A stretch of DNA of 64,000 bases from a virus. Every line of letters begins with the position of its first letter. Position 1 is the first letter of the stretch. Location: the IMG/VR virus record IMGVR_UViG_3300032285_004008; one strand, given 5' to 3'. Both the position numbers and the translations under genes were made by a program. Shown in pieces: positions 1 to 64,000 of this stretch. The notes under the pieces were generated by a model. The model made no database searches. It was not told where the DNA came from and worked only from the letters and a program-made list of their open reading frames with translations.

Positions 1-168
1 ATCCAGAACATATGCAGTTACGCCAGCACCAGTGTAAGGAACAGAGTAGGAACCATCAATGGCACCATCTAAGCGGTCTAGCCCCCAAGAGGATACGGCA
101 GCATAGGCAGGAACAGCAGTAAGCGTTAATGAAGCAACCAAGGCTCCAATAAGTAATTTATTCTTCAT
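1..168 (-). CDS. Secreted subtilisin/proteinase-K-like S8 serine peptidase, 5' part (runs off window start)
   Basis: Hand translation from ATG at 168: MKNKLLIGALVASLTLTAVPAYAAVSSWGLDRLDGAIDGSYSVPYTGAGVTAYVLD. Signal peptide followed by the WGLDR and G-x-GV-x-AYVLD motifs of proteinase-K-like S8 enzymes. Not in the ORF track. Confidence 0.8.
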   Translation of the reverse strand, partial: MKNKLLIGALVASLTLTAVPAYAAVSSWGLDRLDGAIDGSYSVPYTGAGVTAYVLD

Positions 169-174
169 GCCTAA

Positions 175-203
175 ACTATAGGCATATTTTTCTTAAATGT
201 CAA
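175..203 (-). promoter_or_regulatory. Sigma70/SigA-type promoter, probably leaderless, for the S8 peptidase
   Basis: TTGACA-17 nt-TATAGT, then 6 nt to the ATG at 168. Confidence 0.7.
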
Positions 204-219
204 GTTTTACTGCATTAAA

Positions 220-1107
220 CTAGTCAAGTAGCTGTTCTATGCAATATGGTAGGTCTTCTATATTTCCATCATTAAAAAGATACCTATCAAACGGGTACTT
301 ATTCAAAGCAGTCTCAGAAATATGGTCATTTGCTGGACCAACGCTTTCACGAATAATACGCCAGACTTCCCCGCCATTTGAGTAAATAGCGTCAGCCTCA
401 TTAGGGAATCTGACGTCAGCAAATACTACCTTTTCACCGTCTGGAATTGCTGCAATTGCTGCATCAACCCAAAAATTTTCTCCCCACATCTCTCGTCCAA
501 CTTCGGTCCCCATGCGCTGCATAAGGCTACGAATATCAGGACTTTGAGTTTTTAACTCCTCCCACCCCATGAGATCAACTGCCGTAGCAAGATGCATGCT
601 GTAGCCATTTAGATCTACGGTGGGATTCAGTCTGTATAAGGCACCACGCATTTGATCTGCAAAAGACACTTTAGTGTAACCATGCGCAGCAACCAAATAG
701 TTTGCAACAGTATCCTTACCGCTACGTGCCCAGCCAGACAAGCCAATCATTCTAATTCGGGGAATCAATTCTCCGTTTTTTAATACCATCAAAGGAAGTC
801 CAAGTGCTTTAGCTACTGTTACTTCAAGAGTAGCTCCTTTAGATTTCTCCCACCCAGGGAGCAAGCAAAGCATGTCTACGTCCATAACATGAGGCAAGTC
901 ACGCTTCATATAATATGACCAAAGGTTATTAGGGGATTCTGGAGTACCAGCTGACTGTAGTGCTTCTTGAACAGTTGCTCCATCATTGTGTGCTGGATTT
1001 ATTACGTCATATCCTAGCTTTTCAAGCTCACGCTCTGCTTCAAAAAATGCTGGAAAATTGAAATCCTCCATGCCACTCATAGGGCCAGCGATATACACCT
1101 TAGTCAT
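220..1107 (-). CDS. Fusion of DUF4406/nucleoside 2-deoxyribosyltransferase-like domain and deoxynucleoside monophosphate kinase
   Basis: N-term VYIAGPMSG...NFPAF...NPA...LPGWEKSKGA..E; C-term P-loop GLSGWARSGKDT, R..MQ..GTE.GR and DVRFPNE as in phage dNMP kinases. Confidence 0.8.
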   Translation of the reverse strand: MTKVYIAGPMSGMEDFNFPAFFEAERELEKLGYDVINPAHNDGATVQEALQSAGTPESPNNLWSYYMKRDLPHVMDVDMLCLLPGWEKSKGATLEVTVAKALGLPLMVLKNGELIPRIRMIGLSGWARSGKDTVANYLVAAHGYTKVSFADQMRGALYRLNPTVDLNGYSMHLATAVDLMGWEELKTQSPDIRSLMQRMGTEVGREMWGENFWVDAAIAAIPDGEKVVFADVRFPNEADAIYSNGGEVWRIIRESVGPANDHISETALNKYPFDRYLFNDGNIEDLPYCIEQLLD

Positions 1108-1133
1108 TGGATTCCTTTAGTTATATAGATATT

Positions 1134-1769
1134 TTAAGACCAGTTAGGTACTAGATCTATAAAATAGTTTGTAGTGTGTTTTGTAGTTAAAGTGATGTTG
1201 TATCTAGGAACATCTCCCTTAACAGGCTTTACCTCATGAGTATAGTCGGCATTTCCAGAAAAGACTACAAGTGAATTCGAGTTAGGTTTAAATAAAATAT
1301 CTTTATTTTTAAAATATAGCTCCCCACCCTCGTAGTCGTCATTGATATAAAAGTTAATAGCACTTTTTATGTCAGAATTATTTTCATCATCTCGATGCTC
1401 CCCCAGATATCCACCAGCCGTATATCTTTTAACGACTCCCATGTATCCTTTAGGTGTCATATTAGGGAATCCATAAAAATTTAATTTTTCGCTTATGGAT
1501 TTAAAAAATTCAGATTCTTTTAGCGGAACAGCCACTATTGAAGATTTTGCCTTAGTAGTATTTTTTACAGAAGTATCTATAAAATAATCCTGCCTAATTT
1601 TATCTGTTGGCCACATATCTTCTGCAAGTATTTTAAAAAATTCTTTAGTAGACCTATCCCAGTCTATCTTTGAAAAATCATCATTTAGATATGAAAAAAG
1701 AGCGCTAATCTCGAAATTAGTTAGAAAATTTTCGTAAACAAAAATTCCGGGATAGCGCTCTTCAAACAA
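1134..1769 (-). CDS. 2OG-Fe(II) dioxygenase, prolyl-4-hydroxylase-like
   Basis: HRD...YINDDYEGGELYF...HEV...RY motif set. Confidence 0.85.
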   Translation of the reverse strand: MFEERYPGIFVYENFLTNFEISALFSYLNDDFSKIDWDRSTKEFFKILAEDMWPTDKIRQDYFIDTSVKNTTKAKSSIVAVPLKESEFFKSISEKLNFYGFPNMTPKGYMGVVKRYTAGGYLGEHRDDENNSDIKSAINFYINDDYEGGELYFKNKDILFKPNSNSLVVFSGNADYTHEVKPVKGDVPRYNITLTTKHTTNYFIDLVPNWS

Positions 1770-1778
1770 AATATATGT

Positions 1779-2021
1779 CTACTTTGATTCTTCAGACTCT
1801 ACTACTGGAGCTGCAGTAGCCCACTGAGCCAAAACTACATAATCCAAGCTGTAGCATGTAGAGATAGTAGAGTTATTTTCTCCACCCTGAATAATTGTAA
1901 TAGTCTTATCGCTAATATGGCTAACTACACCGCGGTGTTGTGTAGAAGCCTCTCCTGGAACAGCGATCTTTAAAACTACAACAGAATTCAAGATTCCATC
2001 TGGAAAAATATTATTTGACAT
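1779..2021 (-). CDS. Hypothetical protein
   Basis: 80-aa ORF with SD AGGAG, in the gene string. Confidence 0.6.
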   Translation of the reverse strand: MSNNIFPDGILNSVVVLKIAVPGEASTQHRGVVSHISDKTITIIQGGENNSTISTCYSLDYVVLAQWATAAPVVESEESK

Positions 2022-2040
2022 TTTATCTCCTAATTGTTAA

Positions 2041-2589
2041 TTAAATTGTAGCTCCACCGATTTCTCGGTTACAAGCAGTTAGTTCACCAGTCTGAAGTGC
2101 ATCAAGAACTCGCAAAGCCTCCTGAGCATTACGACCAGTATCTAGACCATTAACAGTGACATGCTGAATAATATTTTCTGGGTCAACTAAGAATGTTGCA
2201 CGAAGTGCAACACCAGACTCATGACGAACACCAAGCTGATCAACTAAAGACCCATTCCAGCTATCAATGCGAGTATCAGCAAACATAATACTGGTCAGCT
2301 TAGCTAGATCTGGGTGAGCTTCCTTCCAAGCAAGCTTGCAGAACTCATTATCGGTTGAACCAGACATGAGAACTGCACCACGAGCTTCGAACTCAGCGTT
2401 TAGCTTGTCATACTCGATAATCTCGGTAGGGCAAACAAAAGTAAAGTCCTTAGGGTAGAAAACGATAACCTTCCACTTGCCAGGAAACGACTTTTCAGTA
2501 ATTTCCTCGAAGTAGGTTCCATCGTGAAGGACGTATGGATATACCCCAACAACTTTAAATTCGCCTAGTTTATCTCCAACAGTAAGCAT
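2041..2589 (-). CDS. ahpC: Peroxiredoxin AhpC
   Basis: FYPKDFTFVCPTE peroxidatic motif, GRN..E.LR.LDALQ and resolving Cys. Start reassigned to MLTVGDKL (ATG 2589, TAATG overlap with the upstream stop). Confidence 0.92.
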   Translation of the reverse strand: MLTVGDKLGEFKVVGVYPYVLHDGTYFEEITEKSFPGKWKVIVFYPKDFTFVCPTEIIEYDKLNAEFEARGAVLMSGSTDNEFCKLAWKEAHPDLAKLTSIMFADTRIDSWNGSLVDQLGVRHESGVALRATFLVDPENIIQHVTVNGLDTGRNAQEALRVLDALQTGELTACNREIGGATI

Positions 2590-2810
2590 TATGCTCTTAC
2601 TCCGATCTTTTCTATGACCGCGTCGGCGATCGTTTCCGCATGCTGGATAGTCTGATCTTTGATAGAAATATTCCATCCACCAACTACCTCCGGTTCAATG
2701 TTTGCATAGTTTCCATTAAGTTTTGTTGAAACAATGTCTGCAACTAGTGGAGCTATGTTCTCCGCAGACATTGGGCTAGAATAATCAATTCCACCAACTT
2801 TAGTCATCAT
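2589..2810 (-). CDS. Hypothetical protein
   Basis: 73-aa ORF translationally coupled to ahpC. Confidence 0.6.
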   Translation of the reverse strand: MMTKVGGIDYSSPMSAENIAPLVADIVSTKLNGNYANIEPEVVGGWNISIKDQTIQHAETIADAVIEKIGVRA

Positions 2811-2815
2811 TTGTC

Positions 2816-3160
2816 CTATTCTTCAGAAATTAGATATTCCATAAGTTTTGGGTTATCTCGCAATAATACTAACAGGGATTCTTCCCAAATTCCAATAAAG
2901 AAATGCTCCCAAATTTCAAAATTATCGCTTTTCTTTGGAACCACGGATGTATCGTAAACATTCCTAGTAGCATGCATAAGCTCATGCCATAGAGTTAGTT
3001 GCTGACGACTATGAGAGATATCTTTATCAAGTACAATCAGATTTTCGGTGTCCAAAGTATAGCCAAAAGTGCCATCGTTGAGCATTCCATCGTCATGACG
3101 TGACCGCTCAATGACGTCAAACCATTGACTTCCAACTTTGATTTTTAGGGGGATATCCAT
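2816..3160 (-). CDS. Small HExxH metallopeptidase-like protein
   Basis: TLWHELMHA...WEH motif typical of small phage zincin-like proteins. Confidence 0.6.
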   Translation of the reverse strand: MDIPLKIKVGSQWFDVIERSRHDDGMLNDGTFGYTLDTENLIVLDKDISHSRQQLTLWHELMHATRNVYDTSVVPKKSDNFEIWEHFFIGIWEESLLVLLRDNPKLMEYLISEE

Positions 3161-3184
3161 GATAGACAGTCTATCTCAAAATAG

Positions 3185-3784
3185 TTATAGCTTCTTTTTA
3201 ACAAACGCGGTACTAGAATACCTAATGCCAGAGGATACTGGCAATACCCCATGCGAGTAATCAGGTGTACCCGGGTGAATTACTAAGCTTCCAATTTTAG
3301 GCTTTATTGCAATTTTTAGATCAGGATAGTATATTTCCCCACCCTCGTAATCATCATTCAAATACAAGACCATCCCATGGGGAGTAGCTATATTTTTATT
3401 TAGACTTGGTCCATCATCTGAATGAACCTCCAAACCTACCCCAGATCGCATAGTTACTACAGTACCTAGATTTATATACTCGATATTAGGATCTTTTTCA
3501 TATCTATCTTCGTAGATCTCGATAGATCTTTTGACAATATCTTTAACTATTAATTGAACTTTAGTGTCTGGATGATGGAACAGATATATGTATGGAGAAT
3601 CATCGTAAGCTTTTTTACCATCATTAATGTATTCATATAAATTATCAGCATATGATCGGTCTGATAGAGCCAACTCTACAGCTTGAACTAGGTAGTTACA
3701 TAAATCTGCTGATAGAAAATCTTCAACATAAGTGATCTCAGTTCCTTGAATAGAACTAGAAAAACTAGAAATATCATGATGCAT
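3185..3784 (-). CDS. 2OG-Fe(II) dioxygenase, prolyl-4-hydroxylase-like
   Basis: HSD...YLNDDYEGGEIYYP...HGV...GIRY. Confidence 0.85.
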   Translation of the reverse strand: MHHDISSFSSSIQGTEITYVEDFLSADLCNYLVQAVELALSDRSYADNLYEYINDGKKAYDDSPYIYLFHHPDTKVQLIVKDIVKRSIEIYEDRYEKDPNIEYINLGTVVTMRSGVGLEVHSDDGPSLNKNIATPHGMVLYLNDDYEGGEIYYPDLKIAIKPKIGSLVIHPGTPDYSHGVLPVSSGIRYSSTAFVKKKL

Positions 3785-4382
3785 TAGCTACAAAATACCT
3801 TCCATACTCAGTGTATGGAATTACAGTAGAGTCAATCCACCAATCTTCATGAGGGTGACGTTGGACTAGCTTGTAACCATAACTAGATAAGACAGCACGC
3901 TGGGCATCTCGCTCAATAGTATTTTTATAGTTATTCATGCAGTCATGCTCGAATTGAATTACAGTAAATCTATAAGTACTAAGTGGTAAATTGATTAACC
4001 CTTGTAGACATAATGCTGATCCACCAACTTCATTTCCCAGCTTGTCATACCCAGCATCCATATCTACCTGCAAGTAGTCAATTTGCTTGGGAAAATTATT
4101 TTCTTCAAAATATTTACGAAAATCAAAAGTAGTTGCATCATGCAATACGCAAGGGTTTTTACGATTAGAGTTAAATTCTTTAGCATAGTCGGGGACAACC
4201 TCTAGAGATACTCCAGACCAGTTAAAGCCATTTTCTAGGAGCCAGGTATTGCTACCCTTTTTAGAATGAAAAGCACCAAGCTCTACATAATAGCCATTCT
4301 TTTTTTCATTTAAAACGTTAATAACAAAAGACTCGTTGCCGCCGCCACCACTATTACTTTCCGGATAGATACGATAATTCAT
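3774..4382 (-). CDS. FkbM-family SAM-dependent methyltransferase
   Basis: YVELGA...SNT..LE...WSG...E and IDYLQVD motifs. Confidence 0.7.
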   Translation of the reverse strand: MNYRIYPESNSGGGGNESFVINVLNEKKNGYYVELGAFHSKKGSNTWLLENGFNWSGVSLEVVPDYAKEFNSNRKNPCVLHDATTFDFRKYFEENNFPKQIDYLQVDMDAGYDKLGNEVGGSALCLQGLINLPLSTYRFTVIQFEHDCMNNYKNTIERDAQRAVLSSYGYKLVQRHPHEDWWIDSTVIPYTEYGRYFVANAS

Positions 4383-4384
4383 TT

Positions 4385-4636
4385 TTATCCTTCAAGAGAT
4401 TCAATAACACCAATAGCCCACTCTACGCATGCGCTATCTTCAGACTTAAAGGCTTCAATAATTTTTAACTTCATATCTTCAGAGCCAAGCTCATAGCCAA
4501 AAGTACTAGATGCATCGATAGCCTCAGCCGTAGCATCTTTAAGTGCCTCCTTAGCTGCCATAGCAGCCCGTACGGCAGATCCAATTTTTGTAATGATTAG
4601 CTCATCACTGGCGTCGATGCCTGGCACTTGCGACAT
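4385..4636 (-). CDS. Hypothetical protein
   Basis: 83-aa ORF in the gene string. Confidence 0.55.
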   Translation of the reverse strand: MSQVPGIDASDELIITKIGSAVRAAMAAKEALKDATAEAIDASSTFGYELGSEDMKLKIIEAFKSEDSACVEWAIGVIESLEG

Positions 4637-4893
4637 AAGTATTGCTCTCTTTTCTCTTTTTCTTTTTTAGCCTGAATACGTTCAACTTTACGCTTAATTT
4701 TACGAATTTTAAGATCAATACCGCTTGCTGGATCGGCATCATCCTTGAAAAATATTAAACAACCTTCAGTAAGAATTGCCATAGAAAATAATAGAGCTGC
4801 AATTAACATAGCCCCTTCAGTATTGTAGGCAATATACGCTATAGCTAAAAGCATTACTGCATTAGCATGAAATAAACCTTCAATTAGTTTCAT
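4597..4893 (-). CDS. Hypothetical membrane protein
   Basis: Two hydrophobic segments and a basic C-terminus; start reassigned to ATG 4893 (SD GAAGGAAAGG). Confidence 0.55.
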   Translation of the reverse strand: MKLIEGLFHANAVMLLAIAYIAYNTEGAMLIAALLFSMAILTEGCLIFFKDDADPASGIDLKIRKIKRKVERIQAKKEKEKREQYLCRKCQASTPVMS

Positions 4894-4994
4894 TAAAAAG
4901 ACCTTTCCTTCATACGTCGTTCCAAATAGCACTGGGGGCAGTAACTGCCCTTAAAGCGAATTCGGTGCTTGCGACAAGGATACCCCTTTTTCAT

Positions 4995-5690
4995 TTAAGG
5001 CGCAACTCTTCCATTTTTATTAAATGTTTCATAGGTTATAGGCATTTTTTCAGCAAAGAACTCTTCCATCTTTTCAGCAACCATTTCAATTTCCCGCTGA
5101 GGAAAACTAGGGAAGTGGGTGCCTTCGCGAATAGTACGTAAGGATAGAAAGTTCATAAGAGATCTTGCATTAATAGTTACATACATGCTGCTGTAGATGT
5201 TCAGCGGAAGAACCATACGAGCTACTTCACGGGCTATGCCAGATTCCATAAGCTCTCTGTAACGATGATAAGCGTGCTCAGATACAAGCTCAAAGTCCAC
5301 TTCAATATCGTCATGCTGCTCGGCAGTTCCTGGCTCAAAGGTATATGCCCCTGGCTTTCCCTGCTGAATTAGCTTTCGACTGCGGTCTGGGATGTAAAAC
5401 ACAGGAGCAAGCTCCTTGTAGCGACCCGACTCCTCGTTGTAGGAGGCGATGCGGTGACGCATGAACTCACGGAAAACAAATATTGGTGCTTCAATATAAA
5501 AGGTAAAGGCATTGTGCTCAAACGGCGACCCGTGGCGATCGCGCATCAAATAATTGATTAGGCCAGCATCTTTTTCAGGATTTTCCGAGGCTCCTGTAGA
5601 TACACGAGCTGCCATAGTTACAGCCTCATCGGAGGCCATAGAATTGATAAGTCTTACAGTAACGTCGCTGCGAAAAGTAATTTCGATCAT
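4995..5690 (-). CDS. thyX: FAD-dependent thymidylate synthase ThyX
   Basis: HGSPFEH, REFMRHRIASYNEESGRY ThyX signature, REVARMVLP; start probably ATG 5690 (or 5696). Confidence 0.95.
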   Translation of the reverse strand: MIEITFRSDVTVRLINSMASDEAVTMAARVSTGASENPEKDAGLINYLMRDRHGSPFEHNAFTFYIEAPIFVFREFMRHRIASYNEESGRYKELAPVFYIPDRSRKLIQQGKPGAYTFEPGTAEQHDDIEVDFELVSEHAYHRYRELMESGIAREVARMVLPLNIYSSMYVTINARSLMNFLSLRTIREGTHFPSFPQREIEMVAEKMEEFFAEKMPITYETFNKNGRVAP

Positions 5691-5715
5691 GCTCATACTT
5701 TAGCATGACTAATAA

Positions 5716-7158
5716 CTATCTGCCAGTAATTACCTTAGTTTTATAGTGTTCTTCCCACAGGGCTACATCATTCAAATCATTAAGAATTGGCTGTCCCTTT
5801 ATATTCAGACTTGTATTAAGAAGTACAGGAACTCCAGTCAATTCATAGAATTTTTTTAAGACAGCGTAGAGCCCGGGGTGCTGCTGAGCATTAACAGTTT
5901 GAACCCTAGAAGTACCATCATGATGCACAACCGACGGGATTGCTTCTGGCTTTAAGCATTTCGGGGTATATTGCATATACGGAGATGCATAATCCATATC
6001 AAACCATTCAGATGCATACTCCTCCATAACTACAGGAGCAAACGGTCTAAATAGCTCACGTTTCTTTATTTTATTTACTTTATCCTTGATGTCGGGATCG
6101 CGAGGATCAGCGAGAATACTACGGTTACCCAGAGCTCTTGGACCATATTCAGCTCTTCCGTTCGCTACTGGAGCTATTTTGTTTTTAATAAGAGCGTCTA
6201 CTATTTCATCCACCGGATAGTCGCCAGGAATGTTAGTACCAAGGTATGGACCCCTCCAGTTTAGTTTCTTTTCATAAAAAGCTGCTGCTGCCCCTAAAGA
6301 TGAACCAGCATCACCAGGGTTAGGCATAATCCATATATTAGGAAATATATCGTGAAGCAGTGTATTTGCCTTGCTATTGAGAGCACACCCACCAGCAAAA
6401 ACTAAATTATCGCTCCATGATTCTTGTCTAGCAATGTAGACAAAATCCCATAGGCGATCTTCATAGACTCTCTGCACAGCTGCCGCTATATGGAACTTAT
6501 CATTATCAGTTATATCTTGGCCCCAGTCATCGATACCCTTATGAAAGTTATAGGTTTGCTTGTACACAGAAGGGAAGTATTTAGAGACCTTTTCAAAATA
6601 GAGATCAGGATCACCATAAGCAGCCATGCCCATCATGATGTATTCTTCTTCATTTGGTTTTAGCCCAATTAGATCAGTAAAGGCCGAATAGAAAAGACCA
6701 AAACTAAATGGATACTTCCAACGCTTAACTTGCTTAAGCTCATCTCCTTTGCCATGCCATATAGAGCTAGTAGTAAATTCGCCAATAGCATCAAGAACAA
6801 TAACTACAGCATCATCAAATGGAGAGGTGTAATACCCCGCCGCAGCGTGGGAGTGGTGGTGGTACGCAACATATGTAGGAATGCCTTTAAGCTCAGGCAT
6901 ACTAGTATAAAAAGGTTTTCCACCACCTAAACCTCCTCTAGAAAATATACGCCACTTCTTAAGCCAGCGATCTTCATAATAGGCAATTCTATCGGGGGTG
7001 CCATATGAAAGTGCTTCAAGGATAAGATCACGATTGGTATACCAATCATTTTTAATTTTGGAATATCGCTCAGCATGAGCAGCAAATAAAATTTTGCCAT
7101 CTTCAATTAAAGTAATTGAAGCATCATGAGAAGTCTCATTTATACCTAGAATTTTCAT
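5716..7158 (-). CDS. Carbamoyltransferase (NodU/CmcH/TobZ family)
   Basis: HDAS...ERYS..K, HHHSHAA, DAIGE, GGCALN, GDAGSSLG, EYGPRALGNRSILADP, RPFAP, H.DGTSRVQTV, LLNTSLN. Confidence 0.92.
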   Translation of the reverse strand: MKILGINETSHDASITLIEDGKILFAAHAERYSKIKNDWYTNRDLILEALSYGTPDRIAYYEDRWLKKWRIFSRGGLGGGKPFYTSMPELKGIPTYVAYHHHSHAAAGYYTSPFDDAVVIVLDAIGEFTTSSIWHGKGDELKQVKRWKYPFSFGLFYSAFTDLIGLKPNEEEYIMMGMAAYGDPDLYFEKVSKYFPSVYKQTYNFHKGIDDWGQDITDNDKFHIAAAVQRVYEDRLWDFVYIARQESWSDNLVFAGGCALNSKANTLLHDIFPNIWIMPNPGDAGSSLGAAAAFYEKKLNWRGPYLGTNIPGDYPVDEIVDALIKNKIAPVANGRAEYGPRALGNRSILADPRDPDIKDKVNKIKKRELFRPFAPVVMEEYASEWFDMDYASPYMQYTPKCLKPEAIPSVVHHDGTSRVQTVNAQQHPGLYAVLKKFYELTGVPVLLNTSLNIKGQPILNDLNDVALWEEHYKTKVITGR

Positions 7159-7166
7159 AACAAGTC

Positions 7167-7787
7167 CTAATAGTTGAAATGCTTCGTGCTAGAGATATTT
7201 CCTTTACGGGAATAGAAAAAAACTAAATTTTTTCTCTCTCCCGAGAGAACTTCAGTTACCTCATGTATATGATCTATATCGCCTTTAAAAACTACTAGCT
7301 GACCCTTCTTAGGCTCAATAGCTAGATTCTGAAGATGAAATTTAAGCAATCCACCAGAGAAATCAATAGAGTGATTATTTAAATACAGAAGAGCTGAAAA
7401 TTCTAATTCTTCAGGGACCCCGTCGTCTCTCCAAGTAGAGCCATCCAATTTTACAGAGTCTGCATGAAGCTCGTTTTTGGCCCCTTTAGACATACTTTGA
7501 TAGGTGCAGTTCACTAAATCTAGTTCTAAATTAAAAAACTGTTCGGCATACGAGTGCACATTTTTGTACACAGACTCTAAATCAGAGACATATTGCTCTT
7601 TATCGGAAGAATAGTTTTTTACAGCCCTAGCGGAGGTGCCTACTTTAGAAGCATCCTCTGATGTGTCATAACCTAAGGCACCTTTAATACCCCCCTGAGG
7701 AGTAGGGGTAGCTAGCTCATCAAGAAAGATAGACAAGCTATCTGCCAAATCAGTAGGAATAAACCCATCAACTATAGAAATATTCAT
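7167..7787 (-). CDS. 2OG-Fe(II) dioxygenase, prolyl-4-hydroxylase-like
   Basis: HAD...LYLN...FSGGLL.F...HEV.EV.SGER. Confidence 0.85.
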   Translation of the reverse strand: MNISIVDGFIPTDLADSLSIFLDELATPTPQGGIKGALGYDTSEDASKVGTSARAVKNYSSDKEQYVSDLESVYKNVHSYAEQFFNLELDLVNCTYQSMSKGAKNELHADSVKLDGSTWRDDGVPEELEFSALLYLNNHSIDFSGGLLKFHLQNLAIEPKKGQLVVFKGDIDHIHEVTEVLSGERKNLVFFYSRKGNISSTKHFNY

Positions 7788-7806
7788 AAAGCCATCCTAC
7801 TTATTG

Positions 7807-7880
7807 TCGAGAGTGTGGGACTTGAACCCACGACGACCGAATTATGAGTTCGGGGCTCTAACCAGCTGAGCTAACTCCCG
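7807..7880 (-). tRNA. tRNA with CAT anticodon (elongator Met or Ile2)
   Basis: Cloverleaf: acceptor CGGGAGT/ACTCTCG+A, anticodon arm CCGAA-CTCATAA-TTCGG, T-loop GTTCAAGTC; CCA not encoded. Confidence 0.88.
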
Positions 7881-8304
7881 TTGAGCCAAAGCCACCATCT
7901 CCACGATCTGACTCTGGAAGTTCTTGCACTACTTCAAAATCTGCTCTAATAAATTCTTGAATAACAAGTTGAGCAATTCGATCTCCACGATTTACTACAA
8001 ATACATCATTTCCAGTATTGTACAGAATTACACCAATCTCGCCGCGATACCCAGAATCCACAGTCCCTGGAGTATTCAATACCGTAATGCCATTCTTTAG
8101 TGCGAGTCCACTACGAGGGTGCACGAATGCAACATAGTTGCTAGGTAGTGCAATTCTAACGCCAGTCTTGACTAAAGCCCTTTCTCCAGACTTAATTGCC
8201 AGATTTTCCGCTGAGCGTAGATCAGCTCCCGCATCGCCAAACTTAGCGTAACTTGGCAGTAGATCCGGTGATTCAGCAGTAATTAGCACAGTAGTCATAG
8301 ACAA
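7858..8304 (-). CDS. dut: dUTPase (trimeric)
   Basis: DAGADL, PRSGLA, GTVDSGYRGE, GDRIAQ and RGDGGFGSTG motifs. Confidence 0.95.
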   Translation of the reverse strand: MSMTTVLITAESPDLLPSYAKFGDAGADLRSAENLAIKSGERALVKTGVRIALPSNYVAFVHPRSGLALKNGITVLNTPGTVDSGYRGEIGVILYNTGNDVFVVNRGDRIAQLVIQEFIRADFEVVQELPESDRGDGGFGSTGVSSAG

Positions 8305-8329
8305 TACCCTAGCATAGTAAACTAGAAAA

Positions 8330-8920
8330 ATGACTAGTTACTCTAAAGAAGATATCAAAAAAGCTATAGCCGAGGCAAATGCCAAGGAAATTGCTGTATC
8401 TTTTAAGGGAATGGCCCCCATCACGCCCGGCTGGGATAAATTTATCCACTTAATACATTCAGAGATTCACGGGGCACCGAATACCACTATCCCAAATTCT
8501 CCCTTAGAAGAGAGAATGATAAATGGCGTGATAATCAGAAATCTTTTCTATCTAACTGTAAGAATATCTAAATTAGAGATGCTATCTGAATCAAGTGCAC
8601 TTATAGAAGTATTTAGCGATATTTTTAATACAGAAATACTTCCAGTCTCGGCATTTATAAATATTATTGGTGGGGAAAAGCCAGGAGAAGCTCATAAAGA
8701 TAATAGGGAGACTATTTTCTGGCAATGCCATGGCGTGTCAGAATGGACGCTATACGAGACACCAGAATCGCCAAAATATGAGACATCAGAATTAAAAATA
8801 TATAAAAAGATAAGGCTAGATCCGGGGGATGTTTTATATCTAAGAAATCAAGGAATACACTCAGTGCAGAATTTTGGACCAAGAGCATCTATTGCTTTTA
8901 TGCCTGATAATCGTAACTAG
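8330..8920 (+). CDS. JmjC/cupin-4-like 2OG oxygenase
   Basis: HKD...FWQCHG..EW...L.PGDVLY.....HSV; paralog of 9895..10569. Confidence 0.7.
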   Translation: MTSYSKEDIKKAIAEANAKEIAVSFKGMAPITPGWDKFIHLIHSEIHGAPNTTIPNSPLEERMINGVIIRNLFYLTVRISKLEMLSESSALIEVFSDIFNTEILPVSAFINIIGGEKPGEAHKDNRETIFWQCHGVSEWTLYETPESPKYETSELKIYKKIRLDPGDVLYLRNQGIHSVQNFGPRASIAFMPDNRN

Positions 8921-8993
8921 AGCCTCCAACAGGACTTGAACCCGTCACCTACGCATTACAAGTGCGTCGCTCTACCAGATGAGCTATAGAGGC
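8921..8993 (-). tRNA. tRNA-Thr(TGT)
   Basis: GCCTCTATAGCTCA...ACGCA-CTTGTAA-TGCGT...GGTTCAAGTCC...TGGAGGCT cloverleaf. Confidence 0.92.
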
Positions 8994-9050
8994 AGTAAAA
9001 GAATTTAGTATCAGGAAACATATTTGTCTGATGATCTTATGATTCTTTTG

Positions 9051-9121
9051 AGCGGATAGCGAGAATCGAACTCGCACCTTCAACTTGGAAGGATGAGGCA
9101 CTACCATTATGCAATATCCGC
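9051..9121 (-). tRNA. tRNA-Gly(TCC)
   Basis: GCGGATA/TATCCGC+T acceptor, anticodon loop CTTCCAA, T-arm GCGAGTTCGATTCTCGC. Confidence 0.9.
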
Positions 9122-9297
9122 AGCAGCTGCGTCCAGCTACTTTTATTTTATATCATTCTTATAGTCACCGCTACACCAATTCGCGAAATTGGTCCTCCAA
9201 CGTTAGTTCCTTTTGTGGGACGTGGGATATGCTGACTGCAATACATCATCACGGCAGTAGATTATTTTTATATATAAAAATTTTTTTGTCAATTTTG

Positions 9298-9370
9298 CTG
9301 CCCCACCTGGGATCGAACCAGGGACCTGCCGATTAACAGTCGGACGCTCTGCCAGCTGAGCTATAGGGCA
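9298..9370 (-). tRNA. tRNA-Asn(GTT)
   Basis: TGCCCTA/TGGGGCA+G acceptor, anticodon arm CCGA-CTGTTAA-TCGG, T-arm CCTGGTTCGATCCCAGG. Confidence 0.92.
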
Positions 9371-9380
9371 AAAACCTTAT

Positions 9381-9494
9381 TTACTTTTTAGTCACAAGAC
9401 GACGCTTTTCAGCATCCCAAACCTTTGGACGCTTCTTTGAAGCCTTACCGCTAGGTCGATCGCTATTGCGGGCACCTTTTGTCTTTGCTGCCAT
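9381..9494 (-). CDS. Small, very basic 37-aa protein
   Basis: Hand translation MAAKTKGARNSDRPSGKASKKRPKVWDAEKRRLVTKK*; SD GAAGGA; fills the tmRNA to tRNA-Asn gap; below the ORF-track cutoff. Confidence 0.65.
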   Translation of the reverse strand: MAAKTKGARNSDRPSGKASKKRPKVWDAEKRRLVTKK

Positions 9495-9509
9495 TTTGTC
9501 CTTCTTTCG

Positions 9510-9821
9510 TGGAGATGGCGGGAATTGAACCCGCGTCCTAACATATTCTATCTATTCTTCTACAAGCTTAGGCTCTACCAGCCACGGTACTACAAAGGCG
9601 GGATCTTAAGGTCTCCTGCTGCAACCTTTCGGTTGTTCTATTTATTTAAGACCTGACTGCCCAGCTAGAACTACTGCTTTGTCAGGGGCATGAGCTACTA
9701 CTAAGCAGCTAGTGCGAATGTTGAACGTGATTCAGCATTTATTTTTTTGCCCGATCTAAGAGTACGGGCGTCTCTGCTTGCTTCACTAGACGTCAGATGC
9801 CAGTCGAAACCAGTCATCCCC
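9510..9821 (-). ncRNA. ssrA: tmRNA (transfer-messenger RNA)
   Basis: 5' GGGGATGACTGGTTTCGAC, 3' GCGGGTTCAATTCCCGCCATCTCCA; acceptor GGGGATG/CATCTCC with G3:U70; tag ORF 9736-9704 AESRSTFALAA followed by TAG TAG TAG. Confidence 0.93.
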
Positions 9822-9894
9822 TCTATTTAATTGTAAATATATAATAGCACACAAGGGCTCAATAACAACAATAAATACAAGATAGAATCTTTTT

Positions 9895-10569
9895 ATGATT
9901 GAATTTGACAGATTAGAAGAAGTACGTGCTGGTATAGAGAAAGTACGTAATGGTGGATTAGCTGTAGTTTTTAAGAATCTATTTCCTATAGTCCCCACCT
10001 GGGAAGACTTTATAAACCATGCTCAGCTAGAGATTTCCACCCCTCCAGGTAATATCCCTGCTCAGCCATACGAGGAGAGGTTTATTAATGGAGTACTTTT
10101 AAGAAATCTATTCTATTTAATGGTCTCTAATCCAAATGATAAGGTATTCCCTCAGAGTCGTATAGTTAGAGACGTCTTCAACGAACTATTGGAAGACGAG
10201 CTTTGGCCTGTCAGTGCATTTGTTAATTTCCTTGGCGGAGAGAAGCCAATTGCCCCCCACTGCGATATGCGCGAGACTGTTTACTGGCAGTGTCAGGGAA
10301 AAGTGACCTGGAAGATTTATAAGCAAGAAAATATCAACGAAGAGCGTGCCTACGGAATAAAGCCTGATATGGAACTACATCTAGAACCAGGTGATGTAGT
10401 ATTTGTTGGTTTTATGGTAGGCCACTCTGTAGTGACCCTGGGGCCTCGCGCAGCTATTGGATTCCAGCATAAACAAGATGATCGAGGTCGTTTTGATGAA
10501 AGCAATAAGATTATTAAGAAACACTACGAAGATCTTGGAATAGATGTAAATTTCAGTAGAAACTCTTAA
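9895..10569 (+). CDS. JmjC/cupin-4-like 2OG oxygenase
   Basis: HCD...YWQCQG...W...LEPGDVVF....HSV; paralog of 8330..8920 (shared EER.INGV..RNLFYL). Confidence 0.7.
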   Translation: MIEFDRLEEVRAGIEKVRNGGLAVVFKNLFPIVPTWEDFINHAQLEISTPPGNIPAQPYEERFINGVLLRNLFYLMVSNPNDKVFPQSRIVRDVFNELLEDELWPVSAFVNFLGGEKPIAPHCDMRETVYWQCQGKVTWKIYKQENINEERAYGIKPDMELHLEPGDVVFVGFMVGHSVVTLGPRAAIGFQHKQDDRGRFDESNKIIKKHYEDLGIDVNFSRNS

Positions 10570-11678
10570 TTATTTTCTAAAAATTTAATATAAGACTCAG
10601 CGATATGGGTATGCTTATGTATCCCAAAATGAGTTTTATCTATGCCATGAAAATCATCTAAACCTCTAAAAAAATTGTCGCCATATTGAGCTCTAAGCTC
10701 ACTGTGGCAATCGACTATTTCAGATACAGAATCTTTAATATATCGATCTGCATCTTTCTGAAATAAATCTCCTGCTACTTTTTTATCTGGGTTTTTGACC
10801 CAGTTATAAAGATCTAAATTAACTAAATTAGAGTAATTTTGGGGATATTCACTTTTTATATTTGTTAAAAAGAAAAGCATCGCAGGTTCCCATGTAGACC
10901 ATGCAAATTTAATATTATTAGCCCTACAGTATTGGTCCAGCATTAAGATACTTTGAATAGATTGGTAAATAGCTGTATCAGCAGGAATAACATCAATAAC
11001 ATTGTGAGGACGCCTAGAATATTCCGGCGTGTCCCCGGGATTAGGCGCATTATGCAAATGAACTTCGTAGAGTTTACTATCAGTACCAAAACCAGTTACA
11101 GGAGATTTATCATGCGGGTTTCTATAAATTAACTGGTTACTATTTGATGCCAATATCATTCTATAAAAATCAGGAAATAAACAACAAAGAACTTCAGGAT
11201 GTCCATATTTGTCAAAATACGCAAAAATATTTTTAACAATTAGATGAGTAGAGGATCCTTGTTTTGATAGGTTGGCATAGGAAAGATCAAAATGATTAGC
11301 TACCATTGATCCCCAAATTCTGTCTTCAGGAACACCAGTACCAAAAGTATTTGAACATCCTGCATATAGCAATTTAGCCGAACCATCAAATTCTTTAGAC
11401 CTATATCCATCTGAATTATAGACGTACTCATTAGTATTATCTAAAAATATAGGATCACCAGTTTTTTCATCAAACCTTAGAAGTAGTTTATTTTTAATAT
11501 CAATTCCTCTTTTTTCAGCAGTGGAGAGGCTGTTGACATAAAACTCATCTTTTTGCAAAATGGTACTAAAAATTCTATCCCTGGAGCTTTTCGAGTAAGA
11601 GATTTGTTTTTTCCCAGAAATAATTAGTGGCTTAGAGAAATTTCTCCCGGCATCGCTATTATTTTTATCCATATCCAT
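10566..11678 (-). CDS. SGNH/GDSL-hydrolase-like protein
   Basis: GCSNTFG, NLS..GSS and C-terminal HFG...H pattern. Confidence 0.55.
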   Translation of the reverse strand: MDMDKNNSDAGRNFSKPLIISGKKQISYSKSSRDRIFSTILQKDEFYVNSLSTAEKRGIDIKNKLLLRFDEKTGDPIFLDNTNEYVYNSDGYRSKEFDGSAKLLYAGCSNTFGTGVPEDRIWGSMVANHFDLSYANLSKQGSSTHLIVKNIFAYFDKYGHPEVLCCLFPDFYRMILASNSNQLIYRNPHDKSPVTGFGTDSKLYEVHLHNAPNPGDTPEYSRRPHNVIDVIPADTAIYQSIQSILMLDQYCRANNIKFAWSTWEPAMLFFLTNIKSEYPQNYSNLVNLDLYNWVKNPDKKVAGDLFQKDADRYIKDSVSEIVDCHSELRAQYGDNFFRGLDDFHGIDKTHFGIHKHTHIAESYIKFLENN

Positions 11679-11803
11679 ATTGCAAGCTTAATATATGTAG
11701 TTAGTGCTTGATTTATTTTTCTTAAGATATCTACGCTTTTTGATACCAGAGATAACCCGGGAAATACGATATTTAATATATAAAAACATATTAATTAAAT
11801 CTC

Positions 11804-12037
11804 CTATAAAGAAAAATTGCTGTTTGTAGCTCGCCAAACCGATGGAGCATGGTTTTCTTCGACCGCAAGCTTGATGGTAGGGTCTTCATATAGACGCAAG
11901 ATGTGGATACAAGGATCTGACTCTTCAAATTCCGAGTCCTCCTCCGCCGAGGTAGGAAGACCATCATGGGTATAGCAGACAGCTGGACCAACCCACCCTT
12001 GAGTAATTCCTTCTTGCAGCCAAATATCAAAATCCAT
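11804..12037 (-). CDS. Hypothetical protein (Cys/His, possibly metal-binding)
   Basis: Start MDFDIW at 12037 with SD AGGAG; C-x-x-H...PC-x-H residues. Confidence 0.55.
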   Translation of the reverse strand: MDFDIWLQEGITQGWVGPAVCYTHDGLPTSAEEDSEFEESDPCIHILRLYEDPTIKLAVEENHAPSVWRATNSNFSL

Positions 12038-12101
12038 TTGCTCTCCTAAAATTAAACCCTCCACCTATAATAAGGCAGAGGGTCTAATTTTTCAAATCTA
12101 A

Positions 12102-12386
12102 TTACTGATATTTTTCCTCTTCAGGAACGGTTTCACCAAGTCCATCAGCAGTTCCCTTAGGATCTTTGATGTTGAAGGCAGCATTGATCTCATCTTCGGT
12201 CAACTTACCATCATCAATAAAGGCACGAGCTAGACGCTCAACAACAGCTGCAACAGCACCAGCACCAGCCATAAGGGCAGACTGAGCAATGCTAACGCCA
12301 ACAATCGATCCAGTACCGATGGTAGCTAGAGCGGTGGCAATAAATACCGCAATGATGCGGTATAGGATGTCTAATACAATTTTCAT
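12102..12386 (-). CDS. Membrane protein (holin-like)
   Basis: Two hydrophobic helices, acidic C-terminal tail. Confidence 0.5.
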   Translation of the reverse strand: MKIVLDILYRIIAVFIATALATIGTGSIVGVSIAQSALMAGAGAVAAVVERLARAFIDDGKLTEDEINAAFNIKDPKGTADGLGETVPEEEKYQ

Positions 12387-12453
12387 AGTTCTCCCAGGAG
12401 TAGAGGTTAGTTATATAAGCCTCTCTCCCAAGGGCTATGCATTTATTGTACCA

Positions 12454-12759
12454 TTATTGTCTATTTTTGACTTTACCATTGCGGAGCATACGGCGTCTGT
12501 CCCCCTGGGTAGTACCTCCCCAGATCCCCTGGGTATCTGGATTCTTTAAGGCATATGCCAAGCATTGTAGAGTAAAGGGGCAACTAGCGCATATAGCCTT
12601 AGCCTCCCGCTCATTAGAGTAAAACTCAAACCTAGTTATAGTACCCTCTAAGTGGTCAACGGGAAAGAAGATATCTGGATCAATCTCAGCGCATAAAGGA
12701 ATGCCATCATCTATAAAATCTGGAAAACCCTCTAGATATCCAATACCGTTAAAATCCAT
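12454..12759 (-). CDS. whiB: WhiB-family Fe-S transcription factor
   Basis: C..DPDIFFP...AKAICASCP....C...AL.....GIWGGTT. Confidence 0.9.
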   Translation of the reverse strand: MDFNGIGYLEGFPDFIDDGIPLCAEIDPDIFFPVDHLEGTITRFEFYSNEREAKAICASCPFTLQCLAYALKNPDTQGIWGGTTQGDRRRMLRNGKVKNRQ

Positions 12760-12781
12760 CCTAGGCCTTCCTAATACATAT

Positions 12782-12967
12782 TTACTTATTCGTATGCTGA
12801 AATCCAGATCCCTTAAAAGTTATCGGTGGAGCACTGAATACTCTCAATAGTTTACCTTCACAACCCTCTTCAATGCAAGTTGTTCTAGTGGAAGATTCGG
12901 TAATGCTCCTGATTTCCACATACCTGTGCTCAGGATTGATATCACATTTAAATTCATAAGTAGGCAT
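12782..12967 (-). CDS. FmdB-family zinc ribbon protein
   Basis: MPTYEFKC...C...C...RVFSAPPITFKGSGF. Confidence 0.8.
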   Translation of the reverse strand: MPTYEFKCDINPEHRYVEIRSITESSTRTTCIEEGCEGKLLRVFSAPPITFKGSGFQHTNK

Positions 12968-12985
12968 ATATCAATCCTATAGGGT

Positions 12986-13015
12986 AAAAGAAAACCCCTC
13001 CGAAGAGGGGCTTTC
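12986..13015 (-). terminator. Rho-independent terminator after nrdF
   Basis: GAAAGCCCCTC-TTCG-GAGGGGTTTTC followed by T-tract. Confidence 0.8.
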
Positions 13016-13024
13016 AACTTAGAA

Positions 13025-13996
<972 letters not shown>

Positions 13997-16114
13997 TTAT
14001 AGCATGCAAGAAACGCAACCCTCGACGTCAGTGCCGTCAAGAGCCATCTGGCGGATACGAATGTAATAAATAGTTTTAATGCCCTTCTTCCATGCATAAA
14101 TCTGGGCTCGGTTGACATCGCGAGTGGTTGCGGTGTCCTTGAAGAACAAGGTCAGCGACAGGCCTTGGTCGACGTGCTGGGTGGCAGCCGCGTAGGTGTC
14201 GATGATCTTCTCAGGGCCGATCTCATAGGCATCATCGTAATACTCAAGATTCTCATTAGTTAAGTAAGGAGCTGGGTAGTAAACACGACCAAGCTTTCCT
14301 TCTTTACGAATTTCAATCTTTGAAGCAATTGGGTGGATCGACGAGGTCGAGTTGTTGATGTACGAGATTGAACCGGTAGGAGGCACAGCCTGGAGGTTCT
14401 GGTTGTAGATACCAAAAGCCTGTACAGACTCTGAAAGCTCTTCCCAATCCCTTTGAGTAGGAATATTGATACCAGCATTCTTAAAGATATTTGCTACCTT
14501 CTCGGTCTGAGGCTTCCATTCCTGATCAATATACTTCTTAAAGAACTCACCTGAAGCATACTTTGACTTCTCAAAGTTATGGAACCATTCGCGCTTTTCA
14601 ATAGCAATCTTGTTAGATGCCTTTAGTGCGTGGAACAAAACGGTGTAGAAGTAAATGTTGGTGAAGTCGATACCTTCTTCTGAGCCATAGTGGATACGCT
14701 CCTTACCTAGATACCCATGCAGGTTCATCTGACCAAGACCAATCGCGTGGGCACGCTTATTGCCTTCAGCAATAGATGGAACAGACTCGATGTAGCTGAG
14801 GTCAGATACAGCAGTCAAAGCACGTACAGCAGTCTCGATGGTCTTACTAAAGTCCTTAGACTCCATAGCCTTAGCAATGTTTAGAGATGCAAGGTTGCAA
14901 GAAATATCACTACCAATCTCCTCATAACCCAAATCAGCCTTAAATGTAGATGGAGTATTGACCTGGAGGATCTCCGAGCAGAGGTTCGACATGTTGATGC
15001 GACCCTCGATTGGATTTGCGTTGTTCACGGTGTCCTCATACATAATGTATGGGTAGCCCGACTCAAACTGAAGCTCAGCGATACGCTCGAATAGTACACG
15101 TGCCTTGATCTTGGTCTTCTTGATGCGAGCATCGTCAACCATTTCCTGATACTTCTCAGTTACAGAGATGTCGCCAAACGGAACACCGTACACACTCTCA
15201 ACGTCGTATGGCGAGAATAGGTACATATCAGCATTCTCTTTTGCTAATTCAAGCGTAATATCCGGAATTACGATACCAATAGATAGAGTCTTAATACGAG
15301 TTTTCTCATCGGCATTCTCACGCTTAGTGTCTAAGAAACGAAGAATATCTGGGTGGTGAGCATTCAGGTAAACCGCACCAGCACCCTGACGAGCGCCAAG
15401 CTGATTTGCATAACTAAAAGCATCCTCTAGAAGTTTCATGACAGGAATAATTCCAGATGACTGATTCTCTATTTTTTTAATAGGAGCACCAAGCTCACGT
15501 AGGTTACTTAGATTAAGTGCAACACCACCACCACGCTTTGAAAGCTGTAGCGCCGAGTTGATGCCTCGAGAAATTGACTCCATGTTGTCTTCGATGCGCA
15601 GTAGGAAGCATGAAACAAATTCGCCACGCTGCTTCTTGCCAGAGTTCAAGAAGGTTGGAGTAGCAGGCTGGAAACGACCAGAAATAATCTCATCAATAAT
15701 ATTTAGAACTTGAGCCTCATCACCGCATGCAAGAGTCAAAGCATTCATAACTACACGGTCTTCAAAACGCTCCAGGTAGCGAGTGCCGTCGAAGGTCTTC
15801 AGTGCGTACGAGGTATAGAACTTGTAAGCACCAAGAAAAGCATCAAAACGGAACTTATAAGCATAGGCAGCCTGGAAGGCAGACTTAATAAACTCAGGAG
15901 AATACTGATTTAGTACTTCTGATTCATAATAGTCGTGCTCTACTAGATAGGCTAGTTTTTCTTCAAGCGTGTGGAAAAACACGGTATTTTGATTTACATG
16001 ATCTAAAAAATAGGCACGAGCAGCTTCTTTATCCTTATCGAACTGAATCTTACCCTCTGAATCGTAAAGATTCAGCATTGCATTCAGTTCGTGGTAGCTG
16101 TATTTGTTTTCCAT
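13997..16114 (-). CDS. nrdE: Class Ib ribonucleotide reductase alpha subunit
   Basis: [31 protein letters not shown]-terminal CVSCML. Confidence 0.96.
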
Positions 16115-16509
16115 AGCTGCTCTAGCCTCTCGGTAATTTGTTCGATATCTTCTGGCGTTCCTAATATTTCTGCACGATATAGCAACGGAACGCCCGTCTT
16201 AGCTACAACGACATCCGCGGCTAAGCAATAGTGTTCACCAAAATTGGTGTTACCAGTACCGATTACCCCGCGAATAAGGTCTCTATTTTGTTGCAAATTT
16301 AAAAATTTAACTACTTGACGTGGAACTGCTTTTTCATACTCTCCACCACCATATGTAGGAAGAATTAAAACATATTCACGTTCGGTAAGCAGAGGTTTTT
16401 CTGCGTCCCATTTGAGGGGGATCTGTACAAGAGTTGTTAGAGAAGAAAATTTCTCTGCAAATCGTTTTGTATTCCCGGAGGCGCTAGAGAAATAGACGAT
16501 GTCGTACAT
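16084..16509 (-). CDS. nrdI: Flavodoxin NrdI
   Basis: [21 protein letters not shown]. Confidence 0.93.
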
Positions 16510-16524
16510 AACATCAGCCTACTA

Positions 16525-16752
16525 CTAGTTGGTTGATAAAGCGCCTAGTTTGTCAGGACGGAAGCCTGACCAGTGGTCGTCGCCAGCGAATACAATAGGG
16601 GCAGCCTGATACCCAAGAGTCTTAACCATCTCATACGCAGTCTCATCTTGACTAAGGTCGACAACAGAATATTCAATGTTATTTTTATCTAGAACCTTTT
16701 TAGTACTCTCGCACTGGACGCAAGATGGGAGTGTATAAACGGTTACAGACAT
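16525..16752 (-). CDS. nrdH: Glutaredoxin-like NrdH
   Basis: CVQC and WSGFRPD. Confidence 0.93.
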   Translation of the reverse strand: MSVTVYTLPSCVQCESTKKVLDKNNIEYSVVDLSQDETAYEMVKTLGYQAAPIVFAGDDHWSGFRPDKLGALSTN

Positions 16753-16871
16753 AGCATGGGCCTTTCAGGCATCGAATTATAAGCCAAAACCTGACGATTT
16801 ATCCAAAAATATCTGGTTCGTCAGGAGGTGGATTACTAGTATAAATCAAAAATTGACTAGCGATTTTTTCA

Positions 16872-17102
16872 CTAAAAGAATGATACTTCTTCTACTATTT
16901 CTTTGCAAATCGGGCATATTTTTAATCGCTCAGGATTTTTTGAAGGTATAAAAATTTTTCCACATAGTGCTTGAACAGGAGTCCCCATAACATAGCCCTC
17001 TGTAACAGAGGCAGCTTCAGCATAGTGAGCAAGTTCATTATTATCATTCGAATCAGTTTGCTGATTTAGATCAGTATCTATTAGATCTAAAACCTGAGTC
17101 AT
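16872..17102 (-). CDS. DUF3039-like protein (actinobacterial)
   Basis: HY......EG.V.G.PV.ALCGK.F.P.......CP.CK pattern. Confidence 0.75.
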   Translation of the reverse strand: MTQVLDLIDTDLNQQTDSNDNNELAHYAEAASVTEGYVMGTPVQALCGKIFIPSKNPERLKICPICKEIVEEVSFF

Positions 17103-18052
17103 ACTTCCTCCAATAAATTCATTACAGTAGATTTAGGAATTATAGCTAGGTGACTGCTTAAATCATTAATCCCATAAGAAATAATAAAGTCATTATCTTT
17201 TTCAACTAATCCAGCTGCAAACTCAATGCCACTAATCTCAAACTGAAACTCGGGGGTGAGAGAAATAATATCCCCCATGGAGTTATATCTAACAAATTGG
17301 TGAGTATAAAATTTCTGTTTACCTGCTTGCACAGCGAAAGTTCTAATGCTTTGATACGTGACATTTTTTATATATAGCATATGAACTACAGCTAGATAGG
17401 TACCATCACCAAGATCATGTAAGTTAGTGTTGCCTCTAAGGCCACTTAATTTTTTATTTGAATTAAATTTATTTATAAGAATGTTTTCTTTAATAATCCC
17501 AGTTGGACCATAAATATAGTCAAAATTTGGATTGGGTTCGTAAGGTGCCATCCAATTTTTCTCTGGTTTAGCATACTCCGGACCATCATATTTTTTTACT
17601 AAAGTAGCTAGATTACTTTTATGGTCATACCTGTATAAAGCCACGCGAGCAACCGGGGTGTGGGACTTTTCCATCATAATTCCAGTAAAGTGCCAAGATC
17701 CATCTCTCCAAAAAAGCTTGGCATCTTCAATCCCACGTTCTAACTTATAGTCAGATTTTTCAAATTCAATTTGACGCAGGTTCTGTATATTTAAATCTTT
17801 ATCTAGTTCAGCAAACCAAACTTGATTTTTAATCTCTCCCTGATTAGTTACCTCTAGATAGCCAGTATCTAGGTAGATAACATAATTACTAGAACGAATA
17901 GTCAAGGCATACCCTTCTACTGGAGAGTATGCAATCGAAGGGTTAAAGGCAGACCATGTTTTTATCTCTGGATCTACTAATCTACGTATTTGTCTAGTAG
18001 TTCCACCTAATTTTTTAATATTAGGGTATGATTGTTTGATTTTATTTTTCAT
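17099..18052 (-). CDS. Beta-propeller glycoside hydrolase/phosphorylase-like protein (GH130-like)
   Basis: FNPSI, GIEDAKLF, EKNW and IEFAAGL motifs. Confidence 0.55.
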   Translation of the reverse strand: MKNKIKQSYPNIKKLGGTTRQIRRLVDPEIKTWSAFNPSIAYSPVEGYALTIRSSNYVIYLDTGYLEVTNQGEIKNQVWFAELDKDLNIQNLRQIEFEKSDYKLERGIEDAKLFWRDGSWHFTGIMMEKSHTPVARVALYRYDHKSNLATLVKKYDGPEYAKPEKNWMAPYEPNPNFDYIYGPTGIIKENILINKFNSNKKLSGLRGNTNLHDLGDGTYLAVVHMLYIKNVTYQSIRTFAVQAGKQKFYTHQFVRYNSMGDIISLTPEFQFEISGIEFAAGLVEKDNDFIISYGINDLSSHLAIIPKSTVMNLLEEV

Positions 18053-18858
18053 ACGTAAAGCACCGATGGATAACGATCTATAACTTTAGAAATTTTTTTT
18101 GCAACTACAAATAAATTATCTCCCATATCAGCCAAGTTTAAATCATATCCAGCAGCCTTTAAACGCTCTAGATCTTCCAGCACGGGCTTTTCAAAGGTAT
18201 TCTCGGTCCAAATATCAACTTGAAATCCAGCAGCTTCTAGAACTGTTTTAAGGGTTCTTTTACTGTATTCATAGTTGTGACGATATCGACTACCATCCTT
18301 ATGGTATTGCATATAGAAATAGGGCTCATACCCCCTGAGAATCTTCCAAACCCCCTGAGTACTACAAACATTTGGCGTAGTTAAAACTAAGACTCCACCC
18401 TCTTTTAGAACTCTATTAATTTCTGAAAGCATATACATAGGGTCAGAATCTAAATGCTCTAATACCTCAGAGCACAACACGGAATCGTAAAAAGAATCTT
18501 CAATAGGTAAGGGCATGGTCTCAAGGTCTACAGCCATATAGTTAGTTTCGATACTGAAGGTACCCAAAGATAGTGGCATAGTCCCAGTAGTTGGCATATC
18601 TAAATCAAAATGGGTCACATCCACTTGTAAGCCAGGGATTAGATTATTTAAGGCTAACGGAATAATTGAGCTAGTCCCCATTTCTAGCATTTTACTTCCA
18701 AGATTCTGATTTAACAAAACCTCTAAAGTCTTGCTATAGCGTACCTCATGAGAGGCGTGATATTCTTCATCAGAACCATATTTAGAATCTTGTTTTAAAA
18801 GTATTTTTAAAACACTAGAAACATGCTCTCTTACCCCAACATCTTGTGGTGAATTCAT
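18049..18858 (-). CDS. Class I SAM-dependent methyltransferase
   Basis: LEMG motif I, YDSVLCSEVLEHL, RVLKEGGVLVLTTPN. Confidence 0.85.
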   Translation of the reverse strand: MNSPQDVGVREHVSSVLKILLKQDSKYGSDEEYHASHEVRYSKTLEVLLNQNLGSKMLEMGTSSIIPLALNNLIPGLQVDVTHFDLDMPTTGTMPLSLGTFSIETNYMAVDLETMPLPIEDSFYDSVLCSEVLEHLDSDPMYMLSEINRVLKEGGVLVLTTPNVCSTQGVWKILRGYEPYFYMQYHKDGSRYRHNYEYSKRTLKTVLEAAGFQVDIWTENTFEKPVLEDLERLKAAGYDLNLADMGDNLFVVAKKISKVIDRYPSVLYV

Positions 18859-18950
18859 CTATAATCCCTAAATATGCCGCTAAGAGGCCCATCTTACCAT
18901 ACTGCAAATGATGTAAAATAAGTATTGACTGTATCTCCCGAAAGTGCGTA

Positions 18951-19313
18951 ATGAGTACACCTGCTGGTCTTTATAACATCATAGCCGATCAGGGCTCTAC
19001 TTTTTCACGCACAATCGTATGGCGAGATCCAGCCAAAAAACCAATCCTGATGGAAGGCTACAAAGCCCGAATGCATGTCAGAAAATCAGTGGATGACGCC
19101 GATACAGTCCTCGTACTCACTACTGAAAACGGTAGAATTAGCCTGCACCGAACCAATGGTCAGATTACTTTAACTGTAGATGACAGCATAATGGCTGATA
19201 TTCCTGAAGACAAGTACGTATATGACCTAGAGCTCATCGGCCCTAGTGCAAACCTGTACGTATACAAACTACTAACAGGCAACTTTGTTGTCCGAGCAGA
19301 GGTGACTAGATAA
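18951..19313 (+). CDS. Virion adaptor-like protein (BppU-N-like); first gene of fibre cassette 1
   Basis: DQGSTF...LTTENGRI...YVYDLEL...G.F.VR.EVT; paralog of 39387..39752. Confidence 0.6.
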   Translation: MSTPAGLYNIIADQGSTFSRTIVWRDPAKKPILMEGYKARMHVRKSVDDADTVLVLTTENGRISLHRTNGQITLTVDDSIMADIPEDKYVYDLELIGPSANLYVYKLLTGNFVVRAEVTR

Positions 19314-19630
19314 TGGCCGGAGACGTCCCAAGTAGTGTTGCTACTGGTAAATATGTCCGTCAAATTGTAGTAACCGCCCCCGGACCTCAAGGCCCTGGCG
19401 GAGTTGACGGAATTCAAGCCAGTCAAATTGTAGATTTGGTTTCATACAAGCACACCCAAAACAGCCCACTAGCTGTCTGGACAGTAGTTCATAACTTAAA
19501 CTTCTTCCCGAACGTCACCGTTTTTGATAGCGGAGAGTCTCAGGTAGAGGGATCAGTGACACATATCGACGAAACCCGCTTAACTATATCTTTTTCATCA
19601 GCAATTGCTGGAAAAGCTCATCTCTCATAA
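19313..19630 (+). CDS. Small virion structural protein
   Basis: Short GPQGPGG stretch and WTVVHNL..FP.V domain shared with the C-terminus of 19641. Confidence 0.6.
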   Translation: MAGDVPSSVATGKYVRQIVVTAPGPQGPGGVDGIQASQIVDLVSYKHTQNSPLAVWTVVHNLNFFPNVTVFDSGESQVEGSVTHIDETRLTISFSSAIAGKAHLS

Positions 19631-19640
19631 GGAAAATTAA

Positions 19641-22004
19641 ATGTCACGTCAATTCCTAACGGGGCTCAATCTTAATAAGAATGAGCTACAAAATGCCAGA
19701 ATTCAAAACCTAGCTACCGCCCCGTCATCTCCTGTAGCAGGTCAAATTTATTTTGATACTACCCATCACCACCTTCGCCAATGGGACGGCTCTCAATGGC
19801 TAACTTATGCCTCACTAGCTGAGCTACAGACAGCCCTAACCACAGGCACTCAGACTAACATCAGCGTTACCTATGATGCAGGTAGTGGTGTCTACAACTT
19901 TGTGGCTGAAAACGGCGTTGCTGACTCAACTACTGATGATCTAGAAGAAGGCACTACTAACCTATACTTCACCAACCAGCGTGCAATCGATGCCGTTGGC
20001 GGTTCTGCTACCTCAGCAAATACTCCTAATACTGTTGTAAAGCGCGGAACATCTGGCGAATTTGCTGCTGGAACCATTACTACCAATGCTGTCTCTTCAG
20101 AGGCAGGAGATGCCTTCACCCTAACTGGTAGCACCAGCGTAGATATTACTGCAAATAATGGATATGTAGGCCTTAATGTAACTGACGGTGCTTATGTTAA
20201 CGAAGACGAGATTGTCACTAGAACTGCATCTCAGACTCTAACCAATAAGACTCTAGATACAGCTACCCTCAAGGGTCGTATTTCTCTAACTGACTCTGGC
20301 AACACCGAGACCGCCTACATCGAGCACTCATATACAGGTACTACCAGAATTGTTTCTGGCGATGACTTTGCTATCCGCTCTACTGATGGTGACATCATCC
20401 TTTATCCAGGAAATGACAATGGCGGAACTGGTCGTGCATACGTCCACTGGGGTAATGATGCTACTGGTGCTGGCCTTGGTAATGAAATCCTTACCAGAGA
20501 TGCATCTCAGGTAATTACTAACAAGACTGTAAACGATGAGTTGTACTTCACAAACCCATCTACCTACCCTACCGTTGATGGTGGAATCAAGGTAAATGAC
20601 TCTACCGAAGTCCTCGAGATCCACGGATACACTACAGGCATCGAGCTTCTAACAGCTAATGGAGATATTACTCTTTCTCCAGATGCTAACGTACACGTTA
20701 ATTCAAGCGTAATTGCCACCAATAACCTATACGGTCGTCTAGGTATTTTTGGTGGTCCAGACAATGACAATGATGGTGGCCTATATGTCTACAAGGTAGG
20801 CGGAGGAGAGACCTTCTCTGTAGATGCAAGTGCAGATACTGCCATCGTTCACGGCTCGCTACAGATTGCAGCTCCTGGAGCTGGCTACTCTGTAATCGGA
20901 ATCAGCGAAGACGGTAGCGGTAACGGTATCATCAACGGTTGGAACAACAACCTTATCCTTACCTCAGATAATGGTGCTCATGGCGTGTATCTAGGAAGCG
21001 TAGCTAACGATAACCGCGTAGTTACTCAGGGTGCAAACCAGTACCTAAATAACAAGACACTTGGTGTAGGTACAGTCCTAGGCGATAACCTAGATGCTGA
21101 TGGCTACAAGATTATTAATCTTGCTACTCCGACTGATCCTAATGATGCAGCTACCAAGGCATATGTTGACAACGCAACTGCAGGTCTAACCTGGAAGAAC
21201 GCTGTAGACCTTCTATGGGATGACTCTAATGCAGGTCTGACCGGAGATACCGGAACTCTAGTAATTGATGGACACACTGCCCTAAACACCAGCCACGTCG
21301 GTTACCGCATTCTCATTACCAGTGGCACAAACGCAGGTATCTGGAGCTACGCTGATGATGGCGATGTTTGGACCCTTTCTCGTGCAACTGATGCTGATGC
21401 TTTCGCTGAGCTAAAGGGTGCAACCGTATTCGTCGAGGAAGGCGAAACTTACGGACAGTCAGCTTGGACTCAGGCTAACCACTACATTGCTGATTTTACT
21501 GGACAAGACTGGGTACAGTTCTCTGGTGGTTCTCAGATTATTGCTGGTGCAGGTCTAACTAAGTCTGGGAATCAACTTGATGCAGTTGGTACTGCTGATA
21601 GAATCACCGTAAATTCTGACAGTATTGACATTGCTTCTACCTATGTAGGTCAAGAATCAATCACTACTCTCGGTACAATCACCACTGGTGAATGGAATGG
21701 TACAACCATTGCTGTAGCTGACGGTGGTACTGGAGCAACTACTGCTGCTGGTGCACGTGAAAACCTTGGTGCAACTACTAAGTACGCTGCAAATAACCCT
21801 GCACTTACTGCCGTGTCTGGCAGCGTTTCATGGGTAGTTAGCCACAATCTAGGAACTGAAGACGTAATTGTTCAGCTAAAAGATATAAGTACTAAGGAAT
21901 TAGTAGAAGTTGATGTTGACATCACTAGCACAAATACAGTTACCCTTTCATGGGTTTCTAGTAACGTTGCTGATGACTCATTCCGCGTTGTTGTTGTAGG
22001 CTAG
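19641..22004 (+). CDS. Tail fibre/appendage protein
   Basis: Thr/Gly/Asn-rich; QTLTNKTL, NLATPTDPNDAATKAYVD and IAVADGGTGATTAAGARENLG fibre repeats. Confidence 0.75.
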   Translation: MSRQFLTGLNLNKNELQNARIQNLATAPSSPVAGQIYFDTTHHHLRQWDGSQWLTYASLAELQTALTTGTQTNISVTYDAGSGVYNFVAENGVADSTTDDLEEGTTNLYFTNQRAIDAVGGSATSANTPNTVVKRGTSGEFAAGTITTNAVSSEAGDAFTLTGSTSVDITANNGYVGLNVTDGAYVNEDEIVTRTASQTLTNKTLDTATLKGRISLTDSGNTETAYIEHSYTGTTRIVSGDDFAIRSTDGDIILYPGNDNGGTGRAYVHWGNDATGAGLGNEILTRDASQVITNKTVNDELYFTNPSTYPTVDGGIKVNDSTEVLEIHGYTTGIELLTANGDITLSPDANVHVNSSVIATNNLYGRLGIFGGPDNDNDGGLYVYKVGGGETFSVDASADTAIVHGSLQIAAPGAGYSVIGISEDGSGNGIINGWNNNLILTSDNGAHGVYLGSVANDNRVVTQGANQYLNNKTLGVGTVLGDNLDADGYKIINLATPTDPNDAATKAYVDNATAGLTWKNAVDLLWDDSNAGLTGDTGTLVIDGHTALNTSHVGYRILITSGTNAGIWSYADDGDVWTLSRATDADAFAELKGATVFVEEGETYGQSAWTQANHYIADFTGQDWVQFSGGSQIIAGAGLTKSGNQLDAVGTADRITVNSDSIDIASTYVGQESITTLGTITTGEWNGTTIAVADGGTGATTAAGARENLGATTKYAANNPALTAVSGSVSWVVSHNLGTEDVIVQLKDISTKELVEVDVDITSTNTVTLSWVSSNVADDSFRVVVVG

Positions 22005-22029
22005 TTTCACAATATACTAAGGATAAAAC

Positions 22030-22479
22030 TTGTCTAGAAAGTTTTTAACACCGATAAACCTACCGCATGGGACCACTCTTCCATCGGTAGGTTCATCTGG
22101 TGATTTATTTTACAAAACAGACGAGCAAACAGTATATGTACATACATCTACGAGATGGATTGCGGCTCAAGGTGGCGGTAGCGGTGGGTACCTATCATCT
22201 TTATATGATGTCTCTATAACAGCGCCTATAGAGGGAGACATTCTCCTATATAACAGCGCAGACTCTACATGGCAAAATACTTCTCTAGCCGATATTCTAT
22301 ATGGCCCTGTAAGCACAGCCTGGATGAGCCAAGTAATGACAAATGTATTAATAGAGACCGGACTATTAAATGGTGATAGCGGATTATACAACGCTCAGCC
22401 AACTGGTACAATTGATGGTGGAACCCCGACCACTTCTTACCTAATTACCTATGATGGTGGAAACGAAAGTAGCTTCTAA
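22030..22479 (+). CDS. Small fibre-associated structural protein
   Basis: N-terminus resembles 19641 (MSR.FLT..NL); [15 protein letters not shown]....W repeat module. Confidence 0.6.
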
Positions 22480-25400
22480 TGGCAATTAAGATTCAGATTA
22501 GACGCGGTACAGCCGCTAACTGGACCTCGACCAATCCTACTCTTTCAGTCGGAGAACTAGCTCTAGAGACGGATACCGGTAAACTAAAGGTAGGTACCGG
22601 CACAACAGCATGGGTAGACCTAGCTTATGCAGGAATGACTCCCACTGAGGTGGCAACTGCTATTACAACAGCTGTTTCCAATGTCATTGATATGGCACCA
22701 GGTGCTCTAGATACTCTAAATGAGCTAGCTGCAGCAATCAATGATGATCCAGCATTCTTTAGTAGCATTGCAACAAACATTTCAGGTGCTATTACAACAG
22801 CTAACACCTATACCGATACTTCTATCAATGCACTTACCACTTCAGACATTGAAGAAGGTACTAACAAATACTTTACAGACGAGCGTGCTCAAGATGCTGT
22901 CGCTGCAGCAATAGCCGCTGGAACCCATGCAAACATCACTATTACTTACGATGATGTACACAACAAGATTAGTTTTGCCGCCGAGAATGGTGTTGCTGAC
23001 TCAACTACAGATGACTTAGCTGAAGGTACTAACCACAAATACTTCACCAACCAGCGTGCATTGGATGCGACTGCTAGTGCTATCTCTACTGCTGCAAGCG
23101 GAGCAGTAACCTCTGCAAATGGGTATACCGATACAGCTGTATCTAACTTAGTAGATGCTGCCCCTGGACTACTCAATACCCTAAATGAGCTAGCTGCGGC
23201 CATCAACGATGATGCCAACTTCTCTACTACAGTTGCTACTAGCATCGGTACTGCTAAGACTGATGCTATTGACCACGCTGATAGCATTATGGCCACCCAC
23301 GAGGGTCTTACTACAAATGTTCACGGTATCTCAGATACTCGTAACTTAGTCTATGAAACCCAGTTGATCACTAATATCAACACTCACTCAAACAAAACTA
23401 CCAATGTGCACGGCATTGCGGATACCAATGCAATTGCTCTGAAAAATAACCCAACATTTACCGGTAGCGTATCTCTTCCAGTGGATACAACAATTGCCAC
23501 ATATGGTGGAGTTCACACTGTAGGGCCGAATCAGTTCACTACTCTTAGCGAAATTACTGCTTCTGCAGCAGAAATTAACACCCTAGATGGTATTACAGCT
23601 AGTACGGCTGAGCTCAATACTCTAGACGGCATCACTGCAAGCACATCTGAATTAAATACTCTAGACGGCATCACTGCAACTACTACAGAGTTAAACACTC
23701 TACATGGCCTTACAGCTAGCACAGCCGAGTTAAATACTCTAGATGGCATTACTGCTAGCACTACCGAGCTAAATATTCTAGATGGAATCCTAGCAACCAC
23801 AGCAGAGCTAAATACTTTAAATGGCATCACTGCAAGTACATCTGAATTAAATACACTAGATGGAATAGTTGCTACTACCGTAGAGCTAAACTATCTTTCT
23901 GGTGTTACAGGGGCTATTCAAACTCAAATTAGCAGCAAAGCTCCTATAGATAGTCCTACATTTACTGGCACTGTCTCAGGTATAACCAAGGCAATGGTTG
24001 GCCTAGGAAACGTCAATAATACTTCAGATGCAAATAAGCCAGTATCTATTGCAGCTCAAACCGCTTTAGATCTTAAGGCTAACCTTTCTGGTGGAGCTAC
24101 CTTCACAGGAACCATCAGCCTTCCTCAAACTACCTCTATTGGTAACGTATCCGCCACCGAGCTCAACTATCTAGATGGTGTTACATCTGCAGTTCAGACC
24201 CAGTTGGATTCAAAAGCACCGCTATCTGGTCCAACATTTACTGGAACTGTAGTTCTTCCAAGTACTACTTCAATTGGTAACGTATCTGCAACTGAAATAG
24301 GATACGTAGATGGAGTTACCTCTTCAATTCAGACCCAGTTGGATGCCAAGGCTCCTACTGCAGATCCTACATTTACTGGAACAGTATCCGGTATCACAAA
24401 GTCGATGGTTGGCCTAGGCAATGTAAATAATACCTCGGATGTAAATAAACCAGTAAGCACTGCTACTCAGACTGCTCTAGATCTTAAACAAGATAAGGTA
24501 ACTGGCGTATCTGATACCGAAATCGGATACCTAGATGGCGTTACTAGTTCGATCCAGACTCAGCTTGATTCAAAGCTAGCTTCATCTACTGCAGCTTCTA
24601 CTTATGCACCATTAGCAGCACCTACCTTTACTGGAACCGTTGTCCTGCCATCAACTACTTCTATTGGAAGTGTCTCAGCCATCGAGATTGGTTATGTGGA
24701 TGGTGTAACTTCGGCTATCCAGACTCAGCTTGATTCAAAGCTAGCTTCATCTACTGCAGCTTCTACTTATGCTCCGATTGATAGCCCTACGTTTACAGGT
24801 ACGGTTTCTGGCATTACTAAGTCTATGGTTGGTTTGGGCAACGTTACCAATACTTCTGATGCCAATAAGCCAGTATCAACTGCTCAGCAGACTGCTCTAG
24901 ATGCAAAACTTTCCCTAAGCGGCGGCACCATGACAGGAGCCTTGACGCTTTCAGGTGCTCCAACTTCTGATCTACATGCAGCTACAAAGCTATATGTGGA
25001 TGGAGTTGCCTCGGGCATTAACTTCCACGCTCCAGTAGTTGCAGCTACAGCCGGAAATCTTGCTGGAACATATGACAACGGTACAAATGGGTATGGTGCA
25101 ACTCTAACAAAAGCATCTAATGGATCAATTGGAACTATTGATGGTGCATCAGTAGTAGTTGGTTCACGTATCTTACTCCGTGCACAGACCGATGCAAAAC
25201 AAAATGGTATTTATACCATTACTGCTGTAGGTAGTGGATCAGCTCCTTGGCAGATAACTCGTGCTGCAGATGCTGACAATAACCCATCTGGTGAACTTGC
25301 CGGTGGAGATTTCTGCTTCGTTACAGGTGGTAGCACCTATGCAAACACTGGATTTATCTTATCTAACTCTGGCTCAGTTGCAATTGGAACTGACAATGTT

Positions 25401-26201
25401 ACATATGTGCAGTTCAATGCTGCTCAAGCAATTGTTACCGGGTATGGTCTAACTAAAACTGGTGGAACAATTGCTGCAGATAACACTGTACTTGCTCCAC
25501 TTGATGCTCCAACCTTCACGGGAACAGTGGTACTGCCAAGTACAACATCTATAGGTAGCGTAAGTGCCACGGAGATTGGGTATGTAGATGGCGTTACTAG
25601 TTCGATCCAAACTCAGCTAGATGCTAAAGCACCAAGCTCTTCTCCTACCTTTACCGGAACTGTGACTACCCCGCTATCTACAGCTGGATATGTTAAGACT
25701 AATTCAAGTGGTGTTCTGAGCTCATCTGCGGCCATTTCACCATCAGATATTACTGGAACTGCAGTTATTACAACAGACTCTCGTCTATCTGATTCTCGTA
25801 CACCTACCGGTTCTGCTGGTGGAGACCTTACTGGAACATACCCAAACCCGACCTTAGCAACTACAACAGTCACCGCTGGTTCATACACAAGTGCAAACAT
25901 CACAGTTGACTCTAAGGGTCGCATTACTGCTGCATCTAAGGGAGCAGCTGTAACTTCAGCCTCTTCTGCACCATCATCACCTACTGCAGGAGATGTTTGG
26001 TTTAATACAAATGATGGAAACCTATATGTCTACTACGGCACCACATGGGTTCTATCTAATGGAGTTACAAACCCTAATGGTTCTGGAGTTCCAGCAGGCG
26101 GAACTACCGGTCAAGTCTTAGTTAAAAAATCAGGCACTGATAACGATACTCAATGGGTCACACAGAGCGTTGATATAATGGTTATCATGGGTGCCTACTA
26201 A
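22479..26201 (+). CDS. Long tail fibre with Mtd_N/hyaluronidase-like N-terminal domain and internal repeats
   Basis: [11 protein letters not shown]...NP.L..GE...[15 protein letters not shown]-terminus; repeats [39 protein letters not shown]. Confidence 0.8.
23553..23909 (+). repeat. Tandem 39-bp (13-aa) coding repeat, about 9 copies of ITAST.ELNTLDG
   Basis: Read directly from the translation. Confidence 0.85.
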
Positions 26202-26235
26202 TAAACCCACCATATTAATAAGGAAGTAGTAACTA

Positions 26236-26550
26236 ATGGCTACGTTAACAAAGGCTCTAGCAAGAGCTTCATTTGCAACATCAGTTGGAGACCTATACAC
26301 AGTCCCAACTACCGGAACCACGACCATCGTAACTAACATTGTAATTACTAATACAACTAGTTCTGCAGGTACTTTTACTATTCTGCTAGATGGTGTTGAG
26401 CTCTTTGCAACTAGCCCAATTGCTGGAAATGCTACCGTTTCTATGGACCTAAAGCAGGTTTTGGATGCCAATGCTACTCCAAAGAAGATTAGAGGATTTG
26501 CCTCTGCAACTACTATCAAAGTACACATCAGTGGAGTGGAGCTATCCTAA
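26236..26550 (+). CDS. Small virion structural protein
   Basis: LYTVP...TTIV.NI...N...HISGVE beta-rich module; coupled to the next gene. Confidence 0.6.
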   Translation: MATLTKALARASFATSVGDLYTVPTTGTTTIVTNIVITNTTSSAGTFTILLDGVELFATSPIAGNATVSMDLKQVLDANATPKKIRGFASATTIKVHISGVELS

Positions 26551-29500
26551 TGTCATCTAATATCTATCCAAATCCTAATTCAGTCTTTACTCCTACAGAG
26601 GTTTTAAACGACCCTGTAAATAAGCTACGTACCTCAAGCCCACAGGCTCTTATTGATACTGACTTCGAGTATGGTACTCAGATTTCAAAGTGGGAAAACC
26701 TAGCTGCAACAAATAACCGTCCATTTGCAGCACCATCGGCCACCACATTGAGTAATATTTCTTCGATGACTATGTCTTCAAATGCTCGTGTAGTTACTGT
26801 TTCTCTCTCAACCACTTCGTCTACACCAAACTCTGTAGCCTCTGCCACTCCTGTTACTGGTTTTGCCACGTACACTACTGCTGCTAGCCACGGATTCTTC
26901 CCTGGTCAATACGTAACAATTGCCGGTTCCTCTGTATCTGGCTATAACGGAACATTTTTAATTACATCAACCCCTACTGCAACCACATTTGTTGTAGCCA
27001 ACTCAACTACGGGAACTCCATCATGGTCAGGTGCATCTGCACTTGCTGGTGTTGCTCCAGCAGTTGGCTCGGCAATCACGGTACAGGATACATACCTAAA
27101 TATTGCAAATGGTAACTTCTTGATTGAGACCGGTGGTGGAACTGGTACTTTTACCTACTTAGGTCGTGCTCAGAATACCCTGGGTGTTACTTCAATTTTT
27201 GACCCAAACAAGACATCTATTGCTGTAGCAACTATTTATACAAATGCTCAGATTGGTGGAGCACCTACAGTAACAGTTTCAGGTACTGATCTAAAAGTCA
27301 CAGTAACAACAACTGTACCTCACGGATTATCAGTAGGCAATGAAATAGGTGTTACCGGTATTACCGGAACTAACCCACCAAATGGTTCGTATCAGGTAGC
27401 TACAGTTGCCTCTCCTACTACTTTTGTATATTATGCAGATCCTACAGAAGGAACCCCTTCTAGCTTGACTGCATCATCTGCAGCTATATATGTTCGTCCA
27501 CAAGCTCAGTTCCTACACCGTCCATTTGATGGTGGAGTTCTTTTCTCTGCTAACGGTTCTTCCAACTATGAAACTGCAATTCGCCAGACTCGTCGTTACT
27601 TCCGTTACCAGTCTGGTAAGGGTATCCAGATGTCTTCTGGAACTATCTTTAAGCCATATGGAAATATTGACAGCATTACCTCTAGCGGTGGAGTTGCAAC
27701 TGTAACCACTAAGGAGCAGCACAATATTCAGCCTGGAACAACTATCGTTATTTCTGGAGCAAATGAGTCAGCATATAACGGTTCATTTACTGTTAGCAGT
27801 ATTACCGGTTATAACTCCTTCACATATGCAATTACCGGAAGCCCTGCTAGCCCAGCAACTGGAATTGTAAACGTAAACGTAAATACTTGGTACGGAGCAG
27901 CTAACCGTCTAGGAATTTTTGACAGCCAGAATGGACTTTTCTGGGAATTTGATGGTCAGAACCTATATGCAGTTAAGCGTTCTTCTACTCAGCAGCTTTC
28001 TGGCCGAGTAGACGTTACCAATGGATCAAATGTTGTCTCTAGAACTACATCCGCATTCCCTACTGCATTCTCTAGCCAGCTAAACCCTGGCGACTATGTA
28101 GTTATTCGCGGGCAGTCTTACCGAGTATTGGCAATTGATGACATATCATCTACACCAAACTTCACTATCTCTCCTTCATACCGTGGAGCTTCTACTTCAC
28201 ACGTAACTGTGTCTAAAACAATCGAGACTCGTATCCCTCAGTCGCAGTTTAATCTAGATAAACTAGATGGAACCGGCCCTTCTGGGTACACCATCGATCT
28301 AACCAAGATGCAGATGTTCTATGTGGACTACTCTTGGTATGGTGCTGGTTTTATCCGCTGGGGTGTACGTGCCACAAATGGTGACGTTATTTATGCACAC
28401 AAGATGCAAAACAATAACGTCAACAATGAAGCATACATGCGTTCAGGAAACCTTCCAGGTCGCTACGAGTCGCAGACTCTACCACCGACTACTAAGGTGA
28501 CTGCAAATATTGGTGCATCTGATACAACACTTACTGTTTCAGATACCTCATCTTTCCCTACTACTGGAACTCTTCTTATCCGTCCAAGTACAGCAACTAA
28601 CCAAGCATCGTTGACATATGAATATGTAAACTACACTGGTAAAACTGCAACTACTTTCACTGGTTTGACTCGTTCTCAGGCTGGCGCAGCTGGAGTAACT
28701 ACTACCTGGACAGCAGGCTCTAACTCAGGTACCGTATCCAGTGCAACAGGTATCCAGATCGGTCAACGAGTAGTATCTAGCACTAGCCCTAACCCAGTGC
28801 CAGACGGTACTTTTGTTACTGGAATTAGCGGAACAACTGTTACACTCAACTCTGCTCTAACGGCTAATAACCCGACTTTGATTTTTGCTCCGCTAGGTGC
28901 AACTTCTGGTACTGCTTATACATACTCAGCAGCATCTCCAATTTCAGTTGAGCTAGCAGCGCCTACATTCTCACCATCGGTATCTCACTGGGGTACCTCG
29001 GTTATTATGGATGGTCGATTCGATGACGACAAGTCTCTTATCTTCACATACGGTCAGACTAACTTTGCAACTATTGCTTCTGGTGCTAGCAAGGCTCTTA
29101 TGTCAATCCGAGTAGCTCCGTCTGTGGATAACGGTATTGGAGCTGCTTTTGGAGCTCGCGACTTGATTAACCGCATGCAGCTAAAGATGAGCGCCTTGGA
29201 TATCACTACTAAGACGACAGGTGCAAACCTTTTGATTCGTGCATATCTAAATGGTGTACCTTCATCGGCAACCGCATGGACAAACGCTGTGGGCAATATC
29301 CCAGGCGTTGTTAACTCGTCTCTAGCTCAGATTGCTGACCATGGTACCGGTGTGACAACAGTTTATGGTGGAGAAGTTACCGGTGGATTCTTTGTATCTA
29401 CAACTGGTTCGATTGATCTAGGATCTCTACGAGACCTAGGTAACTCTATCCTAGGTGGTGGCTCCACAGTAGCAAACACCGGAATCTACCCAGATGGACC

Positions 29501-29588
29501 TGATACACTTACATTTGTAGTTACAAATGTTGGTACAACATCTGCAGATGTACTTGGACGCATCTCTTGGACTGAAGCGCAGGCATAA
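26550..29588 (+). CDS. Large virion structural protein with repeated beta modules
   Basis: PQALIDTDFEYG.Q..KWE, RQTRRYFRYQSGKG, repeated TT..PHG....GQ.VTI.G modules; Thr/Ser/Gly-rich. Confidence 0.65.
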   Translation: MSSNIYPNPNSVFTPTEVLNDPVNKLRTSSPQALIDTDFEYGTQISKWENLAATNNRPFAAPSATTLSNISSMTMSSNARVVTVSLSTTSSTPNSVASATPVTGFATYTTAASHGFFPGQYVTIAGSSVSGYNGTFLITSTPTATTFVVANSTTGTPSWSGASALAGVAPAVGSAITVQDTYLNIANGNFLIETGGGTGTFTYLGRAQNTLGVTSIFDPNKTSIAVATIYTNAQIGGAPTVTVSGTDLKVTVTTTVPHGLSVGNEIGVTGITGTNPPNGSYQVATVASPTTFVYYADPTEGTPSSLTASSAAIYVRPQAQFLHRPFDGGVLFSANGSSNYETAIRQTRRYFRYQSGKGIQMSSGTIFKPYGNIDSITSSGGVATVTTKEQHNIQPGTTIVISGANESAYNGSFTVSSITGYNSFTYAITGSPASPATGIVNVNVNTWYGAANRLGIFDSQNGLFWEFDGQNLYAVKRSSTQQLSGRVDVTNGSNVVSRTTSAFPTAFSSQLNPGDYVVIRGQSYRVLAIDDISSTPNFTISPSYRGASTSHVTVSKTIETRIPQSQFNLDKLDGTGPSGYTIDLTKMQMFYVDYSWYGAGFIRWGVRATNGDVIYAHKMQNNNVNNEAYMRSGNLPGRYESQTLPPTTKVTANIGASDTTLTVSDTSSFPTTGTLLIRPSTATNQASLTYEYVNYTGKTATTFTGLTRSQAGAAGVTTTWTAGSNSGTVSSATGIQIGQRVVSSTSPNPVPDGTFVTGISGTTVTLNSALTANNPTLIFAPLGATSGTAYTYSAASPISVELAAPTFSPSVSHWGTSVIMDGRFDDDKSLIFTYGQTNFATIASGASKALMSIRVAPSVDNGIGAAFGARDLINRMQLKMSALDITTKTTGANLLIRAYLNGVPSSATAWTNAVGNIPGVVNSSLAQIADHGTGVTTVYGGEVTGGFFVSTTGSIDLGSLRDLGNSILGGGSTVANTGIYPDGPDTLTFVVTNVGTTSADVLGRISWTEAQA

Positions 29589-29590
29589 AA

Positions 29591-30451
29591 ATGGCACTTA
29601 CTTTCCCTTCTAGCCCTACTAATGGCCAGATTTATACATATAGCGGTAAATCTTATACATGGAACGGCACAGCGTGGACCCCGAATGCTCCAACATTTAC
29701 AGCTAGCCGTGCCTTAGCAACCGATAGTAACGGGTCTATTGCTGCGTCTAGTGTAACTACTACAGAACTAGGGTATGTTTCAGGAGTCACATCAGCAGTT
29801 CAGACTCAGTTAGATGGAAAAGCTGCTATTGATTCGCAGACCTTGACTGGAACTCCAAAGGCTCCAACCGCTTCAGCTGACACAAACACCACTCAGCTAG
29901 CTACCACAGCTTTTGTTGTTGGTCAGGCTTCTTCATCAACTCCTGCTAATAATGGAACAGCCGCGGTAGGTACATCTCTTAAGTATGCCCGTGCTGATCA
30001 CGTTCACGCCTCCGACACAACCAAAGCATCTCTATCAGGTGCATCATTTACAGGCAGTGTTGGTGTTGCTTCAGCCGGATTAGTATTCTCTGATTCGACC
30101 ACCCAGGTGACTGCTGGTGTTCCATCTTTGACTACAATTAAGTCAACACTCTCGTCTAACACCTCAACATCTGCTCTAAGCTCAGCGCTAACCTATAGAG
30201 ATGCATTAGTACCTCTATCTGGTGCTGTAAACCTTACAATAGATGCAGACGGAACCAACTCAATCACTTTTCCTATCGGAACTTCAATTGACTTTTATCA
30301 GAGCTCAGGGACAGGCGCCGTGTTTGTCCAGGGATCGGGAGTGACTTTGCAGTATACGCCGGGTCTAAAGTTCAGGGCAACATACTCATCTGCTACTATT
30401 ACTAAGGTAGCTACTAACACTTGGCTGGTTTACGGCGACCTCTCAGCCTAA
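29591..30451 (+). CDS. Tail fibre protein
   Basis: LTGTPKAPTA..DTNTTQLATTAFV and ARADHVH fibre motifs; N-terminal FPSSPT.GQ.Y...W module. Confidence 0.7.
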   Translation: MALTFPSSPTNGQIYTYSGKSYTWNGTAWTPNAPTFTASRALATDSNGSIAASSVTTTELGYVSGVTSAVQTQLDGKAAIDSQTLTGTPKAPTASADTNTTQLATTAFVVGQASSSTPANNGTAAVGTSLKYARADHVHASDTTKASLSGASFTGSVGVASAGLVFSDSTTQVTAGVPSLTTIKSTLSSNTSTSALSSALTYRDALVPLSGAVNLTIDADGTNSITFPIGTSIDFYQSSGTGAVFVQGSGVTLQYTPGLKFRATYSSATITKVATNTWLVYGDLSA

Positions 30452-30476
30452 AAATTTTAAGGTAGAATGACATACT

Positions 30477-31823
30477 ATGAGCAAAAGAACCGGTAAGCAC
30501 TCCGCACAGCAGAATGACTTTTTGCAGCCAGCTGCAGTAACTATCACCACTGCAACTAACGTTGGTACTAACCGACCATACCTGTTTTCTGCTACTGGAA
30601 ATGCTGGCACTGGTGGTGCAGTAAACCTAGTATGGACTCTACCTAATGGCTCAGCTCCAGCTATAAGCTACGATATTACAACTACCCCTACAACTGTAAC
30701 CAAAAACACAACTACACTTCCAACTTCTGGATCTCCATTCGTATTTGAAGGTCTTGCCTCTGGTACAGACTATACATTCACGGTAGTAGCTAAGAACAAT
30801 GCTGGAAACTCAAATCCAACAACTTCTCAAACAGTCTCTGTAAGTACTGTACCTCCTGCCCCAAATACTCCGTCAGTTCGTCAGGTCAGTAATGACCAAA
30901 ATGACTACCTAACAATTACAATCTCTGCAACTGGTGGTTCTGCAATTACCAACTTCCACTGGGAAAGTACTGACTCTAAGTCTGGTGACCGAGGAACTAG
31001 TACCGCAGAATTTGCTGTAGCTCAGGAAGCTAATACTGCCCAACAGTATCGTGCTTATGCCACAAACGCCAATGGAAATTCAGACTGGTCTGGTTATTCT
31101 GGGTCTGTAACAACTCCTCCTTACTTCCCCCCTTACTTCCCGTTCTTCCCTTACTTCCCGCCATTCTTCCCGTACTTCCCTCCTTATTTCCCATACTTCC
31201 CATATTTCCCTCCTTATTTCCCATACTTCCCACCGTTCTTCCCTTATTTCCCTTATTTCCCACCGTTCTTCCCTTACTTCCCACCGTTCTTCCCTTATTT
31301 CCCACCGTTCTTCCCGTTCTTCCCGTTCTTCCCTCCTCGCTTCTGCATCGAGGAAAGTACTTTGGTTGATACTCCTTCGGGATCAGTAGCGGCTAAGGAT
31401 CTTAAGGTAGGAGATACCTTGGTATCAGTAGCTCTAGAAGAGCTTTCAACAGAGCCTCGATCTGAAGAAAACTTTATTATTGGCCCTACACTAACCCTCG
31501 GCGGTGGAGAGCCAGTAGAGACTACTATCGTTGACATTATCGAGAGTACTAAGGCAGAAATCGTATACTTCAATGAAGATACAACTGCTAAGTACTCAAA
31601 TGAGCAGTCAATGTTTGCCCTAGTTGATGGTCAGTTCCAGACTATAAATGCTGGACTACTGAAGCCTGGAGACTACTTGGTCAAGGTGCTGCCGGATGGT
31701 ACTTATGTAACAGAAGAGATCTCATCTATCACCGAGATTTACGAACCTACAACCGTATATCAGTACATCTGTGAACCATATAACTGGTTTATTGCAGGTG
31801 GATATCTAGTACACCAGAACTAA
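30477..31823 (+). CDS. FN3-like domains + 76-aa Pro/Tyr/Phe repeat + C-terminal Hint (intein-like) domain
   Basis: FN3 pattern (GLASGTDYTFTVVAKNNAG); repeat at aa 214-289; Hint from Cys290: CIEESTLVDTPSG..KDLKVGD ... LKPGD ... VYQY..EPYNWFIAGGYLVHQN*. Confidence 0.8.
   Translation: MSKRTGKHSAQQNDFLQPAAVTITTATNVGTNRPYLFSATGNAGTGGAVNLVWTLPNGSAPAISYDITTTPTTVTKNTTTLPTSGSPFVFEGLASGTDYTFTVVAKNNAGNSNPTTSQTVSVSTVPPAPNTPSVRQVSNDQNDYLTITISATGGSAITNFHWESTDSKSGDRGTSTAEFAVAQEANTAQQYRAYATNANGNSDWSGYSGSVTTPPYFPPYFPFFPYFPPFFPYFPPYFPYFPYFPPYFPYFPPFFPYFPYFPPFFPYFPPFFPYFPPFFPFFPFFPPRFCIEESTLVDTPSGSVAAKDLKVGDTLVSVALEELSTEPRSEENFIIGPTLTLGGGEPVETTIVDIIESTKAEIVYFNEDTTAKYSNEQSMFALVDGQFQTINAGLLKPGDYLVKVLPDGTYVTEEISSITEIYEPTTVYQYICEPYNWFIAGGYLVHQN
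31116..31343 (+). repeat. P(P)[YF]F coding repeat, 22 units; polypyrimidine-skewed
   Basis: PPYF PPYF PFF PYF PPFF ... PPRF, read from the sequence. Confidence 0.95.
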
Positions 31824-31829
31824 ATTAAG

Positions 31830-31862
31830 AAAAAATAAGGCCCCCACGGGCCTTATTTTTTT
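31830..31862 (+). terminator. Rho-independent (bidirectional-type) terminator
   Basis: AAAAAATAAGGCCC-CCAC-GGGCCTTATTTTTTT. Confidence 0.85.
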
Positions 31863-31914
31863 GCCAAAATCAGGATAATAGTGCTAGACTGGTGCCAATA
31901 GTTCAGGAGAATAT

Positions 31915-32667
31915 ATGACATACGATCCAAGTCAAAATAACTGGTTTACTAAAGACAGATCAGAAACTACTAGTAATAGGTCTGCAAATCGCCAGTTAGG
32001 TCCAATTACCGTATCTAATCCAGCACTGGGGATTAATGTTTATAGTGGTGCAATTTCTAGAGAACAAGGTCTTAAGTACATAGAGACTCTAGAATCTCAT
32101 TTGAATGGGCAAACAAAATATGAGTGGCAGGGGGCTCGCGTGACCTCCTCAGACGAAGTTGCCTTATATGCCAGAAACGCTTTAGATTTTAAAATTAGCT
32201 CTAATAATCTAGGAGCTAGAACACAAGAAAACTCAGAGCTATATGACATGCATGAAAGAGTTTTTCAGGCTATTCGCCAATGTGTCGATGATTACGGTCG
32301 CCTATGGGGGGTAGGGATCGCATCCTATGAGTCCTTTAATTTTGTAAAATATGATGGCCCTGGCACTCACTTTAAGATTCATGCCGATCATGGACCAACC
32401 TATGTATGCACAATATCTGTCGTAGTTTATTTGAATGACGATTATGAGGGTGGAGAGATTTATTTCCCAAGATTTGATGGTCTAACTATTAAGCCAAAAG
32501 CTGGAGACATCGTTGTGTTCCCATCTACTTTTATCTATGAGCACGCATCTCAAGATATGGTTAGCGGAATTAAGTATGCAGTAGTTGTAATGACTGACTA
32601 CAACGATCGCGATGGGGTAAACCACCGAGTATCTCCAACTATTCAAAACTATGAACTGAAGTACTAG
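31915..32667 (+). CDS. 2OG-Fe(II) dioxygenase, P4H-like (array gene 1)
   Basis: HADHG...YLNDDYEGGEIYF...FPS...H...GIKY. Confidence 0.88.
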   Translation: MTYDPSQNNWFTKDRSETTSNRSANRQLGPITVSNPALGINVYSGAISREQGLKYIETLESHLNGQTKYEWQGARVTSSDEVALYARNALDFKISSNNLGARTQENSELYDMHERVFQAIRQCVDDYGRLWGVGIASYESFNFVKYDGPGTHFKIHADHGPTYVCTISVVVYLNDDYEGGEIYFPRFDGLTIKPKAGDIVVFPSTFIYEHASQDMVSGIKYAVVVMTDYNDRDGVNHRVSPTIQNYELKY

Positions 32668-32680
32668 TAGAAGGAAGCAA

Positions 32681-33430
32681 ATGGAAACTGGACACATTAG
32701 CGCCCCCGATGAGCAGATGAAAAAAGACATGGAAGAGCACAATACTCGTCTCAAGTCTTGGTATAACATCGGGAATCAAACTTGGAGTTCGGCAGAAGAA
32801 GTAGCTCCTGGAACAGGAATTTGGGTATACCATGACGTACTTCCACCAACCTTAAACATTATTGATCGTCTAGAAGCAGTTCTCAGCGATCCATCTAATG
32901 ACTACAATTTTGCAGATGCTATGGTTGGCTACGGGGTGAAGATGCCAGAATACCGAGACTGCTTTGATTTCAAATATAAAAAGAGTGATATTGCTCAGGA
33001 TACAACCCCATCTGGGCTAGCATTGCATCAGCTAGCGGATGATGTCTATTCCAGAGAACTAGAGGCTGTAAAGCACTACACTAAGCACTACAATATCGGT
33101 GAACTCCGATACTGGGAAGCAACTAACTATATTAAATATGGCCCTGGTCAGCACTTCCAAGAGCACCATGATCATGGATTTTCATATAACTGTGTTGTGT
33201 CTCTAGTAGCATTCCCTAACGATGATTACGAAGGGGGGGAGCTATATTTCCGTCTCCACAATGTAACCATTAAACCTAAGGCGGGAGATCTATACATCTT
33301 CCCATCTAACTTTATGTACCCACATCGAGCGATGCCAGTTAAATCAGGGACCAAGTACTCTATGGTTACAATGCTTGACTATAGCGATAAGTTTCACAAT
33401 CCTAAATTTTATGAAGAAACTGGAAGCTAA
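32681..33430 (+). CDS. 2OG-Fe(II) dioxygenase, P4H-like (array gene 2)
   Basis: HHDHG...NDDYEGGELYF...FPS...H...GTKY; paralog of array gene 1. Confidence 0.88.
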   Translation: METGHISAPDEQMKKDMEEHNTRLKSWYNIGNQTWSSAEEVAPGTGIWVYHDVLPPTLNIIDRLEAVLSDPSNDYNFADAMVGYGVKMPEYRDCFDFKYKKSDIAQDTTPSGLALHQLADDVYSRELEAVKHYTKHYNIGELRYWEATNYIKYGPGQHFQEHHDHGFSYNCVVSLVAFPNDDYEGGELYFRLHNVTIKPKAGDLYIFPSNFMYPHRAMPVKSGTKYSMVTMLDYSDKFHNPKFYEETGS

Positions 33431-34167
33431 TGAAGAAAATTGAAGTAAGACGTCTACGCCCCACCTCGGCTCAGGTAGAGCAGCTACCTGGAACCAGAGA
33501 GTGGATGGACAACACTCACGATAAGCATGCGTATATGTGCTTCCCGGTCTCTCTCACTAATCGGTTGGGCTGGGGAATATCTTTCCCCGAGGACATCTCT
33601 TTTATCTGGGATGGTGTGGAGAACTATGAACAACACCACGTAAAAGTCCTTAAGGGATCCGACTATGTATATACAGGAAGAGCCCACGGCACAGTTAGTT
33701 TCTATGGTGGACTAATGATTAGAACCGATGAGAATACGTCAATGCTTACGATGCCTACACCTAATCTATTTATTAGGGGTATTCAGCCGTTTACGACGCT
33801 AATGAGCACATCTTTCTATACGGGAGAATATCCACTAGCTCTTAAGATAACTGAGCCAAATCGAGAAATAACTATCCCAGCTGGTACCCCTATTTTTACC
33901 ATTCTGCCTATTTCAATCGGTAGCTTGCAAGACGAATACGAGATGGAAATCTCTGAAGGTGATATGTCTCGTGAATACTATGAAGAACTTAAGAAATATG
34001 GCGATGCTGCAGAGGCTAAGAACTCTGTTGGCGACTGGTCAAAGATGTATCGAGATGCAATCAACTATGACGGAAGTTCAATGGGATCGCATGAGTCAAA
34101 AAATATTCGACTAAAGACAGTAAAGTGTCCAGTAACAGGAGATACCTATGAAATCCCAGCTGATTAA
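33430..34167 (+). CDS. DUF6065-like protein (array gene 3)
   Basis: REWMD....HAY.C.P....N..GW...P.D..FIWDG and IPAGTP motifs. Confidence 0.6.
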   Translation: MKKIEVRRLRPTSAQVEQLPGTREWMDNTHDKHAYMCFPVSLTNRLGWGISFPEDISFIWDGVENYEQHHVKVLKGSDYVYTGRAHGTVSFYGGLMIRTDENTSMLTMPTPNLFIRGIQPFTTLMSTSFYTGEYPLALKITEPNREITIPAGTPIFTILPISIGSLQDEYEMEISEGDMSREYYEELKKYGDAAEAKNSVGDWSKMYRDAINYDGSSMGSHESKNIRLKTVKCPVTGDTYEIPAD

Positions 34168-34885
34168 GTTTATAAGTAATCGACCTTGGTTGAATAGCAA
34201 AAGTGCTTCTGTACCAGGCCCTACTATTAAAACTATTCCAGAATGGTATCGTAAGGCTGATCGTTTTGCAATCAACCCCCACACCAACGAGCCATGGATT
34301 AATCCTCAAGACGGTGGAAAAGTCCCTACATGGAAAGCTTGCCCAGCGGTATTTGACATCATGGGCACTGGCTATGTCTATAAGACCCCATGCGACGTTG
34401 AGGTCTATGAAGAAAATGGCGAGATCCGGATTCGAGTATTAGATCCTCAGAATAAGGACTTTGTTGGCGATCGTATGCCAATGCCCCAGTTTGTTTCGCC
34501 ACGCGGGTATCACGAGAAGCATTTTGCCTGGTGGGCCGATTGGGCAGTAGTTCTTCCAGAGGGCTATAGTGCACTTTATTCTCAGCCTTTTAATCGCTTT
34601 GAGCTACCGTTCTTAACGACCAGTGGAATTATTGATAATGATAAAGTTCATCTCCCAGGTACCATGCCATTTTTTATTGCTAAAGGTTTTACTGGAGTAA
34701 TCCCAGCCGGGACTCCATATGCTCAAATCATCCCATTCAAGCGTGAAGACTGGACCTCAGAGGTTCAAACTAATATCGGCTATGAGCAGATGATGAAGAA
34801 TAATATGGAAAATAGCCAGAAGTACCGAGTACCTAATGGTGGAGTTTATCAAAAGGAAGTCTGGACTCGCCGAGTCTACGAGTAA
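34148..34885 (+). CDS. DUF6065-like/dUTPase-fold phage protein (array gene 4)
   Basis: PEWY...TWKACP...D....GY...TPCD, PEGYS.L..QPFN, SGIIDND, IPAGTP.AQIIPFKREDW. Confidence 0.55.
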   Translation: MKSQLIKFISNRPWLNSKSASVPGPTIKTIPEWYRKADRFAINPHTNEPWINPQDGGKVPTWKACPAVFDIMGTGYVYKTPCDVEVYEENGEIRIRVLDPQNKDFVGDRMPMPQFVSPRGYHEKHFAWWADWAVVLPEGYSALYSQPFNRFELPFLTTSGIIDNDKVHLPGTMPFFIAKGFTGVIPAGTPYAQIIPFKREDWTSEVQTNIGYEQMMKNNMENSQKYRVPNGGVYQKEVWTRRVYE

Positions 34886-34899
34886 TGTAGGATAAAAGT

Positions 34900-35574
34900 A
34901 TGAGTGAACAAGAACTAGCAAATAGCCACAGAGGTGCTGAACGAGTATCTATTACTCCTTCTGGATTTTTTGGTAACTCCCCTGACAATATTGTCACCCT
35001 AGAAAACTTTATGACTGAAGAAGAAATAGTCGCACTGGATACTTTTATTCGTAGCAATACCGAGTGGGATGTAACTGAGACCCACTACAACGACGAGGGC
35101 ACAGTGATCTATGACTCTGACTACTGGGCAAACAGGGTTGCCACGTATGGAACTATCGATCGAGTAAATCCGGAAATCCCTAGAATTATTGAGGGAATGG
35201 TAGCTCGTTTTAAGGTTGAAGTAGATAAGTTCTTTAATGTTGATGCCATGCCAACAAGCCCTGCTCTAGTTCGATGGCTACCAGGGATGTTCCAGCACCC
35301 ACATGCTGATAAGGAACTTCACGTTGGTGATGATAGAGGAAAGCCAAATGATTTTCCATATTATGACCTAGCTGGCCTTTTTTATATCAATGACGACTAC
35401 GAGGGTGGAGAGCTGTACTTCCCAAACCAGGGAATCCAGTTCAAGCCAAAGCGTGGAGCTGCCTACTTCTTCCCCGGAGATATGAACTATATCCATGGGG
35501 TAACTGAGATTAAATCCGGTATTCGCTACACATGCCCGTTCTTCTGGACAATTGTTAAGCATCATGGAAGTTAA
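34900..35574 (+). CDS. 2OG-Fe(II) dioxygenase, P4H-like (array gene 5)
   Basis: HAD...YINDDYEGGELYFP...HGV...GIRY. Confidence 0.88.
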   Translation: MSEQELANSHRGAERVSITPSGFFGNSPDNIVTLENFMTEEEIVALDTFIRSNTEWDVTETHYNDEGTVIYDSDYWANRVATYGTIDRVNPEIPRIIEGMVARFKVEVDKFFNVDAMPTSPALVRWLPGMFQHPHADKELHVGDDRGKPNDFPYYDLAGLFYINDDYEGGELYFPNQGIQFKPKRGAAYFFPGDMNYIHGVTEIKSGIRYTCPFFWTIVKHHGS

Positions 35575-36328
35575 AAACCTATACCCAAAAATAAGTGTTT
35601 ATAGCGGTTTGCTAGGAAATACTTCTGAGCTTGTGACTACCCTAAGGGAAGTATATGACTGGGATGGTTGGTATACTTTTGGCGATCAGACCGTTATCCA
35701 GTTGAATCGTAGAACCTTCGAGACCTTCCCAACGAAAGAAGAGTGGAAGCAGATTGAAGATTCTGTAGAAAAGCCTAACTCAGCGGCAAGTATGATCTTG
35801 TCTGCCTTCTATGAAGCAACTAAACATTATGTAGAAAATAACAAAATTACTCCAGTAGCTTGGAATTTTAACTCTCCTGCAATATGCATGTATAACACTA
35901 ATGCTGGTGCATCAGAAGAAGTTGCCATGCACTACCACACCGATTTTCAGCAAGAAAAACGTGATGAACCCGGATTTAAACCATACATTACATGCACTAT
36001 GTATTTGAATGACGACTATGAAGGTGGAGAGATAGATTTTAAGATTCTAAAAGAAGGATCTCCATCAGATAATTTTGTATACAAACCCAAAGCAGGGGAT
36101 ATTTTAGTATTCCCATCTAATCAGCCTTACTACCACGGAGTGCATTTAACAACCAAAGGTCAAAAATATTTTGTTAGATCGTTCTGGGACTATTACTTTC
36201 CAGGCACCCCGGAATGGCACCAAGGACTTAAATCATATGGTCAAGAAAAATGGCTAGAGATGGAAGCTCAGCGGGAGAAGGCAGAGAGAATTGATGGACG
36301 CTATAACCTCATGAATGGGGATTACTAA
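35564..36328 (+). CDS. 2OG-Fe(II) dioxygenase, P4H-like (array gene 6)
   Basis: HTD...YLNDDYEGGEI.F...FPS...HGV...GQKY; start probably ATG 35564. Confidence 0.88.
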   Translation: MEVKNLYPKISVYSGLLGNTSELVTTLREVYDWDGWYTFGDQTVIQLNRRTFETFPTKEEWKQIEDSVEKPNSAASMILSAFYEATKHYVENNKITPVAWNFNSPAICMYNTNAGASEEVAMHYHTDFQQEKRDEPGFKPYITCTMYLNDDYEGGEIDFKILKEGSPSDNFVYKPKAGDILVFPSNQPYYHGVHLTTKGQKYFVRSFWDYYFPGTPEWHQGLKSYGQEKWLEMEAQREKAERIDGRYNLMNGDY

Positions 36329-37053
36329 TGTCGTATTCTTTAGATTCAAATACTTTTATATACTATAAAAATGAAATAAATACAAAATCTCAGCTCGGTG
36401 TGCTAGAAAATAAAATTGTTGAAATACCTAATTTTGTAGATGCTGATATTGCAGAGAAACTAATTGAGTATTTTGAAAATGGCCCAGAATCCTGGGAGCC
36501 TATTGCTTTTTACGGCTCCTATGGCATGGGACTGAATCCAGATGCTGAAGAGTTAAAAAAGTTTGACCTAGACTCTAAAGTGTTTGAAATTATAAACAGC
36601 AAAACTAAAGCCGCTGTAGAGATTATTTTTAATATAGAAGTTAAACCAAATACATCTCACGCCCAAAAATGGGTGGAGGGTGGATTTGCCTATCCTCACT
36701 CGGATAATTCCGATTTTGACGGGAATCCAACTGCATTCGAAATAAACAAATATGTAGCCATTTTATACTTAAATGATGACTATACTGGCGGGATCTTGCA
36801 CTTCCCAGACCATAACCTTTCAATTAAGCCTAACAAATACTCTATATACATAATGCCTGGTGGTATAGAGAATATCCATGAAGTAAGGGAAATACTCTCT
36901 GGAGAACGCCACACTATGCTCTCGTTCTGGGATTTTGCAGATTCAACCTACTCGGAAGAAAGAAAGCTTCAGTGGGAAAAAGAATTAGAAGAAGTTAGAG
37001 CCTCTCAAGCCGAGCAACGCGAAGAGTGGAAAAACGGAAATAAATACGCATGA
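36328..37053 (+). CDS. 2OG-Fe(II) dioxygenase, P4H-like (array gene 7)
   Basis: HSD...YLNDDYTGG.L.F...HEV...GER. Confidence 0.88.
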   Translation: MSYSLDSNTFIYYKNEINTKSQLGVLENKIVEIPNFVDADIAEKLIEYFENGPESWEPIAFYGSYGMGLNPDAEELKKFDLDSKVFEIINSKTKAAVEIIFNIEVKPNTSHAQKWVEGGFAYPHSDNSDFDGNPTAFEINKYVAILYLNDDYTGGILHFPDHNLSIKPNKYSIYIMPGGIENIHEVREILSGERHTMLSFWDFADSTYSEERKLQWEKELEEVRASQAEQREEWKNGNKYA

Positions 37054-37066
37054 ATAAGGTAGCACT

Positions 37067-37864
37067 ATGTCAGAACTAAATCCTATAGAGATATACCCAA
37101 GAATCATGGTATTTAAGGGTGCATTTAAAGACCCGATGGCTTTTATTGAAAAAGTTAAGCAGCTTCCTACGTGGCAAGCTTGGTGGACTTTTGGAGAATT
37201 GGCAAGCCTACCTGGACCCGAATATACAAGATTCGAAACCAAACCAACCCCCGCCGAGTGGGAAAAATTTATTGCAGATACTGAGGTAAATCAGAAAGGT
37301 ATGCCAGGTGCTGATTTACCACCATACATTGATCAACTTTTTTATGAAGTAACTAATCACTATATGGATGTATACCCACTTGAATTAAAAAACTGGTGCC
37401 ACCAAAAACCTTCTATTGCTAAATATGTAGCTCTAGGTGGGGTTGATGATGATCGCTACTCAATGCATTACCACACAGACTTTCAGCGAGAAAAAGCAGA
37501 TGCACCTGGTCTCAAGTTTGCACTAACTTGCACCATGTACTTGAATGACGACTATGAGGGCGGGGAGCTTTCATTTAAAATTCTTCGAGAAGACGGTGTG
37601 GTGGATACTATAGATTTTAAGCCTGGTTTAGGTGACGTAGTTGTTTTTCCATCAGTAGAGCCGTACTTTCACGGGGTACGTCAAATTGCAACAGGAGATC
37701 GTTATTTTATTAGAACTTTTTGGCTAGAGCAGTTCGAGGGAACCCCGGAGTGGAATGCTGGATTAGCAGAGCACGGGCCGGAGAAATGGGCTGAAATGGA
37801 AAAAGCTAGAGAAAGCGCCTTTAGAAGAGAGCAAGACAAACATAGGGATAGGTTCTACGACTAG
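37067..37864 (+). CDS. 2OG-Fe(II) dioxygenase, P4H-like (array gene 8)
   Basis: HTD...YLNDDYEGGELSF...HGV...GDRY; paralog of array gene 6. Confidence 0.88.
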   Translation: MSELNPIEIYPRIMVFKGAFKDPMAFIEKVKQLPTWQAWWTFGELASLPGPEYTRFETKPTPAEWEKFIADTEVNQKGMPGADLPPYIDQLFYEVTNHYMDVYPLELKNWCHQKPSIAKYVALGGVDDDRYSMHYHTDFQREKADAPGLKFALTCTMYLNDDYEGGELSFKILREDGVVDTIDFKPGLGDVVVFPSVEPYFHGVRQIATGDRYFIRTFWLEQFEGTPEWNAGLAEHGPEKWAEMEKARESAFRREQDKHRDRFYD

Positions 37865-37901
37865 TAGTATACTTATATTTTAAGAATAAATTAGGAGAAA
37901 A

Positions 37902-38591
37902 ATGATTCCGGAACCGATATGGCTAAAGGATGATGTTGTCACATTTCCTGAATTTTTAAGCCCGGAAGAGTGCAACAAGATTATTGCATTCTTTGAAGAA
38001 CAGGGTACAGTATCAGGTCACTGGATGCAGACCTGCTTCTATGACTCTCTAGGCATGGCTCTCATGATTGATGAGGATGCCTTGCATCGTTCGGGGTTGG
38101 AAGATATCCACCAAAACTATTTCCGTTGGTTGCCAGAGCACATCCGCGCTGCCGTAGAGCAAGCCTACGATCGAGAAGTTACTTTAAATAGTGCTCATGC
38201 TCAGAAATGGCCAAAGGGGGCTTTTGCTCGTTGGCACTCGGATAGTTCTGACCTAGAGGGAAATCTAACTGCATGGCGTAACAATAAGTTTGCCACCGTT
38301 CTATATTTAAATGATGATTACGAGGGTGGGGAGCTAGAGTTTCGTGATCATGATCTAACTGTAAAACTCCCTCAGGGTAGCCTAATTGCTTTTCCTGGTG
38401 GCGTTCAGAATATTCATCGTATTACTGAAATTCTAGAAGGAACTAGATTTACAGTAGTAGGTTTCTGGGATTATGCTGACTCGGTTTACACCGAAGAAGA
38501 GCTCAAGCAGATGGAAGATGAAATTGCGTATGAGCGCACCCGCCAGGATGAGCAAAAGAAGCAATGGGCTGCAGGGAACAAAAACGCTTAA
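37902..38591 (+). CDS. 2OG-Fe(II) dioxygenase, P4H-like (array gene 9)
   Basis: HSD...YLNDDYEGGELEF...HRI...GTRF; paralog of array gene 7. Confidence 0.88.
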   Translation: MIPEPIWLKDDVVTFPEFLSPEECNKIIAFFEEQGTVSGHWMQTCFYDSLGMALMIDEDALHRSGLEDIHQNYFRWLPEHIRAAVEQAYDREVTLNSAHAQKWPKGAFARWHSDSSDLEGNLTAWRNNKFATVLYLNDDYEGGELEFRDHDLTVKLPQGSLIAFPGGVQNIHRITEILEGTRFTVVGFWDYADSVYTEEELKQMEDEIAYERTRQDEQKKQWAAGNKNA

Positions 38592-38607
38592 ATAGCTTGG
38601 GAGAGCC

Positions 38608-39297
38608 ATGATTGATCCATCAAAAGTAACTGTATATGCCGACAGAATTTTTTATTTTGAAGGCATTTTAGATGATCCTGAATATGCAATAGATATGCAT
38701 AAAAATATGGATTCTTTGCTAGAAACAGATCACTATGATGTTTTCCATAAGCTAGGTCCGTGGCAAACATCGGATGAGATACCGCACATCTATGGCACTA
38801 AGCGTATGTCCACAAGAATGTATTTAGAGTCTACTAAAAACGAGGAAGTAAAAGCTTTTTATACAAAAATAAATAATATTTTTGATGAAGCTGGTCGTTA
38901 CTACTTCGATGCTCTTGGCATGGATTATCAAGGTGGCAGAATTATGACTGATTTTGCCTCATTCCACTACAATACTGGAGAGGAAATGGGGCCTCATGTT
39001 GATGATAACTATGAGCCTCAAGTGGACCCTATTTGTACAGGATTAATTTACCTAAATGATAACAAAATAGGTGGAGATCTTTGGTTTCCAGAGCAGAATT
39101 TAACTATTAAATCTACTCCAGGAAGCATGGTTATTTTCCCATGCGTAAAGCCATTTTTTCACTCATCTACCAAAATTCAGCAAGGTGAAAAATTCCACAT
39201 TGGTACCGGGTGGAAGCGTCATAGAACTCCAGAAGAAATTGCAGCACTAGATCCGGATTATGGAAAAGATGCTAGACCAGACCTAGCTATGAAATAA
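38608..39297 (+). CDS. 2OG-Fe(II) dioxygenase, P4H-like (array gene 10)
   Basis: HVD...YLND...GGDLWFP...HSS...GEKF. Confidence 0.85.
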   Translation: MIDPSKVTVYADRIFYFEGILDDPEYAIDMHKNMDSLLETDHYDVFHKLGPWQTSDEIPHIYGTKRMSTRMYLESTKNEEVKAFYTKINNIFDEAGRYYFDALGMDYQGGRIMTDFASFHYNTGEEMGPHVDDNYEPQVDPICTGLIYLNDNKIGGDLWFPEQNLTIKSTPGSMVIFPCVKPFFHSSTKIQQGEKFHIGTGWKRHRTPEEIAALDPDYGKDARPDLAMK

Positions 39298-39386
39298 TAT
39301 ATCCTATATCTAAAAATAAAACAATTCAATCAAACACCGCATACTAGGGTAAAATATAAGAGACCTCATATATCTTAGGGACTCTT

Positions 39387-39751
39387 GTGCACTGTACAAC
39401 TACGAATGTTTACGACATTATTGTCGATCAAGGTGCTACCCTCTTGCGTTCAATAGGGTTAAAGAACGCTGCTAAAAAATCAGTGCCTTTAAATGGCTAT
39501 ACCGGAGTGATGGAGATTCGTTATTTAAAAACAGAATCCCCTGATGTGATTTTAACTTTAACCACAGAAAATGGTGGCATTGAGGTAAACCCAACAGCAG
39601 GAACTGTTCTTATTATTGCATCACCTGCGCAAACTGCAGCTATATCTCCAGGAAAATATGTCTACGACTTAGAGATGACCGAGACATCTACGGGCACGGT
39701 CACTAAAGTCATTCAGGGAAACTTAACAGTTAGACCAGAGGTTACAAAATA

Positions 39752-39752
<1 letters not shown>
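39387..39752 (+). CDS. Virion adaptor-like protein; first gene of fibre cassette 2
   Basis: DQGATL...LTTENGGI...YVYDLEM...G.L.VRPEVT; paralog of 18951. Confidence 0.6.
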
Positions 39753-44403
<4,651 letters not shown>

Positions 44404-44412
44404 GAATAGACA

Positions 44413-45375
44413 ATGGCAACCGCAACGACAGCATTTAGTGGTAGACCCACACTATCGTTACGCTCTACCGTAACTGAAAGCAGTACAAACGCTAGCACCT
44501 ATGTAACTTCAGTTAACTGGAGCTTGGTGATTATTGCTTCCAGTAACACATCTACGGCCTACAATACTGGTGGTACCGCTGCTTGGTCTATGGATGTCAA
44601 TACTAATGGAAGTACTCCAGTATCTTCTGGAACCTATAGTTACGATTTTCGCGCACCGAATACAACAACAAATAAAACTATTGCATCTGGTAGTAAAAAT
44701 ATTTCTAGAGGCTCGTATGGGTCTTATACCACAAACTTTAGTGGATATGCAGATGGTGGAACTGGTGGTCTAATTGGTTCCGCTACAGCCGCTGGATCTC
44801 TTGCTCTAAGTAATATTGTTGCTCCACCATTCTTCCCATACTTCCCGCCATTCTTCCCGTACTTCCCTCCTTATTTCCCATACTTCCCTCCTTATTTTCC
44901 TTATTTCCCACCGTTCTTCCCGTTCTTCCCTCCTAACTTTACTCCAGCTCCTGGATGGTCTGGAACCGGTACAGATGTTGTATTAGCTACAGCAACCGAA
45001 GGAATTTACTACTCAGATGGAATAGCTGCAAGTAATGCTACTTCATACTCAATTACCAGCGGTTCATTCCCTAGTGGAATAACATTTGATACTTCTACTG
45101 GAGCAGTATACGGGACACCAGCTACTGGAACTAAAGGAACATACAACTTAACATTCACTGCATCTGGTGCTGGAGGTAGCACTACAAGTGGGACTATAAG
45201 TTTGATTGTTGTTCCAGAACCTGGTCAACTATTTACATATGACACTGCCACTGGAACCTGGAAAAAGGCAATAGTAAATACATACTCTAATGTGGGTGGA
45301 GTTCCAACATCAAGCAAGAATACCTTGTATGTATATGACTCAGCCTCAGGCCAGTGGGTAATTAGTAAGGGTTAA
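44413..45375 (+). CDS. Virion protein with Pro/Tyr/Phe repeat and Ig-like (He_PIG-like) domain
   Basis: 39-aa PPFF/PYF tract; YSITSGSFPSGITFDTSTGAVYGTP putative-Ig pattern. Confidence 0.7.
   Translation: MATATTAFSGRPTLSLRSTVTESSTNASTYVTSVNWSLVIIASSNTSTAYNTGGTAAWSMDVNTNGSTPVSSGTYSYDFRAPNTTTNKTIASGSKNISRGSYGSYTTNFSGYADGGTGGLIGSATAAGSLALSNIVAPPFFPYFPPFFPYFPPYFPYFPPYFPYFPPFFPFFPPNFTPAPGWSGTGTDVVLATATEGIYYSDGIAASNATSYSITSGSFPSGITFDTSTGAVYGTPATGTKGTYNLTFTASGAGGSTTSGTISLIVVPEPGQLFTYDTATGTWKKAIVNTYSNVGGVPTSSKNTLYVYDSASGQWVISKG
44824..44940 (+). repeat. P(P)[YF]F coding repeat, 11 units
   Basis: PPFF PYF PPFF PYF PPYF ... PPNF. Confidence 0.95.
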
Positions 45376-45378
45376 AAC

Positions 45379-47997
45379 CTAAATACTATTTGCAATTCGA
45401 AGAGTAGAATCCCAATTAACCTCACCGGTTGGGACTGCTCTAGGCTTAAGAGCACGATGAGCAACTACTGCCTTAACACCCTGACCTGCAACATCTAGTC
45501 CACGATCCTGCAGCTTACGCTGGAATGCAATCTGAGTCATAGCACGTTCACCACGCTCATCAGACCATGTGCGATATACACGATATAGCTCTCGCACCTG
45601 TACTGAAGCATCGTCACGCTCTATAGTCTCTTCATCTAAGAACAAACCAATTCGATCCTCATTTTTACGATAAATATCAGACGCATCGCGAACAGCAGAA
45701 CACCAACCAAGAGGGTCACGCGCACTGGAGTTTAGGTAGCGAATCGCACCCTCAACAGCCCACGAGAGAACCGCTGGAAGACCACCATCTGGGTCAGAAA
45801 GATATGCCTTTAGATCCGGATTAGCACGTTCTGGATCTGGAACGTGTGACCATGGAATTGGACGAAGACGACGCCACATAGCATCATCATTAATAATAGG
45901 GCGGTGGTTTGTAGTTACCCACATCTTGCCCTGAGCCTTAAACGTAAATGGCTTTTCACCAGGAGAACGACCCTGAATAGTTGATGAACCAGTCATTTGC
46001 TTAATCTGGTTTTCATTTAGACGTTCAGATTCTGGCAACTCATCAATCCAGATCATGCGCTTACCACGAAGCTCAGCCATATAGTACTGAGCAGAAGAAT
46101 CATTTCCACCTTTACCAGCTGCCATAATTTCTGAAGGTAGTTTACCTGCATACTGTTCAGTACCAAGAGCATTAACAATTGTTTCAACAAATGTGTTCTT
46201 ACCAGAACCAGGAGGACCGTAAACAAGGAACAAAACATCCTGGTCGCTCAAACCGGTTAGAGTATAGCCAGCAGCACGCTGAATCCATTCTTGAAGTTCT
46301 TTATCTCCACCGGTTGCATAGTCAATAAATTGTTCCCAGCGAGTGTTACGAAGTCCAGGAGTATACGAAACCGGTGCACGCTTGGTTATATACAAATCAG
46401 GTTGACCTTTAAGAAGTTTTCCAGTACGTAAATCAACAACACCATTACTAACACCTAAAAGATGAACATCCCCATCCCACTGCTCCACGGAAGTAACTAC
46501 ACGAGGGTCAGAGTTAGCACTTTTAATAGTTCCAGCAATACGGCTATTAGATTTAGCTTGCTTAGCCCAGTTAACAAGTTCCTGACGTTTGGTATCATCG
46601 CTAGCTGGGTAGTTAGCAGTTTCTCCAGCAATAACTGGAGCAAGTTTCTTTGCTAATTCTTGAATCTCTAAATCCTCTGAGTCTGGACGCCAGTACTGGC
46701 CATTCCAGTGGAACCAACCGAGACCAGCCGTATATCTAATCGCAGATCCAAAGGTATCAACTAGACGGCGACCATTACCGGTATCGGTGAGGGTGCGGAA
46801 TCCAGGTTGTCCACCATCTTCTTCATTAATCGAGTCAACGTCTTTAGGTAGATTCAGATTTCCATTACTAGTAGCATCTACTACTGACATACCTTGCTCT
46901 ACAAGCTGCGCAACAGTTGCACCAATAACACCACTAGTCACTACTTCTGGATTACCTGCAAGCTCTCCACCGGGAGATAGTTTTTCTGCAAGCTCTTGCC
47001 CCTGAGTCTCTATCCACTCAGATAGCCCATTCCACCCTCGATCAATTTTAGGGTTACCGGCTACAAAATCAATTGCACGGTGAACGTGCATAAGTAGAGA
47101 GTTCTGACCCTCTAGCTCCATAGGAGGGCGGACCATCTCGTGATTAAATCGAATCATCATTGACTCGATTGCAAGACGACCCTTTTCATCAGTACCAAAC
47201 TTATTTGCTAGAGCGCATGCAAGACGATAGATTTCTACCGCACGGTGGCCTTCTTGTATCCCCTCTGAAAGAATTGAATCTATATCAACTTTTTCTCCGC
47301 GGAATTCTAGATCTTCCATCCAATCCCAGGAGCCCTCTTTATAGCTAGACCCCGTGCCCTGACGAGCAGCTCTAGCGCGTAGAACTGCAAGAAGTTCTTC
47401 TGGTGCTTCGGCAATCTCCATCTCCCACGGAGCGTGGCCCGGCTTCCAGTCATAAGTAATTCCTGAAAAATGGCGAGATGGGGAGAGCAGGATATACCCA
47501 TTGTGTTTAATATCGATACCCTTTAGACCAGCTTTTTCTAGGTTACCGATAAACTTTTCATTAGGGTTGCATTTATAAATTAAGTGGCGTCCACGAACAA
47601 CTTTTCCATTTACAGAATATTCTCCAGTTTGAGCTTCAACTGTAGAAATAATTGCACCCTCGGCGCGGGATTCAAGGATATCAAAAGAATCATCCCCACC
47701 AGAACGCGGGTCAATATCAATTGCAAAAAAGCCAGATTCTTTACATAGAACACCAACGTTATAATCAGGGTTCTGGTTCCACCAGCTTTGAATTTGAGTT
47801 AGATCGGTAGTGGCATCTTTTTGTCCATTAGGACTTGCAGGGTGTTTGCCAATATCTTTTGCTTCATTGTGCGGCTTACCGCAAGTGCATCTACCATCTA
47901 AAGTAATTCCATGGACAGGTAGGACTTTCCATCCCTTTTTCGCATACCATTCGGCACCAGCGCCAAGCCTATTATTAGCTGACTCCCAGTTGCCCAT
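45379..47997 (-). CDS. Bifunctional primase-polymerase fused to P4/D5-family SF3 helicase
   Basis: N-term GKHP...DAT...W...P.YNVG...IDID, GY...PS.H; C-term TDTGNG.R, GPPGSGKNTF, IKQMTG, NHRP...D.A.WRR. Confidence 0.9.
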   Translation of the reverse strand: MGNWESANNRLGAGAEWYAKKGWKVLPVHGITLDGRCTCGKPHNEAKDIGKHPASPNGQKDATTDLTQIQSWWNQNPDYNVGVLCKESGFFAIDIDPRSGGDDSFDILESRAEGAIISTVEAQTGEYSVNGKVVRGRHLIYKCNPNEKFIGNLEKAGLKGIDIKHNGYILLSPSRHFSGITYDWKPGHAPWEMEIAEAPEELLAVLRARAARQGTGSSYKEGSWDWMEDLEFRGEKVDIDSILSEGIQEGHRAVEIYRLACALANKFGTDEKGRLAIESMMIRFNHEMVRPPMELEGQNSLLMHVHRAIDFVAGNPKIDRGWNGLSEWIETQGQELAEKLSPGGELAGNPEVVTSGVIGATVAQLVEQGMSVVDATSNGNLNLPKDVDSINEEDGGQPGFRTLTDTGNGRRLVDTFGSAIRYTAGLGWFHWNGQYWRPDSEDLEIQELAKKLAPVIAGETANYPASDDTKRQELVNWAKQAKSNSRIAGTIKSANSDPRVVTSVEQWDGDVHLLGVSNGVVDLRTGKLLKGQPDLYITKRAPVSYTPGLRNTRWEQFIDYATGGDKELQEWIQRAAGYTLTGLSDQDVLFLVYGPPGSGKNTFVETIVNALGTEQYAGKLPSEIMAAGKGGNDSSAQYYMAELRGKRMIWIDELPESERLNENQIKQMTGSSTIQGRSPGEKPFTFKAQGKMWVTTNHRPIINDDAMWRRLRPIPWSHVPDPERANPDLKAYLSDPDGGLPAVLSWAVEGAIRYLNSSARDPLGWCSAVRDASDIYRKNEDRIGLFLDEETIERDDASVQVRELYRVYRTWSDERGERAMTQIAFQRKLQDRGLDVAGQGVKAVVAHRALKPRAVPTGEVNWDSTLRIANSI

Positions 47998-48223
47998 TAG
48001 TTGCCTACCTTATTGTCATTAAAGAAATACATATGCTCTCCAGTTACTAAACACCAGCATACACACAGGGTAGGTGTGCTGCAAGTCAAAACGCTAAATG
48101 AGGTAAAAATACCTAACTTATTGGCGGTCTGATCTAACAGCGCGTCAAATAAGGACGACCCTAATAGGGTAAAATAGGATAAACAAATCTAATTGTTTCC
48201 CTCTAGAGAATCTATTATAGGCT

Positions 48224-48553
48224 ATGACCATCGAGATTATTTTAACTATTGCAGCAGTGATCACAGCTCTCGGAGTGATCTTTGGTGGAATATACGCCAC
48301 TTTTCGTTTAGTAAATCGAATTAGCCAAGCTATTGGTGTAGATGCTTCAGGTAGAACATTATCAGATAGATTAGAGCGAGTAGAGCACCAACTCTGGGAA
48401 AATGGCGGAAGTTCTCTAGCCGATAGAGTAAACGTCATTGGCGAACATGTAGTTAAACTTTCAGCCGAAACAGAGCTGATTAAAGACTTAGTAATTACTA
48501 CAAAAACTGCCCCAGTAAAAGTTGTCAAAACACGTGTCAAAAAAGCTAGCTAA
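48224..48553 (+). CDS. Membrane-anchored coiled-coil protein
   Basis: N-terminal TM helix, NGGSSL.D motif. Confidence 0.6.
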   Translation: MTIEIILTIAAVITALGVIFGGIYATFRLVNRISQAIGVDASGRTLSDRLERVEHQLWENGGSSLADRVNVIGEHVVKLSAETELIKDLVITTKTAPVKVVKTRVKKAS

Positions 48554-48608
48554 CAGCAAAAATATGTAGTAGGATTTTCCTAGTGTAAATAAAACCACTA
48601 GGAGATGC

Positions 48609-48884
48609 ATGAGCCTCAACGACAAGCTTAAGGCTGCAGCTAATGAAGCTTCAGCTAAACTTTGTAAGCTAGCAATACTGCTTAATGGGTCAGAGCTTAC
48701 TAATGATGAAAAGAAAAATCTAATCACCCTTCTTGAGGTCGATGACCGAGACCCAGCTCGGGTTCCTAGTTCAACAATCGGGCAAATTCTACGCGAAGAA
48801 GGCTATGACATCAGCAATAGTGCTGTTGACCGTCATCGCCGTATTCCGAAGTCCTGTGCCTGCAAAACAATAGGGAAGAAATAA
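48609..48884 (+). CDS. Hypothetical (possible HTH/metal-binding) protein
   Basis: SD AGGAG; C...RHRR...CAC; coupled to the phosphoesterase gene. Confidence 0.6.
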   Translation: MSLNDKLKAAANEASAKLCKLAILLNGSELTNDEKKNLITLLEVDDRDPARVPSSTIGQILREEGYDISNSAVDRHRRIPKSCACKTIGKK

Positions 48885-50086
48885 TGGGACTAGCAGATCG
48901 TTTAGAAGCATTAGCTTCTCCAGGAAAGTCTGGTTCAGACTTAAAATCTTTAAATACTCCAGAAAATTGGCGTCCTCGAATGGACATCGATAGCGTTTCT
49001 GGAGGTTTTCTTATTTCTCAGGCTAGACCAGAAGGCGAATCTCTTGGTGCGAAAGAAGTACTAGAGGAATTCAATCTGAACCCTGAAGATTGGAATATAA
49101 CTTCTGTAAGACTGGGCAAGTGGCAGAAGTATGATGGCGAGTATTTAGAGTCTCAGCGTGTAAATGTTGTACCAGCAGCAACTAGTTTGATAGAGCAGCT
49201 AGATGCTGAAAAGTTAATTGACGAAATTAAAAAGTGGCGTCCAGCTAAAGGGATCAAGCAAGCAACTGGTAGAGGATCTTTTGCTCTTTTCCCCGCTGAC
49301 CAGCAGATCGGTAAAAAAGCTGGTGGTGGCGGTACTCAACAGTCAATTGACAGAATTCTAGGATTAACAAATTCTGCAGTAGAACGTTTCAAGGGCTACC
49401 AAAAGATGGGTATGAATCTTGGCACAATTACTCTTGGACTTCCAGGTGACCACGTCGAGGGTAACGTGTCACAAGGTGGGCGTCTTCAAGGATTAGCTGC
49501 ATCTGATTTAGGTCTTACCGAACAGGTTCGAGTTGCACGTCGTCTGCTTATGGCTCAGATTAAAGCACTGTCCCCTCTTGCAGAAAACATGGTAGTTCCA
49601 GTTATCAACGGAAATCACGATGAAACTGGCAGATATGTTGCAACGGATCCAGCTGATGGTTGGAACGTAGAAATTGCATCTTCCGTACAAGATGCTTGTG
49701 CAGAGAATCCAGCACTACAGCACATCAAGTTTCGCTATCCTTCATCAGGGCACCAGACTTTGGTAACAGAGATTTGCGGCACCCATCTCGGGATGTTTCA
49801 CGGTCACCAGGCAAATCAGAATAGTATAGAAAAATATCTAGCAGGTCAGACTCTAGGTCAGACTGCACTAGGTGGAGCAGACATCTGGGTGTCAGGACAC
49901 TTTCACAATTTCCGTACAATGGATGTTAGTGAACGACTATGGGTTCAATGTCCAACCACTGACCCAGGCTCTGACTGGTTCCGCGATAGGGCTGGTCACC
50001 AGTCTCGAGCCGGACTACTTACCATGGTATTTGGTGGAGATTACGATCCGCGTGAGAATATCAGCGTACTTTCAATAAAAGGATAA
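48884..50086 (+). CDS. Calcineurin-like metallophosphoesterase
   Basis: D.Q.GK, GD.VEG, GNHDE, HGH and GHFH motifs. Confidence 0.8.
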   Translation: MGLADRLEALASPGKSGSDLKSLNTPENWRPRMDIDSVSGGFLISQARPEGESLGAKEVLEEFNLNPEDWNITSVRLGKWQKYDGEYLESQRVNVVPAATSLIEQLDAEKLIDEIKKWRPAKGIKQATGRGSFALFPADQQIGKKAGGGGTQQSIDRILGLTNSAVERFKGYQKMGMNLGTITLGLPGDHVEGNVSQGGRLQGLAASDLGLTEQVRVARRLLMAQIKALSPLAENMVVPVINGNHDETGRYVATDPADGWNVEIASSVQDACAENPALQHIKFRYPSSGHQTLVTEICGTHLGMFHGHQANQNSIEKYLAGQTLGQTALGGADIWVSGHFHNFRTMDVSERLWVQCPTTDPGSDWFRDRAGHQSRAGLLTMVFGGDYDPRENISVLSIKG

Positions 50087-50088
50087 AC

Positions 50089-50838
50089 ATGATAATCAAT
50101 CTATTTGGACTACCGGGTTCTGGAAAAACTACTCTTGCTAGAGAAATCTTAAAGCGTACTCCTGCTATCCACCTAAATGCAGACGAGGTACGGTCTGATT
50201 TAAGTATTGATCTAGGTTTTTCTCCGGAAGATCGAATCGAGCAAGCTCGCCGCATGGGAGCAATGGCTCGTCTACTTTCTGCTCAAGGGCATGTAGTTTT
50301 AGTAGACTTTGTAAACCCTACCGAAGCAACTAGAACTGCATTCGGTAAGGCTGACTTTGCTGTATGGGTAAATCGAATCAACTACAGTCGATTTGAAGAT
50401 ACAAATGTGCTCTGGGAGACTCCGGAAAAGTTTGATCTACAAATTATTAGTGGTATGGATTTGGACACAGAAGTTACCGTAGTGATGTCTGCAACTAAAC
50501 TTCCAGATTGGAAGAAGCCAACTACCCTAATGCTTGGTAGGTATCAGCCGTGGCACGAGGGACACGATGCTCTATATGATGCTGGACTAGAGCGTACGTC
50601 TCAAGTTCTTATTGCTGTAAGAGATACCCAGGGCACTTCTGAAAAAGACCCTTTAAGCCATGATCAGGTGGTTCACTACATCCAAAAGTATCGACCAGAA
50701 GCGATGATCATGAGAGTTCCCAACATTACAAACATTATTTATGGACGTGATGTCGGATATAAGATTGAAAAAATAGAGCTTAGCCCGGAGATGCAGGAAA
50801 TATCTGCAACCAAAAAGCGAGAAGAGTTGGGCATTTAG
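50089..50838 (+). CDS. APS-kinase-like domain fused to HIGH-motif nucleotidyltransferase
   Basis: GLPGSGKTT, AD.VR..L..DLGFS.EDR.E..RR; C-term GRYQPWHEGH...ISAT..R. Confidence 0.75.
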   Translation: MIINLFGLPGSGKTTLAREILKRTPAIHLNADEVRSDLSIDLGFSPEDRIEQARRMGAMARLLSAQGHVVLVDFVNPTEATRTAFGKADFAVWVNRINYSRFEDTNVLWETPEKFDLQIISGMDLDTEVTVVMSATKLPDWKKPTTLMLGRYQPWHEGHDALYDAGLERTSQVLIAVRDTQGTSEKDPLSHDQVVHYIQKYRPEAMIMRVPNITNIIYGRDVGYKIEKIELSPEMQEISATKKREELGI

Positions 50839-50839
50839 A

Positions 50840-51244
50840 ATGGCTCATCTGGATAATTTAGATGAGTCATATGTGCAGCATGCTAGAGAAGGTATTCGAC
50901 TATCTACTAAACTGTTTTTAGCATCTATTGCATGCTTAATTCACTCTTTTTTCCCAGAACTGTTTGAGCAGACAGCCAGTAAAACAATGTCAACAGAACT
51001 ACAGCGTTTTAAGAATAGGCTAACTAATACTAGCCACATTCAAGTCAGGTATAACACCAAAGTAGGGGATGGAAACCTATTTTGGCGAGTGATAGTAGAT
51101 GGTAAGGAATCTCTTGCTAGTACTGTAGTTATTTTTGGAACTATATATGGTGAAGAAAGTGCTACTAAAGAAGGCAGAAAGCTTAACATGGCATGCGATG
51201 GCATAGCCACCTGGGACAACGATATGGTAGTTATAGAGGCATAA
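50840..51244 (+). CDS. Hypothetical two-domain protein (N-term DUF6356-like)
   Basis: HL....ESY.QH.........A..A..IH..FP.LF..TAS, plus a second domain RYNTK.....WRV. Confidence 0.5.
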   Translation: MAHLDNLDESYVQHAREGIRLSTKLFLASIACLIHSFFPELFEQTASKTMSTELQRFKNRLTNTSHIQVRYNTKVGDGNLFWRVIVDGKESLASTVVIFGTIYGEESATKEGRKLNMACDGIATWDNDMVVIEA

Positions 51245-52314
51245 TGAAGGTAGCAGTTTACACGATAGCCCTGAATGAAGAAAAGCATGTTGAGCGTTGG
51301 TACAACTCCGTAAAGGATGCTGACTATATCTTAATTGCAGATACGGGGTCTACTGATAGAACAGTAGAGATTGCTAAAAGTCTGGGAATCAATGTAGTAA
51401 GTGTTTTAATTAAACCTTTTAGGTTTGATACTAGTCGTACTGCTGCACTGGCAGCTATTCCGGCTGACATTGATTACTGTATCTCGCTCGATATGGATGA
51501 AGTATTGACAGAGGGCTGGCGTTCTGACATAGAGACTTTGACCCTACTGGAACCAAATCAATCAGCAATTTTAAGAACTGTTTTGACATGGAACTTCAAA
51601 GAAGATGGTTCTCCAGGACTTCAATATGGAGCAGATAGAGTGCACTCCCGCTGGGGCGTTCGTTGGCGTCAACCAGCTCACGAGATCATTAGTACCTACG
51701 GGGACTACGAAGAAATTAGAGGTTCTGTTTCTTTCGGTATACATCACCTACCTGATGACACAAAATCTCGTTCTCAATATATGGCAATGTTAAAAATGGC
51801 TGTAGATGAGAATCCGTATAGTGATAGAAATGCTTTTTACTACGCTAGAGAACTATACTTCTACGGACTATATGATCAGGCAGCTAGAGAATTTAAGCGC
51901 CACCTAAGCCTACCATCGGCCACCTGGGCCCCAGAAAGAGCAGCATCTCTTAGATATCTCTCCATCTGCGACCCTGCCAATGCAGAGCAGTATCTATTGA
52001 GTGCAGTTTCTACTGACAAGGGTCGTAGAGAGCCTAAGGTATCGTTAGCTCAACTTTATTATGATCGAGTGTCATGGGATGATTGCTATAAATGGTCATT
52101 AGAGGCTTTAGCTATTGAAACCAAACCACTGGACTATATGTGTGAGGAATATGCATGGGATCACACACCATGGGATCTTGCAGCACTAAGTGCATATAAT
52201 CTTGGTAAATATGATGAAGCTTTAAAATACGGTCTTAAGGCAGTGGAGTTAGATCCGACCAATGAAAGACTTGTAGCTAATTTAGAGTTTTACTCTAAGG
52301 CTTCTTCTTCCTAG
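51244..52314 (+). CDS. GT2-family glycosyltransferase with TPR repeats
   Basis: VYTIALNEE, DTGSTD.T, RFD..R, LDMDE, HE; C-terminal TPRs. Start reassigned to ATG 51244. Confidence 0.88.
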   Translation: MKVAVYTIALNEEKHVERWYNSVKDADYILIADTGSTDRTVEIAKSLGINVVSVLIKPFRFDTSRTAALAAIPADIDYCISLDMDEVLTEGWRSDIETLTLLEPNQSAILRTVLTWNFKEDGSPGLQYGADRVHSRWGVRWRQPAHEIISTYGDYEEIRGSVSFGIHHLPDDTKSRSQYMAMLKMAVDENPYSDRNAFYYARELYFYGLYDQAAREFKRHLSLPSATWAPERAASLRYLSICDPANAEQYLLSAVSTDKGRREPKVSLAQLYYDRVSWDDCYKWSLEALAIETKPLDYMCEEYAWDHTPWDLAALSAYNLGKYDEALKYGLKAVELDPTNERLVANLEFYSKASSS

Positions 52315-52753
52315 ATTCCTGAGCGTGAAATGCTTCAACCGCATTTGCACTAGTTCTACTCTGCCAATTAAATCCACAATCTATGCATTCAACAACTTTC
52401 ATAGTTGCCCATCGTCCCTTATTTGGGCGCTCTACTGTCATTGTCTTTAAAGAAGATGTTTTGGCTTTGCACATCGGGCATAGAGGGAATCTTTTATGAC
52501 GCATTTCTTGACCTTCCCAGTTAACAGAGAGTGTGCGTCTTATTTGTTTAGGAGTTAGACCGCCCCAGATTCCCCAAATTTCTTTATTTTCTAGTGCATC
52601 TTTTGCGCATTGAGCTTTTACAGGGCATATTTCGCATAATTTTTTAGCAGCTACCTGCTGAGAGGGCTTATTAGCAAAGAAGCTATGAATATGCTCTCTA
52701 TTTATAGGTTTAGAGCACTCGGAATTTTCATGCCATTCTGGAGAATCTATCAA
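52295..52753 (-). CDS. whiB: WhiB-family protein with C-terminal zinc ribbon
   Basis: C...FF...AKKLCEICPV...C...AL...WGIWGGLT, then CPMC...CIDC. Confidence 0.85.
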   Translation of the reverse strand: MIDSPEWHENSECSKPINREHIHSFFANKPSQQVAAKKLCEICPVKAQCAKDALENKEIWGIWGGLTPKQIRRTLSVNWEGQEMRHKRFPLCPMCKAKTSSLKTMTVERPNKGRWATMKVVECIDCGFNWQSRTSANAVEAFHAQESRKKKP

Positions 52754-53082
52754 AAGTCATACACCTTAACCCATGTAGCTGGAATAACAAAATCTAAAAG
52801 ATATCCGTTACTTGTCTCACCAGACTCATCACATGGCATTACTTCATCTTCAGCTGGATCAATCCCTGAATAGCCTAAGGTTATCTCAGCTATATTGATC
52901 ATCTGAAAAGCTTGACCTAAGGATAAGGCAATACCTTCTCGCTGAAGAGTAGAGGCTAGAGCCTTGCGCACAACTTCGTGTTCAAGGTCAACATGCCCTT
53001 CGGTATAAAAAAGCAACCCATCGCCAGATGGATCTGCATCCCAAAAAAACCAAAGGGACTCGCCAATACGAGAATCTTTCAT
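52750..53082 (-). CDS. Hypothetical protein
   Basis: 110-aa ORF in the gene string. Confidence 0.6.
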   Translation of the reverse strand: MKDSRIGESLWFFWDADPSGDGLLFYTEGHVDLEHEVVRKALASTLQREGIALSLGQAFQMINIAEITLGYSGIDPAEDEVMPCDESGETSNGYLLDFVIPATWVKVYDF

Positions 53083-53141
53083 AAAAAAGATTCTACCTTG
53101 ACAAGTCCCTAGGTTATACGGTATGTACCGTTAATTACAAT

Positions 53142-53375
53142 TTAAAAGGGTTTAGCAATACTATTCTTCACATTACCGTAAGCAGTAACGACAAAGTGCT
53201 GAGTTAGTCCAGAATCCTTCTCCGGATCTGGGATAGCCACCTTTAGCTCAATATCAACCACCGAGGGAATAGCATCTTCACCGATTTCCATGAATTTAGC
53301 TACTTCTTCGCAGGCAGTCTTTCTAGCCTGCTCTACAGTATCTGCACCAAACTTAAGTTCAAAATGTACGCGCAT
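53142..53375 (-). CDS. Hypothetical protein
   Basis: 77-aa ORF coupled to the upstream gene. Confidence 0.55.
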   Translation of the reverse strand: MRVHFELKFGADTVEQARKTACEEVAKFMEIGEDAIPSVVDIELKVAIPDPEKDSGLTQHFVVTAYGNVKNSIAKPF

Positions 53376-53803
53376 TAGCTGACCTTCTTCTCTAGTTTAT
53401 ATGGAGAGTAGTGGACACCCTTGAGTTCAGGAACTTTACCATCAGTAGAGTTGATAATTACATCTCCATAACGAACAGCAATTACTTTACCTCGACGCCC
53501 GTTATGCATAATACCGGTAGCATCAGCAAAGGCATCAATTAGAACCCTTACATCATCTCCAACCACGATATTTCCAGGCTGTAGAGGAATCCAAATCTCA
53601 TCCGGTGAGTCAACCTGGTCTAGTGCTGGTTTACCTAGAGCCAACTTACTGAAAATATCAATGGTTTCCTTAGCAATGCCTGGAGTCATTTTTTCAAAGC
53701 TTTCCCAGGTTTCGAGTAGCTTCAAAATAGCCTTACCTGAGCCAACCTTAACCTTGGCTTCTTCTAGCTGTTGCTTTATCCATTCATAGTTTACTTCTGG
53801 CAT
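53375..53803 (-). CDS. Hypothetical protein (possible SH3-like C-terminus)
   Basis: 142 aa, SD AGGAG. Confidence 0.6.
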   Translation of the reverse strand: MPEVNYEWIKQQLEEAKVKVGSGKAILKLLETWESFEKMTPGIAKETIDIFSKLALGKPALDQVDSPDEIWIPLQPGNIVVGDDVRVLIDAFADATGIMHNGRRGKVIAVRYGDVIINSTDGKVPELKGVHYSPYKLEKKVS

Positions 53804-53815
53804 TTTTTCTCCTAT

Positions 53816-54808
53816 TTATCCAGCTACTACTAATCTTAGTAGTTCAATGGATTCTTCTTTATTTGGAATGGCACTTATATAATCTCTACGTTGATTTATC
53901 GCAATCTCTAGACGCTCTTCATCGCTAGCTTCTTCAATGCTTGATCCGAGAACGTACCAGCTATTCGAAAGTTTTCCCGTGTCTCGCCAATCTGAAAATA
54001 CAGGCACTAGAGAGTTCATAGCTTGTATATACCTATATGACCACCATGTGCCCACGCCTCTATCATGAGGAGCAGCCAATAATCCAAAACTAGAGGCCAA
54101 TCTAGAACTAACTATAGACTCGCTTTCCTTCGGGGCAATTTTTAAGGGAGATACTGGTAGTTGAAGTAACTGTTCTACTTTTTTAGTCCATGAAGATTTA
54201 GGCGAATCAGCTACCCATCGGGTGCTACGGATATCAGATATAGAAGGCTCCACGAGCAGATGAGAGTCTAGATTCACTCCAATCAGGCTCGATGGGTCAA
54301 CAGTAGATATAAATTTAGATACTGATTCTTTATCTTTCCAGGGCATAGAAGGGTATATGGTCTTAGGCCATGCAGTATTCAATAGTTTTGTTGCAGCTGA
54401 ACGAATACTTTCCTGAGAAGATGAAGATATGGCTGATTTAAACTCTCTACGCTTGGTATAGAAATCAGAAAAAAGGCTGGAAACATCTCTATCAATAGAG
54501 GCAAGACTTGATTTAAATTGCCATATCTGAGGATGGTCTACGATCAATCTTAGCTTCGGTGACTCGTACATAAGATTAATAGTATGCATTGCACCATATA
54601 CTTTGTTGGCTCCTAGACTTGTAGGGGGTATGACACCAACAAGTATCGAGTCATATTGATCTAAAAATTCTTTGGTCCAAGTAACACTAGGAGTAGCCCA
54701 CTCTACGTCTGCAAAAGTCTCTACTGCTTTGACTAAAGTCCCAAAAAAAGTAGTATTTGCTGATGGCTTAGTGTGGGACGAAGCCATTCCCGTAACAAGT
54801 ACTTTCAT
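53816..54808 (-). CDS. Hypothetical protein, possibly GT-B glycosyltransferase-like
   Basis: 330 aa; Rossmann-like start MKVLVTG and late R..QA....PV segment; function tentative. Confidence 0.4.
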   Translation of the reverse strand: MKVLVTGMASSHTKPSANTTFFGTLVKAVETFADVEWATPSVTWTKEFLDQYDSILVGVIPPTSLGANKVYGAMHTINLMYESPKLRLIVDHPQIWQFKSSLASIDRDVSSLFSDFYTKRREFKSAISSSSQESIRSAATKLLNTAWPKTIYPSMPWKDKESVSKFISTVDPSSLIGVNLDSHLLVEPSISDIRSTRWVADSPKSSWTKKVEQLLQLPVSPLKIAPKESESIVSSRLASSFGLLAAPHDRGVGTWWSYRYIQAMNSLVPVFSDWRDTGKLSNSWYVLGSSIEEASDEERLEIAINQRRDYISAIPNKEESIELLRLVVAG

Positions 54809-54829
54809 ATAAATCCTTTAATAAAGGTA

Positions 54830-54854
54830 GAGGGGCATCTTTCGATGCCCCTCC
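54830..54854 (-). terminator. Hairpin terminator after the SSB gene
   Basis: GAGGGGCATC-GAAA-GATGCCCCTC. Confidence 0.65.
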
Positions 54855-54865
54855 ACGTTATTTAT

Positions 54866-55420
54866 TTAGAACGGTGTATCTTCTGAAGCGCTTACAGGAG
54901 CGGCAGGTGCAGGTGCTGGTGCCGGTGCAGGTGCAGGGGCAGCAGCAACTGGTGCAGCTGGTGCAGGGGCAGGGGCAGCAGCCGCTGCGGCAGCAAATGC
55001 ATCATTAGCTACAGCCTGAATAGCATTGTAGTTCTTGATTTCATTGCTACGGTTACCGTTATAGGTGCGAGTGGCAATAGTTCCACGGAATGAGCGGTGA
55101 AGCAGTGCCTGCTCAATCTGCGCATTAGTTGGGTTGGTCTCGAAGTATGCCTTGTTCAAGCCAAGAACACCCATCTTCATGAAGAACATTCCAAGAGCCT
55201 TGTTGTTCTCTGGTGAAATTACAAGGTTGTCCCATACGCGACGCTTAGCGTGAGGACCACTCTGAACTTCGGTTGTGATCTTGAACATGGTCTTGCCAGA
55301 CTGAGACACGGTTGCCTTAGACTCGATAACCTTTAGTTCGTAATCGCCATCTGGTAGTGGCTCGTAGGAAGCAGTTTCTCCGGCTTCCTTGACTAGATCG
55401 CTCCAATTAACTGAGCTCAT
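54866..55420 (-). CDS. DUF669-family ssDNA-binding protein
   Basis: PLPDGDYE...SGK.M; Ala/Pro linker and acidic EDTPF tail; next to the Sak4-like ATPase. Confidence 0.8.
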   Translation of the reverse strand: MSSVNWSDLVKEAGETASYEPLPDGDYELKVIESKATVSQSGKTMFKITTEVQSGPHAKRRVWDNLVISPENNKALGMFFMKMGVLGLNKAYFETNPTNAQIEQALLHRSFRGTIATRTYNGNRSNEIKNYNAIQAVANDAFAAAAAAAPAPAPAAPVAAAPAPAPAPAPAPAAPVSASEDTPF

Positions 55421-55423
55421 GAT

Positions 55424-56206
55424 TTACTTTCCTTCACTTGTTGTAGTTGTTTTCTTTGTTGCTGCTTTAGTCTTCTCACCGAAGACGATGTCTAGCATGC
55501 GCTCGACACCAAGGTCCTGCTGTTCTACAACCTTGCCTAGGCGTCCCTGAACGCGCTCTCCAGCTTCGTACTCAGGCGTGCGCTCAACGTACATGCGACG
55601 CACCTTGTATGGGGGCTGTAGTGGGTCAGGATTCGGCATAGTTTCTACCGTAATTGCACCTAGGATGTCATAGAAGTACGGAGCCTGAATTGCTAGCTGA
55701 CCCTGTAGATATGGACGGTATACACCATCAGTACCCTTACGAGCCATAGCAGTCAGGATTACGGCCTCTAGAGGCTGGGTTGGGTGCATTGTAAGGTCAC
55801 GAAGGTCACGAAGTAGCGCACCCATGTGGCGAAGAAGTTCGCCCCACTGCTGCATCTTCATCTGTTCGGTTCCTGCAATGTTGTCCATGCACTTGACCTG
55901 CAACTCAGAGATTGAGTCGATGATCAAAGACTTGAACTGGTGCTTGCCGCTCTGAAGCCACTGGAAGGCCTTCATAACGACATCATAGTCGCGAACCTGG
56001 ACCACAACTGTGTCCCAAGTGCCATCTGCAATAGGTGGCGCTTCGCTAATTGGGTCCCAGTACTTGACGTTAATTGGTAGGAAGCGGTGCCCACCCTCAA
56101 CATCTAGCATTAGGCGTGGGTAAGGTGCTGTGACGGCAAACGAGGATTTACCGACCTTAGATTCGCCATAAACCATAATTGTTAAACTGCGATCAACTTC
56201 AGACAT
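55424..56206 (-). CDS. AAA_24 / Sak4-like ssDNA-annealing ATPase
   Basis: YGESKVGKS, LDVEGG, IIDSISE. Confidence 0.8.
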   Translation of the reverse strand: MSEVDRSLTIMVYGESKVGKSSFAVTAPYPRLMLDVEGGHRFLPINVKYWDPISEAPPIADGTWDTVVVQVRDYDVVMKAFQWLQSGKHQFKSLIIDSISELQVKCMDNIAGTEQMKMQQWGELLRHMGALLRDLRDLTMHPTQPLEAVILTAMARKGTDGVYRPYLQGQLAIQAPYFYDILGAITVETMPNPDPLQPPYKVRRMYVERTPEYEAGERVQGRLGKVVEQQDLGVERMLDIVFGEKTKAATKKTTTTSEGK

Positions 56207-56208
56207 TC

Positions 56209-57147
56209 CTACTCACTTCCTTTCTTCTCTTCGATTCCATAGTAACCGTACGGGTCGGATGACTCGAACGCATCGCTAAGTGCTGCCTCTGCTGCCGAAC
56301 CATCGTCGAACATCGGGCAAATAGCGAAGAACTGGCACTTCCACTTACATTCACGGCCTGGCTTTGGGTACGCAAGCTTTAGGTGGCTCACTCCCTCATC
56401 AAGGCCATCGCGAACACGCATCATATCTTCCAGTGTGCCCTCTAGGCGCTGGTAGAAAGATCGGAGTGCAAACTTATTGTGGCGAACTTCAATCTGGTCG
56501 TAGAACGGTGGCTTAGCATAAGCACCGCGCTTAACCTTACGAAGCATAGTAAAGATGGCTCCATCAGAACGCTCACCGTCCTGGTTCTGAGCCTCTTCCA
56601 AAAGCATGTACGTTAGAACCTGCTCATTCATGTGAGCGATTGCTCCAAATTCCGAGAATGAACCACCAACGGTTTTGAAGTCACGTAGCATACGAGCCCC
56701 ATCGATCTTACGACGAACACGCATATCAATTTTTCCCTGAAGAGTTACGCGACCATCTAACATTGGACGCTCAATAACTTCCTCAGTAGAAATCATGTCT
56801 AGCTCAACATCGATACCCTCAAGCTCGATCCACTCAAGATAGCCCTCAAGCATTACTCTACCGAGCTCTGCTTCAGTCTCTAGCTCAGTGCTGTCGACTC
56901 CACTATCGGTTAGCGTCTTCATATCAATTTTCACTAGCTCAGCGTGAATCTCTAGAAGATCGCGTTCCATATTAGACGTATAGTACTGATCAAGCGCCTC
57001 GTGAATACGAGAGCCCAACGCTAGTGCACCGGTAAAACTCTGCACCTTTGGCTTTAGACGACGGTAGTAAGTTAGCCACCAACGGCGACGGCAGTCCTTA
57101 AAGGTTTGGATCTCTGAGTTAGAGATACGGATTGGTTCAGTTGTCAT
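56209..57147 (-). CDS. PD-(D/E)XK Cas4/RecB-like exonuclease
   Basis: S.SEIQTFKDCRRRW, GS.IH, GKID...DFKT, Q..Y, C..C....C. Confidence 0.85.
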   Translation of the reverse strand: MTTEPIRISNSEIQTFKDCRRRWWLTYYRRLKPKVQSFTGALALGSRIHEALDQYYTSNMERDLLEIHAELVKIDMKTLTDSGVDSTELETEAELGRVMLEGYLEWIELEGIDVELDMISTEEVIERPMLDGRVTLQGKIDMRVRRKIDGARMLRDFKTVGGSFSEFGAIAHMNEQVLTYMLLEEAQNQDGERSDGAIFTMLRKVKRGAYAKPPFYDQIEVRHNKFALRSFYQRLEGTLEDMMRVRDGLDEGVSHLKLAYPKPGRECKWKCQFFAICPMFDDGSAAEAALSDAFESSDPYGYYGIEEKKGSE

Positions 57148-58961
57148 TTTGTCGTTGCCTTGCTTTCCTTTAGCATCTTGAGCAGTTGTTGTTTATCTCG
57201 AACAATCTGCTCAAAGTTATCGGCTTTTGTATCTAGGGCCTGAATAACACGCTCTTCGATTGTGTTTTCAGTCACATAGTCAGTGATAATCACAGAGTCA
57301 TGGATCTCTGAACCGATACGGTGTACTCGGTCAAGAGCCTGCTTGTGGTCAACCAAAGACCATGGTCGTTGTAGCATAACAAGACGGCGTGCAGTTGTCA
57401 AGGTGACACCAACACCACCGGCCTGGGCAGTAAAAAGAATCCATTTAGTCTTGCCAGACTGGAAATCATCGATGGACTTCTGACGCTCATCCTGATCCTG
57501 AGCACCGGTAATTAGACCATGCTCGATCCCCTCCTTAGTCAGACGTGCACTAAGAATTTCAATAAGCTGACGAGATACGGCGCAGACTGCTACAGAGTCA
57601 TCACCAAAATCGCCATTTTTCATATCATCCATCAGAGCATCAACCTTACAGGAGGGGTCTGACAAAAGTACTTTTTCCTCACCGGTAGCCGGATCAATGG
57701 TCACATCGGCATAGGAGCTGGCTAGTTGAAGTAGACGCAAAGCCTGGGTGAGTGGGTTAGGTGCAACTACAGAATCTCCAACTGTCCCGTCCTCTTTCTC
57801 GATTAGGGCAATCATGTGGTCCAGCATTTGCTTATACGCTTTAGCCTGCTTTGCACCCATTTCGACATCACGACGTTCATTGATAACTTCTGGAAGCCAA
57901 GGTAGAACTCGAGACTTCAACATACGGCGCATGCGTGGATTAATAGATGCGTAAAACTCTTGCTCCATGTGAGGCTTCACACCGAGAACCATCATTCCAC
58001 CGAATGCGTTCAACATGGTATCAATCATTCGGTCAATCCATTTAGTCTTTGATGGCCACTCTTCAGGAGATATCCAGTGCAAGATAGGCCACAGATCTAC
58101 AACATCCTTAGCAATAGGTGTACCAGTCAATGCAAAACGAATATCAGCATCACCAGTGGCTGCCCAAAGAGCACGGGTTTGCTTAGACTTAGGGTCCTTA
58201 GAGCGGTGGATCTCATCTGCAACTACAGACTTAAAGTTAATCTCATTAAGCTCGCGCTGGTGGACTTCACAGCGGCTAGGAGTGATTCGAGAATCATGTC
58301 CCTTACAATCAATACAACGAGCCAATGCAATTGAGCCATAAGATGAAAGCTTTGAATGGGTGCGTAGTGACTCCCAGTTGATGACAATTACATCTGACTG
58401 CTGGTCAAACTGAGCACGACGCTGGGTGGCGGAACCATTGATAACGGTGACATTTACTCCAGGCCACCACTTATCAAACTCTCGTTCCCAGTTCTTTTTG
58501 AGAGTATTTGGGCAGACAATGAGAGCTGGAAAAACCTCTTCACCACGATCGTGTAGCTTCTTGAGAGCACGTATAGCCTGAGCGGTCTTACCAAGTCCAG
58601 GTTCATCGGCAAGTAGGGCACGCTTAGAGGTTGCTAAAAACTCAACTCCAGCACGCTGATGAGGAAATAAATCCTGGTCACCATCTTCCATAACATCTAC
58701 ATCACGTAGAGCATTAGATGGGTCGACTCGGTCAGCTTTCTCCCGCTTGGCCCACTCGGTCAATTTAGGCCCTAATTCGAGCTCAGCCTTGAATGTAGAC
58801 CTTAAAGCCAGGCAGCCACCCCAGGACACAGGGATACGCCAAATCTGCTCCTTAGCGCTCCAGGAGGCTCCTGGAAGGCTTTTACAGAGCTCTTTTAAAC
58901 GCCACTCGGCTGTAACCACAATGTGGGTTCCTGGGTCATCCAGCTCTACAAATACTGACAT
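57144..58961 (-). CDS. SNF2-family helicase
   Basis: LADEPGLGKT, DEIH, LTGTP, GGVGVTLT, QALDRVHRIG. Confidence 0.92.
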   Translation of the reverse strand: MSVFVELDDPGTHIVVTAEWRLKELCKSLPGASWSAKEQIWRIPVSWGGCLALRSTFKAELELGPKLTEWAKREKADRVDPSNALRDVDVMEDGDQDLFPHQRAGVEFLATSKRALLADEPGLGKTAQAIRALKKLHDRGEEVFPALIVCPNTLKKNWEREFDKWWPGVNVTVINGSATQRRAQFDQQSDVIVINWESLRTHSKLSSYGSIALARCIDCKGHDSRITPSRCEVHQRELNEINFKSVVADEIHRSKDPKSKQTRALWAATGDADIRFALTGTPIAKDVVDLWPILHWISPEEWPSKTKWIDRMIDTMLNAFGGMMVLGVKPHMEQEFYASINPRMRRMLKSRVLPWLPEVINERRDVEMGAKQAKAYKQMLDHMIALIEKEDGTVGDSVVAPNPLTQALRLLQLASSYADVTIDPATGEEKVLLSDPSCKVDALMDDMKNGDFGDDSVAVCAVSRQLIEILSARLTKEGIEHGLITGAQDQDERQKSIDDFQSGKTKWILFTAQAGGVGVTLTTARRLVMLQRPWSLVDHKQALDRVHRIGSEIHDSVIITDYVTENTIEERVIQALDTKADNFEQIVRDKQQLLKMLKESKATTK

Positions 58962-59035
58962 TTGAGTCCTTAAATATGTTGTACGAATATATTATCAGAA
59001 AAAATAAAGTTTGTAAACTTTTTTTGATAATAACT

Positions 59036-59500
59036 TTAATTTAATAAGTTTAGTGGTTTCCAGCCACTTTTGACAAGTCTTAGTAGCCCATGTCTGATTG
59101 CATCCAAAGCATGCCCTTCTCCACCCCTATGCCAGTACTCTAGCTTTTTTAGGGCTTCATTGGGGAACATAGCCTTGGCATCAGCGGGGGATTGGAAGTA
59201 GATATCGTCTGCCGGACGATCTACATCCATCAAACACTGCTTCAATATGCCAATCTGTTCCAGCGAATATGGAGCCTGAGAATTGCGCACCGTTTGCGCA
59301 TTGATAGTAAATCGTTCGCAAACAACTTCGATTCCATCGCCCTCTGAGGCATAGAGTTCTAGGTACTGACGGATTGGTTTAGCGTATTCTTCTTGCTGAA
59401 CCTCCCCAGACCAGATCAAAACTGGGTCACCACCCAACTCAAAGGAGAATAGGGCAATACCCGTGGCTTTTCCAGGGTCTACTGATAATACATATTTCAT
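59036..59500 (-). CDS. RuvC-like Holliday junction resolvase
   Basis: SVDPG.ATG, VVCE.F, HALDA. Confidence 0.7.
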   Translation of the reverse strand: MKYVLSVDPGKATGIALFSFELGGDPVLIWSGEVQQEEYAKPIRQYLELYASEGDGIEVVCERFTINAQTVRNSQAPYSLEQIGILKQCLMDVDRPADDIYFQSPADAKAMFPNEALKKLEYWHRGGEGHALDAIRHGLLRLVKSGWKPLNLLN

Positions 59501-59820
59501 GTCCAGAACACATTTCCTACCTTATATTTTTCAAGGTATCGTTTACATTTTTTGCACGGTTCAGAATTAACAGGAGTACCATCTGCAGAAAGCCTAGCTA
59601 CATACATAGTAGCCCCAGCAGCTCGTGGTCCTGCCTCCAAAAGAGCAGCCACTTCAGCGTGAACATGAGAGCGACGCCACCCCTTAGTTTGATCATTTAC
59701 AATCTTGTTCACACCAGATGCAATAATCTGACCACGATAGACAATTACAGCACCGTGCTGATACCTACATCGACTAGTTGCAGCAAGTGCAACAGCCTTG
59801 GTGATGTATTTACTCTTCAT
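59497..59820 (-). CDS. Cytidine/dCMP deaminase-like zinc protein
   Basis: HGAV...G.N...HAE...PCKKC. Confidence 0.8.
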   Translation of the reverse strand: MKSKYITKAVALAATSRCRYQHGAVIVYRGQIIASGVNKIVNDQTKGWRRSHVHAEVAALLEAGPRAAGATMYVARLSADGTPVNSEPCKKCKRYLEKYKVGNVFWT

Positions 59821-61637
59821 TAGTACTTCTCTCCCCAGTTCTCTAGGGGTCCATCAGCATCAGCAGTTAGAGGAACTGCCCAACCTTCTCGAGTTGTCAT
59901 ACACTCACGAACAATTTCTTTAATCTCTTCTGCCTGATTACGAGGAGCATTGAGAACAATTTCGTCGTGAACAGGAACAATAAGCAGTTCAGTAAGATCA
60001 GCTTGATCTAGTTTTACTAGGTTTGATTTAAATATTTCAGCTGCACCACCCTGAATCAGATAGTTGACCAAAGTGTAGACACGATCTTCATCGCAAGGCA
60101 AACGACGACCAGTCCAAGTATTTACATACCCCTGACCTTCCTCACGAAGACGACGCATGCCGATATCTTCGACTTTCTTTTGGAACATAGCCATACCCGG
60201 GAATCGTTTATCAAACTCATCTGAAACGGCACGCATCTGAGTCTCTGGCACACCTGCAGTAAGAGCCTGCTTGGCAACACCTGCACCATATAGACGTCCA
60301 TAAACTACACCCTTGATTAGACCACGGCGCTTATCGGACTTTTGCATAGTAGGGTCCTGATAAATTTCACGACCAATTTCGGTAAACGGATCAGAGCCGG
60401 TTGCGTCTGCAAGATTGAAAAGGCTAATAAGGTTCGGGTCCTTTGACAGAGTCGAGAACATACGGAACTCAACCTGATCTAGGTCAGAGGTAATAATTAC
60501 GTGGTCATCGTCTTTCGGAAGGAATGCACGACGAACAGTATCGTCACCCTTTGGCAGAGTTTGTAGCGCAGGGTTCTGAATAGACATGCGACCGGTACGA
60601 GCTCCCATAGTCTTAACCGATGGGTGTACAAATCCATTCACATTGTCATTGATGAAGTTAGAGAAGTATGTGGAAGCGAGCTTGTCAGCTTTGCGTTGCT
60701 TTAGAACTGTATCTGCTAGCTGTTGAACTTCAGGAGTACCATCACGCAGTAGAAGCTTCAGCTGATCCGCAGATGCAGACTTAGCACCAGACGGGGTTGT
60801 TTGGGTAATGGTAGCTCCTAGAGCTTCAAACTGGCGAACTAGCTGAGCATTACTTGTAATAGATAGACCGTTGTAGTTGTCTTTACCCCACTGCTTTACC
60901 TGCTCGGTATAGTCAATAAGTTCTTGATACTTGCGCTTTGAATAGTCCAAGTCAAGTCGGGCACCGTTTAGCTCCATACGAGTGACGATACGTCGAGTAT
61001 TCATCTCAAGCTCGTAAGCCTGTGAGTATGGGCGACCAGGGGCACACTTTTCCCAAAACTGCTCAAACAGCTTCATAGTAAGAACAGTGTCCAAAGCACC
61101 ATATGCCCAGTACGGCTGGTAATTAACTGGAACGGTTCCCCAAGTCCAGCCATTTTTTACCATACCATCGTCAAGCCCCTGCTGAAGACTAGCGGCTTTG
61201 GCATCAACATACTGAGAAGTTAGACGCTTTAGCGCACCAGAACCAAGAGGATCGATCAGGTGAGCCATAATCATGGTGTCATGAGCTTGATGCCAAGGAA
61301 TATCCCAGTCGGACTGTACGTCAAACCATCGAGCTTCGAATCCAATATTGTGACAGACAATAGGTCCATCAAATTGATTCATGCCTTGATAAAAAACGCC
61401 CTTCCAGTGATCCCACGGGATAGACCAGCCAGTTTGACCATCACCAACCTGAACAAGACGTAAACGCCCATGCCAAGGAGATAGTGCATCATCACGCTTG
61501 CCACCAGGTAGCTCCCCTGTTTCTGTATCGATTGCAATTGCATTAAGAGGGCGACGTTCGCCCAGCCATGTCAGGAATTTACCTGCCTGCTCTACGCTAT
61601 CTACTAGCTGTAGGCTGACATCACCCAATCCAGTCAT
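59820..61637 (-). CDS. polA: Family A DNA polymerase (3'-5' exo + pol, no 5'-3' exo)
   Basis: DTET, HN..F, DT, Y..D exo motifs; TGRMS..NP.LQ, D..QVEFR, K...YG..YG, IQGGAAE, VHDE. Confidence 0.93.
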   Translation of the reverse strand: MTGLGDVSLQLVDSVEQAGKFLTWLGERRPLNAIAIDTETGELPGGKRDDALSPWHGRLRLVQVGDGQTGWSIPWDHWKGVFYQGMNQFDGPIVCHNIGFEARWFDVQSDWDIPWHQAHDTMIMAHLIDPLGSGALKRLTSQYVDAKAASLQQGLDDGMVKNGWTWGTVPVNYQPYWAYGALDTVLTMKLFEQFWEKCAPGRPYSQAYELEMNTRRIVTRMELNGARLDLDYSKRKYQELIDYTEQVKQWGKDNYNGLSITSNAQLVRQFEALGATITQTTPSGAKSASADQLKLLLRDGTPEVQQLADTVLKQRKADKLASTYFSNFINDNVNGFVHPSVKTMGARTGRMSIQNPALQTLPKGDDTVRRAFLPKDDDHVIITSDLDQVEFRMFSTLSKDPNLISLFNLADATGSDPFTEIGREIYQDPTMQKSDKRRGLIKGVVYGRLYGAGVAKQALTAGVPETQMRAVSDEFDKRFPGMAMFQKKVEDIGMRRLREEGQGYVNTWTGRRLPCDEDRVYTLVNYLIQGGAAEIFKSNLVKLDQADLTELLIVPVHDEIVLNAPRNQAEEIKEIVRECMTTREGWAVPLTADADGPLENWGEKY

Positions 61638-61712
61638 TCAGATCCTTATTAGTTGTGGAAGACCACTCTAACAAATCTGATAATAACTTGTCAACTTAAC
61701 CCGGCGTGTCGT

Positions 61713-62183
61713 TTAGGGGATAATTTCATATCTGTAAATATTTGCAATATCTGCATCTGCTCGCGCAGCATCTTCTAGAAGCCTTTGAGCAACATTAGTT
61801 AGATAGCGAGCACCACCGTCGTCATATTTATATAACGCGTCAAGTACCGCAGATGGCTCCTCTGATACCTGAGCCCAATAACGATACTTTTCTGGAAAGA
61901 TTAAATCAAGCTCTTCGGTTGGATTACACTCATCGCACGGTAGTGCATGGTCTTTAAGCTCGGAACTAGGGGCTTCTGTTAAGTTATATCGACGAACCAA
62001 AGCACAGGCAGCTCCATGAAAAACTAAAGAGACGCCGATACGAGAGAGGATATAAGACCCGCTCTCGGTACGGTACAGCTCGAACTCAATCCAGCGGGTA
62101 GAGTCATTTCGCTTCGAGGAAGATTTTCCAAGAAGCTTACCGTTGAATTGAAGCGTACGAGCTCCGTCTTTTACTTCAAACAT
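61713..62183 (-). CDS. Hypothetical protein
   Basis: 156 aa; RW.EFELYRT..G.Y; H...C and C..C residues. Confidence 0.6.
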   Translation of the reverse strand: MFEVKDGARTLQFNGKLLGKSSSKRNDSTRWIEFELYRTESGSYILSRIGVSLVFHGAACALVRRYNLTEAPSSELKDHALPCDECNPTEELDLIFPEKYRYWAQVSEEPSAVLDALYKYDDGGARYLTNVAQRLLEDAARADADIANIYRYEIIP

Positions 62184-62187
62184 GTGG

Positions 62188-62358
62188 TTATTTATTATCC
62201 TTAGGGGACACTTCTTCAGCTCTCTTCAAAGCAGCTCTAGTAGCATCTAACTCGGCTTCTAGCTCTATAATCTGAAAAACAGCCGTAGTTAACTTCTCTC
62301 TAGTTTTTAATAGAAGAACAGTTAGGGTTTCTTTAGATATTTCTTCGTTATTAGTCAT
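62188..62358 (-). CDS. Small coiled-coil protein (56 aa)
   Basis: Hand translation MTNNEEISKETLTVLLLKTREKLTTAVFQIIELEAELDATRAALKRAEEVSPKDNK*; fills the gap; not in the ORF track. Confidence 0.6.
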   Translation of the reverse strand: MTNNEEISKETLTVLLLKTREKLTTAVFQIIELEAELDATRAALKRAEEVSPKDNK

Positions 62359-62707
62359 TTGGGGTCACTCTTCCTTTTTCATATAGGTACAAACCAATGC
62401 CCATAGCTTCCGAGATAGCATGACCAAGATTAAAACCAAGGGTCGAAGATCTATAAGAGATCGATGGATTTTCAGGTTGATCTCCAATTGGCAAGATAAT
62501 ATCTAGACTAGACTCTATTTCTTGTCTTATTGCTGAGTAAAACTCCGGTAGGGATTCAGCAGGAGTATTTAAGATATATTCTTCCATGCCAACTGATTGA
62601 ACTGCTATCTCATTTTGCTCGGAATCTAATAGCTTCTTTACTGTAGATATACTTTGAAGTACGCCATCAGAGTTTTTATTGTAAATAATTAGATAAATCC
62701 ACTGCAT
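62351..62707 (-). CDS. Hypothetical protein
   Basis: 118-aa ORF after the fibre gene. Confidence 0.5.
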   Translation of the reverse strand: MQWIYLIIYNKNSDGVLQSISTVKKLLDSEQNEIAVQSVGMEEYILNTPAESLPEFYSAIRQEIESSLDIILPIGDQPENPSISYRSSTLGFNLGHAISEAMGIGLYLYEKGRVTPND

Positions 62708-62711
62708 AATT

Positions 62712-64000
62712 TTACGCTTTCTTCATTTTGTCTATAGTAGATTCTAGCTCAGATATCCTGCTTTGATAATTTTTTAGAACAGGAATTATCGCAGCAACTA
62801 AAGTACCATAGTTAACCGATTCTGCTGAACCATCCTCATTATGATGCACAAATAGGTTAAATCCCGCTTCATCTAAATCTTCTGCAATAAATCCAGGATA
62901 ACGTTTTAATCCAGTAGGGTTATTTCCATTAGCGATATATTCATTTTTATCAATCCAGGTCTTGGGTTGGAGATTTAAAATCCCCAAGCCGGTATCTAGA
63001 GGCTCTTCCAAAACCTTATACCTTCTAGAAGAGCTAAATCTGACCAAACCAGCACCGCTCGCCGATTGGTGGACCGCAGTGGAGTTACCAGTGGATGTGT
63101 TTGGATACATAGTCCCGGTGGGGGTGATTAGGACCCTAGTATTAGAATTACTGTCTGTACCCCAAAGGCCGTCAGAAGTAGTTCCAGATGCCATAAGTAT
63201 TCTAGACATAGCATGTATAGTATTAGTGCCGCTAGTAAGCCTTAGGGTTCCTGAAGCACCTAGATTTAGTTCATTTCCACCATAGGTGCTTATATATATG
63301 CCGCCACTAGATCTATAATAAGAATTGTATGCACCAATGTCACCGCTGTACTGCCATGCTAGAGCATTAATATTATAATCTAATCCAACTAAAAAGTCAG
63401 ACCACTGGGCCGAAGTTCCAATTATTCCTTTAAAATACCCACTCTTCAAAAAAGAAACACCAGTAAAGGTAACCGGGTACCCTGAAACTTGGTGATTTCC
63501 AATAATAACTTCGCTAGAACCGTATGCTGGATTACCACCACTATCTACTGAATCAGCAAATGTTATGGATGTAGAAGCTAAAATCTTGTCACCAGTAATT
63601 GCCCTAGATGAGATTTTTTCTGCGGTGACAGCACCAACATCTAGCTTATCTGTAGTTATAGCATTACTTTTTATACTACCGGCTTCAATTGTTAAAGCAC
63701 TGATTAGGCTTCCGGTAATAGTATTTCCAACAATCACATCAGATGCAGTAACTGATCCCTTAACAATATTAGCGCCGTTAATTACTCTGCCGATAATGTC
63801 TGTATCCACTAGTGGCTGTACAGAAATATTAGCCTGCGCTGAGGGAGACGTTTTTATTCCGTTTGACTCCATCAAAACTAGTCTGAAATAGTATGTAGTG
63901 TTGTACGCCAGGCTAGGAGCTACTAAAGTACCAGATACTCCGTTATAAGTAATAGTTCCGATAAATGTTGCGCTAGAAGGGGTAAATCCAGAGGTAGTCG
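62712..64000 (-). CDS. Tail fibre/spike with C-terminal S74 intramolecular chaperone (5'-partial)
   Basis: Frame stays open to the window end (FN3-like YNTTYYFRL); SSRRYK cleavage-type motif, GFIAEDL, VNYG, terminal coiled coil. Confidence 0.8.
   Translation of the reverse strand, partial: TTSGFTPSSATFIGTITYNGVSGTLVAPSLAYNTTYYFRLVLMESNGIKTSPSAQANISVQPLVDTDIIGRVINGANIVKGSVTASDVIVGNTITGSLISALTIEAGSIKSNAITTDKLDVGAVTAEKISSRAITGDKILASTSITFADSVDSGGNPAYGSSEVIIGNHQVSGYPVTFTGVSFLKSGYFKGIIGTSAQWSDFLVGLDYNINALAWQYSGDIGAYNSYYRSSGGIYISTYGGNELNLGASGTLRLTSGTNTIHAMSRILMASGTTSDGLWGTDSNSNTRVLITPTGTMYPNTSTGNSTAVHQSASGAGLVRFSSSRRYKVLEEPLDTGLGILNLQPKTWIDKNEYIANGNNPTGLKRYPGFIAEDLDEAGFNLFVHHNEDGSAESVNYGTLVAAIIPVLKNYQSRISELESTIDKMKKA

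Follow-up and report, generated by a model that had tools for sequence, protein, structure and literature searches.

The gene analyzed here, which lies in a 64,000-nucleotide stretch of viral DNA (the window), encodes a cyanophage virion-appendage protein whose C-terminal 159 residues are a genuine Hint domain, as judged by a predicted fold and a sequence similarity far above chance. Known Hint domains include inteins, Hedgehog processing domains and the BIL or pretoxin modules of bacteria. In this protein the domain has nothing to splice onto, and self-cleavage via a thioester is therefore its most likely activity. On balance, we favor a BIL- or Hedgehog-like Hint domain that removes itself from the appendage protein by breaking the Phe289-Cys290 bond through a thioester. 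The analysis establishes the fold, the family, the pattern of conservation and the end of the gene; thioester formation and cleavage we infer.

Architecture of the protein and end of the gene

The protein comprises, in order, an N-terminal peptide, two FN3-like domains, a 76-residue Pro/Phe/Tyr tract and the Hint domain, Cys290 to Asn448 (Table 1). Modeling of the full-length protein with AlphaFold2 yielded two beta-sandwiches, a low-confidence tract at about residues 214 to 289 and a confident Hint domain. Among 25 full-length relatives, K3 and G6 of the N-terminal peptide were invariant and S9, N13, D14, F15, L16 and P18 were at least 90% conserved. This motif was retained even between relatives with Hint domains only about 25% identical, and we infer for it a possible function as a virion-docking segment. 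Pfam fn3 matched residues 45 to 116 (E 1.2e-8), and both FN3-like domains were recognizable from their strand pattern and from pLDDT values above 90 in the full-length model.

The Pro/Phe/Tyr tract corresponds to DNA repeat family D3 and was modeled with pLDDT below 50. Residues P, F, Y, W and G made up at least 50% of the 30 positions before the first residue of the Hint domain (Cys1) in 130 of 149 relatives, a composition that would suit a scissile junction that is flexible and exposed. The same repeat also occurs in a second protein of the window (44413-45375), where it serves as a linker to a folded C-terminal domain.

The boundaries given in the initial annotation were borne out at both ends. 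The domain starts at Cys290 directly after PPRF (codon 31344-31346, following ...FPPRF), opens with the sequence CIEESTLVDTPSG and closes with ...GGYLVHQN, after which a TAA stop codon occupies 31821-31823. Behind this stop lies a terminator-like hairpin of 14 pairs, reported on the minus strand but near-palindromic and with its T run on the plus strand, which indicates that the gene truly ends there. No further Hint domain was detected within the window.

Table 1. Positions in the window of the gene, its domains, the predicted catalytic residues and the downstream hairpin
Feature	Position	Strand	Basis
Whole gene, 448 aa and stop	30477..31823	+	ORF list, translation
Conserved N-terminal peptide MSKRxG(R/K)xSxQQNDFLxP, aa 1-18	30477..30530	+	Conservation, 25 full-length relatives
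Two FN3-like beta-sandwich domains, aa ~20-125 and ~128-212	30534..31112	+	Pfam, AlphaFold2
Pro/Phe/Tyr low-complexity tract, aa 214-289, PPRF at -1 of the Hint domain	31116..31343	+	Sequence
Hint (BIL-like) domain, Cys290-Asn448, 159 aa	31344..31820	+	AlphaFold2, Foldseek, VIA-align, profile
Cys290, Hint residue 1, predicted nucleophile; predicted scissile bond Phe289-Cys290	31344..31346	+	Aligns with intein residue 1
Block B equivalent S374-N-E-Q377, replacing T-x-x-H	31596..31607	+	Profile alignments
Q429, block F Asp position	31761..31763	+	Profile alignments, MJ0781 and AD1
Block G equivalent H446-Q447-N448 and TAA	31812..31823	+	Sequence
Terminator-like GC-rich hairpin with flanking A and T runs	31830..31861	.	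Seven bases past stop

A Hint fold with substituted catalytic positions

The Hint fold proposed in the initial annotation was predicted by structural methods as the typical beta-fold with a pseudo-twofold horseshoe, and the profile agreed. AlphaFold2 modeled the isolated domain with a pLDDT of 96.1 and a pTM of 0.90, and Foldseek matched it at probability 1.00 to more than 40 Hint structures. By VIA-align, the model was superimposed on the Mtu RecA intein (Z 17.4, rmsd 2.1 Å over 131 residues), Hedgehog HhC (1AT0; Z 16.8, rmsd 2.4 Å over 135 residues, identity 7-9%), Tetrahymena BIL2 (Z 16.5) and the Clostridium thermocellum BIL (PDB 2LWY; Z 16.4, rmsd 1.8 Å, 22% identity), the last also being among the top fold matches. 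Searching PDB sequences with the family profile also identified 2LWY as the closest solved sequence relative (E 2.9e-10). Since these structural alignments cover residues 1 to 158 or 159 of the model, the N and C termini of the domain coincide with intein termini. There is no homing endonuclease insert in this 159-residue mini-domain.

Pfam on its own would have missed the domain, and has no dedicated model for the family: Intein_splicing (E 9e-4) scored 19.5 bits, below its cut-off of 35.8, and Hint_2 (E 0.079) scored 13.8 bits, below its threshold of 28.4. Among 45 relatives, matches at E <0.01 were obtained to Intein_splicing in 30, to Hint_2 in 14 and to PT-HINT in 10. Pfam PDZ matches in some relatives were rejected as a short-motif resemblance near the 'KVGD' hairpin. 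NCBIfam gave no match to this protein, and PHROGs gave no significant match to its Hint domain.

Alignment by eye had placed SNEQ at block B, usually T-x-x-H, and Gln at the block F Asp, and both placements were upheld by profile alignments to solved inteins and to a tail protein of Dickeya phage AD1. With a profile of 45 sequences, S374xxQ377 fell on T-x-x-H (for example, MJ0781 'T-H-D-H-P' against 'S-l-e-q-p') and V427-Y428-Q429 fell on the block F 'I-Y-D' (MJ0781 'IYDL'). Comparison with the AD1 protein by hhalign gave equal equivalences, to T-H-E-H, V-D-I-D and A-H-N. The block B His is the most conserved catalytic residue of inteins; in this protein the hydroxyl residue Ser374 is present and the His is replaced by Gln377. 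At the C terminus, the ...AGGYLVH strand and the penultimate His are kept, with H446 aligning to the penultimate His and Q447 to the terminal Asn of relatives, so that the protein ends His446-Gln447-Asn448 where a class 1 intein has His-Asn. The C-extein of a class 1 intein, with Cys, Ser or Thr at +1, is likewise absent: there is no more than one residue (Asn448) between the domain and TAA. Conventional splicing is thus impossible, as the initial annotation had concluded from the lack of a C-extein.

Conservation in a family of phage proteins

Conservation was counted in 161 C-terminal relatives from phage metagenomes. The family comprises 90 clusters at 50% identity (E <=1e-30), or 734 at E <=1e-10, and comes almost wholly from uncultivated phages. 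In the A1 scan of about 185,000 prokaryotic species genomes, only three loci were found, two of them on short MAG contigs, which indicates that the family is not cellular. Genes for 2OG-Fe(II) oxygenases (prolyl-hydroxylase-like) form its fixed neighborhood and are nearly always encoded next door. Searches by tblastn of 50,697 cultured-phage records with the whole protein, its Hint domain and the Hint domain of one relative (L012) gave no match, and no cultured-phage match to the neighboring oxygenase was obtained at E <=1e-20. In S-RIM44, which among cultured phages carries the closest relative of the upstream structural gene, the Hint gene is missing at that position. A more distant member (L038) reached jumbo-phage tail proteins by tblastn (25-31% identity over 92% of that member); thus, close relatives are absent from cultured phages and the architecture is present in them.

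Cys290, whose conservation had been set as a check on the assignment, was matched by Cys in 159 of 159 relatives covering the position, and block B Ser/Thr was found in 161 of 161, while identity of the Hint domain within the family drops to about 25%. The block B His position held Gln in 96 relatives, His in 42 and Glu in 21. The earlier description of the catalytic residues as non-canonical is therefore correct as to the substitutions, and the block B Gln is not unique to this gene. At the block F Asp position, Asp was found in 36, Gln in 35 and other residues in 90; Asp was present in 6 of 107 members ending in His-Asn versus 27 of 34 members without it. A His-Asn ending was retained in 107 of 161 relatives and lost altogether in 34, and because those 34 still retain Cys1 and block B, the predicted N-terminal reaction is the conserved one.

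These counts bear on the unlikely alternative that the Hint domain has lost catalysis and is retained as a folded module at the end of the tether, serving as a binding head, as a cap for solubility or as an aid to folding of the aromatic tract, without any peptide-bond chemistry. An invariant Cys1 and an invariant block B Ser/Thr at about 25% identity are hard to explain without N-terminal chemistry, and Gln at block B, found in most members of a thriving family, is no sign of decay. The case for a dead domain lies in the replacement by Gln of three canonical catalytic positions in this protein, the block B His, the block F Asp and the terminal Asn, and in the protein at 44413-45375, where a folded C-terminal domain behind the same repeat makes such a domain at the end of a tether normal in the window. 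Between the window and one relative of the HQN clade (L005), the Ka/Ks of the Hint domain was about 0.10, a rough figure because Ks is near saturation; purifying selection is equally compatible with a structural role. Together, the invariant Cys1 and the Ka/Ks near 0.1 weaken the inactive-domain alternative.

The data also strongly disfavor a decaying remnant of a mobile intein, or a C-extein lost by truncation or assembly error, to which we give very little credence. Intein-like blocks, a His-x-Asn-like ending and automatic annotations of some family fragments as 'intein/homing endonuclease' would suit such a history. However, 161 relatives on independent contigs carry the domain in this terminal position and stop at the same place, and the hairpin past the stop, the lack of an endonuclease insert and the low Ka/Ks argue the other way. 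Almost all of the 150 best representatives had the Hint domain at the C terminus, followed by tails of 0 to 19 residues. N-terminal architectures upstream of it vary (about 190 to 1061 residues), in place of the conserved site in a conserved host protein that marks class 1 inteins, and no homologue of the N-terminal part was found that lacks the insert and continues at the C terminus.

Proposed self-removal through a thioester

We propose that, after folding, Cys290 would attack the Phe289 carbonyl in an N-S acyl shift, assisted by the invariant block B Ser374, by the His-replacing Gln377 and perhaps by the bulky Phe at -1. The thioester would then be resolved by water or another nucleophile and the Hint domain would depart, leaving a mature protein of two FN3 domains and a Pro/aromatic tether that ends at Phe289. 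The Hint domain may serve as a removable cap for a sticky tether or may activate the C terminus of the tether for attachment.

Loss of the block B His is tolerated, both in nature and in the laboratory, when the -1 residue is bulky: Tko CDC21-1 orthologues naturally lack this His, and the G-1F/H73A mutant of the Ssp DnaB M86 intein remains active (PMC6333167). A bulky -1 residue that tracks the loss of the His was considered for the phage family and rejected, because Gln-type members have Gly at -1 more often than any other residue (20 of 95). Steric compensation thus cannot be a general family rule; in this protein, with Phe289 at -1, it may operate.

Several considerations weigh against self-removal. 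It is puzzling that a phage would keep a 159-residue domain merely to discard it, and by alignment the block B His, the block F Asp and the terminal Asn are all Gln here. The invariant Cys could instead have a non-cleaving role, as a stable thioester or in a redox function.

The C-terminal ending and possible ligation

In most relatives, self-removal would probably be coupled to a second, C-terminal reaction involving His-Asn and a near-universal Lys. The +1 residue after His-Asn is mostly Lys across the family. Of the 107 His-Asn members, 106 had a Lys within +1 to +3, as did 46 of 47 distinct tails, whereas the background frequency of Lys is 5.9%. Members without His-Asn also lack the Lys tail. 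The HQN ending is common only to this protein and three close relatives (P0003 and L005/L006) and, on sequence comparison, is a derived state. In this protein, the C-terminal apparatus would thus have drifted to His-Gln-Asn with no Lys, and only the N-terminal reaction is expected to matter.

The Lys rule raises the possibility, which we regard as improbable for this protein, that the thioester serves ligation and not hydrolysis: the C terminus of the tether would be joined to an amine, in cis on the short tail or in trans on a Lys of a virion protein, stapling the FN3 appendage covalently. Precedents exist in Tetrahymena BIL2, which forms Lys-epsilon isopeptide bonds and conjugates to other proteins (PMC8616854), and in A-type BILs, which need no +1 nucleophile (PMC4031507); moreover, an attached tether makes more sense than one left ending in nothing. 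The ending HQN-stop, however, has neither the Asn nor the Lys, which makes the cis route unlikely here, and members without His-Asn have no Lys tail either. A cis product would, in addition, differ from the plain translated protein by only 1 to 4 residues.

In its fullest form, to which we assign a somewhat lower likelihood still, the phage Hint thioester would be an enzyme-free ligase that places the C terminus of the Pro/aromatic tether onto a lysine amine, leaving the FN3 appendage covalently stapled or capped by an isopeptide. The acceptor would be the Lys one or two residues past His-Asn in most relatives, and a Lys of another virion protein here. By analogy, this would be the virion-assembly counterpart of BIL2-mediated ubiquitin-like conjugation, and the neighboring prolyl-hydroxylase-like oxygenases may modify the tract in a coupled step.

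Whichever reading holds, a few database annotations show phage virion proteins that end in a Hint domain, and literature searches for a described function of a phage C-terminal Hint or BIL domain returned no relevant study. The family follows rules of its own: an invariant Cys1, Ser-x-x-Gln for Thr-x-x-His, a His-Asn-Lys ending, a Pro/aromatic tract and a 2OG-Fe(II) oxygenase neighborhood. If active, the domain would offer a natural experiment on how the N-S acyl shift proceeds when the block B His is missing, would add a new step to the maturation of phage appendages and might yield compact tags that cleave or ligate themselves. If inactive, it would exemplify a catalytic fold recruited as a structural module.

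Comparison with known systems

Close counterparts in architecture are jumbo-phage tail proteins with a C-terminal Hint domain: AD1_108 of Dickeya phage vB_DsoM_AD1, BN7874_136 of Phage NCTB (annotated 'putative phage tail protein, contains intein domain') and phrog_38766. Homology of the AD1 tail protein to the family was supported by hhalign (probability 98.5%, E 2.4e-15). As in the protein described here, a tail or virion structural part is followed by low-complexity or collagen-like sequence, then by a short linker and finally by a Cys-Hint domain, beyond which the jumbo-phage proteins have about 7 to 10 residues of tail. They differ in having canonical T-x-x-H, His-Asn and block F Asp (with Thr at +1 in AD1), in lacking the +1/+2 Lys rule and in repeats that are collagen-like where those here are Pro/aromatic. 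Literature searches found no functional studies of their terminal Hint domains. Peptidase S74-type C-terminal intramolecular chaperones of phage tailspikes and fibers remove themselves after doing their job. The concept is alike, but their fold and chemistry (a Ser-Lys dyad in a trimer) are unrelated, and no sequence or fold match to them was seen for this protein.

The CDC21-1 inteins of Tko, Pho and Pab (6RPQ, 6RPP) gave high fold and profile matches and undergo the N-S acyl shift without the His and with a bulky -1 residue (PMC6333167). Unlike the phage domain, they are true inteins: their host protein is conserved, and both a C-extein and a +1 nucleophile are present. The rule in the phage family that Lys follows His-Asn has a precedent in the Tetrahymena BUBL BIL2 (6Y75/6TMM), which forms a Lys-epsilon isopeptide from its N-flank both in cis and onto other proteins (PMC8616854). 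BIL2 is eukaryotic and Zn-regulated, with ubiquitin-like flanks and a canonical catalytic His69, whereas this protein lacks the Lys.

Hedgehog HhC is a C-terminal Hint domain with the sole task of cutting at its own N-terminal Cys and passing the N-terminal product to a nucleophile. The subgroups without His-Asn resemble it in the absence of block G; this B-type BIL or Hedgehog-like pattern fits 34 of 161 relatives, while the present protein retains the penultimate His. Hedgehog has T-x-x-H and a sterol-recognition region; here the protein ends with the Hint module, and nothing points to a lipid acceptor.

The A-type BIL pattern, His-Asn with no +1 nucleophile, fits the family as a whole, with His-Gln-Asn in this protein. 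The family departs from A-type BILs in that the domain ends the protein, the block B His is mostly Gln, Lys almost always follows His-Asn and the host is a phage virion protein and not a bacterial secreted protein. Shared with them are Cys1, an endonuclease-free mini-Hint, the absence of Cys, Ser or Thr at +1, a non-conserved, surface-exposed host protein and, in most family members, the His-Asn ending. BIL domains yield mainly cleavage products, and A-type BILs also ligate without a +1 nucleophile (PMC4031507).

The C-terminal domain of the 448-aa protein is a Hint domain

Pfam alone left the C-terminal domain below threshold (Intein_splicing, E 9e-4; Hint_2, E 0.079). An AlphaFold2 model of this domain, built from an alignment of 45 relatives, had a pLDDT of 96.1 and a pTM of 0.90, and its Foldseek matches were Hint structures only, with the bacterial intein-like (BIL) domain of C. 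thermocellum on top. VIA-align comparison gave a Z of 17.4 against the Mtu RecA intein (rmsd 2.1 Å over 131 residues), 16.8 against the Hedgehog C-terminal domain HhC, 16.5 against Tetrahymena BIL2 and 16.4 against the C. thermocellum BIL, with alignments spanning model residue 1 to 158/159. When the family profile was compared with the sequences of solved structures, E was 2.9e-10 for the BIL domain 2LWY and between 1e-7 and 1e-5 for several mini-inteins. Collectively, the fold, the structural matches and the family profile support the Hint identity proposed in the initial annotation.

The domain begins CIEESTLVDTPSG, contains the internal segments K-Y-S374-N-E-Q377-S-M-F and V-Y-Q429-Y-I-C-E-P, and ends G-G-Y-L-V-H446-Q447-N448 before TAA, confirming on the ORF the earlier description of Cys290, SNEQ, the block F Gln and the VHQN-stop. 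The hairpin that follows (see table) indicates that the ORF truly ends at this TAA. Profile alignments placed S-x-x-Q on T-x-x-H of block B and Q429 on the block F Asp, and hhalign against a jumbo-phage homologue gave the same equivalences; the by-eye assignment of SNEQ to block B and of Gln to block F was therefore correct. The claim that the domain cannot splice is likewise supported by the lack of a C-extein and of a +1 nucleophile. Since a conserved insertion site was also lacking, identification of the domain as an intein was rejected. No other Hint domain was found in the window, and this ORF holds the sole copy.

In the full-length AlphaFold2 model, two beta-sandwich domains predicted with confidence (Pfam fn3, E 1.2e-8) were followed by a low-confidence Pro/Phe/Tyr tract (residues ~214-289) and the confident C-terminal domain. 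The N-terminal peptide MSKRxGRxSxxxNDFLxP was kept throughout the FN3-type family despite strong divergence elsewhere, and may serve in virion attachment or targeting.

Coordinates of the features discussed (L-handles denote loci of family relatives)
Feature	Sequence	Coordinates	Strand	Detail
Tail-fibre-like gene	window	22479-26201	+	1240 aa
Gene matching virion structural protein genes	window	26550-29588		upstream of the locus
ORF encoding the Hint domain	window	30477-31823	+	448 aa
Conserved N-terminal peptide	window	30477-30530		
Cys290 codon	window	31344-31346	+	directly after ...FPPRF
GC-rich hairpin, A and T runs on its flanks	window	31830-31861		seven bases 3' of the ORF
Oxygenase and DUF6065 genes	window	31915-39297		
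Two collagen-triple-helix genes	window	39752-44403	+	1090 and 459 aa
PFFPYFPP-repeat gene without Hint	window	44413-45375	+	320 aa
Paired Hint-terminated genes	L033, L061, L069-L071	1 to ~1150 and ~5980-7280		
Stand-alone intein domain protein	L085 (Phage NCTB)	2980-3441		153 aa
Large intein domain protein	L085 (Phage NCTB)	4805 onward		

The Hint gene lies among virion and tail-fibre genes

The window derives from a diverged cyanomyovirus of the T4-like type, and the gene upstream of the locus matched Synechococcus phage 'virion structural protein' genes at both the DNA and protein levels. The Hint ORF is located in a block of virion and tail-fibre genes. Among IMG/VR loci, some of which are near-duplicates, a homologue of the upstream tail-fibre-like gene ended within 400 nt in 63 of the 67 whose flank was long enough. 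Downstream and on the same strand, a homologue of the 2OG-Fe(II) oxygenase began within 1.6 kb in 56/76, and a DUF6065 homologue came next, within 4.5 kb, in 53/76. Across the window and L001-L080, genes for P4H-like 2OG-Fe(II) oxygenases and for a DUF6065 protein, all on the same strand, almost always lay downstream of the Hint gene. Because the Hint domain is directly preceded by a Pro-rich tract, an obvious hypothesis is that the adjoining oxygenases hydroxylate prolines in this tract or in nearby collagen-like fibres.

The 1240-aa tail-fibre-like protein opens with an Mtd_N (major tropism determinant N-terminal) domain (E 1e-16), and two collagen-triple-helix proteins (Pfam Collagen, E 1e-97 and 1e-38) are encoded downstream of the oxygenase array. 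The 320-aa protein, which has no Hint domain, shares the PFFPYFPP repeat of the Hint protein (DNA repeat family D3); in it, the repeat serves as a linker inside the chain, joining an N-terminal region to an Ig-like C-terminal one. Thus, the tract acts as a tether and is not Hint-specific.

Conservation across the family

A word-based search recovered 7 close relatives, and 110 encoding loci came from an IMG/VR scan (80 retained). When 1.84 billion representatives were searched with the family profile, 90 clusters matched at E <= 1e-30 and 734 at E <= 1e-10. Sources were metagenomic, with proteins named 'hypothetical protein' or, on fragments, 'intein/homing endonuclease'; ~185,000 genomes of prokaryotic species contained only 3 loci, of which two lay on short MAG contigs. 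The family alignment comprised 161 non-identical proteins, each having a complete, terminal copy of the domain.

The cysteine on which the initial annotation depended proved invariant, with Cys1 present in 159/159 relatives spanning the position. Block B Ser/Thr was present in 161/161, and the block B His position held Gln in 96, His in 42 and Glu in 21, so that the Gln of the window protein is the family norm. A His-Asn ending was found in 107/161, and 106 of these 107 had a Lys within three residues after it (+1 in 64, +2 in 39, +3 in 3); the same was true of 46 of 47 distinct His-Asn tails, against a background Lys frequency of 5.9%. His-Asn was wholly absent from 34/161 (endings such as ...VIA and ...VIS), which retained Cys1 and block B and had no Lys tail. 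Block F Asp was present in 27 of these 34 members versus 6 of the 107 with His-Asn. This association of His-Asn with Lys at +1 to +3 and a non-Asp block F, and of its loss mostly with Asp, suggests two putative mechanistic subtypes.

The HQN ending of the window protein is not the family norm, and is common only to representative P0003 (90% identical) and loci L005/L006 (77%); the next relatives end HNKL (L001) and HNK (L007). Within the HQN clade the domain evolves under purifying selection, with a Ka/Ks of ~0.10 against L005 at a Ks near saturation. The last 30 residues before Cys1 were at least 50% P/F/Y/W/G in 130/149 members (median 70% versus 24% farther upstream), with diverse repeat types including FPPFFPY, FGFTPFGA, FFAPPG, poly-Pro and PVAPP.

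Three variant architectures were observed. Protein representatives P0022, P0025, P0029, P0033, P0043, P0051 and P0083 and locus L038 form a subfamily with a tail of 13-19 residues past His-Asn and the conserved motif K-(K)-G-x-F-Q-G-P-T-x-x-D; this tail resembles a short but genuine C-flank, and could be a candidate for ligation to the tether. In five loci from the subgroup lacking His-Asn, a pair of Hint-terminated structural genes occurs within 6 kb: one is long (~640-970 aa; compare P0032, P0053, P0066 and P0076) and the other is of FN3 type. Finally, P0069, P0073, P0126, P0132, P0143, P0150, P0154-P0156 and P0158 (~500-1100 aa) have 3-8 partial Hint-profile matches each, and several open with a signal-peptide-like segment and then GGGG-C; these are candidate polyproteins with multiple Hint domains, of cellular origin.

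Proposed reaction

The persistence of invariant Cys1 and the block B hydroxyl where block G is lost points to the N-terminal reaction as the probable conserved function of the family. An N-S acyl shift would occur at Phe289-Cys290, and the thioester would then be resolved, releasing the Hint domain. Absence of the block B His need not preclude activity: CDC21-1 inteins lack this His naturally, and Ssp DnaB M86 His-to-Ala mutants are rescued by bulky residues at position -1 (PMC6333167). Position -1 in the window protein is Phe. A bulky -1 residue as a family-wide rule offsetting His loss was rejected, since Gly is the commonest -1 residue among Gln-type members.

BIL domains yield mainly cleavage products; ligation in the absence of a +1 nucleophile is also possible for A-type BILs (PMC4031507). 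In Tetrahymena BIL2, the N-flank is joined through an isopeptide bond to the epsilon-amine of a Lys, either in cis or in another protein (PMC8616854); by analogy, the near-universal Lys after His-Asn strongly hints that amine capture operates in most family members. Since both this Asn and the Lys are absent from the window protein, hydrolysis or trans capture would be its more likely outcome. The best description of the domain is a BIL/Hedgehog-like, putatively autoprocessing terminal domain that belongs to a phage-specific subfamily whose catalytic residues are non-canonical.

Comparison with cultured phages

The window Hint domain had no tblastn match among cultured phages. Ten family members matched phrog_38766, 'virion structural protein', and one aligned at 25-31% identity with jumbo-phage tail proteins (Dickeya AD1, many Erwinia phages, Yersinia fHe-Yen9-02 and Phage NCTB, the last annotated 'putative phage tail protein, contains intein domain'). 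Alignment of the family with the jumbo-phage tail homologue by hhalign gave a probability of 98.5% (E 2.4e-15). A literature search for functional work on these Hint-terminated tail proteins found none.

In Phage NCTB, a stand-alone 'intein domain protein', which ends ...GILVHNKVD and has no Cys at position 1, is encoded next to the Hint-terminated tail protein, and a 'large intein domain protein' is encoded nearby. Hint modules therefore cluster in the NCTB tail-fibre region.

The jumbo-phage tail proteins consist of a collagen-like region and middle domain, a short linker, a terminal Cys-Hint and a tail of ~7-10 residues. Their Hint domain has canonical T-x-x-H, block F Asp and His-Asn, whereas the window protein has Gln377, Q429 and His-Gln-Asn. 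Collagen repeats and Hint are joined in one protein in these cultured phages, whereas in the window the collagen proteins are encoded by separate genes.
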